This document shows positions 1 to 46,977 of a stretch of DNA of 46,977 nucleotides, one piece after another. The DNA is taken from positions 1 to 46,977 of the forward strand of contig CAZSWS010000014.1 in the NCBI GenBank assembly GCA_964610765.1, written 5' to 3'. Origin of the DNA: an uncultured Parabacteroides sp. Its GTDB lineage: Bacteria > Bacteroidota > Bacteroidia > Bacteroidales > Tannerellaceae. How positions within the stretch are numbered: position 1 is the stretch's first letter; each line of letters begins with the position of its first letter. Position numbers and translations under genes: made by a program. The notes below the pieces were generated by a model. The model made no database searches and had not been told where the DNA came from. It worked only from the letters and a program-made list of their open reading frames with translations.

Positions 1-1400
1 TCCAAAATCAATTCAATAACAGGTATTTCAACATTTGGACGCTCTACGGGCAACTGAATAAACACATCGTCTCTTTGCCCAAATTCTGTCATATTACCAC
101 CTCCTACTTCAACACCCGAAACTTGCGGACTGCTAAAGCGAAGTTCCGAATCGTCATTCAACAGCTGTGCATACTTAAATTTGCCTTTATAACTTTTCAG
201 ATGTAGCGACTTGAATGGCCACTCCAAAACGTGTATATACAATCTTTTCTTTTCAGGATGATAGGTCAAAAAGCAATTCTGCGGGCGGTCAAACTCGTCC
301 GGGGCTTGCGTACAACCATAGATTGAGCGACTATGGAATTTCATCCACCGGGCTATTGCATCTAAGCGCTCATTCGCCCGATCGTCAAACACCCCACGAG
401 CTGTAGGTCCAACATTCAGCAATAGATTGCCCCCTTTACTAACCGTTTCTATCAACATGGCAATCAGTTGATGGGGGCTTTTCCATGTATATTCATCACG
501 GTGATATCCCCACGAACCGGAAAACGTCTGGCAGGTTTCCCAAGGAATCCGTTCGCCATTGATGGTTGGCCATTCGCTGGGCATAAACTGTTCCGGCGTA
601 AAATAATCCCATCCCCAGGTAGTATGATTCAAATCCATCCGATTATCGACAATGATATTGGGCATCAGGCTACGTACATGTTTCAGTAAAGATTCAGACC
701 CCCAGGCTTCATGTCCTTTACCGTCTTTGCCTGGGTAAGAGAAGTCCAAAAACAACTCATCAATTTGCCCAAACTCTGTCAGCAATTCCGTCAGTTGGTC
801 TTTCATATACTGTCGATATTTTTCCATATCTCTGTTCTTATTTTCTTCTCGCCAATTGTCGGGCTTACGCGACGGATGCTGCGCATCATATTCAAAGTCC
901 GGATGATGCCAATCAATTAACGAGTAATAAAACCCAATGCGTATGCCTTCAGCCCTAAAAGCATCAACAAAAGGTTTCAGAATATCTTTACCATAAGGTG
1001 TATTTGTAATCTTATAGTCTGTATGCTTGGTATCCCACATGCAGAATCCATCGTGGTGTTTGGTCGTAATGACCACATATTTCATCCCCGCAGCTTTTGC
1101 TTTGGCAGCCCATTCTTCGGGGTCGTATAAGTCAGGATTAAAAAGCTCGAAATATTTCCGGTATTCTTCATTGCTCATACGCTCATAAAACTGCACCCAC
1201 TCATGGCGAGCCGGCAATGCATAGAGTCCCCAGTGAATAAACATTCCAAACCGGTCGTGCGTCCACCAAGCCATTCGCTGTTCTTTTTCGGTTTTGGTCT
1301 CTTTAGCCCAAGCAGGAGTTGTTTGGTCTTGAGCCACCGCTTTCCAACTACATGCAAATATGACACATAGTACTCCCAAGAATAATTGTATTTTTCTCAT
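1..1400 (-). CDS. Alpha-L-fucosidase, GH29 family. Partial: the C-terminal end runs off the left window edge.
   Basis: Hand translation of the minus strand from the ATG (complement of 1398-1400) to position 1 gives about 466 codons with no stop. The N-terminus MRKIQLFLGVLCVIFACS is a signal peptide. Motifs such as TTKHHDGFCMWDT and WGYHRDE are typical of GH29 fucosidases. The ORF track does not list it, probably because it is open at the window edge. Confidence 0.8.
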   Translation of the reverse strand, partial: MRKIQLFLGVLCVIFACSWKAVAQDQTTPAWAKETKTEKEQRMAWWTHDRFGMFIHWGLYALPARHEWVQFYERMSNEEYRKYFELFNPDLYDPEEWAAKAKAAGMKYVVITTKHHDGFCMWDTKHTDYKITNTPYGKDILKPFVDAFRAEGIRIGFYYSLIDWHHPDFEYDAQHPSRKPDNWREENKNRDMEKYRQYMKDQLTELLTEFGQIDELFLDFSYPGKDGKGHEAWGSESLLKHVRSLMPNIIVDNRMDLNHTTWGWDYFTPEQFMPSEWPTINGERIPWETCQTFSGSWGYHRDEYTWKSPHQLIAMLIETVSKGGNLLLNVGPTARGVFDDRANERLDAIARWMKFHSRSIYGCTQAPDEFDRPQNCFLTYHPEKKRLYIHVLEWPFKSLHLKSYKGKFKYAQLLNDDSELRFSSPQVSGVEVGGGNMTEFGQRDDVFIQLPVERPNVEIPVIELIL

Positions 1401-1649
1401 AAGACAGTATTTTATATCGATTTTCACAAAGCGAAATCAGCAACATCACTCACTCAACATTAAGAAAAGAGGGTCTAAGTTAAAGATATCCGACCGCATA
1501 ATAAGTTCGATTCCAAGGTTTATCCGTTAAAGATATTAAATTCGTGAAGCCTATTGGTAAATTATTTGCTATTTTTGCATTTTATTGCGTGAATTGTGTC
1601 ATTTTCTCTGATAGAATACGTATTTGGGTTGCTTTAAGCGTAAAATAGA

Positions 1650-2528
1650 ATGGTTAAACATAAAAGAACAAAAAGTATTTCCTTTTTCAACTCTCGTCTT
1701 ATTTCTATTATTAGTACAGCATTGGTGCTTTTTCTTTTAGGCACAATCTTGCTAATCGCAGTATTAGGCAATGAGCTATCAGACTATGTAAAAGAGAACA
1801 TTTCATTTACCATTATGCTAGATGACAATGCGTCTGAAAAGCAGATTAATCAAATCACAGAACAACTAAAAGGATTGCCATTCATCAAGACAACCCAATA
1901 TATTTCGAAAGAGGATGCCGCTAAAGAGATGGAAAAGGAATTGGGTGAAAACCCGGAGACCTTCTTGGGATTTAACCCCTTCCAGGCACTTATAGAGGTG
2001 AAGCTTCATTCGGCTTATGCCAATACTGACAGTTTGCCACATATCGAAAAGAAGCTCACATCTTATACCGGAATCACCGAATTACTATATCGGCAAGACA
2101 TGATGGAGGTTGTAGACAGCAATATAAAGCGGTTAAGCATTATACTTATATCATTAACAATCGTGCTGATGATTATTTCGTTTGTGCTAATCAGCAATAC
2201 CATTCGATTACTCATCTACTCCAAGCGCTTCCTTATTCACACAATGAAACTGGTTGGGGCAACCCCCTCCTTCATCAGGAAGCCATTAATCAAGTATAAT
2301 ATGATGAGTGGTTTTATTGCTGGCATTTTGGCTATTGGTCTACTATATGGCTCCATCTATTATTTTAAAAATGAAATTGGCGAAGTGATGGTCATGATAG
2401 ATCATATAACCTTGTTAGTTATTTTTGGCATTGTTTTGGCTACCGGTGTATTATTATCTATCTTATTCACCATCATTGCCGTAAACAAATATTTACGCAT
2501 GAATGTGGATAAAATGTATTACGTATAA
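1650..2528 (+). CDS. ftsX: Cell-division permease FtsX-like protein.
   Basis: 292 aa. It has an N-terminal cytoplasmic stretch, a TM helix, a large periplasmic loop and three C-terminal TM helices, which is the FtsX topology. It heads the conserved Bacteroidales ftsX-DUF3098-uppP-truB-queA block. Confidence 0.75.
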   Translation: MVKHKRTKSISFFNSRLISIISTALVLFLLGTILLIAVLGNELSDYVKENISFTIMLDDNASEKQINQITEQLKGLPFIKTTQYISKEDAAKEMEKELGENPETFLGFNPFQALIEVKLHSAYANTDSLPHIEKKLTSYTGITELLYRQDMMEVVDSNIKRLSIILISLTIVLMIISFVLISNTIRLLIYSKRFLIHTMKLVGATPSFIRKPLIKYNMMSGFIAGILAIGLLYGSIYYFKNEIGEVMVMIDHITLLVIFGIVLATGVLLSILFTIIAVNKYLRMNVDKMYYV

Positions 2529-2539
2529 ACTAAATATCA

Positions 2540-2797
2540 ATGGATAAATCAACATTTGCTTTAGGAAAGACAAATTTTATTTGGATTGGGATTGCTGTCA
2601 TTATCATTACTATCGGGTATATCCTGATGAGTGGCGGCGGCTCAACAGATGGAGTTTCATTTAACCCCGAAATATTTAGTGCAAGAAGAATTAAAGTTGC
2701 ACCTATGGTGACTTGGGCGGGATATCTTTTACTGATATACGCCGTACTTGTCCCCGATAAGTCGAAAAAAGAAAAAGACAATACGACTACTAAGTAA
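2540..2797 (+). CDS. Small membrane protein, DUF3098-like.
   Basis: 85 aa with one or two TM helices. Its position between ftsX and uppP is the usual Bacteroidales arrangement. Confidence 0.5.
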   Translation: MDKSTFALGKTNFIWIGIAVIIITIGYILMSGGGSTDGVSFNPEIFSARRIKVAPMVTWAGYLLLIYAVLVPDKSKKEKDNTTTK

Positions 2798-2812
2798 AGA
2801 ATAAAAGTATCT

Positions 2813-3607
2813 ATGACAATATTCGAAGCTATCATCATAGCTATCGTTGAGGGACTAACCGAATTTCTTCCGGTATCATCTACCGGACATATGATTATAA
2901 CTCAGGGATTGCTAGGCATTGAATCGAACGAGTTTATAAAAGCATTTACCGTCATCATACAATTTGGAGCAATTCTATCAGTAATTGTTCTCTATTGGAA
3001 ACGTTTTTTTCAATCATGGACCTTCTACTTGAAGCTTTTAGCCGGTTTTTTACCCGCAGCCATTCTGGGTCTGCTATTTAGTGACCAGATTGACAATTTG
3101 CTTGAAAGCGTCTTTGTAGTTGCTCTCATGCTTGTACTTGGCGGCATCGTCATGCTGTTTGTCGACAAATGGTTCAACAAGCCCAAAGAAAAACAGGAAG
3201 TAACTTATAAAAATGCTTTTTTGATTGGGTGCTTTCAGTGTATCGCGATGATTCCCGGTGTATCACGCTCGATGGCCACTATCGTAGGAGGCATGTCGCG
3301 CGGTTTAACACGAAAAAACGCCGCTGAATTTTCATTCTTTTTAGCTGTTCCAACCATGGCTGCTGCTACCGGATATAAACTGCTTAAATTATTCTTGTCA
3401 GACACCGGTTCAGAGCTATTAATGGCTAATTTGGGAATACTGATTATAGGCAATGTGGTAGCTTTTGTGGTAGCCATGTTAGCCATCCGTTTTTTTATTG
3501 AGTTTATTACAAAATATGGATTTAAGTTTTTCGGATGGTACCGTATTTTTGTAGGTGGATTGATTTTATTATTTATGACCTTAGGGTATGAACTTAGTGT
3601 AGCTTAA
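2813..3607 (+). CDS. uppP: Undecaprenyl-diphosphate phosphatase (UppP/BacA).
   Basis: 264 aa polytopic membrane protein. The N-terminal motif [15 protein letters not shown] and the internal [12 protein letters not shown] match UppP signature regions. Confidence 0.85.
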
Positions 3608-4308
3608 TGGATTTTATAGAAGGAGCTGTTTTATATTTCAACAAACCATTAGACTGGACATCATTTGATCTGGTAAGGAAGTTTCGGTATAAATTAACGA
3701 AGAAGTTGCATGTCAAAAAACTTAAAGTTGGACATGCAGGCACATTAGACCCTAAAGCAACGGGGGTGCTAATTATCTGTACCGGAAAAGCCACCAAACG
3801 AATTGAAGATTTTCAAAATCAAGAAAAGGAATATGTCGCTACACTCAAAATAGGAGAAACAACCCCTTCGTTCGATTTAGAAAAAGAGGTTGACGCAACC
3901 TATCCTACGGAACACATCACACGTGAAATGACCGAAGAGGTGCTACAACGTTTTGTAGGCACTATTGAGCAAATCCCTCCGGTTTTCTCAGCATGCAAAG
4001 TAGATGGGAAAAGAGCTTATGAAATAGCTCGAAAGGGAGAGACCGTTGAACTTAAAGCCAAAACACTGGTTATCGAAGAAATTGAGCTGCTGGAATATGC
4101 CATGCCGCTGATTAAGATACGGGTCGTTTGCAGCAAAGGAACCTATATCAGAGCATTGGCCCGAGATATCGGTGAAGCATTAAAATCAGGTGCTTACCTT
4201 ACAGAACTCACCCGAACACGGGTAGGCGATGCTACAATAGCACAGTGCATGTCGCCTGATGAGATAGATGATTTTTTAGATAGAGAAGTAACAATTAAAC
4301 AACTATAA
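3607..4308 (+). CDS. truB: tRNA pseudouridine(55) synthase TruB.
   Basis: 233 aa. The catalytic motif [14 protein letters not shown] is present. The start overlaps the uppP stop in a TAATG junction. Confidence 0.9.
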
Positions 4309-4310
4309 AT

Positions 4311-5360
4311 ATGAAGCTTTCGCAATTCAAATTTAATTTACCGGAAGAGTTAATCGCTCAACATCCGGCGTATTATCGTGACGAATCGCGCCTAATGGTC
4401 GTTCACCGTGAAACAGGGGAAATAGAACATCGTCAATTCAAAGAAATCATTGAGTATTTCGAGCCGGACGATGTATTTATCATGAATAACACCCGCGTTT
4501 TCCCGGCACGTCTGTTTGGTAACAAAGAAAAGACAGGAGCACGTATTGAGGTTTTCTTGCTACGAGAACTGAACGAAGACATGCGACTTTGGGATGTATT
4601 GGTTGACCCGGCTCGGAAAATTCGTATCGGGAATAAGCTATATTTTGGAGAGAATGACTCTATGGTTGCCGAAGTGATAGACAACACCACTTCACGTGGA
4701 CGAACCTTGCGCTTCCTTTATGACGGCTCACACGATGATTTCAAAAAAGACCTTTACGAACTGGGGCAAACACCTCTGCCAAAATACATTGAAAGAGACA
4801 TTGAGCCGGAAGATGCTGAAAACTATCAAACCATCTATGCCTCAGAAGAAGGAGCCGTAGTAGCTCCGGCAGCAGGCTTCCACTTCAGTCGCGAACTAAT
4901 TCGCCGCTTGGAAATCAAAGATTGTCGCTTTGCTTATTTAACGCTTCACTGCGGGTTAGGCAACTACCGAGATATTGATGTGGAAGACCTAACAAAGCAT
5001 AAGATTGACTCTGAAGAGATGATTATAAAAAAAGACGTCACTGAAATCGTAAACAGGGCTAAGGAAAATGGTAAAAACATTTGCGCCGTAGGTACGTCAG
5101 TTATGCGTGCAGCCGAAACAGCGGTTAGCACAGACGGTCTTCTGAAAGAATATTCCGGATGGACCAATCGGTTTATCTTCCCACCCTATGATTTCACCTT
5201 GGCTAATCGTATGGTTACTAATTTTCATATGCCATTATCCATCTTACTAATGATGACTTGTGCTTTTGGCGGATATGACTTGATTATGGATATTTACAAA
5301 AAAGCGATTGAAGAGAAATATCGCTTTGGTGCATACGGAGACGCAATGCTTATCCTCTAA
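4311..5360 (+). CDS. queA: S-adenosylmethionine:tRNA ribosyltransferase-isomerase QueA.
   Basis: 349 aa. The N-terminal [13 protein letters not shown] and the C-terminal [13 protein letters not shown] are characteristic of QueA. Confidence 0.9.
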
Positions 5361-5362
5361 TA

Positions 5363-5857
5363 ATGGCTTCGGTCTATATTGGATTAGGAACCAACAAAGG
5401 GAATAAACGGAAAAACCTTATCATGGCTTCTGTTTATTTAGCTGAAAGGGCGGGAGATATCACCGCCCTTTCAGACTTTTATGAAACCCCACCTTGGGGA
5501 TTCAACTCAGATGAGCTTTTTCTGAATGCCGCCCTGCGATTAGAAACCAACTTGTCACCTCTTGACCTACTAACGCTTACCCAAGAGATTGAGCGAGAAC
5601 TAGGGCGAACAAGCAAAAGTATTCATGGTCAATATGAAGATCGCACCATCGACATTGACCTCCTCACCTATGACGACCTCATCATGGAAACGCCTGAATT
5701 AACCCTTCCCCACCCATACATGCATGAACGGATGTTCGTATTGAAACCGCTGGCTGAAATAGCCCCATCTTACGTCCATCCAAGCCTTCACCAAACTATC
5801 GACAGACTCTATCAGCAGCTTTTGTCAGATAAAAATAACTTAAAGTCAGCACGATAG
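5363..5857 (+). CDS. folK: 2-amino-4-hydroxy-6-hydroxymethyldihydropteridine pyrophosphokinase (HPPK, FolK).
   Basis: 164 aa. The N-terminal VYIGLGTN and the C-terminal ERMFVLKPLAEIAP are HPPK hallmarks. Confidence 0.85.
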   Translation: MASVYIGLGTNKGNKRKNLIMASVYLAERAGDITALSDFYETPPWGFNSDELFLNAALRLETNLSPLDLLTLTQEIERELGRTSKSIHGQYEDRTIDIDLLTYDDLIMETPELTLPHPYMHERMFVLKPLAEIAPSYVHPSLHQTIDRLYQQLLSDKNNLKSAR

Positions 5858-6019
5858 TCTTATTTTTATTTGTACATTTGCCTCTGAATTAATGTGGATA
5901 GATTTGTATTGATTGCAACCACAGGAAAAAATGCTAAAAACAACACTTCCATATCTGCTGTTTTACATTTCCTCTTCATTAATTCACAACTGATTATTTT
6001 TTTAAAACAACAGAACACA

Positions 6020-7309
6020 ATGAGTTATTTATTTACCTCCGAATCGGTGTCTGAAGGACACCCCGATAAAGTAGCCGACCAAATATCGGATGCTTTGCTT
6101 GATGAGTTTCTGGCTTATGACAAGAACTCGAAAGTTGCGTGCGAAACGTTAGTAACCACCGGACAGGTTGTACTGGCAGGAGAAGTTAAATCGTCTGCTT
6201 ATGTTGACGTACAGGATGTAGCCCGCCGCGTTATCGAACGCATAGGCTATACCAAAAGCGAATACCAATTTGAAGCGAAATCCTGTGGTGTCCTTTCAGC
6301 TATTCATGAACAAAGTGACGATATCAACCGGGGCGTTGTACGCGAAGACGAACTGGAGCAAGGAGCAGGAGACCAAGGAATCATTTTTGGATACGCAACC
6401 AAAGAAACTGAGAACTATATGCCTTTGGCTTTAGATCTTGCACACAGCCTACTCATCGAATTAGCAGAAATACGTAAAAATGAAATAGAGCTGATGCCCT
6501 ATTTACGTCCGGATGCAAAAAGTCAAGTTACCATCGAATATGAAGACGATGGAACACCTAAGCGCATTGACACCCTCGTACTATCTACACAACATGACGA
6601 GTTTATCACGGCAACCGAGCATCTTTCTCAAGATGAAGCCGACAAGCGTATGGCTGATAAAATACGTGAGGACGTTATCAATATATTGGTGCCACGTGTA
6701 ATCAAAAAATATCCGGTTAACGTGCAGACTTTGTTTAATGATCAAATCATTTATCACGTAAATCCTACCGGCAAATTTGTGATTGGCGGACCACACGGAG
6801 ACACGGGACTGACCGGTCGTAAAATCATCGTGGATACATACGGAGGAAAAGGGGCACACGGAGGAGGAGCATTCTCCGGGAAAGACCCATCTAAAGTAGA
6901 CCGCTCGGCTGCCTATGCGGCTCGCCATATTGCGAAAAACCTGGTAGCTGCCGGCGTTGCAGATGAAGTGTTGATACAAATCTCTTATGCAATTGGTGTA
7001 GCAGAACCGATGAATGTGTTTGTAAACACCTATGGAAGAGCTAATGTCCAACTATCTGATGGAGAGATTGCGATAAAAATTGAAAAGATATTTGACCTTC
7101 GTCCCAAAGCAATTGAAAACCGTTTGAAACTGCGTAACCCGATTTATTCAGAAACAGCATCATACGGACATATGGGTCGCGAACCTCAAACCATTCGTAA
7201 GGTATTTACAACCAGATACAAACCCAATCCACTCGTTTATGATGTGGAGCTATTTACCTGGGAAAAGTTGGATTATGTAGATACAATCAAAAAAGATTTT
7301 AACCTGTAA
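6020..7309 (+). CDS. metK: S-adenosylmethionine synthetase (methionine adenosyltransferase).
   Basis: The track ORF begins at 5894, but the conserved MetK N-terminus [25 protein letters not shown] starts at the in-frame ATG at 6020. The motifs [19 protein letters not shown] and GHMGRE are present. From 6020 the product is 429 aa. Confidence 0.9.
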
Positions 7310-7316
7310 TAACAGA

Positions 7317-7358
7317 AACTCCCCTTTAGCGATCCAGTGCTAAGGGGGAGTTTTTTTA
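7317..7358 (+). terminator. Rho-independent terminator after metK.
   Basis: The 13-bp stem ACTCCCCTTTAGC (7318-7330) pairs with GCTAAGGGGGAGT (7339-7351). The loop is GATCCAGT. A T7 run follows. Confidence 0.75.
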
Positions 7359-7415
7359 TTCAATCATACCGACAACTTGAATCTGTAAATATGAACACAG
7401 CCTGACAAGGCTGGT

Positions 7416-7817
7416 TTGAAATTATTTATTAACTTTAGAGCAAACAACAACGCCATGAATACAATAAAGAAAAATCGACCGGTTACAGTAATTCTTTGTT
7501 TCTTGATTTTTTTCTCTGTAACATTTCTTTTCAACTACTTTTTCCAAAAAACAGTTGTGGATAAAGCAGTAAAAGATGCGACCTTGCTATCTATTATCTT
7601 AACAATTGTTTTCTCGATAAATATTAAACAATACCGCTTCATTTGGGTATTCTTTTTCTCGCTCATAGCCGGAGCTCTGTCTGTATTTACCTCGTTAATA
7701 TTAGACCTAATCTTCAGTACACCTTTGGATTGGACAGCGGCCTTTAAAAAAGGTCTTGCAGGCTTAATCTCTACGCTAATTATACTGGCGATCTTCCGAT
7801 TTGCTAAAAAGCAATAG
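7416..7817 (+). CDS. Hypothetical small integral membrane protein.
   Basis: 133 aa with 3-4 hydrophobic helices. An alternative start is MNTIKK at 7455. I recognise no conserved motif. Confidence 0.4.
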   Translation: MKLFINFRANNNAMNTIKKNRPVTVILCFLIFFSVTFLFNYFFQKTVVDKAVKDATLLSIILTIVFSINIKQYRFIWVFFFSLIAGALSVFTSLILDLIFSTPLDWTAAFKKGLAGLISTLIILAIFRFAKKQ

Positions 7818-8131
7818 TGCTCAATCAGCTAATCAATAACTATTCGATGCTTAACGTTCTGTTATGTTTAATTGGGGGGATTATCGCGGGCTATCTTCTG
7901 CGAAAAAAATCATTCACACAACGCCTAGACAAACCTATTTTCTATACAATCATCCTCTTACTTTTCCTACTGGGGGTTTCAGTAGGGTCAAACAAAGAAA
8001 TCATTGAAGGTATCAGCACGCTAGGCGCACACGCGATAATTATGGGAGCATCCACGGCTTTAGGTAGTGTTTTAATGGCAGGTCTTTTTTACCGACTTTT
8101 CTTCCGTAAAAAGAATAACCATGAGAGGTAG
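7817..8131 (+). CDS. LysO-family (DUF340) transporter, small subunit.
   Basis: 104 aa membrane protein. GTG is the likely start, overlapping the upstream stop; the first ATG is at 7847. It lies directly upstream of the larger DUF340 protein and overlaps it, which is the usual split LysO arrangement. Confidence 0.5.
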   Translation: MLNQLINNYSMLNVLLCLIGGIIAGYLLRKKSFTQRLDKPIFYTIILLLFLLGVSVGSNKEIIEGISTLGAHAIIMGASTALGSVLMAGLFYRLFFRKKNNHER

Positions 8132-8750
8132 CCTAATTATTATCTCTTTCTTTATAGTGGGTTGCTTAGTCGGACAAATAGAAGACATAACGAGCATTCT
8201 ATCATCCGTCCCTTTAGAAAAGTACGCACTCTATGTCCTCCTACTACTTGTTGGGATAAGTATAGGAAGTAATCGGCGGATTAAAGAACTTCTACTTAAC
8301 ATACACCCTCGTATGCTGCTAATTCCGGTCGCGACCTGGGTGGGAACTTTAATGAGTGCTGCGATAGTGGCTTTATTTTTCACTAGGTGGAGTTTGTTTG
8401 AGAACATGGCTATAGGAAGCGGCTTTGCCTACTACTCACTTTCATCTATCTTAATTACTGATATAAAGACTCCAATGATTGGAGTTAAGCTTGCCACCGA
8501 ACTAGGCGCAATAGCTCTTATAGCTAATATTACACGAGAGGTCATCACATTAACCGCTACGCCTTTGCTGGTTCGTTATTTTGGTCCTTTAGCTCCTATT
8601 TGTGCCGGAGGGGCAACAACCATGGACACCACCCTGCCTATCATCACCCAATATGCAGGAAAAGAGTATGCTTTTGTCGCCATTTTTCATGGAATTATTA
8701 TTGACCTATCTGTTCCACTCTTAGTAACCCTCTTTTGCTCTCTCGGCTAA
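8121..8750 (+). CDS. Lysine exporter LysO (YbjE-like, DUF340) membrane protein.
   Basis: 209 aa polytopic membrane protein. The overall pattern resembles YbjE/LysO. It overlaps the upstream partner by 11 nt. Confidence 0.55.
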   Translation: MRGSLIIISFFIVGCLVGQIEDITSILSSVPLEKYALYVLLLLVGISIGSNRRIKELLLNIHPRMLLIPVATWVGTLMSAAIVALFFTRWSLFENMAIGSGFAYYSLSSILITDIKTPMIGVKLATELGAIALIANITREVITLTATPLLVRYFGPLAPICAGGATTMDTTLPIITQYAGKEYAFVAIFHGIIIDLSVPLLVTLFCSLG

Positions 8751-9126
8751 CACAGCCTGATTATACACGTTGCTGATTATAATGTGTAAAAAAAAACCAC
8801 CCTCAATATCACACTGAAGATGGTTTTCTCGTATAGCATTTAGCATTAGTTATTACATTCTTTGTCCTGCTAAAGTACCATACAGTCCGACAAAAATAAA
8901 AGTCGAACACTTGTCGTTACTCAATAGATAATAATGATTTGTAAAAAAACGTTTCATTGTTATGCGAGCCATCCATAAAGAATGGTTAACATTTTATCTT
9001 TTTAATAATGCAAATTTAACAACACTTATTAAGTTAACAAAATAAGAAGCAGGACAAAACACGACCAACAGGGGGCTAATAATCAACTAAATAGAAGGGG
9101 GTAAAAAGCTCAAGTGGACAGAATGC

Positions 9127-9555
9127 CTATAATCCTCCTATAATAGAATCAAGCGAAATGTATTTAGCACACATTTCACACGAAGCACTTTCCAATATTT
9201 TCTCTTTGATACGTTGTTTTCTCTTGGTTACGGCTGCGATTGAGACAGCCGTAAACTCAGCAATTTCAGCCGTAGTAAAGGCTAATTTCATCAGAATACA
9301 TAATTGAGTATCACGCTCGGTCATCCAGGGGTATTTCTGCACAATGCCTATGTAAAAGCGAGGAAATATTTTATTTACACTTGCGTAAATTGACGGCCAT
9401 ACTCCATCTTTAATAAACTTCCTTCTTTCTTCAATCTGCAGAATCGGCAGCAACATACGCCTTTGCTGCTCAATCAAATAGTTCTCTTGTCGAATAAGTT
9501 TTTTATTTTGACTAGACAATGTTTTTAAAAGTCTTTGAATTTCCTTCTCAGTCAT
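9127..9555 (-). CDS. Small HTH transcriptional regulator, LuxR/sigma-70 region-4-like.
   Basis: 142 aa. The C-terminal LCILMKLAFTTAEIAEFTAVSIAAVTKRKQRIKEKI looks like a helix-turn-helix. It is probably co-transcribed with the phosphorylase gene upstream on the minus strand. Confidence 0.45.
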   Translation of the reverse strand: MTEKEIQRLLKTLSSQNKKLIRQENYLIEQQRRMLLPILQIEERRKFIKDGVWPSIYASVNKIFPRFYIGIVQKYPWMTERDTQLCILMKLAFTTAEIAEFTAVSIAAVTKRKQRIKEKILESASCEMCAKYISLDSIIGGL

Positions 9556-9631
9556 TTTTACGCTTTAAGTAACACCTTTAGGCGATGCAAGGTTTGCTCA
9601 ACACCCATCGCCACTTTTTAATAAAAAAGTC

Positions 9632-10567
9632 TTAAATACGATGAAGCACCAATTGAATCAGCTTAATCAAGCTACTTTGATAATCTGTATTCATATTCTC
9701 ATCAACCCTGCCGGCTATAATACAGCAGACAGTCATTGCACGATGCCCCATCATTGCAGCTAGTCCCGCCAACGCCGAACTTTCCATTTCATAGTTCGTT
9801 ATTTTATGACCTTTATAATCAAACTTTTCAATTTTCTCATTGAGCATAGGATCGGCTAATGAAAGGCGAAGTTTGCGCCCTTGAGGGCCATAAAAGCCAT
9901 TAGCCGCAATCGTTGTTCCACGTACTACCTCTTCTTTAGCTATTTGATCCATCAATGATGCGTCTGCAGTCACGACATAAGGATGCAACTCCGGTATTTT
10001 CCAATCCAACTGCTCAACCAGGGCTTCCTCAAAGGACAGATTACGCACTTTCCTATTTCCTTCGTAAAAGTAAACCACTCCATCAAAACCAATTGATCGC
10101 TCTGCTGCAACATACGTACCTATCGGCACAAAAGGCTGCAACCCTCCGGAGGTCCCTATGCGCACCAAAGTCAATTGCTTAAACTGTTCCTTGATACGAC
10201 GAGTTTTATAATCAATATTAGCCAGCGTATCCAGTTCATTCAATACAATATCTATATTATCATTACCAATTCCATGAGACAATACCGTAATACGCTTACC
10301 TTCGTACGTACCGGTAATGGTATGAAATTCACGGCTGGTTACATCACACTCAATATCGGTTAAATACTCACCTATCAAAGTCACACGACCCGGGTCGCCT
10401 ACAAGAATAACTCGATCAGCCAATTGTTCCGGAGTAATATGCAAGTGAAATGCACTGCCATCCTCATTGATAATAAATTCAGAGGCCGGTATGATTCCAT
10501 CGTTTGTTTTCATGTTTTTGTGTTTTAAAGTTACTACATCAACAAAGTTACAAAAAACATCTAGCAC
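9632..10567 (-). CDS. Nucleoside phosphorylase, PNP/UDP phosphorylase family.
   Basis: 311 aa from the track start; the more likely start is the in-frame MKTNDG at 10513. The motifs VILVGDPGRV, GTSGGLQ and YEMESSALAGLAAMMGHRAMTVCCI are typical of the PNP_UDP_1 family. Confidence 0.7.
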   Translation of the reverse strand: MLDVFCNFVDVVTLKHKNMKTNDGIIPASEFIINEDGSAFHLHITPEQLADRVILVGDPGRVTLIGEYLTDIECDVTSREFHTITGTYEGKRITVLSHGIGNDNIDIVLNELDTLANIDYKTRRIKEQFKQLTLVRIGTSGGLQPFVPIGTYVAAERSIGFDGVVYFYEGNRKVRNLSFEEALVEQLDWKIPELHPYVVTADASLMDQIAKEEVVRGTTIAANGFYGPQGRKLRLSLADPMLNEKIEKFDYKGHKITNYEMESSALAGLAAMMGHRAMTVCCIIAGRVDENMNTDYQSSLIKLIQLVLHRI

Positions 10568-10710
10568 AAAGTCAGGTTTACTTCACTAAATCAGACCGTT
10601 TTATCCAGATAGAACAAAGCTAGAGCATAAAAAAGATGTATGTTTACGACATAATTATCCCTTTGTCCACGAGCGGCAAGGTTTAATTTTATGAACACTG
10701 CATAACATAC

Positions 10711-11346
10711 ATGAAAAAGTTTAAAATTATCAAGACCAGCATTGCGATTATTTTACTGCTTGGATTGTTTTCATCCATATACATGATAGCCAGAGATAAC
10801 AAACCGGAAATGACAACACAGTCCCAATTAAGCCAAAAAGCGGCGGAAGCACGGATATTTTGTGAACAAAACAACCTCAATACCGACTTTTGCATCTTGG
10901 TAGATATGCGTATTCACTCCGGGAAACACCGTTTCTTCGTATGGGACTTCAAGCAGGATAGCATTACAAAACAAGCCTTATGTGCACATGGGTGTGGCAA
11001 AGATGAGCAAAAAAGCACGGGTGCACAGCCACTGTTCAGCAACGTAAATGGGAGTCTCCTAACATCCTTAGGAAAATACAAAATAGGCAAGCGAGCCGCT
11101 AGCCAATATGGAATAAACATTCACTACAAACTTCATGGATTAGAGCCCACAAACAACAATGCGTATGAACGAATCATCGTGCTTCATTCATTTACGCCGG
11201 TACCCTCCAAAGAGATCCATCCACTACACCTCCCGATGGGTTTTAGCCAAGGATGTCCGGTCATCGACAATGAAACCATGCGCTACCTGGACAAAATACT
11301 CAAAGACACACCCGACCCTGTCCTTCTTTGGATATATAACGAATAA
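10711..11346 (+). CDS. Murein L,D-transpeptidase catalytic-domain-like periplasmic protein.
   Basis: 211 aa with a signal/anchor helix. The C-terminal IVLHSF...HLPMGFSQGCPVID resembles the His/Cys catalytic region of YkuD-like L,D-transpeptidases. Confidence 0.5.
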   Translation: MKKFKIIKTSIAIILLLGLFSSIYMIARDNKPEMTTQSQLSQKAAEARIFCEQNNLNTDFCILVDMRIHSGKHRFFVWDFKQDSITKQALCAHGCGKDEQKSTGAQPLFSNVNGSLLTSLGKYKIGKRAASQYGINIHYKLHGLEPTNNNAYERIIVLHSFTPVPSKEIHPLHLPMGFSQGCPVIDNETMRYLDKILKDTPDPVLLWIYNE

Positions 11347-11424
11347 GTAAGAGCAAAAGATAACCACTAGAAAGAAAAAGCGACAGTCTTTTAACCATCG
11401 CTCTTCTTATCGTTACTTCACTCT

Positions 11425-13029
11425 TTATTCCTTTGTAGGTTCTGGTGCCGGAGGATCATTTTTGGCAGAGGCTAGGGGAATGGTAACCTCGTTTTTCTCC
11501 TCTTTCATCAAGTCTCCCTTTAAATAATTAGGCAAGTTCATCCCTGCCATATTAAACAAGTCATTCAAAGGAGGTACCGACTTCATCAAACCGGATACAA
11601 AATTAGCCGTTGTCGTATTCCCATTGCCTGAAGGATTGTTGGGAGAATCCCATACCGTAATCTTATCAATCTTGATATTTTTAATGGCTTCAACCTGTGT
11701 CTTAACCAGTTCCGGAAGTTTCTCAATCAATAACAGTTGATAAGCCGCCGTTGTATCACCTTGGGCTGCGCTTACTACATCCCGATATCCTTCGGCCTGC
11801 TTGGTTAATATTTCATACAAACCTCGCGCTTCAGCACTCATCTTGGCATAAATAGCATCTGCCTCACCACGCGCTTGCTCTCTCACCTTTTCTGCTACTG
11901 CCTGAGCTTCAATTACAATCTTTTGTTTCTCTATTTCAGCAGGAACAACCACATTGGCTATTTGGGTTGACCGCTCTCTTTCCGAACGCGCCAACTCTGC
12001 TTTTTGCTCTGCCAAATAAGCTTCTTCGAGCGCCTTTGCCTGTTGTACTTTTTCCGCAGCCACTGCAAGACGGGCAGCCTCAGCTTCTTTTTCTCTTCTG
12101 GTAGCATCTGAAGCAGCAATCGTAATCTTGGCCTCATTCTCACCTTGTACAGCAACAGCATTAGCTCCGGCAGTTTGCACACGCGTGTCTCTGCTAGCTT
12201 CAGCTTTACCAATCGATTCATCCCTCATAGCGCCGGCAATGCTTACCTCTCTATCTTTTTGAGTAATCGCGATTTTCACATCCCGATCCCGATTAGTCTC
12301 CGCTATCCGGACATCTTTCTCTCTGTCTGCAACAGCCTTACCGGTCTCTCCCATTTTTTCTTGCTCGGCCACACTTACCTTCGCTTCGTTGATAGCCTTG
12401 GCAGCTGCTTCTTTTCCTAATGCTTCAATATAGCCGGATTCATCATTTATGTCAGTTACGTTCACGTTGATAAGCTTCAAGCCTATTTTTCGAAGTTCCG
12501 TATCTACATTCTTTGATATATTATCCAAAAACTTATCTCGGTCTGAATTGATTTCTTCAATCATCATCGTAGCAATCACCAAACGTAGCTGTCCAAACAA
12601 GATATCTTTTGCCAACTCCTGTATTTGAGCAGTTGATAAGCCCAATAAACGCTCGGCGGCATTATTCATATTCTCTTTTTCAGTCGAAATAGCAATGGTA
12701 AAACGACAAGGTACATCTACCCGTATGTTTTGTTTACTCAACGCACTGGTCAAGTTTGCTTCAATCGATATAGGCTTTAAATCCAGGTAAGCGAAATCTT
12801 GAAAAACCGGCCAGATAAAAGCACCTCCACCATGAATACATCTCGCTGAAGTACCTCCTGTACGACCATAAATCACAAGTATCTTGTCGGATGGACAACG
12901 CTTATATCGGGAAGCTAGCGCCAAAAACGTAACAAATACAACTACGACCAACACTACGACAATCATCATCGTACTATCTCCCATGAACAAATCAGTGGGC
13001 TCGAACAACAACACATTTCCTACCTTCAT
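11425..13029 (-). CDS. Flotillin family protein (SPFH/Band 7 domain).
   Basis: 534 aa. It has an N-terminal TM helix, then an SPFH domain, then a long Ala/Glu-rich heptad coiled-coil (EAEAARLAVAAEKVQQAKALEEAYLAEQKAELARSERE). This is the canonical flotillin architecture. Confidence 0.85.
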   Translation of the reverse strand: MKVGNVLLFEPTDLFMGDSTMMIVVVLVVVVFVTFLALASRYKRCPSDKILVIYGRTGGTSARCIHGGGAFIWPVFQDFAYLDLKPISIEANLTSALSKQNIRVDVPCRFTIAISTEKENMNNAAERLLGLSTAQIQELAKDILFGQLRLVIATMMIEEINSDRDKFLDNISKNVDTELRKIGLKLINVNVTDINDESGYIEALGKEAAAKAINEAKVSVAEQEKMGETGKAVADREKDVRIAETNRDRDVKIAITQKDREVSIAGAMRDESIGKAEASRDTRVQTAGANAVAVQGENEAKITIAASDATRREKEAEAARLAVAAEKVQQAKALEEAYLAEQKAELARSERERSTQIANVVVPAEIEKQKIVIEAQAVAEKVREQARGEADAIYAKMSAEARGLYEILTKQAEGYRDVVSAAQGDTTAAYQLLLIEKLPELVKTQVEAIKNIKIDKITVWDSPNNPSGNGNTTTANFVSGLMKSVPPLNDLFNMAGMNLPNYLKGDLMKEEKNEVTIPLASAKNDPPAPEPTKE

Positions 13030-13074
13030 TTTTATTTGATTAAAGTTTCTATATAACGACTACTTAACACACAA

Positions 13075-13647
13075 TCATCCAAAAGGAACGACTATTAAAA
13101 TACCATTTTCAACATCGACCACTTTAATAAGCACTCCGACCTCAATGCTTTCTTCATTGCGGGTTATCGCATTTAATTCATGTGTAGAACCTCTGACACT
13201 GATAAATACTTTTCCCTTCCCCTGTCCTTTAGCGGGGATTTTCAGATAAACATCTCCGGTCTTTCCAATGGTCTCTTCTATCTTAAACGTATTATCTTCG
13301 GCAAATTTCATCAAGGTTCGAAAGATGACGAAAAAGACAGCTACAAACACCAAGCCTACAACCACAGCTACAACAGCCACCAAGACCTTCGAGCTAAAGG
13401 CATTGTAAAGCGTCGCTCCGGTCCAACCGAAGCCCAGTAAAAAGTTGATTAAGTTTCTTAATGAAAAGAGTTGAAAGGGAGATTCCCCACCATCGAGGTT
13501 ACCATCAAAATCAGCATGCACACCCGTATCGGCATCAGAACCTATAAAAGTCATAACAGATTGAATAATAAAAACAAGGCTAACTCCTAAGGCGATATAC
13601 CAATAAGCTTGATGCATGGCATCCATAGTTCCGAAAAATTCTTTCAT
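13075..13647 (-). CDS. NfeD/YqiJ-like membrane protein, the usual partner of flotillin.
   Basis: 190 aa with N-terminal TM helices and a C-terminal beta-rich (OB-fold-like) tail. It lies immediately upstream of flotillin on the same strand, as in E. coli yqiJ-yqiK. Confidence 0.55.
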   Translation of the reverse strand: MKEFFGTMDAMHQAYWYIALGVSLVFIIQSVMTFIGSDADTGVHADFDGNLDGGESPFQLFSLRNLINFLLGFGWTGATLYNAFSSKVLVAVVAVVVGLVFVAVFFVIFRTLMKFAEDNTFKIEETIGKTGDVYLKIPAKGQGKGKVFISVRGSTHELNAITRNEESIEVGVLIKVVDVENGILIVVPFG

Positions 13648-13856
13648 GGCTGGTCGTATTTATTATGATATATAAATATCTATTACTATTACACAAACCT
13701 ACTCAATAATAAAGATATATTCAATAGTTGATTCAGCTTTTTTCACGCTTATAAACCAAATTTTATGCAACAAATTGTTTTCAACTGAAAGATTTTCTAG
13801 CTTTACAGATAAGAACAAATTTTGCTCTTAAACCACTGCAAACAAACAAGAACCTT

Positions 13857-16142
13857 ATGTACAAAGCTATTATCTCTTTCACCTTCTTCGCACTTTCCTT
13901 TTATTCCGGTTTGGCACAAGCTCCGAGTCATTTAACGACCGACTTAATCGAGCATACCGATCGTGTATTTCTAAACGGATATCCCTCAGGGGTATCTTTA
14001 ACTGAACTAAATTCAACAATCGAACCGTATCAAACCGTTCTAATCCGGAGCACCCATCCACGACTGGGCTGGGTGATGAACAGCGAGAAAACAAATGTTA
14101 TACAATCAGCTTATCGGATATTAATGGCTAGTTCAGCAGAACTTTTAGAAGAAGGCAAGGCAGATATTTGGGATAGTGGAAAAACACAAGATGAAAACTC
14201 CACAGCAGTAAAACAAAGTGGCAAAGCCTTAAAAACATCTAGCATCTATTTTTGGAAAGTAAAAACATGGGATCAAGATGAATTAGAAAGTGAATACTCA
14301 CACATAAGAAGCTTCCGAACAGCCGATGTTTTAGACGGAAAAACTGCCGTATATCCACTGCAAAAAACCGACGAACACCCCATCCTCATAACCCCTATAA
14401 AAAAGGGAGACACCTATATTGATTTCGGGAAAGTAGCCTTTGGGCAATTGAAGCTAACCCTCACTTCACAAAAAACAACCGATACCATTCATATTCACCT
14501 AGGTGAACATGCCATCAATGGTCGAGTGGATAGAAAGCCAAAAGGCAGCATCCGATATACACACTATCGACTTCCTTTGATGCAAGGCACACACACTTAC
14601 CTGTTAAAAATAAAACCGGATAAGCGTAATACGGACACGTCAGCCAACGAAAGTGGTGTCAAACCCATCTTTATGCCGGACTACATAGGTGAAGTCCATC
14701 CGTTTAGGTATTGTGAAATAGAAAACTACACGACACCTATTCAAACAAACGACCTAATAAGACAATCTGTTCATTATCCCTTTAACGATTCGGCTGCCTA
14801 TTTTCATTCGTCTGATAGCGTGTTAAATAAGGTATGGGAGCTATCTAAGTATTCCATCAAAGCTACCTCTTTTGCCGGCATCTATGTGGATGGCGACAGA
14901 GAACGAATCCCGTATGAAGCAGATGCCTTAATCAATCAACTTTGTCATTACGCAGTCGATCGCGAATTTTCTATGCCTAGATACAGTCATGAATATCTAA
15001 TCCATGAAGCGACATGGCCTACCGAATGGATTATGCAATCGGTTATTATGGCTTGGAATGATTATCTATATACAGGCAACACCGTTTCGCTTGAACGATA
15101 TTATGAAGACCTTCAATCAAAAACTCTACTATCTCTCAAAGAAACAAACGGACTGATTAGCACAAAGACTAATAAACAAACGCCTGAACTACTCCAATCC
15201 ATTCATTTCAAAGGAAAAGCCCTAAGAGATATTGTTGATTGGCCTCAAAGCGGAGTGCTAGGTGTTGAAAAGTCAGAGGCCGGCGAAGCGGATGGTTATG
15301 TTTTAACAACATACAATACGGTCGTTAATGCGTATCATTATTACGTTTTAAAGCGCATAAGTGAAATAGCTCATCTTTTAGGACATCAAGAAGATGGTCT
15401 ATTATATGCTCAAGAGGCTGAAAACGTAAAGCAACAAATCAACCGCCTACTCTTCAATAAGAAAAAAGGTTATTATCAAGATGGAATAGATACTGACCAC
15501 GCATCGTTGCATGCTAACATGTTTCCTTTGGCATTTGGAGTAGCCCCCCAAAAACATCAACAAACTGTAATGGAATTCATCCGCTCCCGAGGAATGGCTT
15601 GTAGCGTATATGGCTCACAGTTTTTACTGGACGCCGTGTACGATGCGGAAGATGCCGCCTATGGATTATCTTTGCTTACCTCTACCGGCGAACGCAGCTG
15701 GTATAACATGATTCGCACAGGAGCAACCATCACGACTGAAGCATGGGATACAAAATATAAGCCCAACCAAGACTGGAATCATGCATGGGGAGCTGCTCCT
15801 GCCAATTTAATTCCCCGTAAACTAATGGGCATCGAGCCAATAGAGCCGGGATTTAGCAAAATACGCATTAAACCACAACCGGGTAGTTTGCGCCATGCAA
15901 ATATTCGTATTCCTACCATTCGTGGAGATATTGGAGTTTCATTTGAAAACATACCACAACAACATTTCAGCATCACCGTAGAAGTACCCGCAAACAGTAC
16001 CGCCGAGGTCTGGTTACCTCTGCCTGGCAAGAAATATCACCTAACCATTAACGGCACAGCCCAAAAAGGGGTCATCGTTAATGCATTTGTCAAAGTAACT
16101 GTTGGGTCGGGGAAGCATCAGTTACTGATTGAGGGGAGGTGA
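13857..16142 (+). CDS. Alpha-L-rhamnosidase-like glycoside hydrolase (GH78 family), secreted.
   Basis: 761 aa with a signal peptide. YFWKVKTWDQDELESEYSHIRSFRTA matches the GH78 N-terminal domain signature (Y.W.V.VWD...SFETG). A later (alpha/alpha)6-like segment is present (YHYYVLKRISEIAHLLG...GYYQDG). The last 93 nt are duplicated 10 kb downstream. Confidence 0.6.
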   Translation: MYKAIISFTFFALSFYSGLAQAPSHLTTDLIEHTDRVFLNGYPSGVSLTELNSTIEPYQTVLIRSTHPRLGWVMNSEKTNVIQSAYRILMASSAELLEEGKADIWDSGKTQDENSTAVKQSGKALKTSSIYFWKVKTWDQDELESEYSHIRSFRTADVLDGKTAVYPLQKTDEHPILITPIKKGDTYIDFGKVAFGQLKLTLTSQKTTDTIHIHLGEHAINGRVDRKPKGSIRYTHYRLPLMQGTHTYLLKIKPDKRNTDTSANESGVKPIFMPDYIGEVHPFRYCEIENYTTPIQTNDLIRQSVHYPFNDSAAYFHSSDSVLNKVWELSKYSIKATSFAGIYVDGDRERIPYEADALINQLCHYAVDREFSMPRYSHEYLIHEATWPTEWIMQSVIMAWNDYLYTGNTVSLERYYEDLQSKTLLSLKETNGLISTKTNKQTPELLQSIHFKGKALRDIVDWPQSGVLGVEKSEAGEADGYVLTTYNTVVNAYHYYVLKRISEIAHLLGHQEDGLLYAQEAENVKQQINRLLFNKKKGYYQDGIDTDHASLHANMFPLAFGVAPQKHQQTVMEFIRSRGMACSVYGSQFLLDAVYDAEDAAYGLSLLTSTGERSWYNMIRTGATITTEAWDTKYKPNQDWNHAWGAAPANLIPRKLMGIEPIEPGFSKIRIKPQPGSLRHANIRIPTIRGDIGVSFENIPQQHFSITVEVPANSTAEVWLPLPGKKYHLTINGTAQKGVIVNAFVKVTVGSGKHQLLIEGR
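16050..16142 (+). repeat. Copy A of a 93-bp perfect direct repeat. It forms the 3' end of the GH78 gene, stop codon included.
   Basis: The segment from AACGGCACAGCCCAAAAAGGGG through GAGGGGAGGTGA is identical base for base to 26285..26377. Confidence 0.9.
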
Positions 16143-16516
16143 AAAGAATCTAAACAAAATATTTATTAAGAAAATATAGTCATTCTGCAAATAAAAAATC
16201 ATATTTCAAAGAGAAAGTGTCATTTATTTGAGTAATATTGAATGCAATTATGGTTACTTTACATAAATAAATATAACACAATAAAAATTACAAAAACTAA
16301 ACTGAATTTAGTTTATCACCTTCCAAGTATCAAAAGTATTAAAATTCATAGCAGAATTTAAACTAACAATATTTTAAGAAATACCTAAAATCACTCTTAA
16401 ACAAAAGATTAACCAAAAAAAGAATCGCATAAAAACACAAACATCTTACTATTGATTTAAAAAAACTTAACTTTTAAAGCTAAACAAATACTACTATTAA
16501 CCTAAAGTGATATCTC

Positions 16517-17875
16517 ATGAAAAAGAACGCTTTCCTCATCATTTTTCCACTTCTGTTTTTTTTCGCATCATGTGGAGATGACAAAAAAGACTTTGATGCG
16601 TACAATGTACCTTACAACCCCAGTCTTCCAATAGAAATTGCTTCTATTGGCCCTAAAGTAGGAGGCTTGGGAACTCGGGTAGTTATTTCTGGCAGTAATT
16701 TTGGAAATGATACATCTAAAATCAAACTCTATTTCAATACCAAAGAAGCTTTAATTCTTAAAGCTCAAACTAATGCTATTTATGCAATGGTACCTAAACA
16801 ACCTGGAGAATATTCCACAATTACTGTTGCTATTAAAGAAGGAGAAAATGCTGATGGAACTCCAAAATACAAAGAAGCGGTTTTAGAAAACATTCAGTTT
16901 AAATACAATATAAAAGCCACGGTCACCACAGTTGCAGGAATATATAATGAAGCCGTCGCAAAAGACGGCCCGGCTCTTGAAGCTTCTTTTCAACGCCCTG
17001 TTATGCTTTCTGTTGATAACACTGGAGTTATTCTTATTTCTGACGATGATGCTAAACGAGTGAGGTTTCTATCTCTTCAAGACAATAAAGTAACGACTGT
17101 ACTTTCAGGCATGAACTCTCCTTGGCAAAACACATTTAATTATAAGTCTGATAAGTTTTTTGTTATTGAGCGCTATACGACTTTACGTCCACATTTATTT
17201 ACTGGATTATATAAAGAAGACAACTGGCAAGAGCCAGATATTTTCTACGACCAAAAAGACGCTTCAGGGAACTACATTGCAGGCAACATGCGACATTATG
17301 GTATAGCTGCTGATGATGATTATATATATGTGCTATCTGAATATGGGACTCGATTTATTAGGGTTCATCAAATAACACGTAAAGTTGAACTAATAGGTCA
17401 AAACCTGAATATGGACTCTTGGTCACATATAGCCATGAATAAAAAAAATGGCATGATGTACATCACAGCTGAAGGAAGGGGACGTTTATACAGGCTTAAT
17501 CCTTATCATATACCAGCAGGTCACACAACACCTTGGCTGACACAGGCAGACATAGAACATATTGTAGGGACTGGTAGAGGTCCCGCTAAAGAAGGCAATG
17601 GAAAATCCGCTCAGCTAGGAGAAATTGAAGGATTAGCCTGTGACCAAGAAGGAAATGTATATTTAGCGGATTATACCAATCATATTATATGGAAAATTGA
17701 TGAGGAATTCAATGCAACCATTTTTGCTGGCGTACCAGGAACTTCAGGCTATCTAGATGGAAAACCAAAAGAGGCATTGTTCAATAGACCTTATGACGTC
17801 TCAGCAACACCGGATGGCATTCTCTATGTTGCCGATACCTTCAATAGACTTATCAGATGTGTAGCTGTACAATAA
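16517..17875 (+). CDS. Surface lipoprotein with an IPT/TIG-like domain and NHL-repeat beta-propeller.
   Basis: 452 aa. The lipobox is FFFASCGDD. The N-terminal Ig-like segment (VVISGSNFGNDTSKIKLYFN) resembles IPT/TIG. Repeated TV.G/YVAD-type NHL-like blades follow. This is the common first gene of Bacteroides PULs. Confidence 0.5.
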   Translation: MKKNAFLIIFPLLFFFASCGDDKKDFDAYNVPYNPSLPIEIASIGPKVGGLGTRVVISGSNFGNDTSKIKLYFNTKEALILKAQTNAIYAMVPKQPGEYSTITVAIKEGENADGTPKYKEAVLENIQFKYNIKATVTTVAGIYNEAVAKDGPALEASFQRPVMLSVDNTGVILISDDDAKRVRFLSLQDNKVTTVLSGMNSPWQNTFNYKSDKFFVIERYTTLRPHLFTGLYKEDNWQEPDIFYDQKDASGNYIAGNMRHYGIAADDDYIYVLSEYGTRFIRVHQITRKVELIGQNLNMDSWSHIAMNKKNGMMYITAEGRGRLYRLNPYHIPAGHTTPWLTQADIEHIVGTGRGPAKEGNGKSAQLGEIEGLACDQEGNVYLADYTNHIIWKIDEEFNATIFAGVPGTSGYLDGKPKEALFNRPYDVSATPDGILYVADTFNRLIRCVAVQ

Positions 17876-17893
17876 TCTCAAAAAGTAACCATA

Positions 17894-20800
17894 ATGAAAA
17901 AATATATATTTTTAATACTGACACTCGCATTCTTCACACCGTTGACTCTTATGGCACAGACTCAGGTGAGAGTCAAAGGAGTAGTCACAGATGCTGAAAC
18001 ACATGAAACCCTAGTTGGAGTTACTGTTAGTCTAAAAACTGACAACACTAAGGCCGTAATTACCAACTCAGAAGGCGCATATGAAATTTATGCTAACGCA
18101 GGATCAACATTGGTGTTTACATTTATTGGCTCCAAACCAAAAGAAGTAAAAATAGGTGACGCTTCTAATCAAACTATTAATATTGAAATGGAAGCTAGTA
18201 GTCAAATGCTAGAAGAAGTAAGCGTTGTGGCATATGGAACACAACGAAAGGTAAGTGTAGTAGGAGCTATCACAACAGTCAAGCCGGATGCCCTCAATGT
18301 TTCAGGGGTTACATCCATTTCAAATGCCTTGGCAGGCCGAGTTGCGGGACTAATAGGTATTCAGCGAAGTGGAGAGCCGGGGCAAGACGTTTCCGAGTTT
18401 TGGATTCGAGGAATAAGCACCTTTGGGGCAAACAGTAGCGCATTAATTTTAATTGATGGGATAGACAGAGGTAGCTCCAGTTTGAACGAGTTAGCACCTG
18501 AAGATATAGAAAGTTTTTCTATACTTAAAGACGCTACTGCTACTGCGGTATATGGTGCAAGAGGGGCAAATGGTGTTGTATTAATTAACACCAAACGTGG
18601 ACAAGAAGGTCGAATCAATATTAATGTAAATATTAAGACTATGATTGAAGAACTTCCTCGTCTGCCCAAATATTTAAGAGCTTATGATTATGCTGTTTTA
18701 GCAAATGAAGCAAGAATTATTAGGGGAGAAAAGTCCGCCTATGCTCCAGAAGTATTTGACATTATTAAATACAATATGGACAATGACTTATACCCGGATG
18801 TGAATTGGCAAGATGAAATCTTAAAAAATCAGACATGGGGCGTACAGGGCAATGTTAATATTTCGGGGGGAAGCAATTTAGCTCGTTATTATATGAGCGC
18901 ATTTTATAGAACGAACGATGCTATTTACAAACAATACGGGATGGAGCGTTATCACTCAAATGTAAGGAGAAATCAGTTTACATTTAGAAGCAACATTGAT
19001 GTTAATGTTACCAAAACAACATTAGTAAGTTTGTTGCTCTCTGCCAAATTAGTAGATATGAATCGGCCAGGAGCTGGAACAACATCAGACATATGGGCAG
19101 CACAGGCTAATTTAACACCACTAACTGTACCTATACGCTATTCTAATGGACAGTTCCCATCATATGGGAAATCAGATAACACTTCTCCATCCGTTTTATT
19201 AAATGAAACTGGTTTTCTTACAGATCGAGATAATTCTATAGAATCTTTATTAACATTAGAACAAAATCTAGATTTTATTACTGAAGGATTAAAGGTATCC
19301 GGATCTGTTTCTTTTGATAATTATAATAATCACATCACTAGTCGAATCAAAGGACCTGATTTGTATAAAGCCATAGACAGAAACTGGAATACCGGAGAGC
19401 TTATTACTCAAAAAACGGTTGTTGCAAAACCCATGACTTTCTCCAGTTCTTCCTACGGAACAAGAACAATATATATGGAAGCAAAGATGGAGTACAATGG
19501 AGTTTTTAATGAAAAGCATAGAGTTGGAGGTCTATTCCTTTATAACCAAAAGGACTACCAAAGAACAGATGCCAATAACGAACTAAGCTCTATTCCAAGA
19601 CGTAACCAAGGAATAGCAGGTCGCTTAACCTATTCTTTTGATGACAAATACTTTGTTGAAGGGAACTTTGGATATAATGGTTCGGAAAACTTTCCAAAAG
19701 GGCAACGATTTGGTTTTTTCCCATCTTTCGCTTTAGGATATGTTATTTCCAACCATGCGATAGTAAAAGAAAAGCTTCCTTTTATTGATATGCTTAAACT
19801 ACGTTACTCATACGGTTTAGTTGGTAATGATCAAATTAGGAATGACGTTCGCTTTCCCTATCTGACAACCGTAAACATGTCTGCATCAAGCTATGTATTT
19901 GGAGACCAAAAGCAAACCAATGTTGGTGCCGTCACAGACGGGGTGTTGGGTTCTACCGGTTTAGTTTGGGAAAAAGCTATTAAGCAAAACTATGGAATAG
20001 ATATTACCTTATTTGATAATTTTAATATTACAGTAGATGCTTTCTTGGATCGACGTAACAATATCTTTATGCAACGCGTCACCCTACCCGGCACTATAGG
20101 AGTTGGAACAAAACCATGGGGTAATGTAGGAAAAATGAAAAGTTGGGGAGCAGATGGTACTATCTCATATATGCACCAATTTAAAAACGGATTAATGCTT
20201 GAAGGGCGTGCTAATTTCACACTTACTAGAGACAAAATTATAGATTATGATGAAGTTTTACCTAGATACCCTTACCTAGCTAAAAAAGGTACGAGCAATA
20301 ACGTAACTCGCGGATTAGTTGCTCTTGGTTTATTCAAAGATGAAGATGATGTAAAAAACAGTCCTACACATTTTGGGAAAGTGTATCCAGGAGATATAAA
20401 ATATCAAGATATAAATGGTGATGGACGAATTGACAATGACGATATCATACCGATTGGAAATTCTAATGTGCCCAAACTGCAGTACGGTTTTGCTCTAAGT
20501 GCCAATTGGAAGGGCTTTGACCTAAGTGCCTTTTTCAGAGGCGCAAGCCAAGTTGATTACTTCCTTGGAGGAAGCGGATACTACCCGTTTGAAGGAGGAG
20601 TAACCGGCAATGTTTTAACCATTGTAAATGAGCAAAAAAATCGTTGGACTCCGGCTTCCTACTCTGGTGACCCGAATACCGAAAATCCGAATGCAAGATT
20701 TCCCCGTTTAACCTATGGAAGTAACTCCAATAACAATCGAAAATCTTCATTTTGGTTAGCTGACGCCAGCTATTTAAGGTTTAAAACACTAGAGATAGGG

Positions 20801-20983
20801 TATACCATCCCTAAAAAAGTGGCTAACAAAATCAAAATGAGCAACTTAAGGGTATCCGTCATCGGAGATAACCTACATGTCTGGGACAATGTTAAACTGT
20901 GGGACCCGGAACAAGCCAGTGACAATGGAGCTGTTTATCCCCTTACACGCTCCTATTCATTAGTTTTACAATTATCATTCTAA
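17894..20983 (+). CDS. SusC/RagA-family TonB-dependent outer-membrane transporter.
   Basis: 1029 aa. It has a signal peptide, a carboxypeptidase-regulatory-like N-terminal domain (VKGVVTDAETHETLVGVTV), a TonB-box region EEVSVVAYGTQRK, a plug, and a C-terminal beta-barrel ending in F. Confidence 0.9.
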   Translation: MKKYIFLILTLAFFTPLTLMAQTQVRVKGVVTDAETHETLVGVTVSLKTDNTKAVITNSEGAYEIYANAGSTLVFTFIGSKPKEVKIGDASNQTINIEMEASSQMLEEVSVVAYGTQRKVSVVGAITTVKPDALNVSGVTSISNALAGRVAGLIGIQRSGEPGQDVSEFWIRGISTFGANSSALILIDGIDRGSSSLNELAPEDIESFSILKDATATAVYGARGANGVVLINTKRGQEGRININVNIKTMIEELPRLPKYLRAYDYAVLANEARIIRGEKSAYAPEVFDIIKYNMDNDLYPDVNWQDEILKNQTWGVQGNVNISGGSNLARYYMSAFYRTNDAIYKQYGMERYHSNVRRNQFTFRSNIDVNVTKTTLVSLLLSAKLVDMNRPGAGTTSDIWAAQANLTPLTVPIRYSNGQFPSYGKSDNTSPSVLLNETGFLTDRDNSIESLLTLEQNLDFITEGLKVSGSVSFDNYNNHITSRIKGPDLYKAIDRNWNTGELITQKTVVAKPMTFSSSSYGTRTIYMEAKMEYNGVFNEKHRVGGLFLYNQKDYQRTDANNELSSIPRRNQGIAGRLTYSFDDKYFVEGNFGYNGSENFPKGQRFGFFPSFALGYVISNHAIVKEKLPFIDMLKLRYSYGLVGNDQIRNDVRFPYLTTVNMSASSYVFGDQKQTNVGAVTDGVLGSTGLVWEKAIKQNYGIDITLFDNFNITVDAFLDRRNNIFMQRVTLPGTIGVGTKPWGNVGKMKSWGADGTISYMHQFKNGLMLEGRANFTLTRDKIIDYDEVLPRYPYLAKKGTSNNVTRGLVALGLFKDEDDVKNSPTHFGKVYPGDIKYQDINGDGRIDNDDIIPIGNSNVPKLQYGFALSANWKGFDLSAFFRGASQVDYFLGGSGYYPFEGGVTGNVLTIVNEQKNRWTPASYSGDPNTENPNARFPRLTYGSNSNNNRKSSFWLADASYLRFKTLEIGYTIPKKVANKIKMSNLRVSVIGDNLHVWDNVKLWDPEQASDNGAVYPLTRSYSLVLQLSF

Positions 20984-20994
20984 TAATATTCGTC

Positions 20995-23016
20995 ATGAAA
21001 AATAAAATAAAAAAGCAATTCTCAAAAATAGCAGCAACCTTAATCGTTTGTTTTAGCTGCTGTTTTCAGTCATGCGATTTCCTTGATATAGACCCCTATA
21101 TAGCAGACTTATTTACATTAGACACCGTATTTAAAAAGAAGGAGTATACCGAGAAATATTTAAATAATATTTACTCATATCTTGTTGACTATGGATCAGC
21201 AAGTGCCTGGACACCTAATTCAATGCCCTACTCACTAATTACGGATGAAGGAATCGCTGGATACAAAAGACACACACACAACTATAACTACTTCTGCAAC
21301 AACGAAATGAAAGCAGAAAGCTTGGAAAACTTTGACCGTTGGGATTATTTTTATGAAGGAATTCGAAAAGCTAACACCTTTATTCTACGAGTTAATGAAT
21401 GTCAAGAGGTTTCAGCCTTACAACGATCTGAATGGATGGGAGAGGCTAAGTTTATCAAAGCAAATCTATACTTTGAATTAATGCTTGCACATGGTCCAAT
21501 CCCTATTGTACCGGATGAACCCGTAAGCTTTGATACTCCTATAGAACAAATGATGCTTGAGCGAAATACTTGGGATGAATGCAATGATTATGTGAGCAAT
21601 CTTTTAGAAGAATCGATCAAACTCCTACCTTACAGTATTAGAGATAATTCACAAATGGGAAAACCAACAAAAGCTTCTGCTATGGCTGTCCTTTCCCGAC
21701 TTACATTATATACAGCTAGCCCTTTATACAACGGACAAAACTCCGAGTTCTCCAACTTTAGAAATGAAGCAGGTATACCTTATCTAAATCCGGAAAAAAA
21801 CATGGAAAAATGGGCTATTGCAGCTGCTAATGCTAAACGATTATTAACCGATTCTAATTACGAGAACCTTTCTCTTTACACGGTACCTAAAATGGAGAAT
21901 ACACCTCTGCCTCCTGTTCCAGGACATGAACAAGCAGACTTCCCAAACGGTGTAGGAGGAATTGACCCCTATCATTCATATGCTGACATGTTTAACGGAG
22001 AATGCGTCTTGGCTTCAACTAATCTGGAAATATTATTTTCTAAGCAAAATGGCACGACAGGCACCCGCTATAGCATTCCCGGGATGATAGATGGCTGGGG
22101 AGTATTTTTCATTCCACAAAGTCTAGTTGACGCATATTACATGGTAGATGGTAGAGACATTAGCGATGCTAGCGATAAATATCCTTACGAAAATGGCTTC
22201 ACAAACAATGAAGTCACTTTTTCCGGCGCAAAAGATGGGAATGGCTTCACCATATTAAGCGAAACCTATAAATGGTATGTCAATAGAGAAATGCGTTTTT
22301 ATGCAACCATAGGATACAACAATTCATATTATCCATCAACATCTACTCCACCGGACAAAATAGACCAGCAAGATGGAAAAATTGCAAAGTTTTACAGAGA
22401 CTCTAAAGGGGGAAAAGACTATGCCTTAAACCGTCCATCAGGTGAGGCAGAAGAATATCCTATGACCGGATATCTATGTCGCAAGTTCGTTCATTATGAA
22501 GACTCCTATATTTCTGGAGGACGCGAAAAAACAAAATACACCATCTCTTATCGTTTAGCCGAGGTATATATGAATTATGTTGAAGCTATGAACGAATTAG
22601 ATCAATCATATACTATTGGGGAAATTACTGTATCTAGAGATGTACAAGAAATAAAAAAATACTTCAATAGAGTAAGATACAGGGTTGGTTTACCCGGTAT
22701 AACCGATGCTGATGTCGCCAATGTTGAAAGAATGAGAGAGCTTATAGAACGTGAACGAAGAATTGAATTTGCATGGGAAAGTCGACGATACCATGATTTA
22801 CGTCGTACAAAAAGAGCTATTATTTTCGAGAATGCACCAATTACCGGCTGTGACGTAGATGTAACAACGGCTAATCCTGAAGCTTACTACAACATCATAC
22901 AGGTGAAAGAACGGAACTGGATTTACAAAGTATTTACCAACAGGCAAACGTTTCTTCCTATTCCTAAAAGAGAAGTAGATAAAAACAGGAAACTAGATCA
23001 AATGCCCGGTTTCTAA
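20995..23016 (+). CDS. SusD/RagB-family nutrient-binding outer-membrane lipoprotein.
   Basis: 673 aa. The lipobox is CFSCCFQSC. The all-alpha/TPR-like composition fits SusD-like proteins. It lies immediately downstream of SusC. Confidence 0.85.
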   Translation: MKNKIKKQFSKIAATLIVCFSCCFQSCDFLDIDPYIADLFTLDTVFKKKEYTEKYLNNIYSYLVDYGSASAWTPNSMPYSLITDEGIAGYKRHTHNYNYFCNNEMKAESLENFDRWDYFYEGIRKANTFILRVNECQEVSALQRSEWMGEAKFIKANLYFELMLAHGPIPIVPDEPVSFDTPIEQMMLERNTWDECNDYVSNLLEESIKLLPYSIRDNSQMGKPTKASAMAVLSRLTLYTASPLYNGQNSEFSNFRNEAGIPYLNPEKNMEKWAIAAANAKRLLTDSNYENLSLYTVPKMENTPLPPVPGHEQADFPNGVGGIDPYHSYADMFNGECVLASTNLEILFSKQNGTTGTRYSIPGMIDGWGVFFIPQSLVDAYYMVDGRDISDASDKYPYENGFTNNEVTFSGAKDGNGFTILSETYKWYVNREMRFYATIGYNNSYYPSTSTPPDKIDQQDGKIAKFYRDSKGGKDYALNRPSGEAEEYPMTGYLCRKFVHYEDSYISGGREKTKYTISYRLAEVYMNYVEAMNELDQSYTIGEITVSRDVQEIKKYFNRVRYRVGLPGITDADVANVERMRELIERERRIEFAWESRRYHDLRRTKRAIIFENAPITGCDVDVTTANPEAYYNIIQVKERNWIYKVFTNRQTFLPIPKREVDKNRKLDQMPGF

Positions 23017-23049
23017 AGCACATATGATAAACTCTAAAAAAACAATTCT

Positions 23050-23946
23050 ATGAAACTACATATTTTTAAAATCGCTATTTTCTTCTTAGCACTAGGAGTT
23101 TTTGCTTCATGTGACAGCAATCCTGTTGTCGATTTTGGAGAGCAGTATAAAAAGACCATCTATATTGTAAACTCAAGGGGAATGCTGTATAGTCAAGAGC
23201 ATTTTTACGACAATGAAGAAGGTGTTATTGAGATATCTGTTTACTGTGGTTCATCAGAACCCATTAAAAAAGACATCAATGTCACACTTAAAATCAACCC
23301 GGAAGCCTTAGACTCACTAAACAAGTTAAATTCCCTAGGAGATCCTTTATATGTCAATAAGACTATATTACCAGAAAGCCACTATGACTTTTCAAAAGGA
23401 ACTGTTACAATAAAGGCTAAAACGCAATATACACCACTCCAAATACCGATTATTACCAAAGGACTTGATGCGGATATTACGTATACTTTACCCATATCAA
23501 TTGTTTCTAATGATGCAAACTATGATATCAATCCTGAATTAAAAACAATCATATACGAGCTTAGAATGGTAAATGGATATTCCGGTAGTTTTAGTGGAAG
23601 TTCGACAGAACTACCTAAGACTATACGCTCAGTTCAGCCGACATTGAAAGCTATTTCTTCTAACACAGTACGCATGCCAATACATAACTTATCATCTAAC
23701 ATTCAAAACTTAGATACGAACTTTATGTTATTAACTATTGGAAGTGATAGTACAAGCGTCAGCATCTCTCCTTGGAAAAATGCTAAAGTCACAGATTTGG
23801 GAGGAAGCACCTTTGACAAGAAACGAAGAAATTATACCTTAAATTATTCTTTTGAGAACAAAGATGGGGTAGCTTTATCAATTCTTGAAAAAATATCTGA
23901 TATAAACTATACGGATCCTGACGAAGAAGAAGAAATTGATGAATAA
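23050..23946 (+). CDS. PUL-associated surface lipoprotein (SusE/F-position; DUF1735-like beta-sandwich).
   Basis: 298 aa. The lipobox is VFASCDSN. The body is beta-rich and the C-terminal tail is acidic (DPDEEEEIDE). Its position after SusD supports the call; the family assignment is tentative. Confidence 0.4.
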   Translation: MKLHIFKIAIFFLALGVFASCDSNPVVDFGEQYKKTIYIVNSRGMLYSQEHFYDNEEGVIEISVYCGSSEPIKKDINVTLKINPEALDSLNKLNSLGDPLYVNKTILPESHYDFSKGTVTIKAKTQYTPLQIPIITKGLDADITYTLPISIVSNDANYDINPELKTIIYELRMVNGYSGSFSGSSTELPKTIRSVQPTLKAISSNTVRMPIHNLSSNIQNLDTNFMLLTIGSDSTSVSISPWKNAKVTDLGGSTFDKKRRNYTLNYSFENKDGVALSILEKISDINYTDPDEEEEIDE

Positions 23947-24048
23947 AAATTATCCCCATCAATAGAAGTATCACACTCTTTTCACTATAAAAATTGTTGG
24001 TGATATACACAGATTATTCCTGATAAGTTTAAAGTATATATTTTAACT

Positions 24049-26223
24049 TTGAATCTTATCAGGAATAACTTATTTCATCATATGCCATCGGGCAGAAAGA
24101 CATTTCTTATTTTTTTAACCACATTAAGCTTTGCAGATATGAAAAAAAGATTACCAATTTCACTCATTGTTTTCTCTCTCATAAGTATCACCCAACTACT
24201 AGCCTTATCCATCAACAACACCCCCGACTATAAGCAGCCTGTTTATCATCTTTCCAACCTAGCAGTATCCATGGATGGCTACGATAATGAAATACGAACT
24301 GGGATTAGAATTTTAAAAGACGAGTGGACTTTAGAAGCTTGGGTAAAAGGAGATGATAAAAGCTGGAAAGAATATGAAGTTATCATTGGAGGGGGTGAAT
24401 ACAGCGAATTAAATTCTTGTGACAACATGCCTCTTGTACTGAAAGAAGGAAAATTACATTGCAAGGGGGCTAATATTTCCGCCTCTACGGTACTAGATGA
24501 TCAATGGCATCATATTGCTGCAAGTTGTGATGGCAAACAAACCACACTTTTTCTTGATGGGACAATAGTAGCTCAAGCGGATACAGCTATAGCAATCCTT
24601 CCTGGCGCGATAGGCTCAAACAAAAAAGGACAAACTTGGGGAGGTTTAATTGACGAGGTTAGAATCTGGGACACAGCCTTATCTCAAGCAATACTCAAAA
24701 AGTGGAAAAACAAATCACTAGAAGCTAGCCATCTACATATAAATAACTTAATCGCATATTATCCTTTTGATGACTTTAAAGATGAATTATCTATTAACTG
24801 GGTTGGTCAAGGTCATCAATCATATCATATTCGTAATGGAAGAATAGACTTTTACGGTTCACTTTCCAAAGCATATACAGTAGTTAATGACAATCCTCAG
24901 TTCATCCCTTATAAAGGCAATCAAACAGTATTTAATGCTGTCAGTGTTAATAGTGAGTGGGATGTAGACCAAAATGCTAAGGACTGTCAGATAATCAAAT
25001 TAAGAATAGCTGTCAATGGAAATGACAACCCCCTAAAACTAACTAAAGTAGTTCTCGATTTATCAGAAAACACGTCATTAAACGATATTTCTAAGATTCA
25101 TTTATATCAAACCGGAAAATATCCAAATTCGAAAGAGAGAAATAAATTATGTGGTACAGGTGTATATCCCGGCAGAAAAAAAACACTTGAAATAAATCCG
25201 AGTGAAAACACTTACTTATCACAAGGCATTAACTATTTCTTAATCACATTTGACATAGATAAAAAAGCTAAAATCAATAATACTATTCATGCATCTATTT
25301 CCTCATTCACTCTAAACAACAAAACATATATTCCAGAAAAAGACCACGATTTTATCAAACAAAAAGTGGTAAAAAACAGTAGCGAAGATGCTAATATTCT
25401 GAAGGTTTTACAGTGGAATATATGGCATGGGGGTGTACATTTAGGTAAACATCAAGGAAGAGAACGCATTATAGATTTGATACAAAAAACGAATGCTGAT
25501 ATCATAACAATGCAAGAAGGCTATGGTGCACAAGATACAATCGCCTCATCAATCGGTTTCTACCTACAAACTAACTCCCCTAAAGACAATTTGGCACTTC
25601 TTAGCAGATATCCTATTAAACAACGTATTATATCAGAAGAGCCATTCAAATCAAACCCTGCAATTATTTCATTACCAAATAACAAACGTATATTAGTTAA
25701 CGATTGTTGGCTACGCTACTCCCATAATCCGGAATATACAAGTTTATATGCAAGCAACGGGTTAGATCCAGACTTATGGATCAGAGAAGATTCTCTCCTA
25801 CCTTTAGTTGATATCAAGAACCTAATAAGCAAAGATATAGAACCTTATATGGAAGAACATGACATGCCTATTATTATTGGAGGTGATTTTAATTCCGGGA
25901 GCCATTTAGACTGGACTGAAAAAGCCAAACATCTCCATAACGGTTATGGTCCTGTGAATCTTCCTGTATCTCAACACCTAGTATCTGAAGGATTTAAGGA
26001 TAGTTTCAGAGAAGCATACCCTGATGAAGTTTATTATCAAGGGGGAACATTTGCTGTAATTTTTGGACAGCTGCAAGACTCTAGGATAGACTACATCTAT
26101 TACAAAGGGAAAGGCATGAAAGTTCTTGCATCTAAGATTATCCGTTCATCATACGAAATTGATGATGTATGGGCATCTGATCATGCTGCTGTTATTACTG
26201 TTTTTGACACAAGCGAAAAATAA
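24049..26223 (+). CDS. Secreted LamG-like lectin domain fused to an endonuclease/exonuclease/phosphatase (EEP) family phosphoesterase.
   Basis: 724 aa; the probable true start is MKKRLPISLIVFSL at 24139, which has a signal peptide. The N-terminal segment WTLEAWVK...LFLDGTIVAQAD...DEVRIWDTALSQ matches the LamG/ConA-like fold. The C-terminal LKVLQWNIWHGG, DIITMQEGYG, GGDFNSGSHLDW and WASDHAAV match EEP catalytic motifs. Confidence 0.65.
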   Translation: MNLIRNNLFHHMPSGRKTFLIFLTTLSFADMKKRLPISLIVFSLISITQLLALSINNTPDYKQPVYHLSNLAVSMDGYDNEIRTGIRILKDEWTLEAWVKGDDKSWKEYEVIIGGGEYSELNSCDNMPLVLKEGKLHCKGANISASTVLDDQWHHIAASCDGKQTTLFLDGTIVAQADTAIAILPGAIGSNKKGQTWGGLIDEVRIWDTALSQAILKKWKNKSLEASHLHINNLIAYYPFDDFKDELSINWVGQGHQSYHIRNGRIDFYGSLSKAYTVVNDNPQFIPYKGNQTVFNAVSVNSEWDVDQNAKDCQIIKLRIAVNGNDNPLKLTKVVLDLSENTSLNDISKIHLYQTGKYPNSKERNKLCGTGVYPGRKKTLEINPSENTYLSQGINYFLITFDIDKKAKINNTIHASISSFTLNNKTYIPEKDHDFIKQKVVKNSSEDANILKVLQWNIWHGGVHLGKHQGRERIIDLIQKTNADIITMQEGYGAQDTIASSIGFYLQTNSPKDNLALLSRYPIKQRIISEEPFKSNPAIISLPNNKRILVNDCWLRYSHNPEYTSLYASNGLDPDLWIREDSLLPLVDIKNLISKDIEPYMEEHDMPIIIGGDFNSGSHLDWTEKAKHLHNGYGPVNLPVSQHLVSEGFKDSFREAYPDEVYYQGGTFAVIFGQLQDSRIDYIYYKGKGMKVLASKIIRSSYEIDDVWASDHAAVITVFDTSEK

Positions 26224-26284
26224 TTTCAGTAAGTTCCCTTGGAAAACATAATCAACCTATCATAAAAGACTAAAAAGAGAGTAA

Positions 26285-26377
26285 AACGGCACAGCCCAAA
26301 AAGGGGTCATCGTTAATGCATTTGTCAAAGTAACTGTTGGGTCGGGGAAGCATCAGTTACTGATTGAGGGGAGGTGA
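26285..26377 (+). repeat. Copy B of the 93-bp perfect direct repeat. It is an orphan duplicate of the GH78 3' end.
   Basis: Identical to 16050..16142. It lies in the convergent intergenic space 44 bp from the BCCT stop codon. Confidence 0.9.
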
Positions 26378-26421
26378 GGATTATCGGATTAATATAAGGG
26401 AGACCTTATAAAGTATGGGAT

Positions 26422-28443
26422 TTATCTCCTGCTGTCGATGACTAAAAGTTCGTTTTTATCGTCAGATATCAGGCTGATGAATCGCTCGTATTCTCTAAGC
26501 ACATCAATAATTACTTCCTCCTTGGTCATATATTGGATATCGTTTCCTTTGCGTCCATCGTTGAAGTACGTAATGGGGATATAGACCTTTCCCGCCTCAA
26601 CATCCGGTGTGTTATCATCATCAATCAGATACTCGGAAATAGTTTGACGCTCTGCAACTACTCCATAGCGGAAATTGCGTATTTTATCATGCTTGATGAA
26701 TAGCTCTATGGACAAATCGGTGTTTTTCCCAAGAATGATTTTTGATTCTATATTATTCAAAGACAGTTCTTTTTGTAATTCTTCAAAAGCATCTTTAACT
26801 GTTTCACCTAAAAAGGTGCGTACATCTTTCTTTTCCGAAAAAGTAAGTATTCTATTTAATCGCTCTTTCCATTTGCTTGCATCCCAGCTCATGCTTCCAT
26901 ACGGCAACTTAGTATTATGAAACAGATGGTCTATTTGCAATGCTTTCCACAAACAATAGCAAAGCAGCAACATGATTAACCCAAACGGCAAGGCGGAAAT
27001 TAGCGTCATAGTTTGCAAAGAGGGAAGTCCGCCTGATCGTAGCAGAGCCAATGAAAGAATCACCAATAAGAATCCCCAAAAGACATTTTGCCATTTAGGT
27101 GTTTCTCTTTTTCCTCCGGACGAGATACTATTCATTACCAGTATACCTGAATCGGCTGAAGTAACAAAAAAGACTGCAATCATCAATATCGCTAGGACAT
27201 TAAGAACCGATGTTAATGGGAAATACTCAAAAAATCGGAACAATAAAATATCTGTATTGTCTGCCATCTGACTAAGCGCTCCATTTCCTACATATTTGTC
27301 AATCCATACAGCACTGCTACCAAATACCGTCATCCATATAAAGTTAAACAAGGAAGGAACCAGCAAAACAGCAACAATATATTCTCGTATAGTTCGCCCT
27401 TTCGAGATGCGGGCTATAAATAAGCCCACAAAAGGAGCCCACGATATCCACCATGCCCAATACAAAATAGTCCAGCCTGAAAACCACTCTTGCGCCTCTG
27501 TTTCATAAGCAAACGTATTGAATGTCAAGCTAGGCAAGTTGCTGATATAATATCCGATTCCTTCACTGAAGGTACTTAGTATATAGATGGTAGGTCCCAT
27601 CAACAAAATGAAAATCATTAAGATACCGGCAAGATACATATTCAACTCACTCAACCGCTTGATACCTTTATCAACCCCGGTCAGGGCAGAGGTTACTGCA
27701 ATAGCCATCACTACGACCACAATCATCGCCTGAAATGTAAAACTAATTTCAGGCACAACGCCAATACTTTTCAAACCGGCATTCAACTGAACCACACCAA
27801 ACCCCAACGTAGTAGCAATACCAAAAAACGTACTACACAAAGCAAACGTATCAACGACATTACCAACGGGACCATATATTTTATCTTTCAACAAGGGGTA
27901 CAACCCACTCCGTATAGCTAAAGGCAACTTATACCTATAAGCAAAATAGGCTAATACCAAGCCCATCACAGCATAAATTGCCCACGCATGTATCCCCCAG
28001 TGGAAAAATGTGTATAATTGAGCTTCTTTGGCACGAAGTGCTGTATCTTCTATCGCCGGATGCGCATAGTGAGAGATAGTTTCAGCCACACCAAAATACA
28101 TCAATCCAATCCCCATCCCTGCGGCAAAAAGCATGGCTATCCACGAGAAAAAGCTATACTTCGGTCTGGAATCATCAGAACCCAGCCTAATATTCCCTAA
28201 TTTACTAAGGGCTATTATGATTAGAAAAAGGATGAATATGGTTGTTAGAAGCACATACACCCAATTTAGATTTTTAGAAAAATACGTTTGAATAACCGTG
28301 AGCAACTCATTGGCCTTCTGAGGGAAAATAAAACAATAAAGTGAGATAAGTAGAATCACTATCAATCCGGGTAGGGCGACTGATTTTGTAAATGTTGTTT
28401 TAAAAAAAAGGGCTTCTTTCAGTTTCTTTATTAATTTCATCAT
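26422..28443 (-). CDS. BCCT-family (betaine/carnitine/choline) transporter.
   Basis: 673 aa polytopic membrane protein. The Trp-rich signature WTILYWAWWISWAPFVGLFIARISKGRTIREY is typical of BCCT transporters. A long cytoplasmic C-terminal extension is present. Confidence 0.85.
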   Translation of the reverse strand: MMKLIKKLKEALFFKTTFTKSVALPGLIVILLISLYCFIFPQKANELLTVIQTYFSKNLNWVYVLLTTIFILFLIIIALSKLGNIRLGSDDSRPKYSFFSWIAMLFAAGMGIGLMYFGVAETISHYAHPAIEDTALRAKEAQLYTFFHWGIHAWAIYAVMGLVLAYFAYRYKLPLAIRSGLYPLLKDKIYGPVGNVVDTFALCSTFFGIATTLGFGVVQLNAGLKSIGVVPEISFTFQAMIVVVVMAIAVTSALTGVDKGIKRLSELNMYLAGILMIFILLMGPTIYILSTFSEGIGYYISNLPSLTFNTFAYETEAQEWFSGWTILYWAWWISWAPFVGLFIARISKGRTIREYIVAVLLVPSLFNFIWMTVFGSSAVWIDKYVGNGALSQMADNTDILLFRFFEYFPLTSVLNVLAILMIAVFFVTSADSGILVMNSISSGGKRETPKWQNVFWGFLLVILSLALLRSGGLPSLQTMTLISALPFGLIMLLLCYCLWKALQIDHLFHNTKLPYGSMSWDASKWKERLNRILTFSEKKDVRTFLGETVKDAFEELQKELSLNNIESKIILGKNTDLSIELFIKHDKIRNFRYGVVAERQTISEYLIDDDNTPDVEAGKVYIPITYFNDGRKGNDIQYMTKEEVIIDVLREYERFISLISDDKNELLVIDSRR

Positions 28444-28489
28444 TCAAGTAAAATTTGTCTCGAGATATCTATTTATAAACCCACAGAAC

Positions 28490-28517
28490 CTTTATGCCTT
28501 ACCAAAAAGGCATAAAG
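28490..28517. promoter_or_regulatory. Perfect 11-bp inverted repeat (CTTTATGCCTT / AAGGCATAAAG) in the BCCT upstream region.
   Basis: Seen directly in the sequence. The arms are 28490-28500 and 28507-28517 with a 6-nt spacer, roughly 50-75 bp upstream of the BCCT start codon. It is a candidate operator or 5'-UTR hairpin. Confidence 0.3.
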
Positions 28518-28950
28518 AGGAGTATAAACTAGCTTACTAACCAAATATCTAAATGGAAGAAAATAGAAATGGGTTTGTGTAGTTTTCGAGAAATAAAAAG
28601 GATATTTTCTTCTATCCTCAATTCTTATAGATTCTCGTATGAAGTAGCAAATATATGCAAAAAATCAGGCACTGAAAAATGGAATCAATCTAAGAACAGG
28701 CTCAAAAAACCGTTTTAGACCCGTAAAACCAACGAATCATTTTTCAAAGTCAGGTGTATATTTTGCCCAGTAAGGAGCTTGCTAGGGGCTAATCACTCAC
28801 ACTAAAATCCACACATTCATGAGTGTTAAATACTCTATGAAACATTCAAAAACAAACGAATTCATCCAATACAACCAAAGCCCAAAACTGCCAAATTGAC
28901 AGCTCCAAGGACAAGAGCAACGCATTGACTAACAGCTGATTAAAAGCACT

Positions 28951-29094
28951 ATACCGTTTTATAAAAAAGACTATATTGAAATTCAAAAAAGACTATAGAC
29001 TTTTTAGTAAAACACTATACCCTTTTTAAGAAAAGTCTATAGTCTTTTTTCTCTGACACAATGGCAGTATTTTTATTTCTAAAAAAACGGTATT
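28951..29094. repeat. Nested inverted-repeat element. Outer arms are 10 bp and inner arms a perfect 20 bp, with internal direct repeats.
   Basis: The inner inverted repeat is AAAAAAGACTATAGACTTTT (28985-29004) against its reverse complement at 29031-29050. The outer pair is ATACCGTTTT (28951-28960) against AAAACGGTAT (29085-29094). AAAAAAGACTATA also occurs directly repeated at 28964, and CACTATACC(G/C)TTTT occurs twice. Confidence 0.5.
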
Positions 29095-29268
29095 CATATA
29101 AGCTTTTATCAGCTCATACGAACACCGTTCAATCAGTTTTTTTATGTTTATTAAAGTTTAATTTACAGAGAATAGCATTTCACCAGACCAAGGACAGATA
29201 TTTAAATCCATATAAACAATTAAAGAACATTTACTATCGGATACTCTCTGTTCCCCTCTGTAAAATGA

Positions 29269-29793
29269 TTATTCTAAAACCACCAGTTTATCTTGAAGAC
29301 TCACCTTATCACCATCTTTTACAAAAACCTCTTTGACTACTCCATCCACTGAAGCTTTAATTTCATTCTCCATCTTCATGGCGACCAGCACACATAATGC
29401 ATCGCCGGACTTCACTGCATCACCCGGTTTTACATATACTTTTTGTATCACGCCGGGCATGGGTGTTGTAACGACTTGTACGCCGGCATGACCGGCTTTT
29501 TCATGCGTTTGTCGGGTTTGTTCCAACTCATTCACCAAGTCAATATGATAGAGGTCTCCTCGATTAATCACCTCATACGAAGCACTATTCACACGCGTCA
29601 ACTGCACACCATTTGAGCGATTATCAATAATAACAGAGAAGAGAGAGTCTCCTCCTAAATTATAGTCTACTTCATATTCTTTACCGTTGACTAATACTTT
29701 TTTTATCGGTCCATCTTCAATAATCTCTATTTTATACTCTTTGTCCGGGAAGTCATCCACATGTGCATAATAGGTTGCTAAAGCTTTTTTCAT
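29269..29793 (-). CDS. Biotin carboxyl carrier protein (biotin/lipoyl-binding subunit of acyl-CoA carboxylase).
   Basis: 174 aa. The C-terminal biotinylation motif is [12 protein letters not shown], with the flanking hammerhead sequence [14 protein letters not shown]. Confidence 0.75.
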
Positions 29794-29808
29794 TTCGTCT
29801 GTCTCCTA

Positions 29809-31320
29809 TTAATAGTTATTAGCCGTCATTTGTAATTTACCATAGTATTTCCACAGAGATTCACCCACCACAGGCAACGTCGTAGCCCTGGCTGCGGCTT
29901 CTTTTTCCAGCTCATAATGTCGCAAGGCAGCCGTAATAATAGCCACGGTTGGATCGCTACTCTGTTTTTTCTTTAGGTCTTCTTTATCAAATCGCGTATC
30001 AATAAAGGTCGTATCATAATCTCCCTTCTCAAAGGCTTCGTTTTTCAACACACGTTGATGGAAAGGAATGGTTGTTTTGATTCCCAACATCTTATACTCG
30101 CGTAAAGCCCGTCGCAAAGTGGCGATAGCCGATTCGCGCGTACGCCCCCAAGAGCATATTTTCGCAATCATGGAATCATAGTGCAACGAGACTTCAAACC
30201 CGGCATACACCGAACTATCAATCCGAATATTACGACCTTCCGGCACTTCTCTCACCATAATAATTCCGGGAGAAGGCATAAAATTGTTCACCGGGTCTTC
30301 CGCATAAATTCGGCATTCTATAGCACAACCATGTATTTTCACATCCTGTTGTTGATAGGGCAACCGATTTCCTCCGGCTACCAATATCATATCCCGAACA
30401 ATGTCTACTCCGGTACATAGCTCCGTAACCGGATGCTCAACCTGCAAACGTGTATTCATTTCCAAGAAATAGAAATTCCGATTTTTATCCACCATAAACT
30501 CCAATGTTCCGGCACTGTAGTAGCCTATTTTCTTAGCGGCATCCACAGCCATTTCTTGCATCTTTTTCCGAATATCCGGAGTCAAAAAAGGCGAAGGAGA
30601 TTCTTCTATTAGTTTCTGGTTACGTCGTTGGATGGAACATTCTCTTTCTCCCAAATGAACTACATTGCCATACCGGTCTCCTATTATTTGAACTTCAATG
30701 TGGTGAGGTTGTTCAATATATTTTTCGATATAAATGGCATCATTCCCAAACGCATGTCCTGCTTCTGATTTAGACAGTCGCATAGCCCCTTCCAATTCGT
30801 CCGGAGAATGAACCAATCGCATACCTTTGCCTCCACCACCGGCCAACGCTTTAAGCATGATCGGATAGCCTACTTCTTCAGCTACTTTACGCGCTTCTTC
30901 GATGGATTCAATCGGTGACTCAACGCCCGGGACAACGGGCAAGCCGACTTCTTTCATCATTTTTCTGGCTTGTGTCTTGATACCCATCTGCTCAATAATA
31001 TCTGCGCTAGGACCAATAAAGATGACCCCTTCTTTTTCGCACTGACGAGCAAAATCAGCATTTTCAGACAAAAAACCATAACCCGGATGGATAGCTGCTC
31101 CTGTTTTTTTGGCTATTTCTAAAATCCTATCCGGTTTCAAGTAAGAGGTATCGTCAGCAGAGTCAGATATACAATAAGCCTCTTCCGCATACCTCACATG
31201 AAGTGCTCCACGATCCACTTGGGTATAAATGGCTACCGTATCCAACTCCATCACTCTGCATGTGCGAAAAATACGCAGTGCTATTTCTCCTCGATTAGCT
31301 ACTAATACTTTCTTTATCAT
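29809..31320 (-). CDS. accC: Biotin carboxylase subunit (AccC-like) of acyl-CoA carboxylase.
   Basis: 503 aa. The N-terminal KKVLVANRGEIALRI, the ATP-grasp GGGGKGMR and the C-terminal region are canonical for biotin carboxylase. Confidence 0.9.
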   Translation of the reverse strand: MIKKVLVANRGEIALRIFRTCRVMELDTVAIYTQVDRGALHVRYAEEAYCISDSADDTSYLKPDRILEIAKKTGAAIHPGYGFLSENADFARQCEKEGVIFIGPSADIIEQMGIKTQARKMMKEVGLPVVPGVESPIESIEEARKVAEEVGYPIMLKALAGGGGKGMRLVHSPDELEGAMRLSKSEAGHAFGNDAIYIEKYIEQPHHIEVQIIGDRYGNVVHLGERECSIQRRNQKLIEESPSPFLTPDIRKKMQEMAVDAAKKIGYYSAGTLEFMVDKNRNFYFLEMNTRLQVEHPVTELCTGVDIVRDMILVAGGNRLPYQQQDVKIHGCAIECRIYAEDPVNNFMPSPGIIMVREVPEGRNIRIDSSVYAGFEVSLHYDSMIAKICSWGRTRESAIATLRRALREYKMLGIKTTIPFHQRVLKNEAFEKGDYDTTFIDTRFDKEDLKKKQSSDPTVAIITAALRHYELEKEAAARATTLPVVGESLWKYYGKLQMTANNY

Positions 31321-31331
31321 AATCTGAGTTT

Positions 31332-32882
31332 TTATAGGGGTAAGTTGGAATGTTTTCTTGGAGGATTGGATTGGCGTTTATTAGCCAACATCTCAAAACT
31401 ACGAATCAGGCGAATACGTGTCACAGAAGGATCTATCACTTCATCCAAATAGCCCAATTCTGCCGCTCTATATGGATTTGCAAATTTATCTCTATACGAT
31501 TCTTGCAATTCTGTCCGCTTAGATTCTGCATCTTTCGATTTCTCAATCTCTTTTTTAAATAAGATATTCACAGCTCCGTCAGCTCCCATCACCGCAATCT
31601 CGGCAGTAGGATAAGCCAGGTTTATATCTCCACGAATATGCTTAGAACTCATCACACAATAGGCACCACCATACGATTTGCGTACAACCACCGTCACTTT
31701 AGGAACTGTAGCTTCGCAGTAGGCAAACAACAGTTTTGCACCATTGCGAATGATACCTTCATATTCTTGGTCAACACCGGGTAAGAAGCCGGGAACATCG
31801 ACCAATGTCAGAATCGGAATATTAAATGCATCACAGAAACGTACAAAACGAGCCGCTTTGACCGAAGCATTAATATCCAGTGTACCGGCCAGCACAGCGG
31901 GCTGATTAGCTACGACCCCGATCGTTTTTCCATTTAATCGCATAAAGCCAATCACTATATTTAATGCAAATGCATCTTGCACTTCATAAAACCGATGTTC
32001 ATCAGCCACTTCCAAAATCAGATTCTTTATGTCATAAGGTTGATTCGGATTCGTGGGCACTAAGTTCGTTATACTTGTTGTCAGCCTTGTAGGCGAATCA
32101 AGTGTAGGAACAAACGGAGGTTCTTCCATATTATTCCCGGGCAGATAGGTTATCAGTTCCCGAATACGATTAATGCAGTCAATATCATTCTCGGCTGCAA
32201 AATGGGCTACACCTGACTTAGTCATGTGTACATTCGATCCCCCCAGCTCTTCTTTAGTCACCTCTTCTTGCGTAACGCTTTTTACGACATCCGGGCCTGT
32301 AATGAACATGTAGCTGCTAGGCTTGACCATAAATATAAAATCGGTCAATGCAGGAGAATAGACAGCACCTCCGGCACAAGGTCCCATAATGGCACTGATT
32401 TGAGGAACTACGCCGGATGCCATCGAATTTCTTAAAAAGATATCCGCATATCCACCCAGCGAGCGCACACCTTCTTGTATACGAGCTCCGCCGGAGTCGT
32501 TCATTCCTATCACCGGAGCACCCATCTGCATAGCCATATCCATCACTTTACAGATTTTCTTAGCATATGTTTCAGACAATGAGCCTCCAAAAACAGTAAA
32601 ATCTTGTGCAAAAACAAAAACCAGGCGTTCGCCAATCATTCCATATCCGGTAACCACCCCATCACCAAGAATCTTTGATTTCTCCATGCCAAAATCGGTA
32701 GTCCGATGAGTCACTAATTTGTCTAACTCGACAAAAGAACCTTTTTCTAACAAAAGGTCTATTCGTTCACGTGCAGTTAGCTTTCCAGCTTGGTGCTGTT
32801 TTTCAATTCTAGCTGCTCCTCCTCCTTGTTCCGCTTCATTATTTAAGTCGGTTAATTTCTTTAGTAGGTCTTTCATGGGCAT
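31332..32882 (-). CDS. Acyl-CoA carboxylase carboxyltransferase subunit (propionyl-CoA carboxylase beta / methylmalonyl-CoA decarboxylase alpha-like).
   Basis: 516 aa. It has two crotonase-like carboxyltransferase halves. The motifs around [17 protein letters not shown] and SYGGAYCVM are typical. It is first in the operon with accC and the biotin carrier. Confidence 0.85.
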
Positions 32883-33053
32883 ATAATTTATTCATTAAAC
32901 TACTAGGTTTACAGCCCAATTTACTAAAAATCACGCTTAAAGCTCTCGCTTTCCTATCAATAAAAACAATGCAAACGACCCGACTCTATCAATAATTATG
33001 ATGAGCAAACCACCAAACCGCCTTCCCATGTATGATTGATAGATCCTATTTGA

Positions 33054-33086
33054 ATAAAAAAAGGTGCTCATAAATGAACACCTTTC
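33054..33086 (-). terminator. Rho-independent terminator after argS (minus strand).
   Basis: On the minus strand the sequence reads GGTGTTCA-TTTA-TGAGCACC, followed by a T8 run. The 8-bp stem has one mismatch. It lies 60-95 bp past the argS stop codon. Confidence 0.55.
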
Positions 33087-33147
33087 TATCTATTAGTTAA
33101 TAACCCACGCTATATTCTTACTGAGAATCAGCAGAAAAGCGAGAGAT

Positions 33148-34941
33148 TTACATTTTCATGGGCACTTCTACACCTAACAATGTCATGCCGGAACGAATAA
33201 TTTTCGCCACATTAGCAGACAAGACCAAACGGAACAAACGAATATCCGCATTCTCTTCACGCAAGATGAAGTGGTCGTGATAAAACTGATTGTACTCTTT
33301 GACCAGGTCATAAATATAGTTAGCAATTAAAGCCGGACTATAGCCGGCTCCCGCCTCTTTAACAATCGAAGCATAATCAGCAATCAACTGTATCAGACTT
33401 TCCTCTTTTTCACTTACAGACACCTGCAAGGGAAGCTCTTCAGGCAAAGTCAAGCCGGCTTCTTTAGCCTTTCTCAACACTGACTGTATACGAGCATGTG
33501 TATATTGAATAAACGATCCGGTATTACCATTAAAATCAATAGACTCTTTTGGATTGAACACCATGTTTTTCCTTGGGTCAACTTTAAGTATAAAATACTT
33601 CAATGACCCGAGTCCTATCATACGAACCGTACTTTCTGCCTCTTCAGGAGTCATTTCATCTAGCTTTCCGAGCTCGTTCGATATCTCACGAGCTGTGCTA
33701 ATCATCTCATCCATCAAGTCATCTGCATCAACCACAGTTCCTTCACGGCTTTTCATCTTTCCTTCCGGCAGTTCAACCATGCCGTATGAGAAATGAACCA
33801 ATCCTTTACCGAAAGCAAAGCCCAGTTTATCTAAAAGGATAGACAGCACTTGAAAGTGATAGTTTTGCTCATTGCCAACCACATAAACCATCTTATCAAT
33901 GGAGTAATCATCAAAGCGGATTTTTGCAGTTCCGATATCTTGCGTCATATAGACCGACGTGCCATCAGAACGCAAAAGGATTTTCTCGTCCAAACCTTCA
34001 GCTGTAAGGTCAGCCCAAACAGAGCCATCTTCACGACGATAAAACACGCCTTTGTCCAACCCTGCCAGCACTGCATCTTTACCCTCTAAGTAGGTTTGAG
34101 ATTCGTAATATATCTTATCAAAGTCAACACCCAGTCGCTTGTAGGTCTCGTCAAAACCTGCATACACCCAACTATTCATTTTTTCCCAAAGAGCCACGAC
34201 CTCTGTGTCTCCGGCTTCCCATTTACGCAGCATTTCGCGAGCCTCACCCATTAGTTCAGATTGAGCCTCAGCTTCTTCTTGGGTCAGATTCTTTTTTCGC
34301 AATGCCGCTAGTTCTTCCTTGTAGTGCTTATCAAACAACACATAATAGTCGCCGACTAAATGATCGCCTTTCTTACCGGATGACGCGGGAGTTTCTCCAT
34401 TTCCCCATTTCTGCCAGGCAAGCATAGACTTACAAATATGAATCCCACGGTCATTGACAATGTTTGTTTTAACCACATTCAACCCATTGGCTTTAAGAAT
34501 TTCCGCCAAGCTATATCCTAATAAGTTGTTGCGGATATGCCCTAAATGGAGGGGTTTGTTCGTGTTGGGAGAAGAATATTCAACCATTACAAGTGGCGAT
34601 TCAGCTGTTGCCTTTTGAATCCCATACTCCGGTTGTTTATGTATATCATTCAGCAATCCTACCCACCGGTCAGATGCGATTGTCAAGTTCAAGAAACCTT
34701 TGATGACATTAAAATCTGAGACAGCCGACTCGTTTTCTTTCAAAAACTCACCTATTTCACCGGCAGTTTGCTCCGGAGACTTACGCGATGCTCTTAAAAA
34801 TGGAAAGACCACCAAGGTAAGATGGCCTTTAAATTCTTTTTTTGTCTTTTGAAGCTGAGCCTGTTCTTCAGTGATATCCACATTATATAAGGTCTTGATT
34901 GCGGCAATGACTGACCGACTTATTTGCTGTTCGATGGGCAT
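33148..34941 (-). CDS. argS: Arginine--tRNA ligase.
   Basis: 597 aa. The class I HIGH motif is present as PNTNKPLHLGHIRNN. A C-terminal anticodon-binding DALR-like region is present. Confidence 0.9.
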   Translation of the reverse strand: MPIEQQISRSVIAAIKTLYNVDITEEQAQLQKTKKEFKGHLTLVVFPFLRASRKSPEQTAGEIGEFLKENESAVSDFNVIKGFLNLTIASDRWVGLLNDIHKQPEYGIQKATAESPLVMVEYSSPNTNKPLHLGHIRNNLLGYSLAEILKANGLNVVKTNIVNDRGIHICKSMLAWQKWGNGETPASSGKKGDHLVGDYYVLFDKHYKEELAALRKKNLTQEEAEAQSELMGEAREMLRKWEAGDTEVVALWEKMNSWVYAGFDETYKRLGVDFDKIYYESQTYLEGKDAVLAGLDKGVFYRREDGSVWADLTAEGLDEKILLRSDGTSVYMTQDIGTAKIRFDDYSIDKMVYVVGNEQNYHFQVLSILLDKLGFAFGKGLVHFSYGMVELPEGKMKSREGTVVDADDLMDEMISTAREISNELGKLDEMTPEEAESTVRMIGLGSLKYFILKVDPRKNMVFNPKESIDFNGNTGSFIQYTHARIQSVLRKAKEAGLTLPEELPLQVSVSEKEESLIQLIADYASIVKEAGAGYSPALIANYIYDLVKEYNQFYHDHFILREENADIRLFRLVLSANVAKIIRSGMTLLGVEVPMKM

Positions 34942-35232
34942 AATTCTTTTTTCTAAAATGATTCGTCCTAATTTAAAACTGTTTCAAACTATCAGCCACA
35001 AATTTACATGTTTATTTTTAAATCAGTTATACAATCGATAGAATACAAATAAACGCTCCAAGACCATACCGAAATCGGCACCCAACCGGCTCATCTTACC
35101 ATCAAATGCATCTCCGATTTATTTAACATCATAAAAAGCCAATATGAGTAAAAGATTAAAAAAGCAACCAAAAATCATCTCATTGTTAAATATTTTCATC
35201 AAATTGCAAAAGGCACATAAATTCTTGCACAA

Positions 35233-37029
35233 ATGATAAAACGCACACGCCTTCTAATAGTTCTAACTTGCTTGTTTTTTTCAACAAATATACTCTATAC
35301 AAGCCAAGAAACGCAGGGTGAGCCGGGAACACAGTCCGCTTTCACTCATCGAATTGATTCCCTTGTCACCCTTTCCAAGCATGTATCCGGTCTGGAACGA
35401 ATCAATATTTACACGACTTTGCATACTATTTTATATTCGTATAATGATGCGGAAGCACATATTCAGTTGATGCATCGTTTTTTAAATATTACTAAGACCG
35501 AAAAAGATGAATTCGGGATGGCAAATGCCTATATGTTTTTAGTAGATGCGCTATACAATTATGACTATCCTCTAAACACGCTTCAAAAAGAAGCATTAGA
35601 AGCATTAGACGTTATTCGATATCTTGATTTTAAAAACGCCGAAATCATCTATTTCAATATAGCTGACCACCTGTTAATGAGATATCTGGCTTCAAAAAAA
35701 TATGAAAAAACATTGGCTTTAGGCAAAAAAATATATAAAGAGGCCAAAGAAAAGGAGTGTAGCTATGGACTGGCAGTCGCTCTTAAAAGCATGGGAAACA
35801 GCTATGATGCCCTCAAGGGTTATGATAAAGCAATCGAAGTGCACAAAGAAGTTATATCAATCAAGGGCGACGAATATACTTCTCAGGCACAGATGGATTC
35901 CTATAATTTCCTGGTAGATGTTTTAATAAAAGAAGATAGACCTAATGAAGCACTTGAGATATGTCAAAAGTTTGAAGCATTTATCAAGGATGAATGCACC
36001 GACAAGCTTAACTTAGATGCAGTCACATTAGATCGGATGTGGTTCTATTGTCACCTTTCTTATGTCGAAGTATACACATATCTTGAACAATATGCTAAGG
36101 CCGAAAATTATCTTGCTCATGCCGACACTTGTTGGATGCGCCATTCAGCTATTGCCGCATTTAACTTGGAGGATAGCCAATATGAGCTATTGTTAGCACA
36201 AAAGAAATATGAAGAGGCTGAAAAAACTCTAAATCGAATGGAAAGCGAACTTGGAGATACAGATCGATTCTATAAAAAGATGCGCCTGCTATTTTATCGT
36301 GCAGATTTAAATTATGTGAGAGGAAAACATCAAGCTGCTGCCGATGAATATAGAAAATATGCCATCAAAAATGATTCCATCAATAAAGTAGAAATAGCCG
36401 ATGAGCTAAGTAGGCTGAGAACCGAATATGAGGTAGACAAACTGGAATTTCAAAAGGAACAGCAAGCCAATAATCATCGCATGGCTATTATGTGGTTTTT
36501 GATTATTTTCATCTTATTATCCTCAATCATTATCATCATCATAGTTGGCTTACAGAAGCTCCGAGTGAAAAACCGTTCGTTAATTTATCGCATTTACGAA
36601 CAAGACGAGCAAGAAAGAAGATATGAAAAAATGCAAAACCTATGGATGGAAAATACACTTATTGATGTTTCAGAAAATAAAAAAAGACCAGAAGATATTC
36701 ATTCAAGACTCAAGGAACTGATGAAAGACCCTGCCGTCTTCACCGACCCTTCTATCAACAGAAAAGACATTGCAGAAAGATTAGGTACAAACGAAAAATA
36801 TGTTTACGATACTATTAAAGAGTTTTATGGCACTAATATTTCGGACTATATAAACAAATTGCGACTTAACTACGCCCGGGCTCTGCTGGCAATTCCTAAT
36901 GATAGACGCACTGTTGATGCAATAGCTCTTGAGTCTGGCTTTAATAGCCGCAGCACCTTCTATCGCCTTTTTAAAGAGCATTACGGAATGACTCCTATTG
37001 AATTTCGTCGACTTATTGCAACTTCATAG
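35233..37029 (+). CDS. Membrane-anchored AraC-family transcriptional regulator with an N-terminal TPR-like sensor domain.
   Basis: 598 aa. The order is a signal peptide, about 400 aa of TPR-like repeats, a single TM helix (MWFLIIFILLSSIIIIIIVGL), then a C-terminal AraC HTH (LESGFNSRSTFYRLFKEHYGMTPIEFRR). Confidence 0.75.
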   Translation: MIKRTRLLIVLTCLFFSTNILYTSQETQGEPGTQSAFTHRIDSLVTLSKHVSGLERINIYTTLHTILYSYNDAEAHIQLMHRFLNITKTEKDEFGMANAYMFLVDALYNYDYPLNTLQKEALEALDVIRYLDFKNAEIIYFNIADHLLMRYLASKKYEKTLALGKKIYKEAKEKECSYGLAVALKSMGNSYDALKGYDKAIEVHKEVISIKGDEYTSQAQMDSYNFLVDVLIKEDRPNEALEICQKFEAFIKDECTDKLNLDAVTLDRMWFYCHLSYVEVYTYLEQYAKAENYLAHADTCWMRHSAIAAFNLEDSQYELLLAQKKYEEAEKTLNRMESELGDTDRFYKKMRLLFYRADLNYVRGKHQAAADEYRKYAIKNDSINKVEIADELSRLRTEYEVDKLEFQKEQQANNHRMAIMWFLIIFILLSSIIIIIIVGLQKLRVKNRSLIYRIYEQDEQERRYEKMQNLWMENTLIDVSENKKRPEDIHSRLKELMKDPAVFTDPSINRKDIAERLGTNEKYVYDTIKEFYGTNISDYINKLRLNYARALLAIPNDRRTVDAIALESGFNSRSTFYRLFKEHYGMTPIEFRRLIATS

Positions 37030-37687
37030 TGCTTCACATCCTCCACTTCACTCCTCCCTTTATCTATACAAAACAACTACTAGTATGGGGCATCGACTTT
37101 AATCTTTGCCCTAATCTGGTACTTTCCATAACCCTCCCTTAATCGCGGAATAATTCTCTTACTTTCTTCTCTTTTTATATACGCTACTTCCACTATCACG
37201 TATGAGTTTTCCGAGTGTTTTTTCAACTACAACCCACTGATTAGTATGTAACGAAACACCGTTCTCAGCACATCAAACATAAACCAAAAGGCATTCTTTC
37301 AAATATTGGACAAGTTATTACAAATGACGTACAAACTGTTACAGACATCGGATATCTAATTACAGATACAAGACATATTGTTCAAAATACCGCTATAATT
37401 TTGACATAAAACATCTCAGAAAGCACACTAAACAGCTATTTCAATACTAAAAACAGAAGTAACAATTAACCTATAACTATAAAAATGCAAAAGTCATGAA
37501 TACAAAAAACAAGAGAATCAGCCGACTTACTCACTCACCACCCAAGGATATGACCGAGTAGAAATATTTTTTCTGCAAAAAACAATTACTGAATGAACCT
37601 CTACTATAAAAGAGGCTTAAAAACTTCTCATCAGCTGCTTATAGCATAAACATCAATGCTGACATACATATTCAAATAGGACATAGC

Positions 37688-39058
37688 ATGATAATTGGAA
37701 AAACTAAAAAAGGATACATCTTACTACTCCTACTATTAGGGAGCTTTTCGCTTACCTATTCACAGACGGAAGAGAGTAAGCATATACTCACCTTGTTTGA
37801 CAGTCGATTCGTAGAGTTGGACTCATTGATTTTCAATCCTCAGAGAGGTTTATGGGATACAGAAGGAACCTCTCCAAAACCGGATGAAGTAGCCCAATCA
37901 ATAGATAGAGAGCTACTAGACTCCATCGTTAATAAACGAGTCCAGGCAGAAGTATCTTTATTAAAAGCAGAAACAGGTCTACAACTCACCGGACAAACCT
38001 ATTACCGACTGGATGAAGGGTATGGCCTGGACGAAGACGATGCACTCTCACGATATAAAGGGAAAATACAGGCGGAAGCCCGGTGGTATTTTTTGCAAAG
38101 CTCTCTCTATAAACGTAAAGGTCGAATCAACGAACTACAGTTAAAAGGTCAAATTGACCGCCTTGCATATGAAAAAGAAAACTTAGGTATTCTAATCGGA
38201 AAACAAAAAATGGCATTCCGATTAAAATATGATAGTCTCCTCTGTAGCGTATTACTTCACCGTATTCAAAACCTCAGTTTACTAAGCAATGCACAAAGCT
38301 ATCTTTTACTCAATGAACACATCAGTAGCGACGAGCTACTTACAATTCTGAATGAGAAAGCCGAAGCTGAACGCTTATTAGCAACTATCGATGGAATATA
38401 CGCACCCTCTTCCGACTTATCCACTCCAAAAGGAGTTGTCATACAAATAGACACATTAAGCCTGATAGATTATATCCGACAAACACATACAGATTTAAGT
38501 ACCGTTCAACTTCGTATGGACTTACTAGAACAGCAACAAAAAAATACCAGCTATTGGTCTAGCTTCAATATTGCTCCCTTTGTTCGCTATTCTTACTACA
38601 CTCGTCCACATATATCAAACTCATCGAATGTTGATGCAGGAATTGTTTTTTCATTACCAATTTCCTCTGAAACAAAACGAAAAAAAGGTGTTTTACGTGC
38701 AGAACAAGATTTACTTTCTATCGAGAAGGATCGTCTTTCTGAGCGGATTTTAGATGATGTACACCTAACCTTATTAGAAGTAGAAAGACTGAATCGCGCC
38801 TCTATAGGCGAGTACAACCGACTTGTCGAACTTAAGTCTTATCTGACTATGCGATCAGATGCATACAACAACCGCATAGGTGAATATAGCCGCCTAGCAC
38901 GCATCAAAGAGTACAATAGCTACCTCCTCTGTTGGGAGAAACTCGTCATGTTTCAATACCAAAGAGACTGCCTCGTAGCCAACCTACAAGCTTATTTGAC
39001 AGACATTCCCATTCTTAAGTTCTGCCATGAACAATCACTCTCTACTATCAATAAATAA
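37688..39058 (+). CDS. TolC-like outer-membrane efflux/factor protein.
   Basis: 456 aa. It has a signal peptide and long Leu/Gln/Glu/Arg-rich coiled-coil segments in two halves. A beta-strand-prone tail is typical of the OEP family. It is first in a co-directional six-gene locus. Confidence 0.5.
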   Translation: MIIGKTKKGYILLLLLLGSFSLTYSQTEESKHILTLFDSRFVELDSLIFNPQRGLWDTEGTSPKPDEVAQSIDRELLDSIVNKRVQAEVSLLKAETGLQLTGQTYYRLDEGYGLDEDDALSRYKGKIQAEARWYFLQSSLYKRKGRINELQLKGQIDRLAYEKENLGILIGKQKMAFRLKYDSLLCSVLLHRIQNLSLLSNAQSYLLLNEHISSDELLTILNEKAEAERLLATIDGIYAPSSDLSTPKGVVIQIDTLSLIDYIRQTHTDLSTVQLRMDLLEQQQKNTSYWSSFNIAPFVRYSYYTRPHISNSSNVDAGIVFSLPISSETKRKKGVLRAEQDLLSIEKDRLSERILDDVHLTLLEVERLNRASIGEYNRLVELKSYLTMRSDAYNNRIGEYSRLARIKEYNSYLLCWEKLVMFQYQRDCLVANLQAYLTDIPILKFCHEQSLSTINK

Positions 39059-39076
39059 CTCAAACCATAAAACAGG

Positions 39077-40459
39077 ATGAAAAACTTCGTTTACTATTCT
39101 CCGGAAGAAAAAGAAAACATAGAAGAGGTATTAAAAGAACGAAAGCGAAAAATAAATCGGCAGCAGATTATTTTTGGACTCATTTTAGGCGTCATCTTAT
39201 TCACCTTAGCATTATACCTTTTTCGCAATATATATTATACAGAGTACGATGGGTATGTACATGTAGACGTGAATCAAGTTCGCACCCCTGTTAATATGTT
39301 CTTAGATAGTGTTTTTGTAGAAGAAGGGGATGTCGTGATGCCCGGCGACACACTTTACTCCTACTATATGCTGGACATGTTTGTAGAGCAAAGCAACTTA
39401 AACAATGAGCCAGGCGTGGTCGTTATGGATCGAAACATGCAAATACGCTATGTAACATCACTTCAAAACATGAATGTGCTACGTGTTAGGATTGAAGAGC
39501 TTAAACGACAAATTGCTATTGAAAATCACAACATAAGCTTCGGTTTAAGTGATAATGCCCATAAGCTTGACCTTGAACGTGCCCTAAAAGAAGCAGAGGC
39601 ACAACTAAAAGCATTAGGACAAGAGGCTTGGATGTTGAGACAGATGAAAGACATAACAAGCAAAGGGGTGAATCGCTCCGGATATAACCCGGAAGAACCT
39701 ACTAGTATGCAGGTTTATAATGACTACCTGTCGTTCTCATCAAGAGATGCGATGGTTTATCGGCTTTCGATTGACTCTTCTATTGTAATCAAAGTATCTG
39801 CTCCAAACCGCATGGTGTTTTTTGAAAAGGAAACGATTTTATCTACTCAACACCTCAATTTAGATGCAAACAACCTACAAATATTAGCATACATACCTAT
39901 TGATAAGATGGATCGAATCACGAATAATTCTACGGCCTCTATTACCGTCAATAGAGATGTATCCTTCAAAGCACATGTATCTGTGTTAGGAACACGCACT
40001 GAAGCCATCCCTGAACACCTTCGAAGCTATTTTATGCGAAAAAATACGGCGATTATTGCCAACCTGGATATTGACCGCGGACAAGTAGTGCCTTTCTGGT
40101 CTGTAGCAGCCGGTGTACCTGTTAAAGTACGTGTTCGAAGTTTCGACTCGTGGGGCGATTATAAAGTAGGCGATTACCTGTGGTTTATAACGGGGAAAGG
40201 CTTTTATCAAAACTCGCTGGACGTATTTATCAAAAGACAGGAACTTCGTAAAGCCGGACATGAAAGAACCACCCCCGAAGAGTTAGAACGCTTAGTTCCG
40301 GGTTCTGATAATCCTTATATCCTGAAAACACCTTTGACAAACAGAACTGATTCTCTAAAAAAGGTTCAACCTAGTCCACTAGAAAAAGAAGTTGCCCCAA
40401 CAGAAACAAAAGATTCCTCAGATGTGAAAATTCATAACAATCAACAGAACAATGAATAA
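39077..40459 (+). CDS. HlyD-family periplasmic adaptor (membrane-fusion protein).
   Basis: 460 aa. An N-terminal cytoplasmic tail is followed by one TM helix. The lipoyl-like half-motif is GYVHVDVNQVRTPVNMFLDSVFVEEGDVVMPGDTLYSYYMLD. A long coiled-coil and a beta-barrel region follow. Confidence 0.6.
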   Translation: MKNFVYYSPEEKENIEEVLKERKRKINRQQIIFGLILGVILFTLALYLFRNIYYTEYDGYVHVDVNQVRTPVNMFLDSVFVEEGDVVMPGDTLYSYYMLDMFVEQSNLNNEPGVVVMDRNMQIRYVTSLQNMNVLRVRIEELKRQIAIENHNISFGLSDNAHKLDLERALKEAEAQLKALGQEAWMLRQMKDITSKGVNRSGYNPEEPTSMQVYNDYLSFSSRDAMVYRLSIDSSIVIKVSAPNRMVFFEKETILSTQHLNLDANNLQILAYIPIDKMDRITNNSTASITVNRDVSFKAHVSVLGTRTEAIPEHLRSYFMRKNTAIIANLDIDRGQVVPFWSVAAGVPVKVRVRSFDSWGDYKVGDYLWFITGKGFYQNSLDVFIKRQELRKAGHERTTPEELERLVPGSDNPYILKTPLTNRTDSLKKVQPSPLEKEVAPTETKDSSDVKIHNNQQNNE

Positions 40460-41876
40460 AAAGAAGTACGATATTATTACAAACATCAACAATCGACGTA
40501 TTTTGGTCATCAACGACATACTCGACATTGAGCAAACACCTGCGTTAACATTCAATGATTTTGATGCAATTTTCTTGAATTTAACCAGTTCTATCACTGA
40601 GAAAAATCTACTTGCTATTCGGTTAGCATCTCCCCTACTCTCTGAAAAATGTCGTTTTAAGCCTTGCTATGTGACGCAAAGACTCCGCGGATGCCTTGAA
40701 CTTGATGGCATCACGATAGATGGATATGCAGTCACCCCTCATGCGAAAAACATGACGAATGGGATTGAGGAACTTTACCATAGGATGAGCCGAATAAACT
40801 TTTTACTAGATACAAAACCCGTTGTAAGTAGTGGTGAAGAGTTTTTCCGAATTTTCCGCTATGCTATCTCGCGTGGTCGGTTTACTTTCACCAGCCGACC
40901 CATTCCGGGGTTAAATATTGGAGCTACGTCCTTGTTTTCATATACCCAAACTAACAGGTGTTGCGAAATGCAACGCACCGGTCAGCACCATTTTTGTTAC
41001 GCTCAATTATTAAAGCAAGGTTATATTCGATATTTGCGTTTTGTAGAAAAAATACACCTATGCCCTCATTGCGGAAATAGTCATTTGCTCTTTATAGAAA
41101 CTTGCCAAAAATGCAACAGCTCGAATATCATTGAAGAGCCTGTATTGCATCATTTTAGATGTGCAAATGTAACACCCGAGTCTACTTATCAATGGGATGG
41201 AGCGCTAAGATGCCCTAAATGCAAACACTACCTTCGTCATATTGGTATAGATTATGACCGACCGTCAGCCATATATACCTGTCAGCAATGCGATAACTCG
41301 TTTGTACATGCAGGTATGCGCGTGCTGTGCACCTCTTGCAAAAAAACGTCAAAAACAGAAGAACTTCTTCCTGAAAACATCGAAGAGTTTGAATTCACGG
41401 CTGAAGGAATCAAAGCATTTGCTTCATACGAAATCATTCAAACACTTTCGCAGGTAGCCTTCACCGGCTACTCTTCCATGGGTGATTTCACCAATTATAT
41501 CCGGATGATAGCCTTATCAGACGACAAAAAGAAAAACGCATTAATCATCATACGTTTTTTAATTTCAGAATCTATGTCTGACAAAAACGATCGAACAACG
41601 ACCATCCTGCCCGTGGTATATGCCATGAAGCGTTTCTCTAACTATAAAAGCACTATATGGAAGAACAACTACTTTTTTGCAGCCTATGTTCCTGAAGGAG
41701 ATATTGCAAGAATGAGAGAAGAAATGAAACAAGAACTAAAGTCACAATTATCCAACTACCAAGAAGAGCATAAAGACTTTCAGTTTGAACTTATTAAAGC
41801 TCACACATACTACGCCGGTAACGATGTTGAGCTATTCATTAATACGATTAAAAACGACCCCATTCATCAAGAATGA
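40452..41876 (+). CDS. Cysteine-rich hypothetical protein: an N-terminal receiver-like region plus a multi-zinc-ribbon (5x CxxC) domain.
   Basis: 474 aa. Its start overlaps the HlyD stop by 8 nt. The CxxC pairs are CPHC, CQKC, CPKC, CQQC and CTSC, plus HHFRC, all within about 110 aa. The N-terminus RRILVINDILD...FDAIFLNL resembles a degenerate REC fold. No TM helices are present. Confidence 0.45.
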   Translation: MNKKKYDIITNINNRRILVINDILDIEQTPALTFNDFDAIFLNLTSSITEKNLLAIRLASPLLSEKCRFKPCYVTQRLRGCLELDGITIDGYAVTPHAKNMTNGIEELYHRMSRINFLLDTKPVVSSGEEFFRIFRYAISRGRFTFTSRPIPGLNIGATSLFSYTQTNRCCEMQRTGQHHFCYAQLLKQGYIRYLRFVEKIHLCPHCGNSHLLFIETCQKCNSSNIIEEPVLHHFRCANVTPESTYQWDGALRCPKCKHYLRHIGIDYDRPSAIYTCQQCDNSFVHAGMRVLCTSCKKTSKTEELLPENIEEFEFTAEGIKAFASYEIIQTLSQVAFTGYSSMGDFTNYIRMIALSDDKKKNALIIIRFLISESMSDKNDRTTTILPVVYAMKRFSNYKSTIWKNNYFFAAYVPEGDIARMREEMKQELKSQLSNYQEEHKDFQFELIKAHTYYAGNDVELFINTIKNDPIHQE

Positions 41877-41891
41877 GTAAAAGAAAATATC

Positions 41892-43214
41892 ATGCTGGAC
41901 TATGCATTTGAAATATTTGATGGCATCGTTGCTTGTTTTACATCGAACCTATCGTGGAGATCTACCATAGCTACCTTTTGGTTTCTTTTCTTTGTGGACT
42001 TTCCTCGCTACTATTTATTGGATTTTGTTGCGGCAGGAAGACATGGATTTACTTGGCGTTCACGCCGTAAAAAAAGAGAATTAGCCCGGCGAATGCTTTA
42101 CATTGAAAAGCCTTTCATAAGTATACTTGTTCCCGGAAAAAACGAAGGGAAACACATTTATGCCTTATTGAAGTCAATTCGTGAACAGACATACACCAAC
42201 TATGAAATTATCATCATTGACGATGGATCGGATGACACAACACCAATGGTCTGTCGAGATTTGGACCAAGCCGGGCTGATTGATAAATATTACCGCCTTT
42301 TTGATCGAGGAGGAAAAGCCTCAGCAGCTAATTATGGAGCCTATTATGCTAAAGGAAAATATATCGTTCACATGGACGCTGACAGTTCTTTAGACCGGGA
42401 TGCCATTGAAAAGATATTGATTCCATTTTATTATGACCGAAGGATAAAAGGCGTAGGAGGCTGTGTGAAGGTTCGCAATGCTTATGCAACTGTTTGTACA
42501 GCTATGCAAGCTTTAGAGTATTTAAGATGCATCCTGATTGGGCGAATGGTCACTAATATGTTTGGGCTATACCACATTATATCGGGAGCTTTCGGAGCTT
42601 TTGAAGCCGAAACAATCCGCCAGTTGGGTTGTTGGGACGTAGGACCGGGTATGGATGGAGACATCACACAAAAAATACGCAAAGCCGGCTATAAGGTTTG
42701 GTTCGCAGAAGATTCAATCTGTATGACAAACGTGCCCGAAAAATGGAAAGATTTATATCTGCAGCGATATCGTTGGTCGAAATCATTGGTGAGGTTCCGG
42801 ATTCGTAAACACAGAGACATCTTCAGAGCAGATAAGAATTTCTCATTTTCAAATATGTTCTCAAACTTAGACTGCATCTTTTATGACTTTATCTTGAACT
42901 ACATCTGGTTCTTCTACATCATCACACTCATATTTGCTAATACTGATCGACTTTGGGAGATTATCGTTGTTGCTTGGTTGATTCGTTTTTCATTCACACT
43001 GCTTGCTTTCCTTGTCATTCAGTGTGTATCAGAAAGAGCCAGAGAAGAAAGGGCCTTGGGTTGCTATCTGTTGCTGTCTACACTTTATATAGGTTATTTC
43101 TTACGCACAGTTCGCTTAATAGGGCATACAGCTGAATTATTCTTTTTCTCCTCCTATAAAGATAGATGGAATCCCAAAAAGACCTCTATCGTGGCAAGAG
43201 TTGAACATATTTAA
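41892..43214 (+). CDS. Processive family-2 glycosyltransferase (PgaC/IcaA/NodC-like polysaccharide synthase).
   Basis: 440 aa. The motifs are the DxD element IIIIDDGSDDTT, the HMDADS element, and LQRYRWSKS (QxxRW). The GT domain is flanked by N-terminal TM helices (2) and C-terminal TM helices (3-4), as in PgaC. Confidence 0.8.
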   Translation: MLDYAFEIFDGIVACFTSNLSWRSTIATFWFLFFVDFPRYYLLDFVAAGRHGFTWRSRRKKRELARRMLYIEKPFISILVPGKNEGKHIYALLKSIREQTYTNYEIIIIDDGSDDTTPMVCRDLDQAGLIDKYYRLFDRGGKASAANYGAYYAKGKYIVHMDADSSLDRDAIEKILIPFYYDRRIKGVGGCVKVRNAYATVCTAMQALEYLRCILIGRMVTNMFGLYHIISGAFGAFEAETIRQLGCWDVGPGMDGDITQKIRKAGYKVWFAEDSICMTNVPEKWKDLYLQRYRWSKSLVRFRIRKHRDIFRADKNFSFSNMFSNLDCIFYDFILNYIWFFYIITLIFANTDRLWEIIVVAWLIRFSFTLLAFLVIQCVSERAREERALGCYLLLSTLYIGYFLRTVRLIGHTAELFFFSSYKDRWNPKKTSIVARVEHI

Positions 43215-43385
43215 TCTTAAAAAAACAGTCAATATGAAACAACACATGATTTTTTGTTAAATAACTCAAACCCATGAAAATAAAAGATCTGTGATGTTAC
43301 GATTGCGTTATAAATAAGTAAAGGTGTACGGGATTGCTCACGCAATTCCATACTACCTGAGTATTAAACAAATTATTATTCTAGT

Positions 43386-44666
43386 ATGAATGAAAAAAAA
43401 ACTGAAATAGGCATTATCGGCTTAGGCTATGTCGGGTTTCCTCTGGCTTGTCTTTTCGCATGTAAATATGCGGTAATTGGTTATGATTTAAACGAAAAAA
43501 GGGTCAATGAGATTAATAATGGTCGTGATGAAACCCAAGAAGTAGCTTCAGAAAAGATTGATAATGCGCTAAAAAACGGGTTAGTCTGCACGACTAACAA
43601 AGAGCTACTCAAACCATGTAATATCTACATCGTAGCAGTACCTACACCTGTAGACAAACGCAATCTACCGGATTTATCACCCCTTGAAAGGGCAAGCAAA
43701 TTGATAGGTGAAGTCATTTCAGCAGGTGATATCGTCATCTATGAGTCAACCGTTTCTCCGGGAACGACTGAAGAGTTTTGCGCACCTATCATAGAGCAAG
43801 TATCAGGGCTCAAACTTAATAGAGATTTTTATCTTGCTTATTCGCCCGAACGCATCAACCCCGGAGACAAAACACGTACCATAGAGCATATCTGTAAAAT
43901 AACTTCCGGTTCAACTCCTGAAGCAGCCGAACGGGTAGATGAGCTTTACAACTCTGTATTGTTGAATGGAACCTTCCGAGCGGCCTCTATAAAAGTAGCT
44001 GAGGCTGCCAAAATCTTAGAAAACACACAAAGAGACGTAAATATCGCGCTCATAAACGAGATAGCTACCATACTTAACAAACTCGATATTAGCACAGAAG
44101 AAGTATTAAAAGCTGCGGGTACAAAGTGGAACTTCTTACCTTTTACACCAGGTTTAGTAGGCGGCCATTGTATCAGTGTTGACCCCTATTACCTGATAGA
44201 AAAAGCAAACTCTATCGGCATCGTTCCAAGAATTATTATTGAGGCCAGAAGAGTTAATAATACGATGGGCACCTATATTGTAGAGCAAGTGATACATCAT
44301 CTAAATCAGGTCGGCATACCTATTTGCAACAGTCATATCCTAATTCTTGGATTTACATTCAAAGAAAACTGCCACGACACCCGCAATACAAAGGTTATAG
44401 ATATTTATAAAACTCTCTCAACATACACTCCACACATCCATGTGTTTGACCCATGGGTTGACAAACAAGATGTTAAAAAGAACTATGGTCTTCAAATAGA
44501 GACCAGCAAAGAGAATCTGCTTGCAGGAAGTTATGACGCTGTGATTCATTGTGTAAGTCATGATTGTTTTAAGCAACTTAACCTTTCTTCTTTATGTAAG
44601 GAAGGTGGCGTCTTTTATGACGTAAAAGGTTCACTCTCTCCGGAAATTGCTACTGCAAGACTATGA
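43386..44666 (+). CDS. UDP-N-acetyl-hexosamine 6-dehydrogenase (WecC/TviB/WbpO-type nucleotide-sugar dehydrogenase).
   Basis: 426 aa. The N-terminal Rossmann motif is IGIIGLGYVGFPLA. The catalytic-cysteine motif GGHCISVDPYYL is the WecC/TviB variant rather than the Ugd variant (GGSCFPKD). Confidence 0.75.
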   Translation: MNEKKTEIGIIGLGYVGFPLACLFACKYAVIGYDLNEKRVNEINNGRDETQEVASEKIDNALKNGLVCTTNKELLKPCNIYIVAVPTPVDKRNLPDLSPLERASKLIGEVISAGDIVIYESTVSPGTTEEFCAPIIEQVSGLKLNRDFYLAYSPERINPGDKTRTIEHICKITSGSTPEAAERVDELYNSVLLNGTFRAASIKVAEAAKILENTQRDVNIALINEIATILNKLDISTEEVLKAAGTKWNFLPFTPGLVGGHCISVDPYYLIEKANSIGIVPRIIIEARRVNNTMGTYIVEQVIHHLNQVGIPICNSHILILGFTFKENCHDTRNTKVIDIYKTLSTYTPHIHVFDPWVDKQDVKKNYGLQIETSKENLLAGSYDAVIHCVSHDCFKQLNLSSLCKEGGVFYDVKGSLSPEIATARL

Positions 44667-44725
44667 GAATAAAAAATCTGCGAGTCCTACACAACCTTAG
44701 TATTAAAAAATTAAAATATTTACAC

Positions 44726-46624
44726 ATGAAAACAAGATACTTTTTATTATTTCTAACCATATTTTTATATGCGTGCACATCTCATGAAGAAGATTTGCCG
44801 GATCCTGATCCCGGAAAAGAAGAGCCGGTTTGGTCGGTCATTGATGATACTTTTAAACCCACAAAACGGATAGCATTGTTAGATTTAACTCAACGCAACA
44901 ATGAAGATGAATCCGGCAACATAAATGGACGGAATCTTTATTCGGCCGAATATATGCTAGAAATTGCAGGCACACCATCTTTCACAACCAAAGACATTAA
45001 AGAAGCGATAGAAAAAGGAAGCGTCATCCTTTTTTCTTCTCCGGTATTGAGCAACACATTTACTTCGATAGAGTTAGACGAATTGCTTGAATGGGTAAGA
45101 AGTGGTGGAATAATTGTGTCTCCTGCACTTGTAAATATCACCAGCCAAACCGAGCTTTTATTTGGCATTACTGATTCAAAATACAACAAATTAAGGCATA
45201 GCATCTTCTGGGAAAGTAGCCAAATGACCGAAAAAGAGCTGGAGTATATGGATGAGGAAGAAGAAAAAAGTATTTCGACTGGAAAAGAAGGAGACACATC
45301 CGGCCAAGCCATAAAGTCTTATGGCTATACGGTATCAAGTGCAGATGTGCTTGCTTCATTCAATTCGGGCGAAGCAGCTGTGGTTCACAACAAATTAGGT
45401 GACGGGACCGTCTATTCTTTTGGATTGTTATGGCGAGACATCATTCAACGCTCACAACTCAATAAAGACTTCTCTGCTTCCCGCATATTCAGCAATGGTT
45501 TTGAACCTTCAGCAGATATCATACCTCTTTTCATTCGATCTCTTTACACTAAACATCAACCAACAGTTGTTTGGAAGTTTACCATACCGGATGGATTTCA
45601 GAGCGTCCTAATTCCGACACATGATTGCGACTCAAGAACAGCCTATGATGAAATGTGGCATATGTCTACGTATGAAAAGAAAATCGGTTTGAAAGCACAT
45701 TATTTTATAACCATACACTATTTTCGTGATAAGTCTTATTTATCTGCATTTTATGACGATGATGCTATCAAAAAGTGTAAAGAACTACTGGAAGATGGTC
45801 ATAGCATTGGCAGTCATAGCATTGGACACTTTCTCGATTTTTCAGTTACTGAACGATTTCCCATGACGATTGTCTCAAAAGACACCTATCGCCCAACACA
45901 TGATATTACAACAGGAATTACCACCGATGGTTCAACGTGGGGAGAGGTTATCTTATCTAAGCAGATTATTGAGGCTGATCTCGGAAATAAAGTCAGATCG
46001 TTTCGCACAGGACACCTCGTAACCAATAAGCTTCTCCCAAAAGCTCAGTTAGAAGGTGGATATTCATTTTCTTCTTGTTTTGGAGCCGGTCACTTGTTAA
46101 GTCAATTTCCATTCCAAGAACGACTTGGCTATGAATGGATAGGTGAATTATCTTCCGTATTACAAATGCCCCTACATCTTTCTGATGTATTTACAGATGA
46201 GCCCATGGACGAAGACAACTGGAGAGAAAAAATCCCTATTTGGCTAGAAACATTAAACAAACTAAAAGGGAACTATGCCCCTGCTATTTTATTGATACAC
46301 CCAAACAGAGAGTGGAAAATGAGAGCGGAGGAAATGTTGGTTAATAAAATGGATCGGTCAACAATAGGACTTTGGAACTTTGAAGATTATGGAGACTTCT
46401 GGTTAAACAGGCGAGCATTAGATTTTGATTTTTGTTACATACCGGAAGGAAACAAAGTATTGATTAAGGCTAAACGGGAAGAGATTGTAAAAAATAGAGG
46501 ATTAGCCTTCGCTATTGAAACGCTCGTTGTTCCTAATGAAGTAATTATTGTTGATGAAAACATGTATGGATATAAATTATCACTGAAACAAATAGCAGAC
46601 AATCGATTTTTAGCTATACTATAA
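44726..46624 (+). CDS. Polysaccharide deacetylase (CE4, NodB-homology) lipoprotein with an N-terminal domain of about 270 aa of unknown function.
   Basis: The track ORF starts at 44663 and overlaps the dehydrogenase stop. The probable start is MKTRYFLLFLTIFLYAC (lipobox) at 44726. CE4 motif-1-like IPTHDCDS lies at about residue 297, and motif-2-like DGHSIGSHSIGH follows. Confidence 0.55.
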   Translation: MKTRYFLLFLTIFLYACTSHEEDLPDPDPGKEEPVWSVIDDTFKPTKRIALLDLTQRNNEDESGNINGRNLYSAEYMLEIAGTPSFTTKDIKEAIEKGSVILFSSPVLSNTFTSIELDELLEWVRSGGIIVSPALVNITSQTELLFGITDSKYNKLRHSIFWESSQMTEKELEYMDEEEEKSISTGKEGDTSGQAIKSYGYTVSSADVLASFNSGEAAVVHNKLGDGTVYSFGLLWRDIIQRSQLNKDFSASRIFSNGFEPSADIIPLFIRSLYTKHQPTVVWKFTIPDGFQSVLIPTHDCDSRTAYDEMWHMSTYEKKIGLKAHYFITIHYFRDKSYLSAFYDDDAIKKCKELLEDGHSIGSHSIGHFLDFSVTERFPMTIVSKDTYRPTHDITTGITTDGSTWGEVILSKQIIEADLGNKVRSFRTGHLVTNKLLPKAQLEGGYSFSSCFGAGHLLSQFPFQERLGYEWIGELSSVLQMPLHLSDVFTDEPMDEDNWREKIPIWLETLNKLKGNYAPAILLIHPNREWKMRAEEMLVNKMDRSTIGLWNFEDYGDFWLNRRALDFDFCYIPEGNKVLIKAKREEIVKNRGLAFAIETLVVPNEVIIVDENMYGYKLSLKQIADNRFLAIL

Positions 46625-46702
46625 ACACCCTTAGAAACTTAAACCCATAAAGAAGCACGGTCTTTATGATTACAAAGATGTATAACTATCTAAAAAAGAA
46701 TC

Positions 46703-46954
46703 ATGAAAGAAAATAAAGATAAACTAATCGATGAAACCTGCTGGGTATATATACAGTTAGATGAACATGGCGATTATATTATTGCTATTACTTACGATGA
46801 AGCATTTCATGAAAAAGCAAATGCAACAAAGAAGCCAATTCTATTATGGAGAAAGTTTGAAGATGCTTTTACAGCAGCAGGCTACCGAATAGTGCTCAAG
46901 TCTCTCCCCTTACCTGCCTTAAAAAAAGAGATAGAAAGGCGCTCTCCAAAATAA
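46703..46954 (+). CDS. Hypothetical small protein.
   Basis: 83-aa ORF after the CE4 gene. It has no recognisable motifs. Its coding status rests only on ORF length and strand context. Confidence 0.3.
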   Translation: MKENKDKLIDETCWVYIQLDEHGDYIIAITYDEAFHEKANATKKPILLWRKFEDAFTAAGYRIVLKSLPLPALKKEIERRSPK

Positions 46955-46977
46955 AAACTTTATCTACTCGTTATCAA

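Follow-up and report, generated by a model that had tools for sequence, protein, structure and literature searches.

How did a block of five PUL genes come to lie between two copies of the 3′ end of a neighbouring gene? The question is raised by a stretch of DNA of 46,977 bp (the window) from an uncultured Tannerellaceae species, a gut or digester bacterium. Gain and loss of PULs drives niche differences among Bacteroidota strains, and the documented vehicles are large ICEs, plasmids and plain flank recombination. We refer to the window as lineage W and to matching ENA assemblies as lineage E; both are filled, that is, both carry the block (the cassette). The features of the locus in the window are as follows.

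13857..16142, forward strand: GH78 alpha-L-rhamnosidase, 761 aa (Pfam Bac_rhamnosid6H, Ig_Rha78A_N and Bac_rhamnosid_C).
16050..16142, forward strand: repeat copy 1 (attL-like R), the last 30 codons and TGA of GH78, in frame and ending on the last base of the stop.
16143..16516, forward strand: AT-rich cassette leader, 374 bp, 21% GC, no ORF of note.
16517..17875, forward strand: IPT/TIG–NHL repeat protein, the first cassette gene (Pfam TIG and NHL).
17894..20983, forward strand: SusC/RagA TonB-dependent transporter (TIGR04056, 992 bits; Pfam Plug and CarbopepD_reg_2).
20995..23016, forward strand: SusD/RagB lipoprotein (Pfam SusD_RagB and SusD-like_3).
23050..23946, forward strand: BT_3987-like/DUF4973 surface protein (Pfam).
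24082..26223, forward strand: LamG–BNR_assoc_N–endonuclease/exonuclease/phosphatase (EEP) protein, the fifth gene (Pfam).
26224..26284, forward strand: non-coding cassette tail, 61 bp, with two SNPs between W and E (26235 and 26247).
26285..26377, forward strand: repeat copy 2 (attR-like R), a non-coding remnant of the GH78 end, preceded by an in-frame TAA.
26378..26421, no strand assigned: native GH78–BCCT intergenic gap, 44 bp, with a 7-bp-stem hairpin at 26393–26410.
26422..28443, reverse strand: BCCT (betaine/choline) transporter, right flank, convergent (Pfam BCCT, 598 bits; NCBIfam).

The two copies of the 93-mer (R) are identical at 93 of 93 positions, and identity extends for 0 bases beyond either end. 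Other repeat families in the window are at most 39 nt long and at most 81% identical, which leaves the 93-mer as the sole long repeat; an exact match of 93 nt cannot arise by chance in 47 kb. Between the copies is a unique interval of 10,142 bp with five co-directional PUL genes, as the initial annotation had described; its leader of 374 bp also stands, whereas its GC estimate of roughly 25% gives way to the measured 21%. R stops in frame on the last base of the stop codon, as is usual for the identity block of an att site that restores the end of a gene. Within R there is an 8-bp inverted repeat (R positions 45–52 and 70–77); the fold z-score of −1.7 is not significant and we rejected a structured att core. 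The hairpin reported in the gap between copy 2 and the convergent BCCT stop is present (TATAAGG–GAGA–CCTTATA).

A chimaeric contig, fused through the common 93-mer, would produce the same picture. The repeat of the window is perfect, as this reading predicts, and the Logan short-read de Bruijn contigs (L085, L087, L001 and L101) stop 30 nt into R or at a k-mer limit defined by SNPs. Against this, an independent SPAdes contig from ENA (ERZ4248467 NODE_443, 53 kb, locus L099) crosses the left flank, copy 1, the cassette, copy 2 and BCCT, with copies that are told apart by three SNPs. Another two ENA assemblies contain the copy 2 junction, and no assembly differs from the others in any of the four junction sequences. 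An artefact, which had been considered with the initial annotation, is thus effectively refuted already.

A precise empty site exists in the same species. Contig L083 aligns to 12221–16142 of the window and then to 26285–29392 through a single R, so that GH78, one 93-mer, 44 bp and BCCT follow one another and the junctions fall exactly on the repeat boundaries. Both the empty allele and the 44-bp spacing of the GH78 and BCCT stops had been predicted from the window; the block is an insertion relative to GH78–44 bp–BCCT, and GH78 is intact in filled and empty alleles. Besides the window, the cassette is present in NODE_443, in the other two ENA assemblies and in three samples from Logan, and the exact IPT/TIG–NHL protein occurs in five samples, at this locus only. 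The cassette is strain-variable, present in some strains and cleanly absent in another. It is known at one site only and in two clonal backgrounds (W and E).

The opposite polarity, in which the PUL is the native neighbour of GH78, the empty allele a deletion and the repeat an unrelated local duplication, has some points in its favour: a direct repeat of 93 bp suffices for RecA-mediated deletion, the product of which would be exactly the structure of L083, and, of the three haplotype classes sampled, two carry the cassette. Copy 2 tells against it, as a non-coding GH78 3′ fragment 44 bp from BCCT is sensible only if GH78 once abutted BCCT. Composition does so as well. All five cassette genes have a GC3 (0.27–0.32) below that of each of the 24 other window genes (0.33–0.48). 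Homologous PUL cores of other species lie in unrelated contexts and never adjoin GH78 or BCCT.

Divergence between the two filled lineages also separates the cassette from its surroundings. Synonymous divergence (pS) between W and E is 0.038 over 14 flank genes (at least 0.011 in each; 0.043 in GH78 and 0.047 in BCCT) and 0.0044 over the five cassette genes (range 0–0.0073), around ninefold lower. Counting all SNPs, the 10,142-bp cassette has 18 and the flanks have approximately 226 over 24.4 kb (binomial p = 3e-17). Together with the lowest GC3 in the window, this indicates that the cassette has a separate genealogy, younger than that of its surroundings, and a distinct composition. The ninefold deficit is a further argument against an ancestral filled state, as is the R of the empty site (T47/G66/G84), which is not derivable by one crossover from the lineage E copies (C47/G66/G84 in copy 1 and T47/A66/A84 in copy 2). 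We regard that polarity as highly improbable.

The edges of the low-divergence tract differ. On the left, 11 SNPs fall in the last 1 kb, the final one at 16096 (R position 47), followed by none for 4.3 kb. On the right the transition is blurred. The final 112 bp of the cassette contain four SNPs (26173–26247) and copy 2 contains two, a divergence of around 3%, which is flank-like. This flank-level divergence suggests that the duplication may be as old as the split between W and E. Perfect identity had been read as the mark of a recent event, which is only partly right, because the copies are perfect in W and differ at 3 of 93 positions in lineage E. Sharp edges are also weaker evidence for a transfer bounded by the cassette than they seem, given that an import from an empty-allele donor into a filled recipient would likewise stop at the edge of the indel. 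Inside the cassette, SNPs form patches (20389–20905 and 25070–25182) that show ordinary mosaic recombination.

These patterns bear on the possibility that the repeat is a one-off scar: a single illegitimate or Campbell-type event would have inserted the PUL and duplicated 93 bp of the target, and the block would have been passive since, with no dedicated mobility. Candidates for the event are integration of a larger circle that afterwards lost its backbone, and illegitimate recombination facilitated by homology. Ordinary homologous recombination in the flanks would then have spread or homogenized the insertion between lineages, and RecA-mediated deletion across the repeats would account for its loss. 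Such a history fits the diverged copies of lineage E and the flank-level divergence across 26173–26368, as if the duplication predated the W/E split and the interior was overwritten later. The mosaic patches indicate that ordinary recombination acts here, and in the empty haplotype the genealogy of the left flank differs from that of the right flank. The left edge fits less well: a low-divergence tract that starts within around 50–150 bp of the left cassette edge needs a coincidence, or re-diversification of the flank up to the edge, and neither GH78 nor BCCT has hitch-hiked at the low divergence. Backbone remnants are missing, the leader holding only spurious small ORFs, and we know of no illegitimate process in bacteria that routinely makes a 93-bp target duplication ending on a stop codon. 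We consider a scar a real possibility, although not the reading that we favour.

Searches with Pfam and NCBIfam found no integrase, excisionase, transposase or relaxase/mobilization gene in any of the five cassette genes, as the initial annotation had stated for the interval, or elsewhere in the 47-kb contig, the part of the genome that was covered. This absence is also what a scar would leave. Several classes of element were set aside on these grounds. ICEs and IMEs, including those of the Bacteroides NBU type, have an integrase of their own (tyrosine, serine or DDE), which is absent here, and no ORF of the interval has a relaxase/oriT or conjugation-module domain. DNA transposons encode a transposase, end in terminal inverted repeats and generate a short target-site duplication of fixed length (2–15 bp); the cassette has no transposase, no inverted repeat joins its ends and the duplication is 93 bp. 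Integron gene cassettes usually consist of a single promoterless ORF with a short 3′ attC site, whereas the five genes here span 10 kb and are accompanied by no attC-like element (an Rfam scan of the interval returned nothing relevant). The window contains no tRNA that could have served as the target.

The explanation that we favour, with a probability of about one half, is a CIME-like non-autonomous cassette with att-like flanks that is exchanged by recombination across the 93-mers. The 10.1-kb PUL block and one R would form a discrete integrative unit in this uncultured Tannerellaceae population, the target being the single R at the GH78 gene end, as in the empty allele. A crossover within R, between the target site and a cassette copy bearing R, would place the cassette directly after the GH78 stop; the incoming copy would most simply be a circle of the cassette and R, from R × R excision in a filled genome. 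Integration would leave an intact GH78 (copy 1) and the non-coding remnant beside BCCT (copy 2), and the reverse reaction would restore the precise empty site. Because the cassette lacks a recombinase, the reaction would fall either to a site-specific integrase encoded elsewhere (CIME-like) or to the RecA of the host, using the 93-bp homology (Campbell-type), and we find the two about equally likely. The structure, the precise empty site, the lack of mobility genes and the separate genealogy and composition of the cassette are shown; what we infer is the circular intermediate, a crossover within R and which enzyme acts.

The alleles of lineage E are those expected if a native site with C47/A66/A84 and an arriving cassette with T47/G66/G84 had undergone a single reciprocal exchange within R. 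In copy 1, T47C changes Val to Ala. The changes specific to copy 2 (G66A and G84A) fall on the third base of their codons and leave the GH78 amino acids unchanged, as expected of a native coding allele and not of random decay. The precise empty allele, the decoupled genealogy, the low GC3, an R that ends in frame on the stop and flanks of housekeeping genes (MetK, TruB, QueA, ACC subunits and ArgRS) count in favour of a CIME-like cassette; the missing recombinase, the lack of an observed circular junction, the single site, the two clonal backgrounds, the blurred right edge, the internal mosaic patches, the unremarkable inverted repeat, the absence of the 93-mer from the JGI, IMG/VR, plasmid and phage collections and the fact that R is not a recurrent target count against it. 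Of the site-specific integration at a gene 3′ end that was proposed initially, the insertion is borne out and the site specificity is not established: neither a recombinase nor a circular form was found, the cassette occupies no second site, and other species do not use GH78 ends recurrently. RecA-dependent Campbell recombination, or a one-off scar combined with ordinary homologous recombination, agrees with much of the data. It is unlikely, in our assessment, that the cassette is an actively mobile, cargo-only PUL whose 93-mer is recognized by a recombinase encoded elsewhere or on a helper, which would excise a circle and re-insert it in empty strains.

Several known systems resemble parts of this arrangement. 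Elements that replace the 3′ end of a gene (phage 21 and e14 in icd, and those that target tRNA genes) encode their own tyrosine integrase and carry a copy of the gene end in their att site. As at the present locus, the gene is rebuilt by the att copy and the identity block reaches the gene end. Unlike in those elements, the R of the cassette is identical or nearly so to local alleles, including at synonymous sites, which suggests that R arose locally and is not a long-evolved attP. Most of what is known of Campbell-type insertion–duplication comes from its laboratory use or from plasmid- or IS-mediated cointegrates. Integration of a non-replicating circle by RecA would yield the same product, with the common segment as direct repeats, and would be reversible by repeat × repeat recombination; a natural cargo-only circle and its route between cells are hypothetical here. 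Tycheposons were set aside as a close analogue, as the elements that define them encode integrases.

The closest likeness is to the CIMEs (cis-mobilizable elements) of streptococcal islands of the ICESt1/ICESt3 type (defined in PMC5704250, citing Pavlovic 2004 and Bellanger 2011). These are cargo-only islands without integration or transfer genes; the direct repeats at their borders resemble attL and attR and take in the 3′ end of a protein-coding target (PMC5704250). The target gene is kept intact and the empty site has one repeat copy. The cassette shares the repeats that include a gene end, with copy 1 as the GH78 3′ end and a single copy in the empty site, and its five genes include none for integration or transfer. 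It differs in that CIMEs can be recognized as kin of the ICEs resident in the same hosts, from which they derive by decay; the integrases are known, those of a related ICE or IME act on the CIME att sites (accretion and cis-mobilization), and the repeats are around 27 bp. For the cassette no related ICE or integrase is known, and its repeat is 93 bp. The cassette is from Bacteroidota, has PUL cargo and retains no remnants of ICE or IME decay, as only the 374-bp leader and the 61-bp tail accompany the PUL genes; its mobilization is a hypothesis from sequence. PUL-carrying ICEs of gut Bacteroides (for carrageenan and porphyran) are large, have integrase and mobilization genes and repeats of 16–21 bp, and their circularization was detected by PCR (bioRxiv 10.1101/2020.06.09.142968). 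They too place a strain-variable PUL beside a housekeeping or conserved gene, with flanking direct repeats of which one copy is present in strains that lack the PUL; the cassette, in contrast, is 10 kb, has no mobility genes and lies between 93-bp repeats made of the coding end of a gene.

The locus thus combines a complete SusC/SusD locus without mobility genes, a duplicated gene end at its borders, clean presence or absence and a genealogy around ninefold younger than that of its flanks. Movement by way of the repeats would mean that PULs can circulate as minimal att-flanked cassettes; if the locus is actively mobile, it would represent a class of non-autonomous integrative elements in Bacteroidota that move nutrient-uptake loci between strains without mobility genes of their own. 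Even a scar would be a clean natural example of insertion–duplication. Public read sets contain both alleles, with SRR19859951, SRR10769902 and SRR12619558 among the filled samples, and the locus offers a testable case of a trans-acting integrase versus RecA acting on around 100 bp of homology.

Beyond the locus, the 30-nt core of R had no match in JGI metagenomes or in IMG/VR, the 93-mer was not found in plasmids or phages, and the DNA of the whole cassette had no match among plasmids and phages. Against plasmids, the SusD and LamG–EEP proteins gave only matches of at most 35% identity. BCCT relatives in JGI metagenomes were at most 63% identical and showed no synteny; among GTDB species representatives, the best GH78 match was 66% identical and none was syntenic with Band7, NfeD or BCCT, so there is no outgroup with which to polarize the event. 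Contigs of sister species do exist (ArgRS 87–88% identical). We rejected the GH78 end as a recurrent attachment site because none of 80 GH78 loci of other species has its 3′ end duplicated downstream, which, with the single insertion site, is as a scar would have it. A family of mobile PUL cassettes was likewise rejected: homologous four-gene cores (L103–L111 and L114; SusD identity of 69–81%) lie in unrelated contexts, with different fifth genes and no flanking direct repeats.

The LamG–EEP gene is missing from those four-gene cores, and nucleotide homology of the cassette to L103 and L110 ends at around 23740–23935; the start of the LamG–EEP gene at 24082 is the one chosen by gene callers on ENA and Logan contigs. 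The leader has no homology to related PULs of other species, and the nearest non-self relative of the SusD/RagB protein is 81% identical. Assignment as a PUL follows from the adjacent SusC/SusD pair. A promoter scan of the leader gave sigma-70-like matches at the level of shuffled sequence and no TAnnTTTG motif, and no intrinsic terminator was found. Pfam detected no HTCS, ECF sigma/anti-sigma or SusR regulator in the cassette, the single enzyme of which is the LamG–EEP protein; the homologous locus L111 encodes an ECF sigma factor, FecR and a phosphodiesterase.

A 93-nt sequence at the 3′ end of the GH78 gene (16050–16142) recurs beyond a PUL-like block of five genes (26285–26377; all positions refer to the forward strand). 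The copies of this direct repeat (R) are identical at 93 of 93 nucleotides, with no identity past either end, and the nearest rival repeat in the 46,977-bp window is far weaker. Copy 1 comprises the final 30 codons and the TGA stop of GH78, so that its first base falls on a codon boundary and its last base completes the stop codon. Copy 2 does not code for protein; an in-frame TAA precedes it, and the stop of the convergent BCCT gene is 44 bp away. Between the copies are 10,142 bp of unique DNA (the cassette), the left end of which begins AAAGAATCTAAAC... and the right end of which reads ...AAAAAGAGAGTAA. Repeat comparison and gene annotation bear out the repeat, coordinates and gene calls of the initial annotation; the GC content of the leader, which was put at around 25%, is 21%.

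Features of the cassette and the genes that flank it
13857–16142, GH78 alpha-L-rhamnosidase, 761 aa
16143–16516, cassette leader, 374 bp, 21% GC
16517–17875, IPT/TIG-NHL protein
17894–20983, SusC
20995–23016, SusD
23050–23946, BT_3987-like protein
24082–26223, LamG/BNR_assoc_N/EEP protein
26224–26284, non-coding cassette tail, 61 bp
26422–28443, BCCT transporter gene, convergent

The window is an NCBI contig in its entirety, and same-species contigs (around 99% nucleotide identity) were retrieved through exact-protein look-ups. The ArgRS encoded here shares 81% identity with Parabacteroides proteins and 87–88% with further relatives, which places the organism as an uncultured species of Tannerellaceae. 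In the ENA assembly ERZ4248467, a single 53-kb contig (NODE_443; loci L084, L093 and L099) carries the left flank, copy 1, the cassette, copy 2 and BCCT, with four junction sequences that equal those of the window. ERZ4218736 and ERZ4218132 have the same filled arrangement, and the filled allele occurs in the public runs SRR19859951, SRR10769902 and SRR12619558. Because an independent contig spans both copies, R is real and an assembly artefact is scarcely credible. Short-read contigs from Logan break at R, as predicted for a k = 31 graph; one of them (L085, 10,202 bp) consists of the cassette only, is 100% identical to the window and ends 30 nt into R on both sides. An empty site, in which GH78 is followed by BCCT with a single 93-bp copy, had been predicted and was found in a Logan contig from SRR30309661 (L083). 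This contig joins window positions 12221–16142 and 26285–29392 through one R, with junctions exactly at the R boundaries and a gene order of GH78, 44 bp, BCCT; reads across an empty site would run CACCTAACCATT-R-GGATTATCGG.

Another Logan contig (L082, from SRR8925759) has the left-flank haplotype of L083 and halts on the last base of R (locus positions 8204–8296, equivalent to 16050–16142). This end fits neither allele, as a filled allele should end 30 nt into R at k = 31 and an empty allele should continue into BCCT; R in this sample may be followed by something besides the simple filled or empty alleles.

Synonymous divergence (pS, Nei–Gojobori) between the window lineage (W) and the lineage of the ENA assemblies (E) is 0.038 for 14 flanking genes (at least 0.011 in each; 0.043 in GH78 and 0.047 in BCCT) versus 0.0044 for the five cassette genes (range, 0 to 0.0073). 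SNPs of all kinds number 18 across the 10,142 bp of cassette versus approximately 226 across 24.4 kb of flanking sequence (binomial p = 3e-17). On these comparisons, the cassette is around ninefold younger than its flanks and has its own genealogy. The left edge is abrupt: the final 1 kb of flank has 11 SNPs, the last at 16096 (position 47 of R), and the next 4.3 kb has none. The right edge is less clean, with 4 SNPs in the final 112 bp of the cassette (26173–26247) and 2 in copy 2, a flank-like divergence of around 3%; additional SNP patches lie within the cassette at 20389–20905 and 25070–25182. The leader differs by 1 nt in poly-A length at 16414. GC3 is 0.27–0.32 in all five cassette genes, whereas the remaining 24 genes of the window all have higher values (0.33–0.48). 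In the left flank, W, E and L082 plus L083 form three equidistant haplotypes (23, 23 and 22 private SNPs, respectively); to the right of the cassette, the empty-site haplotype clusters with E, with 20 differences from W in common. Given that the flank haplotypes group differently on the two sides, the locus belongs to a recombining population.

Insertion, rather than loss, is well supported by these sequences as the direction of the event: copy 2, a piece of the GH78 end that serves no purpose, occupies precisely the position at which GH78 terminates in the empty allele, and the cassette is compositionally distinct and around ninefold younger than the flanks. That the PUL is ancestral and the empty allele arose by deletion only is accordingly improbable.

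Differences between lineages within R (position 1 is the first base of R, position 93 the last)
W copy 1 and copy 2: R47 T, R66 G, R84 G
E copy 1: R47 C (GTA to GCA, Val to Ala), R66 G, R84 G
E copy 2: R47 T, R66 A (AAG to AAA), R84 A (GAG to GAA)
Empty site (L083): R47 T, R66 G, R84 G

Perfect identity of the copies had been taken to indicate a recent event. As the E copies differ at R47, R66 and R84, identity is not a species-wide sign of recency. The two substitutions in E copy 2 fall at third codon positions and are synonymous in the GH78 frame, and the single R of the empty site is identical to the W sequence. The E pattern fits the expected product of one reciprocal exchange within R, in which a native C47/A66/A84 site would have met an incoming T47/G66/G84 cassette copy, with a crossover between R47 and R66. 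Alternatively, the crossover may have occurred to the left of R47 and been followed by a single later mutation in copy 1, or an old duplication may have decayed independently in its two copies. The agreement of R with local GH78 alleles extends to synonymous sites, which suggests that R is locally derived and not a long-evolved attP.

No integrase, excisionase, transposase or relaxase was found among the cassette genes, as the initial annotation had stated for the interval, or in any other ORF of the contig, in which the surrounding genes have housekeeping roles (FtsX, UppP, TruB, QueA, HPPK, MetK, acetyl-CoA carboxylase subunits and ArgRS). The window has no tRNA gene, no inverted repeat was found to link the cassette ends, and an 8-bp inverted repeat within R (positions 45–52 and 70–77) is not statistically remarkable. 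Exact-sequence look-up of the first-gene protein returned only the present locus. The R core had no match in JGI metagenomes or IMG/VR, the cassette had none among PLSDB plasmids or INPHARED phages, and among 80 GH78 loci of other species there was no case of a second copy of the 3′ end downstream. The look-up for the GH78 protein itself was empty, yet its 90% cluster lists an NCBI member (P0122) on a contig of 46,977 bp, an index inconsistency that leaves the biology unaffected.

The route by which two diverged backgrounds share the cassette is less certain than the direction. We give a probability of about one half to the cassette being an R-bounded module that is exchanged by recombination within R. 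Several features fit such exchange: divergence drops abruptly at the left edge, neither GH78 nor BCCT shows hitch-hiking, the E copies carry the SNP pattern described above, and R ends exactly on the stop codon. R × R excision from a filled genome would yield a circle of cassette plus R, and recombination between its R and the lone R of an empty strain would produce the filled allele. As the cassette encodes no recombinase, an outside enzyme would be needed, either a trans-acting site-specific integrase (CIME-type) or RecA (Campbell-type); the data are equally compatible with both. The main rival, which we consider tenable but not probable, supposes a single insertion event that left a scar, with ordinary recombination in the flanks and deletion between the repeats thereafter. 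In its favour are the one insertion site, the lack of a recombinase, the divergence of the E copies, a cassette right end as divergent as the flanks, and the mosaic SNP patches. Imports from empty donors into filled recipients would likewise stop at the edge of the indel, so the argument from sharp edges loses force. Of the original interpretation, recent site-specific integration of a circular element into the GH78 3′ end, what stands is that the block was inserted, that an empty site exists and that mobility genes are lacking; site specificity and recency are not established.

In mechanism, the closest likeness of the locus is to a CIME, which is defined by the action of a trans-acting site-specific integrase (PMC5704250), or to Campbell insertion-duplication. 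The locus shares with CIMEs the att-like gene-end repeats and the absence of mobility genes, but not descent from an ICE or IME, as the cassette has no remnants of either. PUL-bearing Bacteroides ICEs (bioRxiv 10.1101/2020.06.09.142968) likewise have a PUL enclosed by repeats, of which PUL-less strains carry one copy only; however, the present locus is without any ICE machinery and its repeat is 93 bp and coding, versus 16–21 bp in those elements. Classification as an ICE, IME, NBU, transposon or integron cassette was rejected.

Homologous PUL cores of other species (69–81% SusD identity) occur in unrelated contexts, with different fifth genes and no flanking repeats. The four-gene core (IPT/NHL, SusC, SusD and BT_3987-like; window 16517–26223, L111 5430–15610 and L114 275–9945 were compared) is conserved across Bacteroidales and the fifth gene is variable: a LamG-EEP protein in the window, an M3 peptidase in L114 and, in L111, a PF01663-type phosphodiesterase with ECF sigma/FecR and STN-SusC. 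The phosphoesterase partners hint at a substrate with phosphodiester bonds. The window cassette has no regulator gene of its own. Six Logan contigs of a related species, whose SusD is 73% identical, come from separate samples (L103–L108; ERR13998xxx and ERR14048301) and all stop at the identical base, 281 bp past the BT_3987-like gene (for example, L104 12951–13231), which points to a recurrent assembly break from a repeat or strain-variable junction.

Elsewhere in the window, a gene cluster at 37688–43214, downstream of a TPR/AraC-type regulator (35233–37029), encodes 456- and 460-aa proteins without a Pfam match, a TackOD1-domain protein (40452–41876) and a GT2 glycosyltransferase. Two 5-bp indels separate W from E: E has an additional CTAGG after 7382, between the MetK ORF and ORF 7416–7817, and lacks CACTG at 10696–10700, between the PNP_UDP and YkuD ORFs. 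In the 3′ part of BCCT, 8 SNPs within 43 bp (26593–26635) set W apart from both E and the empty haplotype; this short and strongly diverged patch has the look of an import. Another cluster, of 5 SNPs (26776–26818), is private to the retrieved locus L087, and the Logan contigs L086 and L088 begin at 26819.

What the first reader, a model, noticed from the sequence alone, without database searches (positions are those of the whole stretch)
16517..26223. PUL-like cassette whose only enzyme is a lectin-fused EEP phosphoesterase, with no glycoside hydrolase
Canonical polysaccharide utilisation loci pair SusC/SusD with glycoside hydrolases or lyases. Here the only catalytic protein is a secreted 724-aa fusion of a LamG/ConA-like lectin domain with an endonuclease/exonuclease/phosphatase domain (motifs WNIWHGG, DIITMQEGYG, GGDFNSGSHLDW, SDHAAV). 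The EEP family includes DNase I, sphingomyelinases and inositol-polyphosphate phosphatases. The locus may therefore target a phosphodiester-containing substrate, such as extracellular nucleic acid, teichoic-acid-like or phosphoglycan material, or a phosphorylated glycolipid headgroup, rather than a neutral glycan. The IPT/NHL and post-SusD lipoproteins would be the surface binding proteins. It is horizontally acquired (see the repeat finding) and AT-shifted.
Basis: partly seen in the sequence, partly recalled or inferred. Interest (0 to 1): 0.6.

Follow-up and report, generated by a model that had tools for sequence, protein, structure and literature searches.

The report
Mobile nutrient-uptake cassette with phosphoesterase
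A 10-kb, horizontally inserted SusC/SusD outer-membrane uptake cassette of a Bacteroidales bacterium carries an uncharacterised lectin-fused phosphoesterase instead of a sugar-cutting enzyme, and related cassettes swap in other phosphodiesterases, so it most likely harvests a phosphate-ester-containing nutrient rather than a plain polysaccharide.

Summary
Window 16517-26223 holds five same-strand genes: an IPT/TIG-NHL lipoprotein, SusC, SusD, a DUF1735/BT_3044-like lipoprotein, and a LamG + BNR_assoc_N + EEP protein. The EEP protein probably has 694 aa, starting at ATG 24139. Its EEP catalytic set is complete and conserved.

A GH78-like gene lies 375 bp upstream, but it is not part of the unit. 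A 99%-identical strain has GH78-like followed directly by the BCCT gene, with one copy of a 93-nt sequence that flanks the cassette here. The cassette is therefore a 10,235-bp insertion with no glycoside hydrolase, no regulator and no integrase.

Comparative genomics supports the phosphoester reading. In 12 of 20 SusD lineages with 55-81% identity, the same four-gene transport module sits next to a phosphodiesterase. These enzymes come from four unrelated superfamilies: EEP, GDPD, NPP and PC-PLC. A LamG protein usually accompanies them. The EEP family itself often sits in SusCD loci full of phosphoesterases.

The concept already exists: Flavobacterium 'Pus' systems, the B. thetaiotaomicron EEP sugar phosphatase BT3783, and the EEP DNase BT3563. 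I therefore rate this a new variant of a known kind. The substrate is unresolved, and fold comparison cannot assign an EEP subfamily.

The parts
16050..16142 (+). Left copy of the 93-nt exact direct repeat. It is the last 93 nt, including the stop codon, of the resident GH78-like gene. It acts as the att-like boundary of the insertion.
   Evidence: the repeat finder family D1; sequence read; exact identity of 16050-16142 and 26285-26377 checked; single copy at the empty site in L150.
16143..16516 (+). AT-rich non-coding leader of the cassette (374 nt). No regulator gene and no recognisable promoter were found.
   Evidence: Sequence. The sigma-70 scan gave no more sites than shuffled sequence. 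There is no + strand TAnnTTTG in this stretch.
16517..17875 (+). IPT/TIG + NHL-repeat lipoprotein (452 aa). Its lipobox FFASC is followed by GDDKKD, so it is the presumed surface-exposed binding protein.
   Evidence: Pfam TIG 2e-09 and NHL 4e-09; N-terminus; conserved as the first gene of the module in L062-L112 and L151.
17894..20983 (+). SusC/RagA-type TonB-dependent transporter (1029 aa). It has no STN domain.
   Evidence: TIGR04056 at 992 bits (cut-off 368), plus Plug and CarbopepD_reg_2.
20995..23016 (+). SusD-family lipoprotein (673 aa).
   Evidence: SusD_RagB 2e-48 and SusD-like_3 3e-24; 406 homologues, about 95 of them at 55-81% identity.
23050..23946 (+). DUF1735 (BT_3987-like_N) + BT_3044-like_C lipoprotein (298 aa). 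Its lipobox is ...FASC followed by DSN. It is the presumed second surface binding protein.
   Evidence: Pfam 1.9e-17 and 5.9e-12; always follows SusD in the module.
23998..24080 (+). Strong hairpin in the 192-nt gap before the EEP gene. The core arms are 24014-24033 and 24049-24068. A TAACTTTG motif lies at 24044-24051. Its function is unknown; it could be an attenuator, an operator or a junction left when the EEP gene was recruited.
   Evidence: Inverted repeat I4. The RNA fold is -35.5 kcal/mol with z = -6.6, and 0 of 200 shuffles fold as well. It is unique in the window and not conserved in L006 or L045.
24139..26223 (+). LamG (about residues 40-235) + BNR_assoc_N (about 246-411) + EEP phosphoesterase (about 420-690), 694 aa with a type-I signal peptide. 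The mechanical ORF extends upstream to the TTG at 24049.
26285..26377 (+). Right copy of the 93-nt direct repeat (a duplicate of the GH78-like gene's 3' end). It marks the end of the 10,235-bp insertion.

Best explanation
This is a self-contained, horizontally inserted SusC/SusD uptake cassette of the 'phosphate/organophosphate utilisation' type, not a glycan-depolymerising PUL.

Proposed mechanism:
- Two surface lipoproteins (IPT/TIG-NHL and DUF1735/BT_3044-like) and SusD capture a soluble molecule. That molecule carries a phosphoester or phosphodiester next to a sugar or polyol moiety.
- Candidate ligands are phospholipid or sphingolipid head-group fragments (such as glycerophospho- or inositol-phospho-glycans), teichoic-acid-type fragments, or phosphorylated oligosaccharides.
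- SusC imports the molecule using TonB energy.
- In the periplasm, the LamG + BNR_assoc_N + EEP enzyme binds the carbohydrate-like part with its two beta-sandwich domains. Its Mg2+-dependent EEP site then cleaves the phosphoester, releasing phosphate or a phospho-head group for further use.

Shown here: the gene content, the intact catalytic residues, the insertion, and the recurrent coupling of this module to phosphodiesterases.

Inferred: the cellular locations, the order of steps, the chemistry (diester versus monoester) and the substrate.
For: 1. Cassette content and boundaries.
- There are five genes, with no CAZyme, between two exact 93-nt repeats.
- The empty-site allele L150 shows that GH78-like and BCCT are the original neighbours.

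2. The EEP domain looks active.
- N427, E460, D583, N585, D651, D681 and H682 align to APE1 N68, E96, D210 and N212.
- The C-terminal residues are matched to the RIDY and SDH motifs; their APE1 numbering is from memory.
- All are invariant or at least 90% conserved.

3. The module recruits phosphodiesterases. Among 20 informative SusD lineages (55-81% identity, dereplicated at 95%), 12 have a phosphodiesterase adjacent:
- BACON-LamG + BACON-GDPD in 6 lineages;
- NPP/Phosphodiest in L064;
- Big_2-LamG, followed by NPP in L097, in 2 lineages;
- PC-PLC in L069 and L082 (the L069 protein scores 753 bits on TIGR03396, cut-off 580);
- EEP here.
None has a GH immediately downstream.

4. LamG recurs with the phosphodiesterase.
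- It is fused to the enzyme here, and in about 500-aa LamG-EEP proteins.
- It is a separate neighbour in the GDPD and NPP loci.

5. Context of the EEP family.
- 18 of 45 dereplicated loci lie within 8 kb of a SusC/SusD pair.
- 8 of those carry further phosphoesterases and no detected GH. An example is the Parabacteroides arrangement ECF sigma - FecR - SusC - SusD - small EEP - EEP - Metallophos - NPP - Metallophos.

6. Localisation signals.
- EEP has a type-I signal peptide; only 5 of 120 homologues have a lipobox-like pattern.
- PLC has a Tat signal and NPP a type-I signal peptide.
- The LamG and GDPD partners are lipoproteins.

7. Precedent. Pus systems pair SusCD-like transporters with periplasmic phosphodiesterases. 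PusCD1/2 are required for growth on phosphatidylinositol and glycerophosphoinositol (PMC8115612; bioRxiv 10.64898/2026.09.03.749221).
Against: - No biochemical or expression data exist for any member.
- The SusD lineage best sampled among the closest relatives (73-74% identity, 9 contigs) is followed by an unknown 862-aa protein rather than a recognisable phosphodiesterase. The closest lineage of all (81%, L151) has nothing downstream.
- In other genomes the EEP family sits beside GH20, GH2+GH35, GH38, GH3, GH30, GH106, GH101-like genes and sulfatases. There it may be an accessory enzyme for phosphorylated glycans.
- The cassette has no regulator, so control by phosphate or by substrate is unknown.
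- The 192-nt gap and hairpin before the EEP gene leave open whether it is co-transcribed with the transport genes.
- GH counts in neighbourhoods are lower bounds, because only a subset of neighbours was scanned.
Confidence: 0.55

Rival explanations
1. This is a stripped-down glycan PUL. The target is a phosphorylated glycan, for example Man-6-P or Man-1-P-6-Man on fungal mannan or N-glycans, or another phospho-decorated polysaccharide. The glycoside hydrolases are encoded elsewhere in the genome. The EEP protein is only an accessory periplasmic sugar phosphomonoesterase, like BT3783/BT2630 of the B. thetaiotaomicron yeast-mannan PULs.
For: - The B. thetaiotaomicron region BT2614-BT2632 is annotated with IPT/TIG, SusC, SusD and DUF4361 genes together with an EEP protein, GH92 and GH125 (PMC10434189). 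That is the same transport-module layout.
- EEP-family members lie next to GH38, GH20, GH2 and GH35, and GH3, GH30 and GH106.
- L045, the only other locus with the same five-gene order, has a GH30 two genes downstream.
- The LamG and sialidase-type N-terminal domains suggest carbohydrate recognition.
Against: - There is no sequence similarity to BT3783: it does not appear among PDB hits even at E <= 10.
- The architecture differs: three domains and 694 aa, against a single domain of about 310 aa.
- The cassette moves as a unit without any GH.
- Sister modules carry diesterases (GDPD, PC-PLC, NPP) rather than sugar phosphatases, and usually no GH.
- L045's module proteins are only 24-43% identical to the window's, so it is a distant analogue.
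Confidence: 0.25
2. This is a nucleic-acid scavenging system. The EEP protein is a DNase/RNase, and SusCD imports oligonucleotides, by analogy with the BT3560-BT3563 locus (a TonB-dependent receptor plus EEP lipoprotein DNases).
For: - EEP folds closest by Foldseek are nocturnin, TDP2, ExoIII and APE1.
- The weak sequence hits are to ExoIII and APE1.
- BT3563 is an EEP-family extracellular DNase encoded next to a TonB-dependent receptor (PMC8851478).
Against: - The enzyme is fused to LamG and a sialidase-type N-terminal domain, not to DNA-binding modules.
- It has a type-I signal peptide rather than a surface-lipoprotein signal.
- Partner enzymes in sister loci (GDPD, PC-PLC) are not nucleases.
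- Structural scores to lipid and sugar phosphoesterases are just as high.
Confidence: 0.08
3. The EEP gene is not functionally tied to the transport module. It was juxtaposed by recombination, and the four-gene module imports something unrelated to phosphoesters.
For: - A 192-nt gap with a strong hairpin and a promoter-like TAACTTTG separates the EEP gene from the DUF1735 gene.
- The closest SusD relatives have no EEP.
- A distant module group sits next to thiamine salvage genes.
- The EEP gene is an orphan in many genomes.
Against: - EEP-family genes are tightly packed behind SusD in many independent lineages: Parabacteroides, Bacteroides hominis and B. fluxus, Pedobacter, and L045.
- The module is coupled again and again to functionally equivalent enzymes.
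- The EEP gene lies inside the mobile unit.
Confidence: 0.1

Closest known systems
Phosphate utilisation systems (Pus; PusCD1/PusCD2) of Flavobacterium johnsoniae (Lidbury et al. 2020, PMC8115612; Connolly et al. 2026, bioRxiv 10.64898/2026.09.03.749221)
   Same: - A SusC/SusD-like pair is co-localised with phosphodiesterases or phosphomonoesterases instead of CAZymes.
- The esterases are predicted to be periplasmic.
- The logic is import of an organophosphate followed by periplasmic hydrolysis.
- The authors also note pusCD-like pairs next to glpQ-like (GDPD) genes in gut Bacteroidota. This matches the sister loci found here.
   Different: - The enzyme families differ. Pus1 has PI-PLC plus a calcineurin-like enzyme, and Pus2 has PhoA-GDPD. 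Here the enzyme is LamG-BNR_assoc_N-EEP.
- The IPT/TIG-NHL and DUF1735 lipoproteins are not mentioned for Pus.
- The ECF sigma/anti-sigma pair present in Pus1 and Pus2 is absent here.
- The organism is an anaerobic Bacteroidales bacterium, not a plant-associated Flavobacterium.
- This copy is a mobile insertion.
BT3783 / BT2630, EEP-fold sugar phosphatases of the B. thetaiotaomicron yeast-mannan PULs (Cuskin et al. 2015, PMC4978465; PDB 3MPR, 4C1R)
   Same: - An EEP-fold, Mg2+-dependent phosphoesterase is encoded in a SusC/SusD locus.
- That locus also has an IPT/TIG protein and a DUF4361/DUF1735-type lipoprotein.
   Different: - There is no detectable sequence similarity.
- BT3783 is a single domain of about 310 aa without LamG or BNR_assoc_N.
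- The mannan PULs carry many GHs (GH92, GH76, GH125, GH38). This cassette has none.
BT3560-BT3563: TonB-dependent receptor plus EEP-family lipoprotein DNases (PMC8851478)
   Same: An EEP-family enzyme is encoded beside an outer-membrane TonB-dependent transporter in Bacteroides.
   Different: - BT3563 is a surface or vesicle-associated lipoprotein with DNase activity.
- No SusD, IPT/TIG or DUF1735 genes are described there.
- The enzyme here has lectin-like domains and a type-I signal peptide.
- The sequences were not compared.
Neutral sphingomyelinase / ISC1-type EEP lipid phosphodiesterases (e.g. human SMPD2, PDB 8j2f)
   Same: - They would fit the lipid-head-group theme suggested by the PC-PLC, GDPD and NPP partners of sister modules.
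   Different: - The match is no better than to TDP2, nocturnin or ExoIII.
- There is no sequence-level relationship.
- Membrane-interaction features were not examined.
Integrative mobile elements that duplicate the 3' end of a target gene (att-flanked islands)
   Same: - The cassette is flanked by exact 93-nt direct repeats.
- One repeat is the 3' end of the target gene, which stays intact.
- A near-identical strain has the empty site.
   Different: - The 10.1 kb contains no integrase, recombinase, transposase or transfer gene.
- The mechanism of insertion is unknown.

Membership tests
SusC/SusD-based utilisation locus (PUL in the broad sense) | Adjacent susC-like TonB-dependent transporter and susD-like lipoprotein genes | tested here: met
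   TIGR04056 at 992 bits (cut-off 368). SusD_RagB 2e-48 and SusD-like_3 3e-24. The two genes are 11 nt apart.
Canonical polysaccharide utilisation locus | At least one CAZyme (GH, PL or CE) inside the co-regulated unit | tested here: not met
   None of the five cassette proteins hits a GH, PL or CE family. The neighbouring GH78-like gene lies outside the inserted unit, as the empty site L150 shows.
Canonical polysaccharide utilisation locus | Cognate sensor/regulator (hybrid two-component system, ECF sigma/anti-sigma, SusR-like) | tested here: not met
   There is no regulator between the repeats. Sister loci do have one: ECF/FecR in L064 and L097, an HTCS in L124, a histidine kinase in L083 and DUF6377 in L045.
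EEP superfamily (Pfam PF03372) | Profile match above the curated threshold, and the four-layer alpha/beta sandwich fold | tested here: met
   [not shown]
EEP superfamily (catalytically active member) | Conserved Asn, metal-binding Glu, Asp-x-Asn, Asp and Asp-His residues | tested here: met
   N427, E460, D583, N585, D651, D681 and H682 (694-aa numbering). The first four align to APE1. All are invariant or at least 90% conserved in A1 and A2. Assignment of the last three to APE1 D283, D308 and H309 rests on motif recall.
Phosphate utilisation system (Pus) | SusCD-like pair co-localised with phosphoesterases rather than CAZymes | tested here: met
   The only enzyme in the cassette is the EEP protein. 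12 of 20 related module lineages have an adjacent phosphodiesterase.
Phosphate utilisation system (Pus) | Induction by phosphate depletion and/or organophosphate; growth phenotype on organophosphate | not testable with these tools
   No expression or growth data are available.
Phosphate utilisation system (Pus) | SusD homologous to PusD1 or PusD2, with the Trp/Arg organophosphate pocket | not tested
   PusD sequences could not be retrieved with the available tools. Only shared Pfam families (PF07980, PF14322) are known, and most SusD proteins have those.
BT3783-type PUL sugar phosphatase | Sequence homology to BT3783/BT2630 and a single-domain architecture of about 310 aa | tested here: not met
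   [not shown]
Neutral sphingomyelinase / inositol-phosphosphingolipid PLC subfamily | Closer structural or sequence similarity to nSMase than to other EEP branches | tested here: inconclusive
   [not shown]
Inositol polyphosphate 5-phosphatase subfamily | Closest fold match to INPP5 catalytic domains | tested here: not met
   [not shown]
Site-specific integrative element | Flanking direct repeats plus an empty-site allele | tested here: met
   Exact 93-nt repeats. L150 has a single copy, with GH78-like and BCCT adjacent.
Site-specific integrative element | Element-encoded integrase or recombinase | tested here: not met
   All five ORFs are accounted for, and no further ORF of at least 80 aa with such a function lies in 16143-26284.

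The most novel reading that the evidence does not exclude
The IPT/TIG-NHL - SusC - SusD - DUF1735 module defines a widespread, previously undescribed class of 'phosphodiester utilisation' transporters in anaerobic and gut Bacteroidota.
- The class has independently recruited LamG-assisted phosphodiesterases from four superfamilies (EEP, GDPD, NPP, PC-PLC).
- Its likely purpose is to harvest a glyco- or polyol-phosphodiester, such as plant or fungal glycosyl-inositol-phosphoceramide head groups or teichoic-acid fragments.
- It can spread as an integrase-less 10-kb cassette through 93-nt att-like repeats at the end of a host gene.
Probability: 0.3. Interest if true: 0.72.

Novelty: new variant of a known kind. 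Interest (0 to 1): 0.55.

Why it matters
- SusC/SusD systems are still annotated almost automatically as glycan importers. A module that pairs again and again with phosphodiesterases of unrelated folds would extend the recently proposed 'Pus' idea. That idea currently covers plant-associated Flavobacterium; this would take it to anaerobic and gut Bacteroidales.
- It would give a first functional handle on a sizeable uncharacterised LamG-EEP family. The family has about 590 cluster representatives at 50% identity with E <= 1e-10.
- It points to organophosphate sources (lipid head groups, teichoic acids, phosphoglycans) as traded nutrients in these communities.
- The natural filled-site and empty-site strain pair (99% identical flanks) offers a ready-made comparison for testing what the cassette confers.
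- The integrase-less insertion with 93-nt repeats is an unusually clean example of a whole uptake locus moving as a unit.

Tried and rejected
- Sequence searches of the EEP protein against PDB found only weak ExoIII/APE1 matches and matches to sialidase N-terminal domains. This held for the single sequence, the domain alone and the 54-sequence profile. They give no subfamily assignment.
- The AFDB library was not available.
- An exact-match scan of metagenome contigs for the right junction found nothing. The empty site was found instead through a 99%-identical GH78-like protein.
- An exact look-up of the window's own GH78-like product found no record.
- The sigma-70 promoter and terminator scan and the Bacteroidetes -7 motif TAnnTTTG were not enriched, so no operon structure was derived from them.
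- Rfam found no riboswitch in or near the cassette, only a SAM-II element elsewhere.
- I considered that the downstream BCCT choline/betaine transporter might link the cassette to phosphocholine. I rejected this because BCCT is the pre-existing neighbour at the empty site.
- I considered the GH78-like gene as the PUL's missing GH. I rejected this for the same reason.
- The unknown 862-aa protein that follows the module in the best-sampled close lineage has no Pfam, NCBIfam or PDB hit. It could not be submitted for structure prediction.
- Literature searches for this domain architecture in a PUL found no direct description. For BT2392-95 they found only a report of down-regulation under iron depletion.

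Full report
**What is there.** Window 16517-26223 carries five closely spaced + strand ORFs. Pfam and NCBIfam assign them as follows:
- 16517-17875: IPT/TIG + NHL.
- 17894-20983: SusC (TIGR04056, 992 bits against a cut-off of 368).
- 20995-23016: SusD (SusD_RagB 2e-48).
- 23050-23946: DUF1735 (BT_3987-like_N) + BT_3044-like_C.
- 24049-26223: a three-domain protein with Laminin_G_3, BNR_assoc_N (the N-terminal domain of Bacteroides-type sialidases) and Exo_endo_phos.

Homologues align from the MKKRLP... at ATG 24139. The TTG at 24049 lies in a TAACTTTG motif inside a hairpin. The protein is therefore most likely 694 aa. It has a type-I signal peptide, no lipobox and no T9SS tail, so I infer a periplasmic location. 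The IPT/NHL, SusD and DUF1735 proteins have lipoboxes followed by acidic residues. From my own knowledge of the Bacteroidetes lipoprotein export signal, this pattern is typical of surface-exposed lipoproteins.

**Is 'no glycoside hydrolase' true?** At first sight it is not. A GH78-like gene (13857-16142; Bac_rhamnosid6H 2e-42) ends 375 bp upstream on the same strand. However, the last 93 nt of that gene (16050-16142) are repeated exactly at 26285-26377, just after the EEP gene.

A Logan contig from another sample (L150) encodes a 99%-identical GH78-like protein. That gene is followed directly by the BCCT transporter gene, with only one copy of the 93-nt sequence.

The cassette is therefore a 10,235-bp insertion. 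GH78-like and BCCT are the original neighbours and are not part of the unit. The cassette contains no CAZyme, no regulator and no integrase. Its GC content is 36.3%, against 39.8% for the rest of the window. A Logan contig (L001) that covers exactly the cassette and ends 30 nt into each repeat is what a k = 31 assembler produces at such a repeat. The k = 31 value is from my own knowledge of that assembler.

**Is the enzyme likely to be active?**
- The alignment to zebrafish APE1 places WNIWHGG, MQEGYG and GGDFNSG on the Asn, Glu and Asp-x-Asn catalytic positions.
- The C-terminal SRIDY and SDH motifs supply the remaining Asp and Asp-His. The APE1 numbering for these is from memory.
- All seven residues (N427, E460, D583, N585, D651, D681, H682) are invariant or at least 90% conserved in alignments of 24 and 54 homologues at about 50-68% identity.
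- AlphaFold2 gives a confident three-domain model (pLDDT 92, pTM 0.89).

**Which EEP branch?** This cannot be decided.
- Foldseek ranks nocturnin, TDP2 and ExoIII first.
- Only the INPP5 branch is clearly more distant.
- Sequence and profile searches of PDB find only weak ExoIII/APE1 matches.
- The middle domain matches the N-terminal domains of gut sialidases (6myv, E = 9e-10).

**The enzyme family.** An exhaustive search with the EEP domain finds 1,305 cluster representatives (50% identity) at E <= 0.001, 587 at E <= 1e-10 and 88 at E <= 1e-30. LamG-EEP is the persistent core. BNR_assoc_N, F5/8-C, PKD, Big_2 or a T9SS tail are added in some members. No source gives any member a functional name.

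I fetched 56 genome loci, of which 45 remain after dereplication at 90% identity.
- 18 lie within 8 kb of a SusC/SusD pair.
- 13 have further phosphoesterases adjacent.
- At least 10 have a GH within 8 kb. This is a lower bound, because only some neighbours were scanned.

The clearest pattern is in Parabacteroides and Tannerellaceae: ECF sigma - FecR - SusC - SusD - (small EEP) - EEP - Metallophos - NPP-type phosphodiesterase - Metallophos, with no GH. Pedobacter and Mucilaginibacter have SusC - SusD - Metallophos - EEP. Elsewhere the gene lies next to:
- GH20 (L037, L049);
- GH2 + GH35 (L027);
- GH38 (Chitinophaga);
- GH3 (L014);
- GH106 (L049);
- GH101-like genes (L028);
- sulfatases (L044);
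- an acid phosphatase (L030).

L045 shares the window's five-gene order, with a DUF6377 protein upstream and a GH30 two genes downstream. Its module proteins are only 24-43% identical to the window's.

**The transport module.** This is the most informative result. The SusD has many relatives at 55-81% identity. Loci came from exact-protein look-ups and a metagenome scan. They show that IPT/TIG-NHL - SusC - SusD - DUF1735 is a conserved four-gene module.

I dereplicated at 95% SusD identity and required sequence downstream. That left 20 informative lineages (plus L151):
- BACON-LamG + BACON-GDPD: 6 lineages.
- Big_2-LamG: 2 lineages, followed by an NPP-type phosphodiesterase in L097.
- NPP-type phosphodiesterase directly downstream: 1 lineage (L064).
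- Phosphocholine-specific phospholipase C: 2 lineages, L069 (downstream) and L082 (upstream). The L069 protein scores 753 bits on TIGR03396 against a cut-off of 580.
- LamG-BNR_assoc_N-EEP: the window.
- Unknown 862-aa protein, with a convergent Y_phosphatase3 gene: 1 lineage (9 contigs).
- BNR_2 protein: 2 lineages.
- Enolase-superfamily protein: 1 lineage.
- A second IPT gene: 1 lineage.
- Nothing on the same strand: 3 lineages.

No lineage has a GH immediately downstream. One lineage has a GH18 three genes on and a GH43 upstream.

So 12 of 20 lineages pair the module with a phosphodiesterase from one of four unrelated superfamilies. LamG recurs either fused to the enzyme or as a separate neighbour. 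Convergent recruitment of the same chemistry argues that phosphodiester cleavage is what this transporter needs.

Signal peptides suggest two arrangements. The GDPD and LamG partners are surface lipoproteins. The PLC (Tat signal), NPP and EEP enzymes are periplasmic.

**Mechanism proposed.** Surface lipoproteins and SusD capture a soluble phosphoester-bearing sugar or polyol compound. SusC imports it. The periplasmic LamG-BNR_assoc_N-EEP enzyme cleaves the phosphoester.

Each of the four partner superfamilies includes phospholipid or sphingolipid head-group phosphodiesterases (own knowledge). I therefore favour lipid-derived glycerophospho- or inositol-phospho-glycan head groups, or teichoic-acid-type fragments. 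Phosphorylated glycans are the main alternative. Nucleic acid is the least likely substrate, because the accessory domains and partner enzymes are not nuclease-like. None of this has been shown biochemically.

**Comparison with what is known.**
- The idea that SusCD-like pairs serve organophosphate uptake was proposed for Flavobacterium 'Pus' loci (PMC8115612). It has recently been supported genetically and structurally for phosphatidylinositol and glycerophosphoinositol. The same authors note glpQ-linked pairs in gut Bacteroidota (bioRxiv 10.64898/2026.09.03.749221).
- EEP enzymes in SusCD or TBDT loci are also known. BT3783/BT2630 are sugar phosphatases in the yeast-mannan PULs, which share the IPT/TIG-SusC-SusD-DUF4361 layout (PMC4978465; PMC10434189).
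- BT3563 is an EEP-family DNase encoded next to a TonB-dependent receptor (PMC8851478).

What is new here:
- this particular module;
- the uncharacterised LamG-(BNR_assoc_N)-EEP family;
- the four-superfamily swapping pattern;
- the movement of the whole locus as an integrase-less cassette.

I rate it a new variant of a known kind.

**Caveats.**
- Gene calls in fetched loci are my own ORF calls, clustered by BLAST.
- Metagenomic loci may still be partly redundant.
- Neighbour annotation is incomplete.
- A more distant module group (37% SusD identity, human gut) sits beside thiamine salvage genes rather than esterases. This group probably includes the B. thetaiotaomicron BT2392-95 region.
- The source organism was not identified. 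The closest EEP homologue is from a Dysgonomonas MAG at 68% identity.

Noticed in passing
window 16050-16142 and 26285-26377; empty site at L150:3830-3922: Exact 93-nt direct repeats flank the cassette. One is the 3' end of the GH78-like gene. A 99%-identical strain has GH78-like directly followed by BCCT, with a single copy. The insertion carries no integrase or transposase, so how it moved is unexplained.
   Followed up: yes
window 23998-24080 (core arms 24014-24033 / 24049-24068): A long AU-rich hairpin (-35.5 kcal/mol, z = -6.6) lies in the gap between the DUF1735 and EEP genes. A Bacteroidetes -7-like TAACTTTG motif lies at 24044-24051. The hairpin is unique in the window and not conserved upstream of EEP homologues in L006 or L045.
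   Followed up: partly
window 5888-5947 (+): A SAM-II (long-loop) riboswitch scores 59.3 bits (gathering score 44). It lies directly upstream of the S-adenosylmethionine synthetase ORF and overlaps its listed GTG start (5894-7309). The true start codon is probably further downstream.
   Followed up: no
L070:13079-15667 (also L071-L077, L086, L105, L109): An 862-aa protein has no Pfam, NCBIfam or PDB match. It follows the IPT/SusC/SusD/DUF1735 module in the best-sampled close SusD lineage (73-74% identity). A convergent Y_phosphatase3 gene comes after it.
   Followed up: partly
L113-L148 (e.g. L124:1-14357): A common human-gut version of the module (37% SusD identity) has a hybrid two-component regulator and a TonB-dependent receptor upstream. 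A PnuC-like transporter and thiamin pyrophosphokinase lie downstream. It resembles the B. thetaiotaomicron BT2390-BT2397 thiamine region. Whether the module is linked to thiamine uptake is unknown.
   Followed up: no
P0405 (784 aa), P0374 and P0380: Unusual relatives of the EEP domain: a LamG-EEP fused to a MauG-like di-haem cytochrome c peroxidase, and multi-domain forms with PKD, Big_2 and T9SS sorting tails, some with two EEP domains.
   Followed up: no
window 37688-46624 (+): A run of same-strand genes includes two proteins without any Pfam hit (456 and 460 aa), a TackOD1 + zinc-ribbon protein (40452-41876) and a family-2 glycosyltransferase (41892-43214). An AraC/TPR regulator lies upstream at 35233-37029.
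   Followed up: no
window 28985-29004 / 29031-29050: A perfect 20-nt inverted repeat, with arms separated by 26 nt, lies in the intergenic region upstream of the BCCT gene.
   Followed up: no

Follow-up and report, generated by a model that had tools for sequence, protein, structure and literature searches.

The locus considered here, from a gut Bacteroidales genome, raises the question of how the product of a membrane-bound glycosyltransferase could cross the cell envelope, and which of the neighboring genes take part. Six co-directional ORFs, all on the + strand as are the other features described below, lie near one end of the window, i.e., the entire contig of 46,977 nt that was analyzed, which ends 350 nt past the locus. 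The original prediction had described these six ORFs, and all were present where it had placed them. ORF1 and ORF2 are 18 nt apart, ORF2 and ORF3 overlap by 8 nt, 15 nt separate ORF3 from ORF4 and 171 nt ORF4 from ORF5, and ORF5 and ORF6 overlap by 4 nt. As judged from sequence comparisons, we favor, with moderate confidence, a synthase-dependent, envelope-spanning exopolysaccharide system with a TolC-like exit.

We collated 69 non-redundant related loci, which represent several Bacteroidales families and include flanks of up to 10 kb. Cultured carriers of the cassette include Paraprevotella clara YIT 11840, Barnesiella sp. WM24 and Heminiphilus faecis AM35. The gene order outer-membrane factor (OMF), membrane fusion protein (MFP, the periplasmic adaptor), TackOD1 protein and GT2 synthase was kept in 65-69 of the 69 loci, and in every locus with enough DNA. 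The gap between the MFP and TackOD1 genes had a median of -1 nt, and the two genes overlapped or were separated by at most 39 nt in 68/68 loci. Together with the 8-nt overlap in the window, this bears out the predicted translational coupling of ORF3 to the adaptor gene. The gene arrangement is far beyond chance, and the GT2, the adaptor, the TolC-fold OMF and the cytoplasmic TackOD1 protein form one invariant cassette. The proposed six-gene unit thus holds for four genes, while roughly every second locus has the dehydrogenase, 6/69 have the lipoprotein and none of the 69 has the upstream regulator. Among six distant TackOD1 members that we examined, five adjoin a PgaC-like GT2 together with an HlyD-like protein. 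An OMF-like gene is present in four of these five distant cassettes (the contig upstream of the fifth is not resolved), which come from one 7.2-Mb genome, one Candidatus Omnitrophota MAG and three other metagenome contigs.

ORF3 (40452-41876, 474 aa), originally noticed as a multi-CxxC protein, is a TackOD1 protein according to Pfam (PF18551, E 1.7e-42). The multi-zinc-ribbon TackOD1 domain occupies residues 152-314, between an N-terminal domain (1-150) and a C-terminal one (315-474), and no transmembrane (TM) segment is predicted. The Cys and His residues of TackOD1 are unchanged across 114 distant relatives, and the protein family comprises 2195 clusters at 50% identity. Neither REC (hhalign probability 0.3) nor GGDEF (0.1) matched the flanking domains.

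The TackOD1 protein might bind DNA or RNA and regulate the expression of the operon, rather than being a subunit or a post-translational switch of the machine, with the rest of our reading unchanged. Zinc ribbons and multi-zinc-ribbon domains commonly bind nucleic acids. A Cys arrangement like that of TackOD1 occurs in the PriA insert, and in archaea TackOD1 is the output domain of receiver-fused response regulators, some of them with a wHTH (PMC5847659). The REC-TackOD1 response regulators of Thaumarchaeota have the same Pfam domain and conserved Cys/His set as ORF3, and they also adjoin an envelope machine, at type IV pilus loci (PMC5847659). In contrast to them, ORF3 has no receiver domain recognizable by hhalign and different flanking domains, and its gene obligately adjoins those of the GT2 synthase and the MFP. 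Translational coupling to a structural membrane gene within an operon is rare for regulators, whereas TackOD1/MFP coupling is strict and the position between adaptor and synthase invariant; we consider a regulator of this kind unlikely.

The predicted PgaC-like GT2, ORF4 (41892-43214, 440 aa), has the length of E. coli PgaC and is 27% identical to it over 313 aa (E 2e-34). All of the expected motifs are present, and D111, D162xD164, D255xD257 and Q291RxRW295 are shared without exception, also by E. coli PgaC. The NCBIfam model PgaC_IcaA is matched at 1e-44, yet with 153 bits against an equivalog cutoff of 422. A profile of the GT2 family aligned with hyaluronan synthases (HAS) over residues 139-397 (2.7e-17) and with BcsA over residues 69-352 (2e-12), and both matches extend into the TM region. 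A C-terminal tail motif, SYKDxWNPxKTS, is specific to these GT2s. By these comparisons, ORF4 is a membrane-integrated GT2 synthase of the PgaC/IcaA/HAS-like type and is probably processive.

Alternatively, the GT2 could be non-polymerizing and add one or a few sugars to a lipid (e.g., a sphingolipid or some other membrane lipid of Bacteroidota), in which case the MFP and OMF would ferry a glycolipid to the outer membrane or the cell surface. GT2s with the D,D,D,QxxRW signature include non-processive lipid glycosyltransferases such as ceramide glucosyltransferase, as well as the oligomer-forming NodC. The PgaC_IcaA score well below the cutoff fits this alternative, as does a weak match of ORF4 to Pfam Glyco_transf_21 (E 5e-4), a family also found among the precomputed Pfam matches of its orthologs. 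Heterocyst glycolipids, exported by DevBCA-HgdD, provide an analog, but this known glycolipid exporter works with an ABC pump, for which the related loci have no conserved counterpart. It is to polymer synthases that ORF4 is most similar, and over the greatest lengths: over 313 aa for PgaC and through the interface and TM region for HAS and BcsA. A dehydrogenase for nucleotide sugars, a CE4-like protein and further large lipoproteins of the periplasm are, moreover, typical accessories of polysaccharide processing, and we regard glycolipid export as quite unlikely.

The proposed exit route for a polysaccharide depends on ORF1 and ORF2. By its predicted structure, ORF1 (37688-39058, 456 aa) is an OMF with a TolC fold. 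The AF2 model (pLDDT 85, pTM 0.74) contains two repeats, each made up of two beta-strands and a 68-residue helix, and the top 39 Foldseek matches in the PDB are all OMFs (E 3e-12 to 2e-4, TM 0.45-0.6), among them ST50, TolC, SilC, CusC, OprM and CmeC. Pfam OEP was matched by 12 of 31 orthologs (best 9.5e-11), and by ORF1 itself only with E=0.11. These results agree with the TolC-like character originally proposed; the protein has a signal peptide and is not a lipoprotein.

ORF2 (39077-40459, 460 aa) is an adaptor of the EmrA/HlyD type, as had been predicted. A conserved cytoplasmic N-tail of 30 residues and a single TM helix are followed by a long alpha-hairpin and a beta-barrel, and the C-tail is disordered. 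Confidence in the AF2 model is low overall (pLDDT 61) and about 90 for the hairpin residues 113-200; the top 41 Foldseek matches are nevertheless all adaptors (EmrA at 2e-9, MacA, AcrA, MexA, ZneB), with TM-scores of about 0.2. Pfam matches of ORF2 itself are sub-threshold only; in 35 orthologs, HlyD_3 was matched 23 times, Biotin_lipoyl_2 16 times and SPOR 10 times. The cytoplasmic N-tail is the best conserved segment of the MFP (majority fraction 0.84).

As predicted, a PgaA-like porin is absent, and no ABC, RND or MFS pump is conserved within up to 10 kb on either side of the 69 loci. ORFs with an ABC signature were found at only 4 of the 69 loci, in positions that are not conserved, and no multi-TM pump was found to be conserved across the 69 loci. 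It is very unlikely that the MFP and OMF partner an ABC, RND or MFS pump encoded elsewhere in place of the synthase, for other cargo or for the GT2 product after periplasmic release: characterized adaptor structures all partner pumps, the best match EmrA is MFS-linked, a shared housekeeping TolC is used in S. meliloti and in Thermosynechococcus (PMC13438883, PMC12430437), and the contig ends shortly after the locus, but against this stand the lack of a conserved pump gene, the constant contiguity of the four genes with overlapping or nearly overlapping junctions, the recurrence of the quartet in another phylum, and the OMF, which is dedicated and operon-encoded here.

The remaining two genes are accessory. 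ORF5 (43386-44666, 426 aa) is a UDP-N-acetylhexosamine 6-dehydrogenase, TviB-like as predicted (NCBIfam TviB 1e-145, 486 bits against a cutoff of 592); it scores 387 bits for the NDP-sugar dehydrogenase subfamily, above the cutoff of 190, and only 217 bits for WecC. A dehydrogenase directly follows the GT2 in 30/64 loci with enough downstream DNA, and the suggested uronic-acid building block therefore stands here but does not extend beyond about half of the loci. ORF6 (44663-46624, 653 aa), the rare lipoprotein, has a lipobox signal peptide, MKTRYFLLFLTIFLYAC, that starts at an internal Met at 44726. The true start is therefore probably at 44726, in which case the apparent 4-nt overlap with ORF5 disappears. 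Two Pfam families were matched below threshold, Polysacc_deac_1 in 7/7 ORF6 homologs (best 1.5e-4) and Glyco_hydro_42M in 6/7 (best 8e-5); the GH42M-like N-domain would be class-I amidotransferase-like. Invariant motifs are THDCD (319-323), HSxxH (385-389), R448..H451 and LIHPN (544-548). These motifs and the sub-threshold matches point weakly to CE4; a profile search of the PDB found nothing, and hhalign against PgaB was negative. The pairing of GT2 and CE4 lipoprotein had been taken as the core logic of the system, which its presence in only 6/69 loci and the PgaB result do not support. With neither ORF5 nor ORF6 a constant part of the cassette, the chemistry proposed here cannot be generalized.

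A membrane-anchored regulator upstream of the locus (35233-37029) has Pfam matches to HTH_18 of the AraC type (5e-20) and to TPR, and a single predicted TM segment (residues 422-440). It had been taken to suggest conditional expression, but no homolog adjoins the cassette at the related loci, and it is a neighbor outside the conserved system. The recurrent regulatory neighbors are hybrid histidine kinases: HK-REC proteins without a DNA-binding output adjoin the cassette in 30/69 loci, and two-component genes are also found beside distant cassettes. The 658-nt intergenic leader 5' of the operon (37030-37687) has no Rfam match at E<=1 and contains one Bacteroides-type -7 box, TAATTTTG (37396-37403), a frequency at chance level. 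Downstream, an 83-aa ORF (46703-46954) had no significant match in Pfam or NCBIfam, was not found in any related locus and is probably outside the system.

Among known synthase systems, the poly-beta-1,6-GlcNAc systems PgaABCD/IcaADBC contain the closest relatives of ORF4, in PgaC/IcaA, and a possibly CE4-like periplasmic lipoprotein is found in the window as well. The locus differs in having neither PgaD or IcaD nor the PgaA TPR-porin, in the GT2 score below the equivalog cutoff, in the additional UDP-HexNAc dehydrogenase, and in a lipoprotein that is not homologous to PgaB by hhalign and is without GH153. The alginate polymerase Alg8-Alg44 likewise pairs a GT2 synthase with an inner-membrane protein that has an MFP-like periplasmic part and a regulatory cytoplasmic one. 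In Alg44 the cytoplasmic module is a PilZ domain, and alginate is exported through AlgK/AlgE and not an OMF, whereas the regulatory module here would be the separate TackOD1 protein.

A synthase with an MFP/OMF conduit had been called mechanistically new, which is overstated. XcsAB-TolC, with a synthase, an HlyD-like MFP and TolC, was proposed for cellulose in Thermosynechococcus (Maeda 2018, cited in PMC12430437), and BgsAB-TolC for the mixed-linkage glucan of S. meliloti in 2015 and 2026 (PMC13438883). Experimental confirmation of the XcsAB-TolC model is pending (PMC12430437); the system, also found in other cyanobacteria, has no BcsB/BcsC-type or PgaA-type porin, as here. It has a BcsA-like, c-di-GMP-controlled synthase with PilZ, a shared TolC encoded elsewhere, cellulose as the polymer and no TackOD1 protein, whereas ORF4 is PgaC/HAS-like without PilZ, the OMF is dedicated and encoded by the first operon gene, and the polymer, as the sequences suggest, is probably HexNAc-based. 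In Sinorhizobium meliloti, the GT2 synthase BgsB and the HlyD-type MFP BgsA belong to the same operon, polymer production genetically requires TolC, and a tripartite synthase-MFP-OMF complex was proposed (PMC13438883). In this alphaproteobacterial system, the C-terminal domain of BgsA itself binds c-di-GMP, TolC is an unlinked housekeeping OMF, and there is no zinc-ribbon subunit (PMC13438883); the cassettes described here are from Bacteroidota and Omnitrophota.

In the exopolysaccharide system that we favor, the GT2 would polymerize a UDP-HexNAc-derived chain and push it through its own TM pore, with polymerization as the sole energy source. A hexameric adaptor, with one TM helix beside the synthase, would build a periplasmic tube whose alpha-hairpins dock tip-to-tip on a trimeric TolC-like channel, so that the chain would exit without a TPR/porin pair of the PgaA/BcsC type. 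In the source genome, the polymer is probably acidic, because the TviB-like dehydrogenase would supply a UDP-HexNAc-uronic acid, and its periplasmic trimming or de-N-acetylation may fall to the CE4-like lipoprotein. For the TackOD1 protein, always paired with the cassette, we propose purely by inference a role as a cytoplasmic cofactor or switch of the synthase, which would bind the adaptor N-tail, the C-terminal tail of the GT2, or both. It would take the place of the c-di-GMP receptors of proteobacterial systems, and the output-less hybrid histidine kinases often found beside the cassette might control it. The four-gene version, with its obligate TackOD1 protein, its dedicated, operon-encoded OMF and its wide distribution, is undescribed and looks new.

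The six co-directional ORFs of the original prediction were recovered at identical coordinates. They encode a putative outer-membrane factor (OMF; ORF1, 37688-39058), a periplasmic adaptor or membrane fusion protein (MFP; ORF2, 39077-40459), a protein with a TackOD1 domain (ORF3, 40452-41876), a membrane GT2 of 440 aa (ORF4, 41892-43214), a TviB-like UDP-HexNAc 6-dehydrogenase (ORF5, 43386-44666) and a lipoprotein that is weakly CE4-like (ORF6, 44663-46624). ORF1 and ORF2 are 18 nt apart, ORF3 and ORF4 15 nt, and ORF4 and ORF5 171 nt; ORF2 and ORF3 overlap by 8 nt (…AACAATGAATAA…). The 4 nt overlap of ORF5 and ORF6 is nominal. In ORF6, the signal peptide of the lipoprotein (MKTRYFLLFLTIFLYAC) starts at the second Met, and the true start is therefore probably at 44726.

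The window, an entire NCBI contig of 46,977 nt, is a chromosome fragment typical of Bacteroidales. Upstream of the locus it carries a GH78/SusC/SusD polysaccharide utilisation locus, a BCCT transporter, carboxylase subunits and ArgS. The PUL-like cluster (13857-26223) comprises a GH78-type alpha-L-rhamnosidase, a TIG/NHL protein, a SusC/SusD pair, a BT_3987-like protein and a BNR-associated/EEP-domain protein. In the 658-nt leader, Rfam gave no match to a riboswitch or leader RNA at E≤1, and scans for sigma-70 promoters and terminators were at shuffle level or uninformative. An anti-phage defence system was rejected, as none of the locus proteins had a PADLOC match. The locus is followed by an 83-aa ORF (46703-46954) without family match or counterpart in any related locus, which recurs on a further, independent contig of 3.8 kb (L001). 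A 3.8-kb contig was also the sole return of an exact-sequence look-up of the ORF6 lipoprotein.

Assignment of ORF1 and ORF2 to families required structure prediction and scans of the individual orthologues. By itself, ORF1 had no significant sequence match in Pfam, NCBIfam or the PDB (OEP, PF02321, at E=0.11, below threshold; none in NCBIfam), and OEP matched 12 of 31 ORF1 orthologues (best 9.5e-11). The TolC fold is an internal duplication, each half contributing two beta-strands and long (~67-residue) helices, and the trimer forms a 12-strand barrel with an alpha-tunnel. A confident AlphaFold2 model built with the alignment of the 31 orthologues (pLDDT 85, pTM 0.74) has this duplicated layout, with strands at residues 98-106, 125-133, 294-305 and 312-322 and 68-residue helices at 143-210 and 327-394, so that ORF1 is predicted to be a TolC-fold protein. 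When the PDB was searched with this model using Foldseek, the best 39 matches were all OMFs (ST50, TolC, SilC, CusC, OprM, CmeC, VceC, OprN, MtrE), with E-values down to 3e-12 over ~430 columns at 10-12% identity.

ORF2 was likewise without significant match when its sequence was searched directly against Pfam, NCBIfam and the PDB, the profile matches being weak (Biotin_lipoyl_2, E 0.011, in Pfam; EmrA, E 0.02, in NCBIfam). Among 35 orthologues, Pfam detected HlyD_3 in 23 (every one under the gathering score), Biotin_lipoyl_2 in 16 and HlyD_D23 in 7; the counterpart in a Candidatus Omnitrophota contig (L089) exceeds the HlyD_3 gathering score (31.9 bits versus 22.2). The ORF2 model is poor overall (pLDDT 61), and contains a TM helix (28-53), an alpha-hairpin (113-200, pLDDT ~90) and a beta-rich region (267-354). 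Its top 41 Foldseek matches were all periplasmic adaptors (EmrA at 2e-9, MacA, AcrA, MexA, ZneB), at global TM-scores of only ~0.2. The OMF and HlyD-type calls that had been made for the products of 37688 and 39077 are thus borne out by the matches to OMFs and adaptors, respectively. As modelled, ORF2 would have the adaptor architecture of an N-terminal TM anchor, a split lipoyl domain (the poorly modelled part), a hairpin and a beta-barrel. The cytoplasmic N-tail is the most conserved segment of the adaptor (0.84). A peptidoglycan-binding SPOR domain ends 10 of the 35 orthologues in the adaptor alignment (A2), in contrast to ORF2, whose tail is of low complexity (residues 381-460, conservation 0.18).

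For ORF4, the best NCBIfam model was PgaC_IcaA (TIGR03937, 1e-44), with a score of 153 bits that missed the equivalog cutoff of 422. ORF4 and E. coli PgaC are 27% identical over 313 residues and nearly equal in length (440 versus 441 aa). Residues D111, D162xD164, D255xD257 and Q291-R292-x-R294-W295 are invariant across the cassette GT2s and E. coli PgaC, and ORF4 thus has the catalytic motif set of membrane-integrated processive GT2 synthases (BcsA, HAS, NodC, PgaC, chitin synthase), namely D, DxD, an acidic motif resembling (T/G)ED, and Q(R/Q)xRW. The family profile matches hyaluronan synthases (residues 139-397, 2.7e-17), BcsA (69-352, 2e-12) and chitin synthases, and the profile alignment reaches the TM region of CvHAS, to residue 397. 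In synthases of this class, the polymer channel is built from TM helices that follow the QxxRW motif. By hydropathy, residues 329-347 and 357-375 of ORF4 are strong TM segments, and weaker ones lie at the N- and C-termini. In an alignment of the cassette GT2s (A6), a C-terminal cytoplasmic tail, SYKDxWNPxKTS (window 43150-43214, residues ~420-440), is common to these proteins and absent from E. coli PgaC; the TackOD1 protein may dock there.

ORF3 contains the Pfam domain TackOD1 (PF18551) at residues 152-314 (E 1.7e-42, 145.6 bits versus a cutoff of 32), flanked by N-terminal and C-terminal domains without family assignment. Conserved residues are C204, C207, C218, C221, H233, H234, C237, C254, C257, C277, C280, C293 and C296. 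TackOD1 was defined in TACK archaea as a receiver-linked output domain with 11 conserved Cys; the authors who described it noted its occurrence in type IV pilus loci of Thaumarchaeota and termed its function obscure (PMC5847659). Unlike the archaeal REC-fused founders, 39 members of the TackOD1-protein family had no Response_reg match in Pfam. Two candidate identities of the flanking domains were not supported. As a (pseudo)receiver, the N-domain reached an hhalign probability of 0.3 against the REC domains of neighbouring hybrid kinases, with the beta3 region alone aligned and Asn at the place of the phospho-Asp. As a degenerate, PelD-like GGDEF, the C-domain reached 0.1 against the GGDEF domains of PleD and WspR, the reference sequences having been entered by hand.

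The two remaining genes encode accessory proteins. ORF5 has three UDPG_MGDP_dh domains in Pfam and matches TviB in NCBIfam (1e-145; 486 bits, under the equivalog cutoff of 592), the subfamily model being passed and WecC reaching only 4.5e-64. By these matches it is a TviB-like (TviB/WbpO-type) UDP-HexNAc 6-dehydrogenase, with GlcNAc or GalNAc as the predicted substrate. In ORF6, Polysacc_deac_1 (PF01522) scored 17.2 bits versus a gathering cutoff of 23.1. This weak match recurs in 7/7 ORF6 homologues, always below cutoff (best 1.5e-4), and Glyco_hydro_42M was found below threshold in 6/7. CE4 enzymes are marked by the motifs D-D, H-S/T-x-x-H, R-x-P-Y and L-x-H, which serve metal binding and catalysis. 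Invariant in the ORF6 family are T-H-D-C-D (319-323), H-S-I-G-H (385-389; HSxxH), R448..H451 and L-I-H-P-N (544-548), the order of which, matched by eye, fits these motifs. ORF6 therefore appears only weakly CE4-like. A PgaB homologue was rejected: hhalign against E. coli PgaB gave a probability of 0.4, and no PDB entry was matched by the profile of the lipoprotein family.

A scan of one genome per species yielded 80 related loci, 69 of which were non-redundant and were analysed by tblastn and ORF clustering. They come from gut Bacteroidales, among them Muribaculaceae, Paludibacteraceae, Paraprevotella clara YIT 11840, Barnesiella sp. WM24, Heminiphilus faecis AM35, Odoribacter and Aphodosoma. 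The order OMF-MFP-TackOD1-GT2 was invariant, with each family present in 65-69 of the 69 loci. At the MFP/TackOD1 junction, the genes overlapped or were at most 39 nt apart in 68/68 loci (median -1 nt). Two contigs, labelled 'Ruminococcus flavefaciens' (L066) and 'uncultured Staphylococcus sp.' (L053), have a typical Bacteroidales cassette and are probably mis-binned or mislabelled MAG contigs.

Of the six-gene order expected originally, these four genes were kept, whereas the dehydrogenase and the lipoprotein were not constant. The dehydrogenase lay directly 3' of the GT2 in 30 of the 64 loci with enough downstream DNA and was absent from 33, and the ORF6-type lipoprotein was found in 6/69. 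The proposed uronic-acid building block is accordingly tenable for the window, which has the TviB-like enzyme, but not for the loci in general. Regulation by the TPR-AraC protein, also proposed, could apply to the window at most, since this gene stood beside the cassette in none of the 69 loci (nor did the 83-aa ORF). Two other features recur around the cassette and are missing from the window. A family of 680-840-aa lipoproteins, encoded on the same strand in 46/69 loci, may be a polymer-processing or anchoring component; the family (for example L037:15598-17937, L007:13329-15845 and, in a distant locus, L093:13819-16086) had no Pfam assignment except for DUF5074 at the C-terminus of one member. 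PAS-HisKA-HATPase-REC hybrid sensor kinases without DNA-binding output were present in 30/69 loci (for example L019:7855-9972 and L050:16938-20075).

The quartet is not peculiar to Bacteroidales. When 1.84 billion cluster representatives were searched with a TackOD1-protein profile, 2,195 clusters matched at E≤1e-3, and 707 reached E≤1e-30. The matched proteins are mostly 450-490 aa long and aligned over the greater part of their length. Five of six distant members examined (L088, L089, L092, L093 and L095) directly adjoin a PgaC-like GT2; the L088 cassette is on a 7.2-Mb contig, and L089 belongs to a Candidatus Omnitrophota MAG, as judged by its RuvB. An MFP-like gene was present in 5/5 of these GT2-linked loci, and an OMF-like gene (365-686 aa) in 4/5. 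In L092, the MFP-like ORF is truncated and the ORFs 5' of it were not resolved. The OMF profile matched in L088 (6e-21) and L093 (1e-81), and the MFP profile in L093 (9e-89). The OMF calls in L089 and L095 are based on gene size, position and by-eye likeness to the L088 protein only; the OMF profile had no match in L089, nor did Pfam OEP match the L089 and L095 proteins.

Some distant members differ in size. The OMF-like proteins of 674-686 aa (L088:6781-8841, L089:9491-11524, L095:2991-5015) have an extra C-terminal domain of ~230 aa without Pfam match, in which HLDIEP..DW and VMAY motifs are conserved. The TackOD1 protein of L093 (8001-10052, 683 aa) continues past the three usual parts with a hydrophobic segment and one more domain at the C-terminus. 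The sixth distant member is a shorter TackOD1 protein of 356 aa (L096:1435-2505) with no GT2 in reach on its 8.5-kb contig, and not every TackOD1 protein therefore belongs to a cassette. Two-component genes are also found near the distant cassettes L092 (6006-11046) and L093 (12705-18052), which, together with the flanking kinases in Bacteroidales, suggests that a phosphorelay controls the system.

The data show what the parts are, that they are strictly inherited together and coupled, and that no other transporter is conserved nearby; from this we infer a machine in which the GT2 makes a polymer that is exported via the adaptor and the OMF. We hold this model to be reasonably probable. The GT2 would polymerise a HexNAc-derived chain and translocate it across the inner membrane, like PgaC, HAS and BcsA. 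The EmrA-like adaptor, anchored beside the GT2, and the TolC-fold OMF would form the periplasmic and outer-membrane conduit, replacing the TPR/porin proteins of classical synthase-dependent systems. In this genome, the TviB-like enzyme would add a UDP-HexNAc-uronic acid donor, and the CE4-like lipoprotein may modify the chain.

In the cytoplasm, the TackOD1 protein would act as a subunit or switch, a specific role in which our confidence is much lower than in the machine as a whole. The role fits with the translational coupling to the adaptor, the conserved adaptor N-tail, the SYKDxWNPxKTS tail of the GT2 and the frequent neighbouring hybrid kinases. A Rosetta-stone argument can be added, as archaea have REC-TackOD1 fusions (PMC5847659) and the present loci have output-less HK-REC proteins beside a stand-alone TackOD1 protein. 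That the protein is a nucleic-acid-binding regulator and not a subunit seems unlikely to us.

The inner-membrane partner of the adaptor was sought with an ABC-signature regular expression and by counting ORFs that have six or more TM segments. Within 10 kb, no ABC, RND or MFS transporter gene was conserved in the 69 loci. ABC signatures occurred in only 4/69, at unrelated positions, the polytopic proteins were scattered (PHO4, MFS, MscS and Gate-type), and the GT2 was the sole conserved polytopic membrane protein. Judging by gene content, the adaptor does not appear to work with an inner-membrane ABC, RND or MFS transporter. That the product is instead a glycolipid, made by a non-processive GT2 and exported by the MFP/OMF pair, we consider quite improbable. 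An unlinked pump as the adaptor's real partner is the least likely explanation, in view of the synteny at 69 loci and in a second phylum.

Export of a synthase product through adaptor and OMF is a known concept. Alg44 is an MFP-like partner of the GT2 Alg8. A synthase, an HlyD-like adaptor and TolC have been proposed to act together in the XcsAB-TolC system for cyanobacterial extracellular cellulose, a model still called unconfirmed (PMC12430437), and in S. meliloti for mixed-linkage glucan, where tolC is genetically required (PMC13438883). The original prediction was thus sound in its parts list and overstated the novelty in calling the mechanism new. In contrast to these two systems, the cassette has a PgaC/HAS-like synthase without PilZ or other c-di-GMP module, a dedicated OMF encoded in the operon and an obligate TackOD1 protein, and its distribution is Bacteroidota and Omnitrophota. 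The proposed PNAG-like core logic holds at best for the window, as the lipoprotein is rare and not PgaB-like. The window locus has no ORF for PgaD/IcaD, a PgaB deacetylase/GH153 or a PgaA porin, and because the equivalog cutoff was missed, PgaD and PgaA are lacking and the lipoprotein does not resemble PgaB, it is not a pga/ica system.

We found no description of the cassette in the searchable open-access literature, which is not proof of absence. Tentatively, the quartet may form a class of synthase-dependent polysaccharide secretion system that has so far gone unrecognised and is not confined to one phylum (Bacteroidota, Candidatus Omnitrophota and probably others; ~2,200 TackOD1-protein clusters). 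The synthase itself would drive a tripartite TolC-type conduit from the inner membrane, and TackOD1 would be a dedicated cytoplasmic activator linking a two-component phosphorelay, not c-di-GMP, to export. If true, this would give TackOD1 its first function, in a concrete and testable role.

The literature on polysaccharides of gut Bacteroidales is dominated by capsules from Wzx/Wzy loci and, to our knowledge, almost nothing is known of synthase-dependent matrix polysaccharides in these bacteria. The cassette is compact, genetically tractable and self-contained, with synthase, adaptor and OMF in a single operon. With it, one could test directly whether a TolC-type conduit can be powered by a glycosyltransferase, an idea so far only proposed, for cyanobacteria and rhizobia, from genetics and modelling. 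It also suggests a possible switch for exopolysaccharide production in bacteria whose c-di-GMP signalling is scant or absent.

Follow-up and report, generated by a model that had tools for sequence, protein, structure and literature searches.

A TackOD1 protein with a degenerate GGDEF fold encoded in a putative four-part exopolysaccharide synthase module of Bacteroidales

The window, i.e. the whole 46,977-nucleotide stretch of DNA analysed here, derives from an uncultured Parabacteroides sp. and contains an ORF for a cysteine-rich 474-aa protein between the genes for a HlyD-like adaptor and a processive family-2 glycosyltransferase (GT2). What could a protein of this kind be doing beside a polysaccharide synthase? 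As a rule, c-di-GMP is the switch of synthase-dependent exopolysaccharide systems and acts via PilZ domains or degenerate GGDEF receptors. This messenger is reportedly absent from gut Bacteroidales, yet they carry a conserved four-gene synthase module in which a receptor-like subunit has lost its c-di-GMP site. Once the input of this subunit is identified, it would reveal the control of an abundant, as yet unstudied polysaccharide of Bacteroidales.

Gene module and its distribution

The features identified in the module are listed in Table 1. The overlap with the upstream adaptor gene described in the initial annotation was confirmed, and the start codon at 40452 is supported because the homologues share this N-terminus in the alignment. 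In relatives, the junctions of the gene with a neighbour are overlaps of 4–10 nt or gaps of 1–3 nt, and in the module loci the stop codon of one gene often overlaps or nearly abuts the start codon of the next.

Table 1. Features of the synthase module and of the 474-aa protein (positions in the window)
Feature	Position	Strand	Description
TolC/OEP-like protein	37688..39058	+	First gene of the module; 456 aa; signal-peptide-like N-terminus
HlyD-like membrane-fusion adaptor	39077..40459	+	One N-terminal TM helix, about aa 28-54
8-nt overlap (ATGAATAA)	40452..40459	+	Stop of HlyD-like gene/start of 474-aa gene
ORF under study	40452..41876	+	474 aa; cytoplasmic; putative CheY/STAS-like domain, TackOD1, and degenerate GGDEF fold
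N-terminal alpha/beta domain	40452..40811	+	aa 1-120; beta-hairpin, then three beta-alpha units; putatively CheY/STAS-like
Pfam TackOD1 (PF18551) match	40905..41393	+	aa 152-314
Cys-rich core	41052..41351	+	aa 201-300; five CxxC and HxxC (H234..C237); HHFRCA, HIGxDYDxP
Degenerate GGDEF-fold domain	41394..41861	+	aa 315-470; KNNYF at GGDEF position, RFSNYK at I-site position
Processive GT2 (synthase)	41892..43214	+	QRYRW motif; C-terminal TM helices
TviB-like UDP-N-acetylglucosamine 6-dehydrogenase	43386..44666	+	Variable accessory gene; precursor supply
Putative lipoprotein	44663..46624	+	653 aa; faint polysaccharide-deacetylase match (E=0.005); variable accessory gene

The window copy of the TolC/OEP-like protein matched no Pfam family, and its orthologues match PF02321 (OEP) at 26.1, 19.9, and 17.6 bits. 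The adaptor gave only weak Biotin_lipoyl_2 and EmrA matches; its counterparts at the equivalent module position match HlyD_3 at 40.6 and 35.1 bits. For the GT2, the best NCBIfam match was PgaC_IcaA (153 bits, under the cutoff), and its identity to the counterparts in 84 of 86 loci is 58–70%. The TviB-like dehydrogenase (485.8 bits, under the equivalog cutoff of 592) is present in 49 of the 86 loci, and where it is present the polymer probably contains N-acetylglucosaminuronic acid; the putative lipoprotein was detected in only five. A separate gene for an AraC-type regulator lies upstream within the window.

The family of the 474-aa protein comprises 2200 clusters at 50% identity and occurs in at least 569 GTDB species, and those inspected are almost all Bacteroidales. 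In the 86 Bacteroidota loci, the genes for the OMF, the MFP, the 474-aa homologue, and the GT2 are found together wherever the flank suffices, with the GT2 directly downstream in 84, the MFP in 83, and the OMF upstream in 77 loci. The gene also adjoins a processive GT2 gene in six distant loci (Alteromonas, Nitrospirales, Roseibium, and metagenome contigs), five of which have the order OMF, MFP, regulator, GT2; that of Roseibium is regulator, GT2, MFP, the adaptor being downstream. Cultured carriers of the gene include Segatella albensis DSM 11370, Paraprevotella clara YIT 11840, Phocaeicola fibrisolvens, and Alteromonas ponticola. Co-occurrence with the GT2 across genomes, put forward earlier as a check on the association, was thus found in both sets. 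On Aeromonas plasmids, a TackOD1-GGDEF-like protein is encoded alone, without a GT2, so membership of the family does not always entail a synthase partner. No relevant description of a Bacteroides synthase-dependent system of comparable type was found in the literature; the family is catalogued in Pfam but unstudied, and the function of TackOD1 is unassigned there.

Domain organization of the 474-aa protein

The whole protein was modelled by AF2 with a pLDDT of 85.2 and a pTM of 0.81. As initially annotated, it has neither a TM helix nor a signal peptide: the maximum 19-residue Kyte-Doolittle mean is 0.80, and the N-terminus is not signal-like. The protein had been called uncharacterized, which holds for its function but not for its sequence, because its Cys-rich region belongs to a domain that already has a name in Pfam, TackOD1 (145.6 bits vs a cutoff of 32, E=1.7e-42, above the gathering threshold), which is matched by all 48 aligned relatives. 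The confident match is thus to a family without an assigned function, not to the unrelated enzyme family that had been considered as an outcome; a radical-SAM or Fe-S maturation protein was ruled out, there being no match to such a family and the CxxC spacing being of the zinc-ribbon type. Comparison of the protein with NCBIfam gave no match, the family profile found among PDB sequences only a chance match to a ribosomal zinc ribbon (E=1.1), and a Foldseek search of PDB gave no significant match. The mean pairwise identity is 65% in the Cys-rich core, which is the best-conserved segment of the protein, 43% in the N-terminal domain, and 29% in the C-terminal domain, and both degenerate domains are retained at full length in 46 of the 48 aligned members.

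All previously cited Cys motifs were found (CPHC204, CQKC218, HHFRC233-237, CPKC254, CQQC277, and CTSC293), but the spacings given for them (x12, x22, and x19) were wrong and should read CPHC-x10-CQKC, CPKC-x19-CQQC, and CQQC-x12-CTSC, the cluster being 93 residues long. TackOD1 was described in archaeal response regulators with a signature of 11 Cys residues, i.e. five CxxC and one HxxC (Galperin et al. 2018, PMC5847659), and this signature is complete in the window protein (C204/207, C218/221, H234..C237, C254/257, C277/280, and C293/296). Ten of these residues (C204, C207, C218, C221, C237, C254, C257, C277, C280, and C293) are invariant in the 48 clade members and are 97–100% conserved in 124 family representatives, which excludes chance as the source of the pattern. 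The eleventh, C296, is kept in 34 and lost in 14 of the 48 clade members, and is kept in 98% of the 124 representatives family-wide. The motifs HHFRCA and HIGxDYDxP are likewise invariant, and AF2 confidence is low over aa 234-268. Weak DZR and Zn_ribbon matches recur in at least 31 of the 48 members and, with the TackOD1 match, support the zinc-ribbon character proposed earlier; the 11 Cys and one His of the core could form three predicted zinc sites. Bacterial relatives are named 'TackOD1 domain-containing metal-binding protein' by NCBI. The domain itself is likely to begin with a three-helix, winged-helix-like part at about aa 126.

The N-terminal domain includes the strings RRILVINDILD (aa 15-25) and FDAIFLNL (aa 37-44), on which a degenerate receiver had been suggested. 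The Pfam receiver family PF00072 matched neither the window protein nor its clade relatives, and hhalign gave the expected colinear alignment of the domain with REC, which is weak (P=0.033). The phospho-acceptor position at the end of beta3 is Asn43 in the window protein (FDAIFLN) and is occupied by D, N, E, or Q across the family. Eight residues of the domain, mostly polar, are invariant, D38, K66, K70, and D90 among them. A true REC domain is located at the N-terminal position in relatives P0216 and P0242 and in the Roseibium protein.

The C-terminal domain has a degenerate GGDEF fold, which is kept in all 48 clade members. PF00990 did not match the window protein or its 47 clade relatives, even at E<=1; it matches five distant representatives at 21–23.7 bits and an Aeromonas relative at 35 bits, and is a precomputed annotation on many non-Bacteroidota relatives. 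The hhalign comparison of the domain with the non-Bacteroidota clade again gave the expected colinear alignment, which is weak (P=0.028). An intact GGDEF motif is present in the C-terminal domain of none of the 124 representatives and none of 127 non-Bacteroidota relatives, and an active diguanylate cyclase was thereby ruled out. The string SGEEF (aa 126-130) is coincidental, sitting in the helical part outside this domain. In 109 (86%) of the 127 non-Bacteroidota relatives, RxxD is followed after 5 aa by NE[ST]xF, the GGDEF motif there being dead, and RxxD is found in 36 of the 124 representatives. The corresponding region of the window protein reads RFSNYK-STIW-KNNYF, in which the Arg aligns and the Asp is lost; the clade of the window protein has neither the I-site nor the phospho-acceptor Asp. 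Invariant or near-invariant positions number only about five (L305, D309, T316, G319, and G339), at the N-terminal edge of the domain, and no conserved pocket is evident in it. The low conservation of this domain also fits a passive spacer. Binding of c-di-GMP by the window protein is unlikely because Bacteroidetes are reported to be without diguanylate cyclases (PMC1183210) and because in Porphyromonas gingivalis c-di-GMP was undetected, c-di-AMP being the dominant dinucleotide (PMC9259658).

The initial annotation knew of no regulator with such an architecture. This novelty did not stand: PelD and BcsE likewise have the degenerate GGDEF fold seen in the C-terminal third, and the Cys module had been described earlier, as TackOD1, by Galperin et al.

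Proposed role and alternative explanations

Because of the synteny and by domain analogy, the reading that we favour is that the 474-aa protein is probably a cytoplasmic accessory subunit, with a likely regulatory task, of an efflux-pump-like exopolysaccharide synthase machine; the strict synteny with the GT2 backs the cytoplasmic accessory or regulatory role suggested earlier. The machine would have four parts, namely a TolC-like outer-membrane protein, the HlyD-like adaptor, the 474-aa protein, and the processive GT2, and would resemble a tripartite efflux pump. The TackOD1 core might serve as an output surface: by docking on the synthase, which is equally conserved, or on the cytoplasmic N-terminal tail (aa 1-27) of the adaptor, it would gate polymerization or export. 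The most conserved TackOD1 motif is modelled by AF2 at low confidence, which counts against the docking proposal. The two fast-evolving flanking domains would be signal inputs. In the relatives from Pseudomonadota, Nitrospirota, Desulfobacterota, and other non-Bacteroidota phyla, the RxxD-bearing C-terminal domain may receive c-di-GMP, as in PelD, BcsE, and MxdA, and in some relatives the input may come via a true phosphorylatable receiver. In the Bacteroidales branch of the window protein, other residues stand in place of the I-site Asp and of the phospho-acceptor Asp, and therefore the input would differ from c-di-GMP or phosphorylation; candidates are a partner protein, another nucleotide, and the Cys cluster through its metal or redox state, or else the subunit may now be constitutive.

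The degeneracy of both recognizable input sites in the clade (Asn43 and RFxxYK) would also suit a purely structural assembly factor or scaffold that builds or stabilizes the synthase-adaptor complex and carries no signal, as would the translational coupling of the gene to structural genes and the fast evolution of the flanking domains. We consider this unlikely, since the two degenerate domains persist at full length in nearly all aligned members, the invariant residues of the N-terminal domain are mostly polar, and relatives clearly bear signalling inputs (REC and RxxD). A cyclic-dinucleotide receptor, in which the GGDEF fold or the TackOD1 core of the Bacteroidales protein binds c-di-AMP or another nucleotide and turns the synthase on, appears a little more doubtful still. 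The loss of the I-site Asp and the few near-invariant C-domain positions, with no evident pocket, argue against it, and we know of no GGDEF I-site that binds c-di-AMP; what speaks for it is the retention of the fold throughout the clade, the alignment of the conserved Arg of RFxxYK with the R of RxxD, and the dinucleotide profile of P. gingivalis.

It is very unlikely that the protein acts on the operon or on other genes as a DNA-binding transcription factor with winged helix and zinc ribbons: no HTH family was matched in Pfam or NCBIfam, the gene lies within the structural operon and overlaps its neighbours, being neither upstream nor divergent, and the AraC-type regulator is encoded separately. 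Least probable is a catalytic or redox-active metal centre in the TackOD1 core, e.g. for polymer modification or priming, or for thiol-based oxidant sensing. Invariant polar residues do surround the Cys cluster (H233, H234, R236, E243, K256, H263, D267, Y268, and D269), and AF2 cannot place the Cys-cluster segment without a cofactor; however, the core resembles no enzyme family, its CxxC spacing is typical of structural zinc ribbons, with the weak DZR and Zn_ribbon matches, and archaeal TackOD1 acts as an 'output' beside receiver domains (PMC5847659).

If the 474-aa protein is indeed a regulatory subunit of the synthase machine, this would be the first function for TackOD1, for which Pfam lists none, and experiments could easily start from the non-Bacteroidota relatives with a retained RxxD. 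A broader and distinctly more tentative idea is that TackOD1 might be a general output module that gates surface polymer machines directly, those of bacteria being GT2 synthases and those of Thaumarchaeota type IV pili. In gut Bacteroidales, the protein would have been rewired to an input other than c-di-GMP, e.g. to c-di-AMP, to a partner receiver protein, or to the zinc or thiol redox state. Such rewiring, if true, would constitute a c-di-GMP-independent exopolysaccharide switch in a dominant group of gut bacteria.

Comparison with known systems

The archaeal TackOD1 proteins share the five CxxC and HxxC signature with the window protein and are likewise combined with receiver or receiver-like domains, but they consist of TackOD1 alone, REC-TackOD1, or REC-wHTH-TackOD1 and are encoded in type IV pilus loci (PMC5847659), whereas the window protein has an additional C-terminal degenerate GGDEF fold and is encoded in a GT2 synthase operon.

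In the mxdABCD operon of Shewanella, MxdA is a degenerate-GGDEF c-di-GMP effector, MxdB a GT2, MxdC an MFP-like protein, and MxdD a protein without assigned function; MxdA of Shewanella oneidensis is cytoplasmic, binds c-di-GMP, and presumably activates the polysaccharide machinery (PMC3691769, PMC7666153). The two systems are alike in that a cytoplasmic degenerate GGDEF protein is encoded beside a GT2 and an efflux-pump- or MFP-like gene, and the Roseibium relative shares the A-B-C gene order. They differ in that the window protein is without RxxD and in the OMF, MFP, regulator, GT2 order of the window. MxdA reportedly carries the motif NVDEF, which is found at the GGDEF position in no family member, and no Shewanella proteins are among the named family matches.

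PelD of the Pseudomonas Pel system and BcsE of enterobacterial cellulose synthesis both bind c-di-GMP through an I-site, which is absent from the window protein, and both are without TackOD1; unlike the window protein, PelD is membrane-anchored with a GAF domain, and BcsE has a RecA-like N-terminal domain and an RxGD I-site. Alg44 of the alginate system and BgsB-type adaptors pair a GT2 synthase with an MFP-type periplasmic adaptor, and in Alg44 the regulatory module is on the cytoplasmic side. This module is a PilZ c-di-GMP receptor fused to the adaptor, whereas in the window the putative regulatory module has unrelated domains and is a protein of its own, encoded by a translationally coupled gene.

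Domain architecture and conservation of the TackOD1 protein

The ORF of the TackOD1 protein overlaps the upstream adaptor gene by 8 nt (ATGAATAA), a sequence shared by the adaptor stop codon and the start of the ORF, as had been described in the initial annotation; its start codon is supported by the homologues, which begin at the same position. The protein contains 17 Cys residues, 11 of which lie in a cluster at residues 204-296 (CPHC-x10-CQKC, HHFRC, and CPKC-x19-CQQC-x12-CTSC). All of the Cys motifs quoted in the initial annotation were found and the observation is real, except for the motif spacings, which were misstated and are x10, x19, and x12. The absence of a transmembrane (TM) helix was also confirmed, as no hydrophobic segment is present in the protein (maximum 19-residue hydropathy, 0.80).

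Features of the window and of related loci
Feature	Locus	Position	Strand	Length (aa)
TPR + AraC-type HTH protein	window	35233-37029		598
TolC/OEP-like outer-membrane protein	window	37688-39058		
HlyD-like adaptor	window	39077-40459		460
TackOD1 protein	window	40452-41876	+	474
Residues 233-268 of the TackOD1 protein	window	41148-41255		
GT2	window	41892-43214		
TviB-like UDP-GlcNAc 6-dehydrogenase	window	43386-44666		
Putative lipoprotein	window	44663-46624		653
Tyrosine-integrase genes	L001	1201-2409, 11951-13174		
Tyrosine-integrase gene	L002	9585-10808		
Tyrosine-integrase gene	L005	1003-2058		
Cassette and two-component genes	L006	17155-21416		
Stand-alone TackOD1 protein	L092, Aeromonas caviae plasmid pKAM345_3	5584-6966		
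REC-TackOD1 cluster	L093, Roseibium aggregatum plasmid NZ_CP128603.1	238-12317		

The protein is soluble and consists of three domains, namely a probably CheY/STAS-like N-domain, a Cys-rich core, and a C-domain (residues 315-470). By its Pfam match (residues 152-314; E = 1.7e-42; 145.6 bits against a cutoff of 32), the Cys-rich region is assigned to TackOD1 (PF18551), a catalogued domain of unknown function that was defined as an output domain of thaumarchaeal response regulators (Galperin et al. 2018; PMC5847659), and its Cys pattern exactly matches the description given there. Conservation of the Cys positions in homologues, a point raised in the initial annotation, was found: ten are invariant among the 48 aligned members of the window clade, as are H233, H234, F235, R236, K256, H263, I264, G265, D267, Y268, D269, and P271, and each of the 11 is conserved at 97-100% in 124 representatives of the wider family. 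C296, which is kept in the window protein, is absent from 14 of the 48 near relatives.

A search of a clustered protein collection yielded 223 homologues, nearly all of which are full-length proteins (~470 aa) from Bacteroidales MAGs. The best listed match is only 56% identical and the exact protein was missed because an 87-aa fragment serves as the representative of its 90% cluster; the exact protein does occur, without a name, in the public collection (NCBI, Logan, and ENA; 6 contigs). When 1.84 billion representatives were searched with a profile, 2200 clusters matched at E<=1e-3, of which 726 reached E<=1e-30; most of the clusters have the same layout (440-500 aa). Relatives are present in at least 569 GTDB species representatives, the named carriers including Segatella albensis, Paraprevotella clara, Phocaeicola fibrisolvens, Barnesiella, Muribaculaceae, Paludibacteraceae, and Alistipes. 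Additional searches extended the family to Nitrospirales, Desulfobacteraceae, Alteromonas, Thalassotalea, Rheinheimera, Colwellia, Methyloprofundus, Desulfolithobacter, and Nitratifractor, and searches of plasmids extended it to Aeromonas, Plesiomonas, Photobacterium, Roseibium, and haloarchaea. Two unusual fusions were also found: P0181 (669 aa), with a UDP-sugar dehydrogenase C-terminal domain ahead of the TackOD1 protein, and P0286 (475 aa), in which TackOD1 is joined to PF04471, a restriction-endonuclease-like domain that the sequence suggests is present in two repeats.

Linkage to the synthase and TolC/HlyD-like partners

The neighbouring proteins of the window were compared with 86 fetched loci by tblastn. 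The TackOD1 protein is strictly linked to the synthase and to its TolC/HlyD-like partners: the order outer-membrane protein, adaptor, TackOD1 protein, GT2 was found wherever the contig is long enough. The GT2 gene, whose co-occurrence the initial annotation had proposed to check, lies downstream of the TackOD1 gene in 84 of the 86 loci, and the adaptor and outer-membrane protein are present in 83 and 77, respectively, all misses being at contig ends. Identities to the window copies are 58-70% for GT2 vs. 31-56% for the TackOD1 protein. In relatives, the first cassette protein matches OEP of the TolC family (26.1, 19.9, and 17.6 bits) and the adaptor matches HlyD_3 (40.6 and 35.1 bits). The window adaptor has a single N-terminal TM helix, and the window GT2 has a QRYRW motif and C-terminal TM helices, its best NCBIfam match being PgaC/IcaA, below the cutoff.

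The dehydrogenase and the putative lipoprotein were found in only 49 and 5 of the 86 loci, respectively, and are thus variable accessories. The lipoprotein shows a faint polysaccharide-deacetylase match, its gene overlaps the dehydrogenase gene by 4 nt, and different large proteins (640-940 aa) occupy its position in other loci. The TPR/AraC-type protein, encoded ~650 bp upstream of the cassette, had no detected homologue in any of the 86 loci and therefore does not belong to the conserved system. In L006, the locus of a 53%-identical relative, the cassette lacks the dehydrogenase, and the genes after it encode a hybrid histidine kinase, a response regulator, and a further kinase. Tyrosine-integrase genes flank the whole cassette in three distant Bacteroidales loci (L001, L002, and L005), with HU-like and FtsK-like genes nearby in L001 and L002; integrative elements may carry the cassette.

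Five distant loci (one beside a Fib_succ_major gene, one with a receiver-bearing member, one from a Nitrospirales MAG, one on a further contig, and one from Alteromonas ponticola) encode a 664-700-aa protein (at least 394 aa in L090, where it is cut by the contig end), a 321-346-aa adaptor, the TackOD1 protein, and then GT2 (433-443 aa where complete), frequently with gene overlaps. In Roseibium (L093), the order is REC-TackOD1 protein, GT2, and HlyD-like protein, and the neighbours (a CHASE-domain protein, two Hpt proteins, and a diguanylate cyclase) make this cluster look like a complete phosphorelay and c-di-GMP circuit around the module. As a counter-example, the TackOD1 protein of the Aeromonas plasmid stands alone, with no GT2 nearby. 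This protein (L092; TackOD1 and degenerate GGDEF, RDTD...SEEIL) is annotated as a 'diguanylate cyclase' despite its degenerate motif and is encoded on a mobilizable plasmid of 29 kb, close to the gene of a PAS-domain chemoreceptor.

The C-domain and loss of the c-di-GMP receptor signature

The window protein did not match PF00990 (GGDEF), and Foldseek gave no significant match of its model in the PDB. The assignment of its C-domain as degenerate GGDEF nevertheless has sequence support, because relatives match PF00990: five distant representatives in the same region (21-23.7 bits), the Aeromonas plasmid protein at 35 bits, and many non-Bacteroidota relatives by precomputed annotation. The GGDEF motif of this domain is dead throughout (KNNYF in the window vs. 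NE[ST]xF in the non-Bacteroidota clade), none of the members examined having an intact motif here. The architecture, for which the initial annotation knew of no parallel, is instead a catalogued TackOD1 joined to a degenerate GGDEF fold of the PelD/BcsE/MxdA style.

The C-domain of 109 of the 127 non-Bacteroidota relatives carries RxxD, five residues, and then NE[ST]xF (e.g. RESD-VISAL-NESVF in Alteromonas), which is the layout of a GGDEF inhibitory site (I-site) beside a dead active site; RxxD is present in 36 of the 124 family representatives. An I-site with a dead GGDEF is a hallmark of c-di-GMP receptors (PelD, BcsE, and PopA). In the window clade, RFxxYK replaces RxxD, the Arg aligning with that of RxxD and the Asp being lost. 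This loss fits the literature, in that no diguanylate cyclases are encoded by the Bacteroidetes sequenced first (PMC1183210) and that c-di-AMP is present in P. gingivalis, where c-di-GMP could not be detected (PMC9259658). What is unusual is that a lineage lacking the messenger has lost the site, yet keeps the whole subunit tightly coupled to the synthase.

Proposed role and comparison with known systems

The AlphaFold2 model derived from the alignment of 48 sequences has good overall confidence (pLDDT 85.2; pTM 0.81), but its worst part is the most conserved stretch of the family, HHFRCA...CPKC...HIGxDYDxP (residues 233-271), residues 233-268 being the sole long region with pLDDT below 50. 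Such poor modelling is what one would expect of a surface that depends on a metal or a partner, although it proves nothing. Identity is 65% in the Cys-rich core, 43% in the N-domain, and 29% in the C-domain, compared with 58-70% for GT2. This domain-wise pattern suggests that TackOD1 may be a conserved output surface in contact with the likewise conserved synthase, which fits its place after receivers in archaea, and that the flanking domains may be lineage-specific inputs. The input would be the C-terminal I-site where c-di-GMP exists and a phosphorylatable receiver in some members. In the window clade, both inputs are degenerate, and the protein would be regulated in another way or serve as a constitutive structural subunit. 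The initial proposal of a regulatory synthase subunit is reasonable and now better grounded, through synteny and domain analogy with PelD, BcsE, and MxdA, as a putative role.

The analogues PelD and BcsE pair an I-site with a dead GGDEF fold, but their partner domains differ from those of the TackOD1 protein. The functionally closest described case is mxdABCD of Shewanella oneidensis. MxdA, whose GGDEF domain is degenerate, binds c-di-GMP and interacts both with CheY3-P and with the PdgA cyclase. It is thought to activate a machinery that comprises MxdB (a GT2), MxdC (efflux-pump-like), and MxdD, for which no homology is known (PMC3691769, PMC7666153, PMC11395469, PMC3409153). This component list matches the cassette, and the A-B-C gene order is also found in Roseibium.
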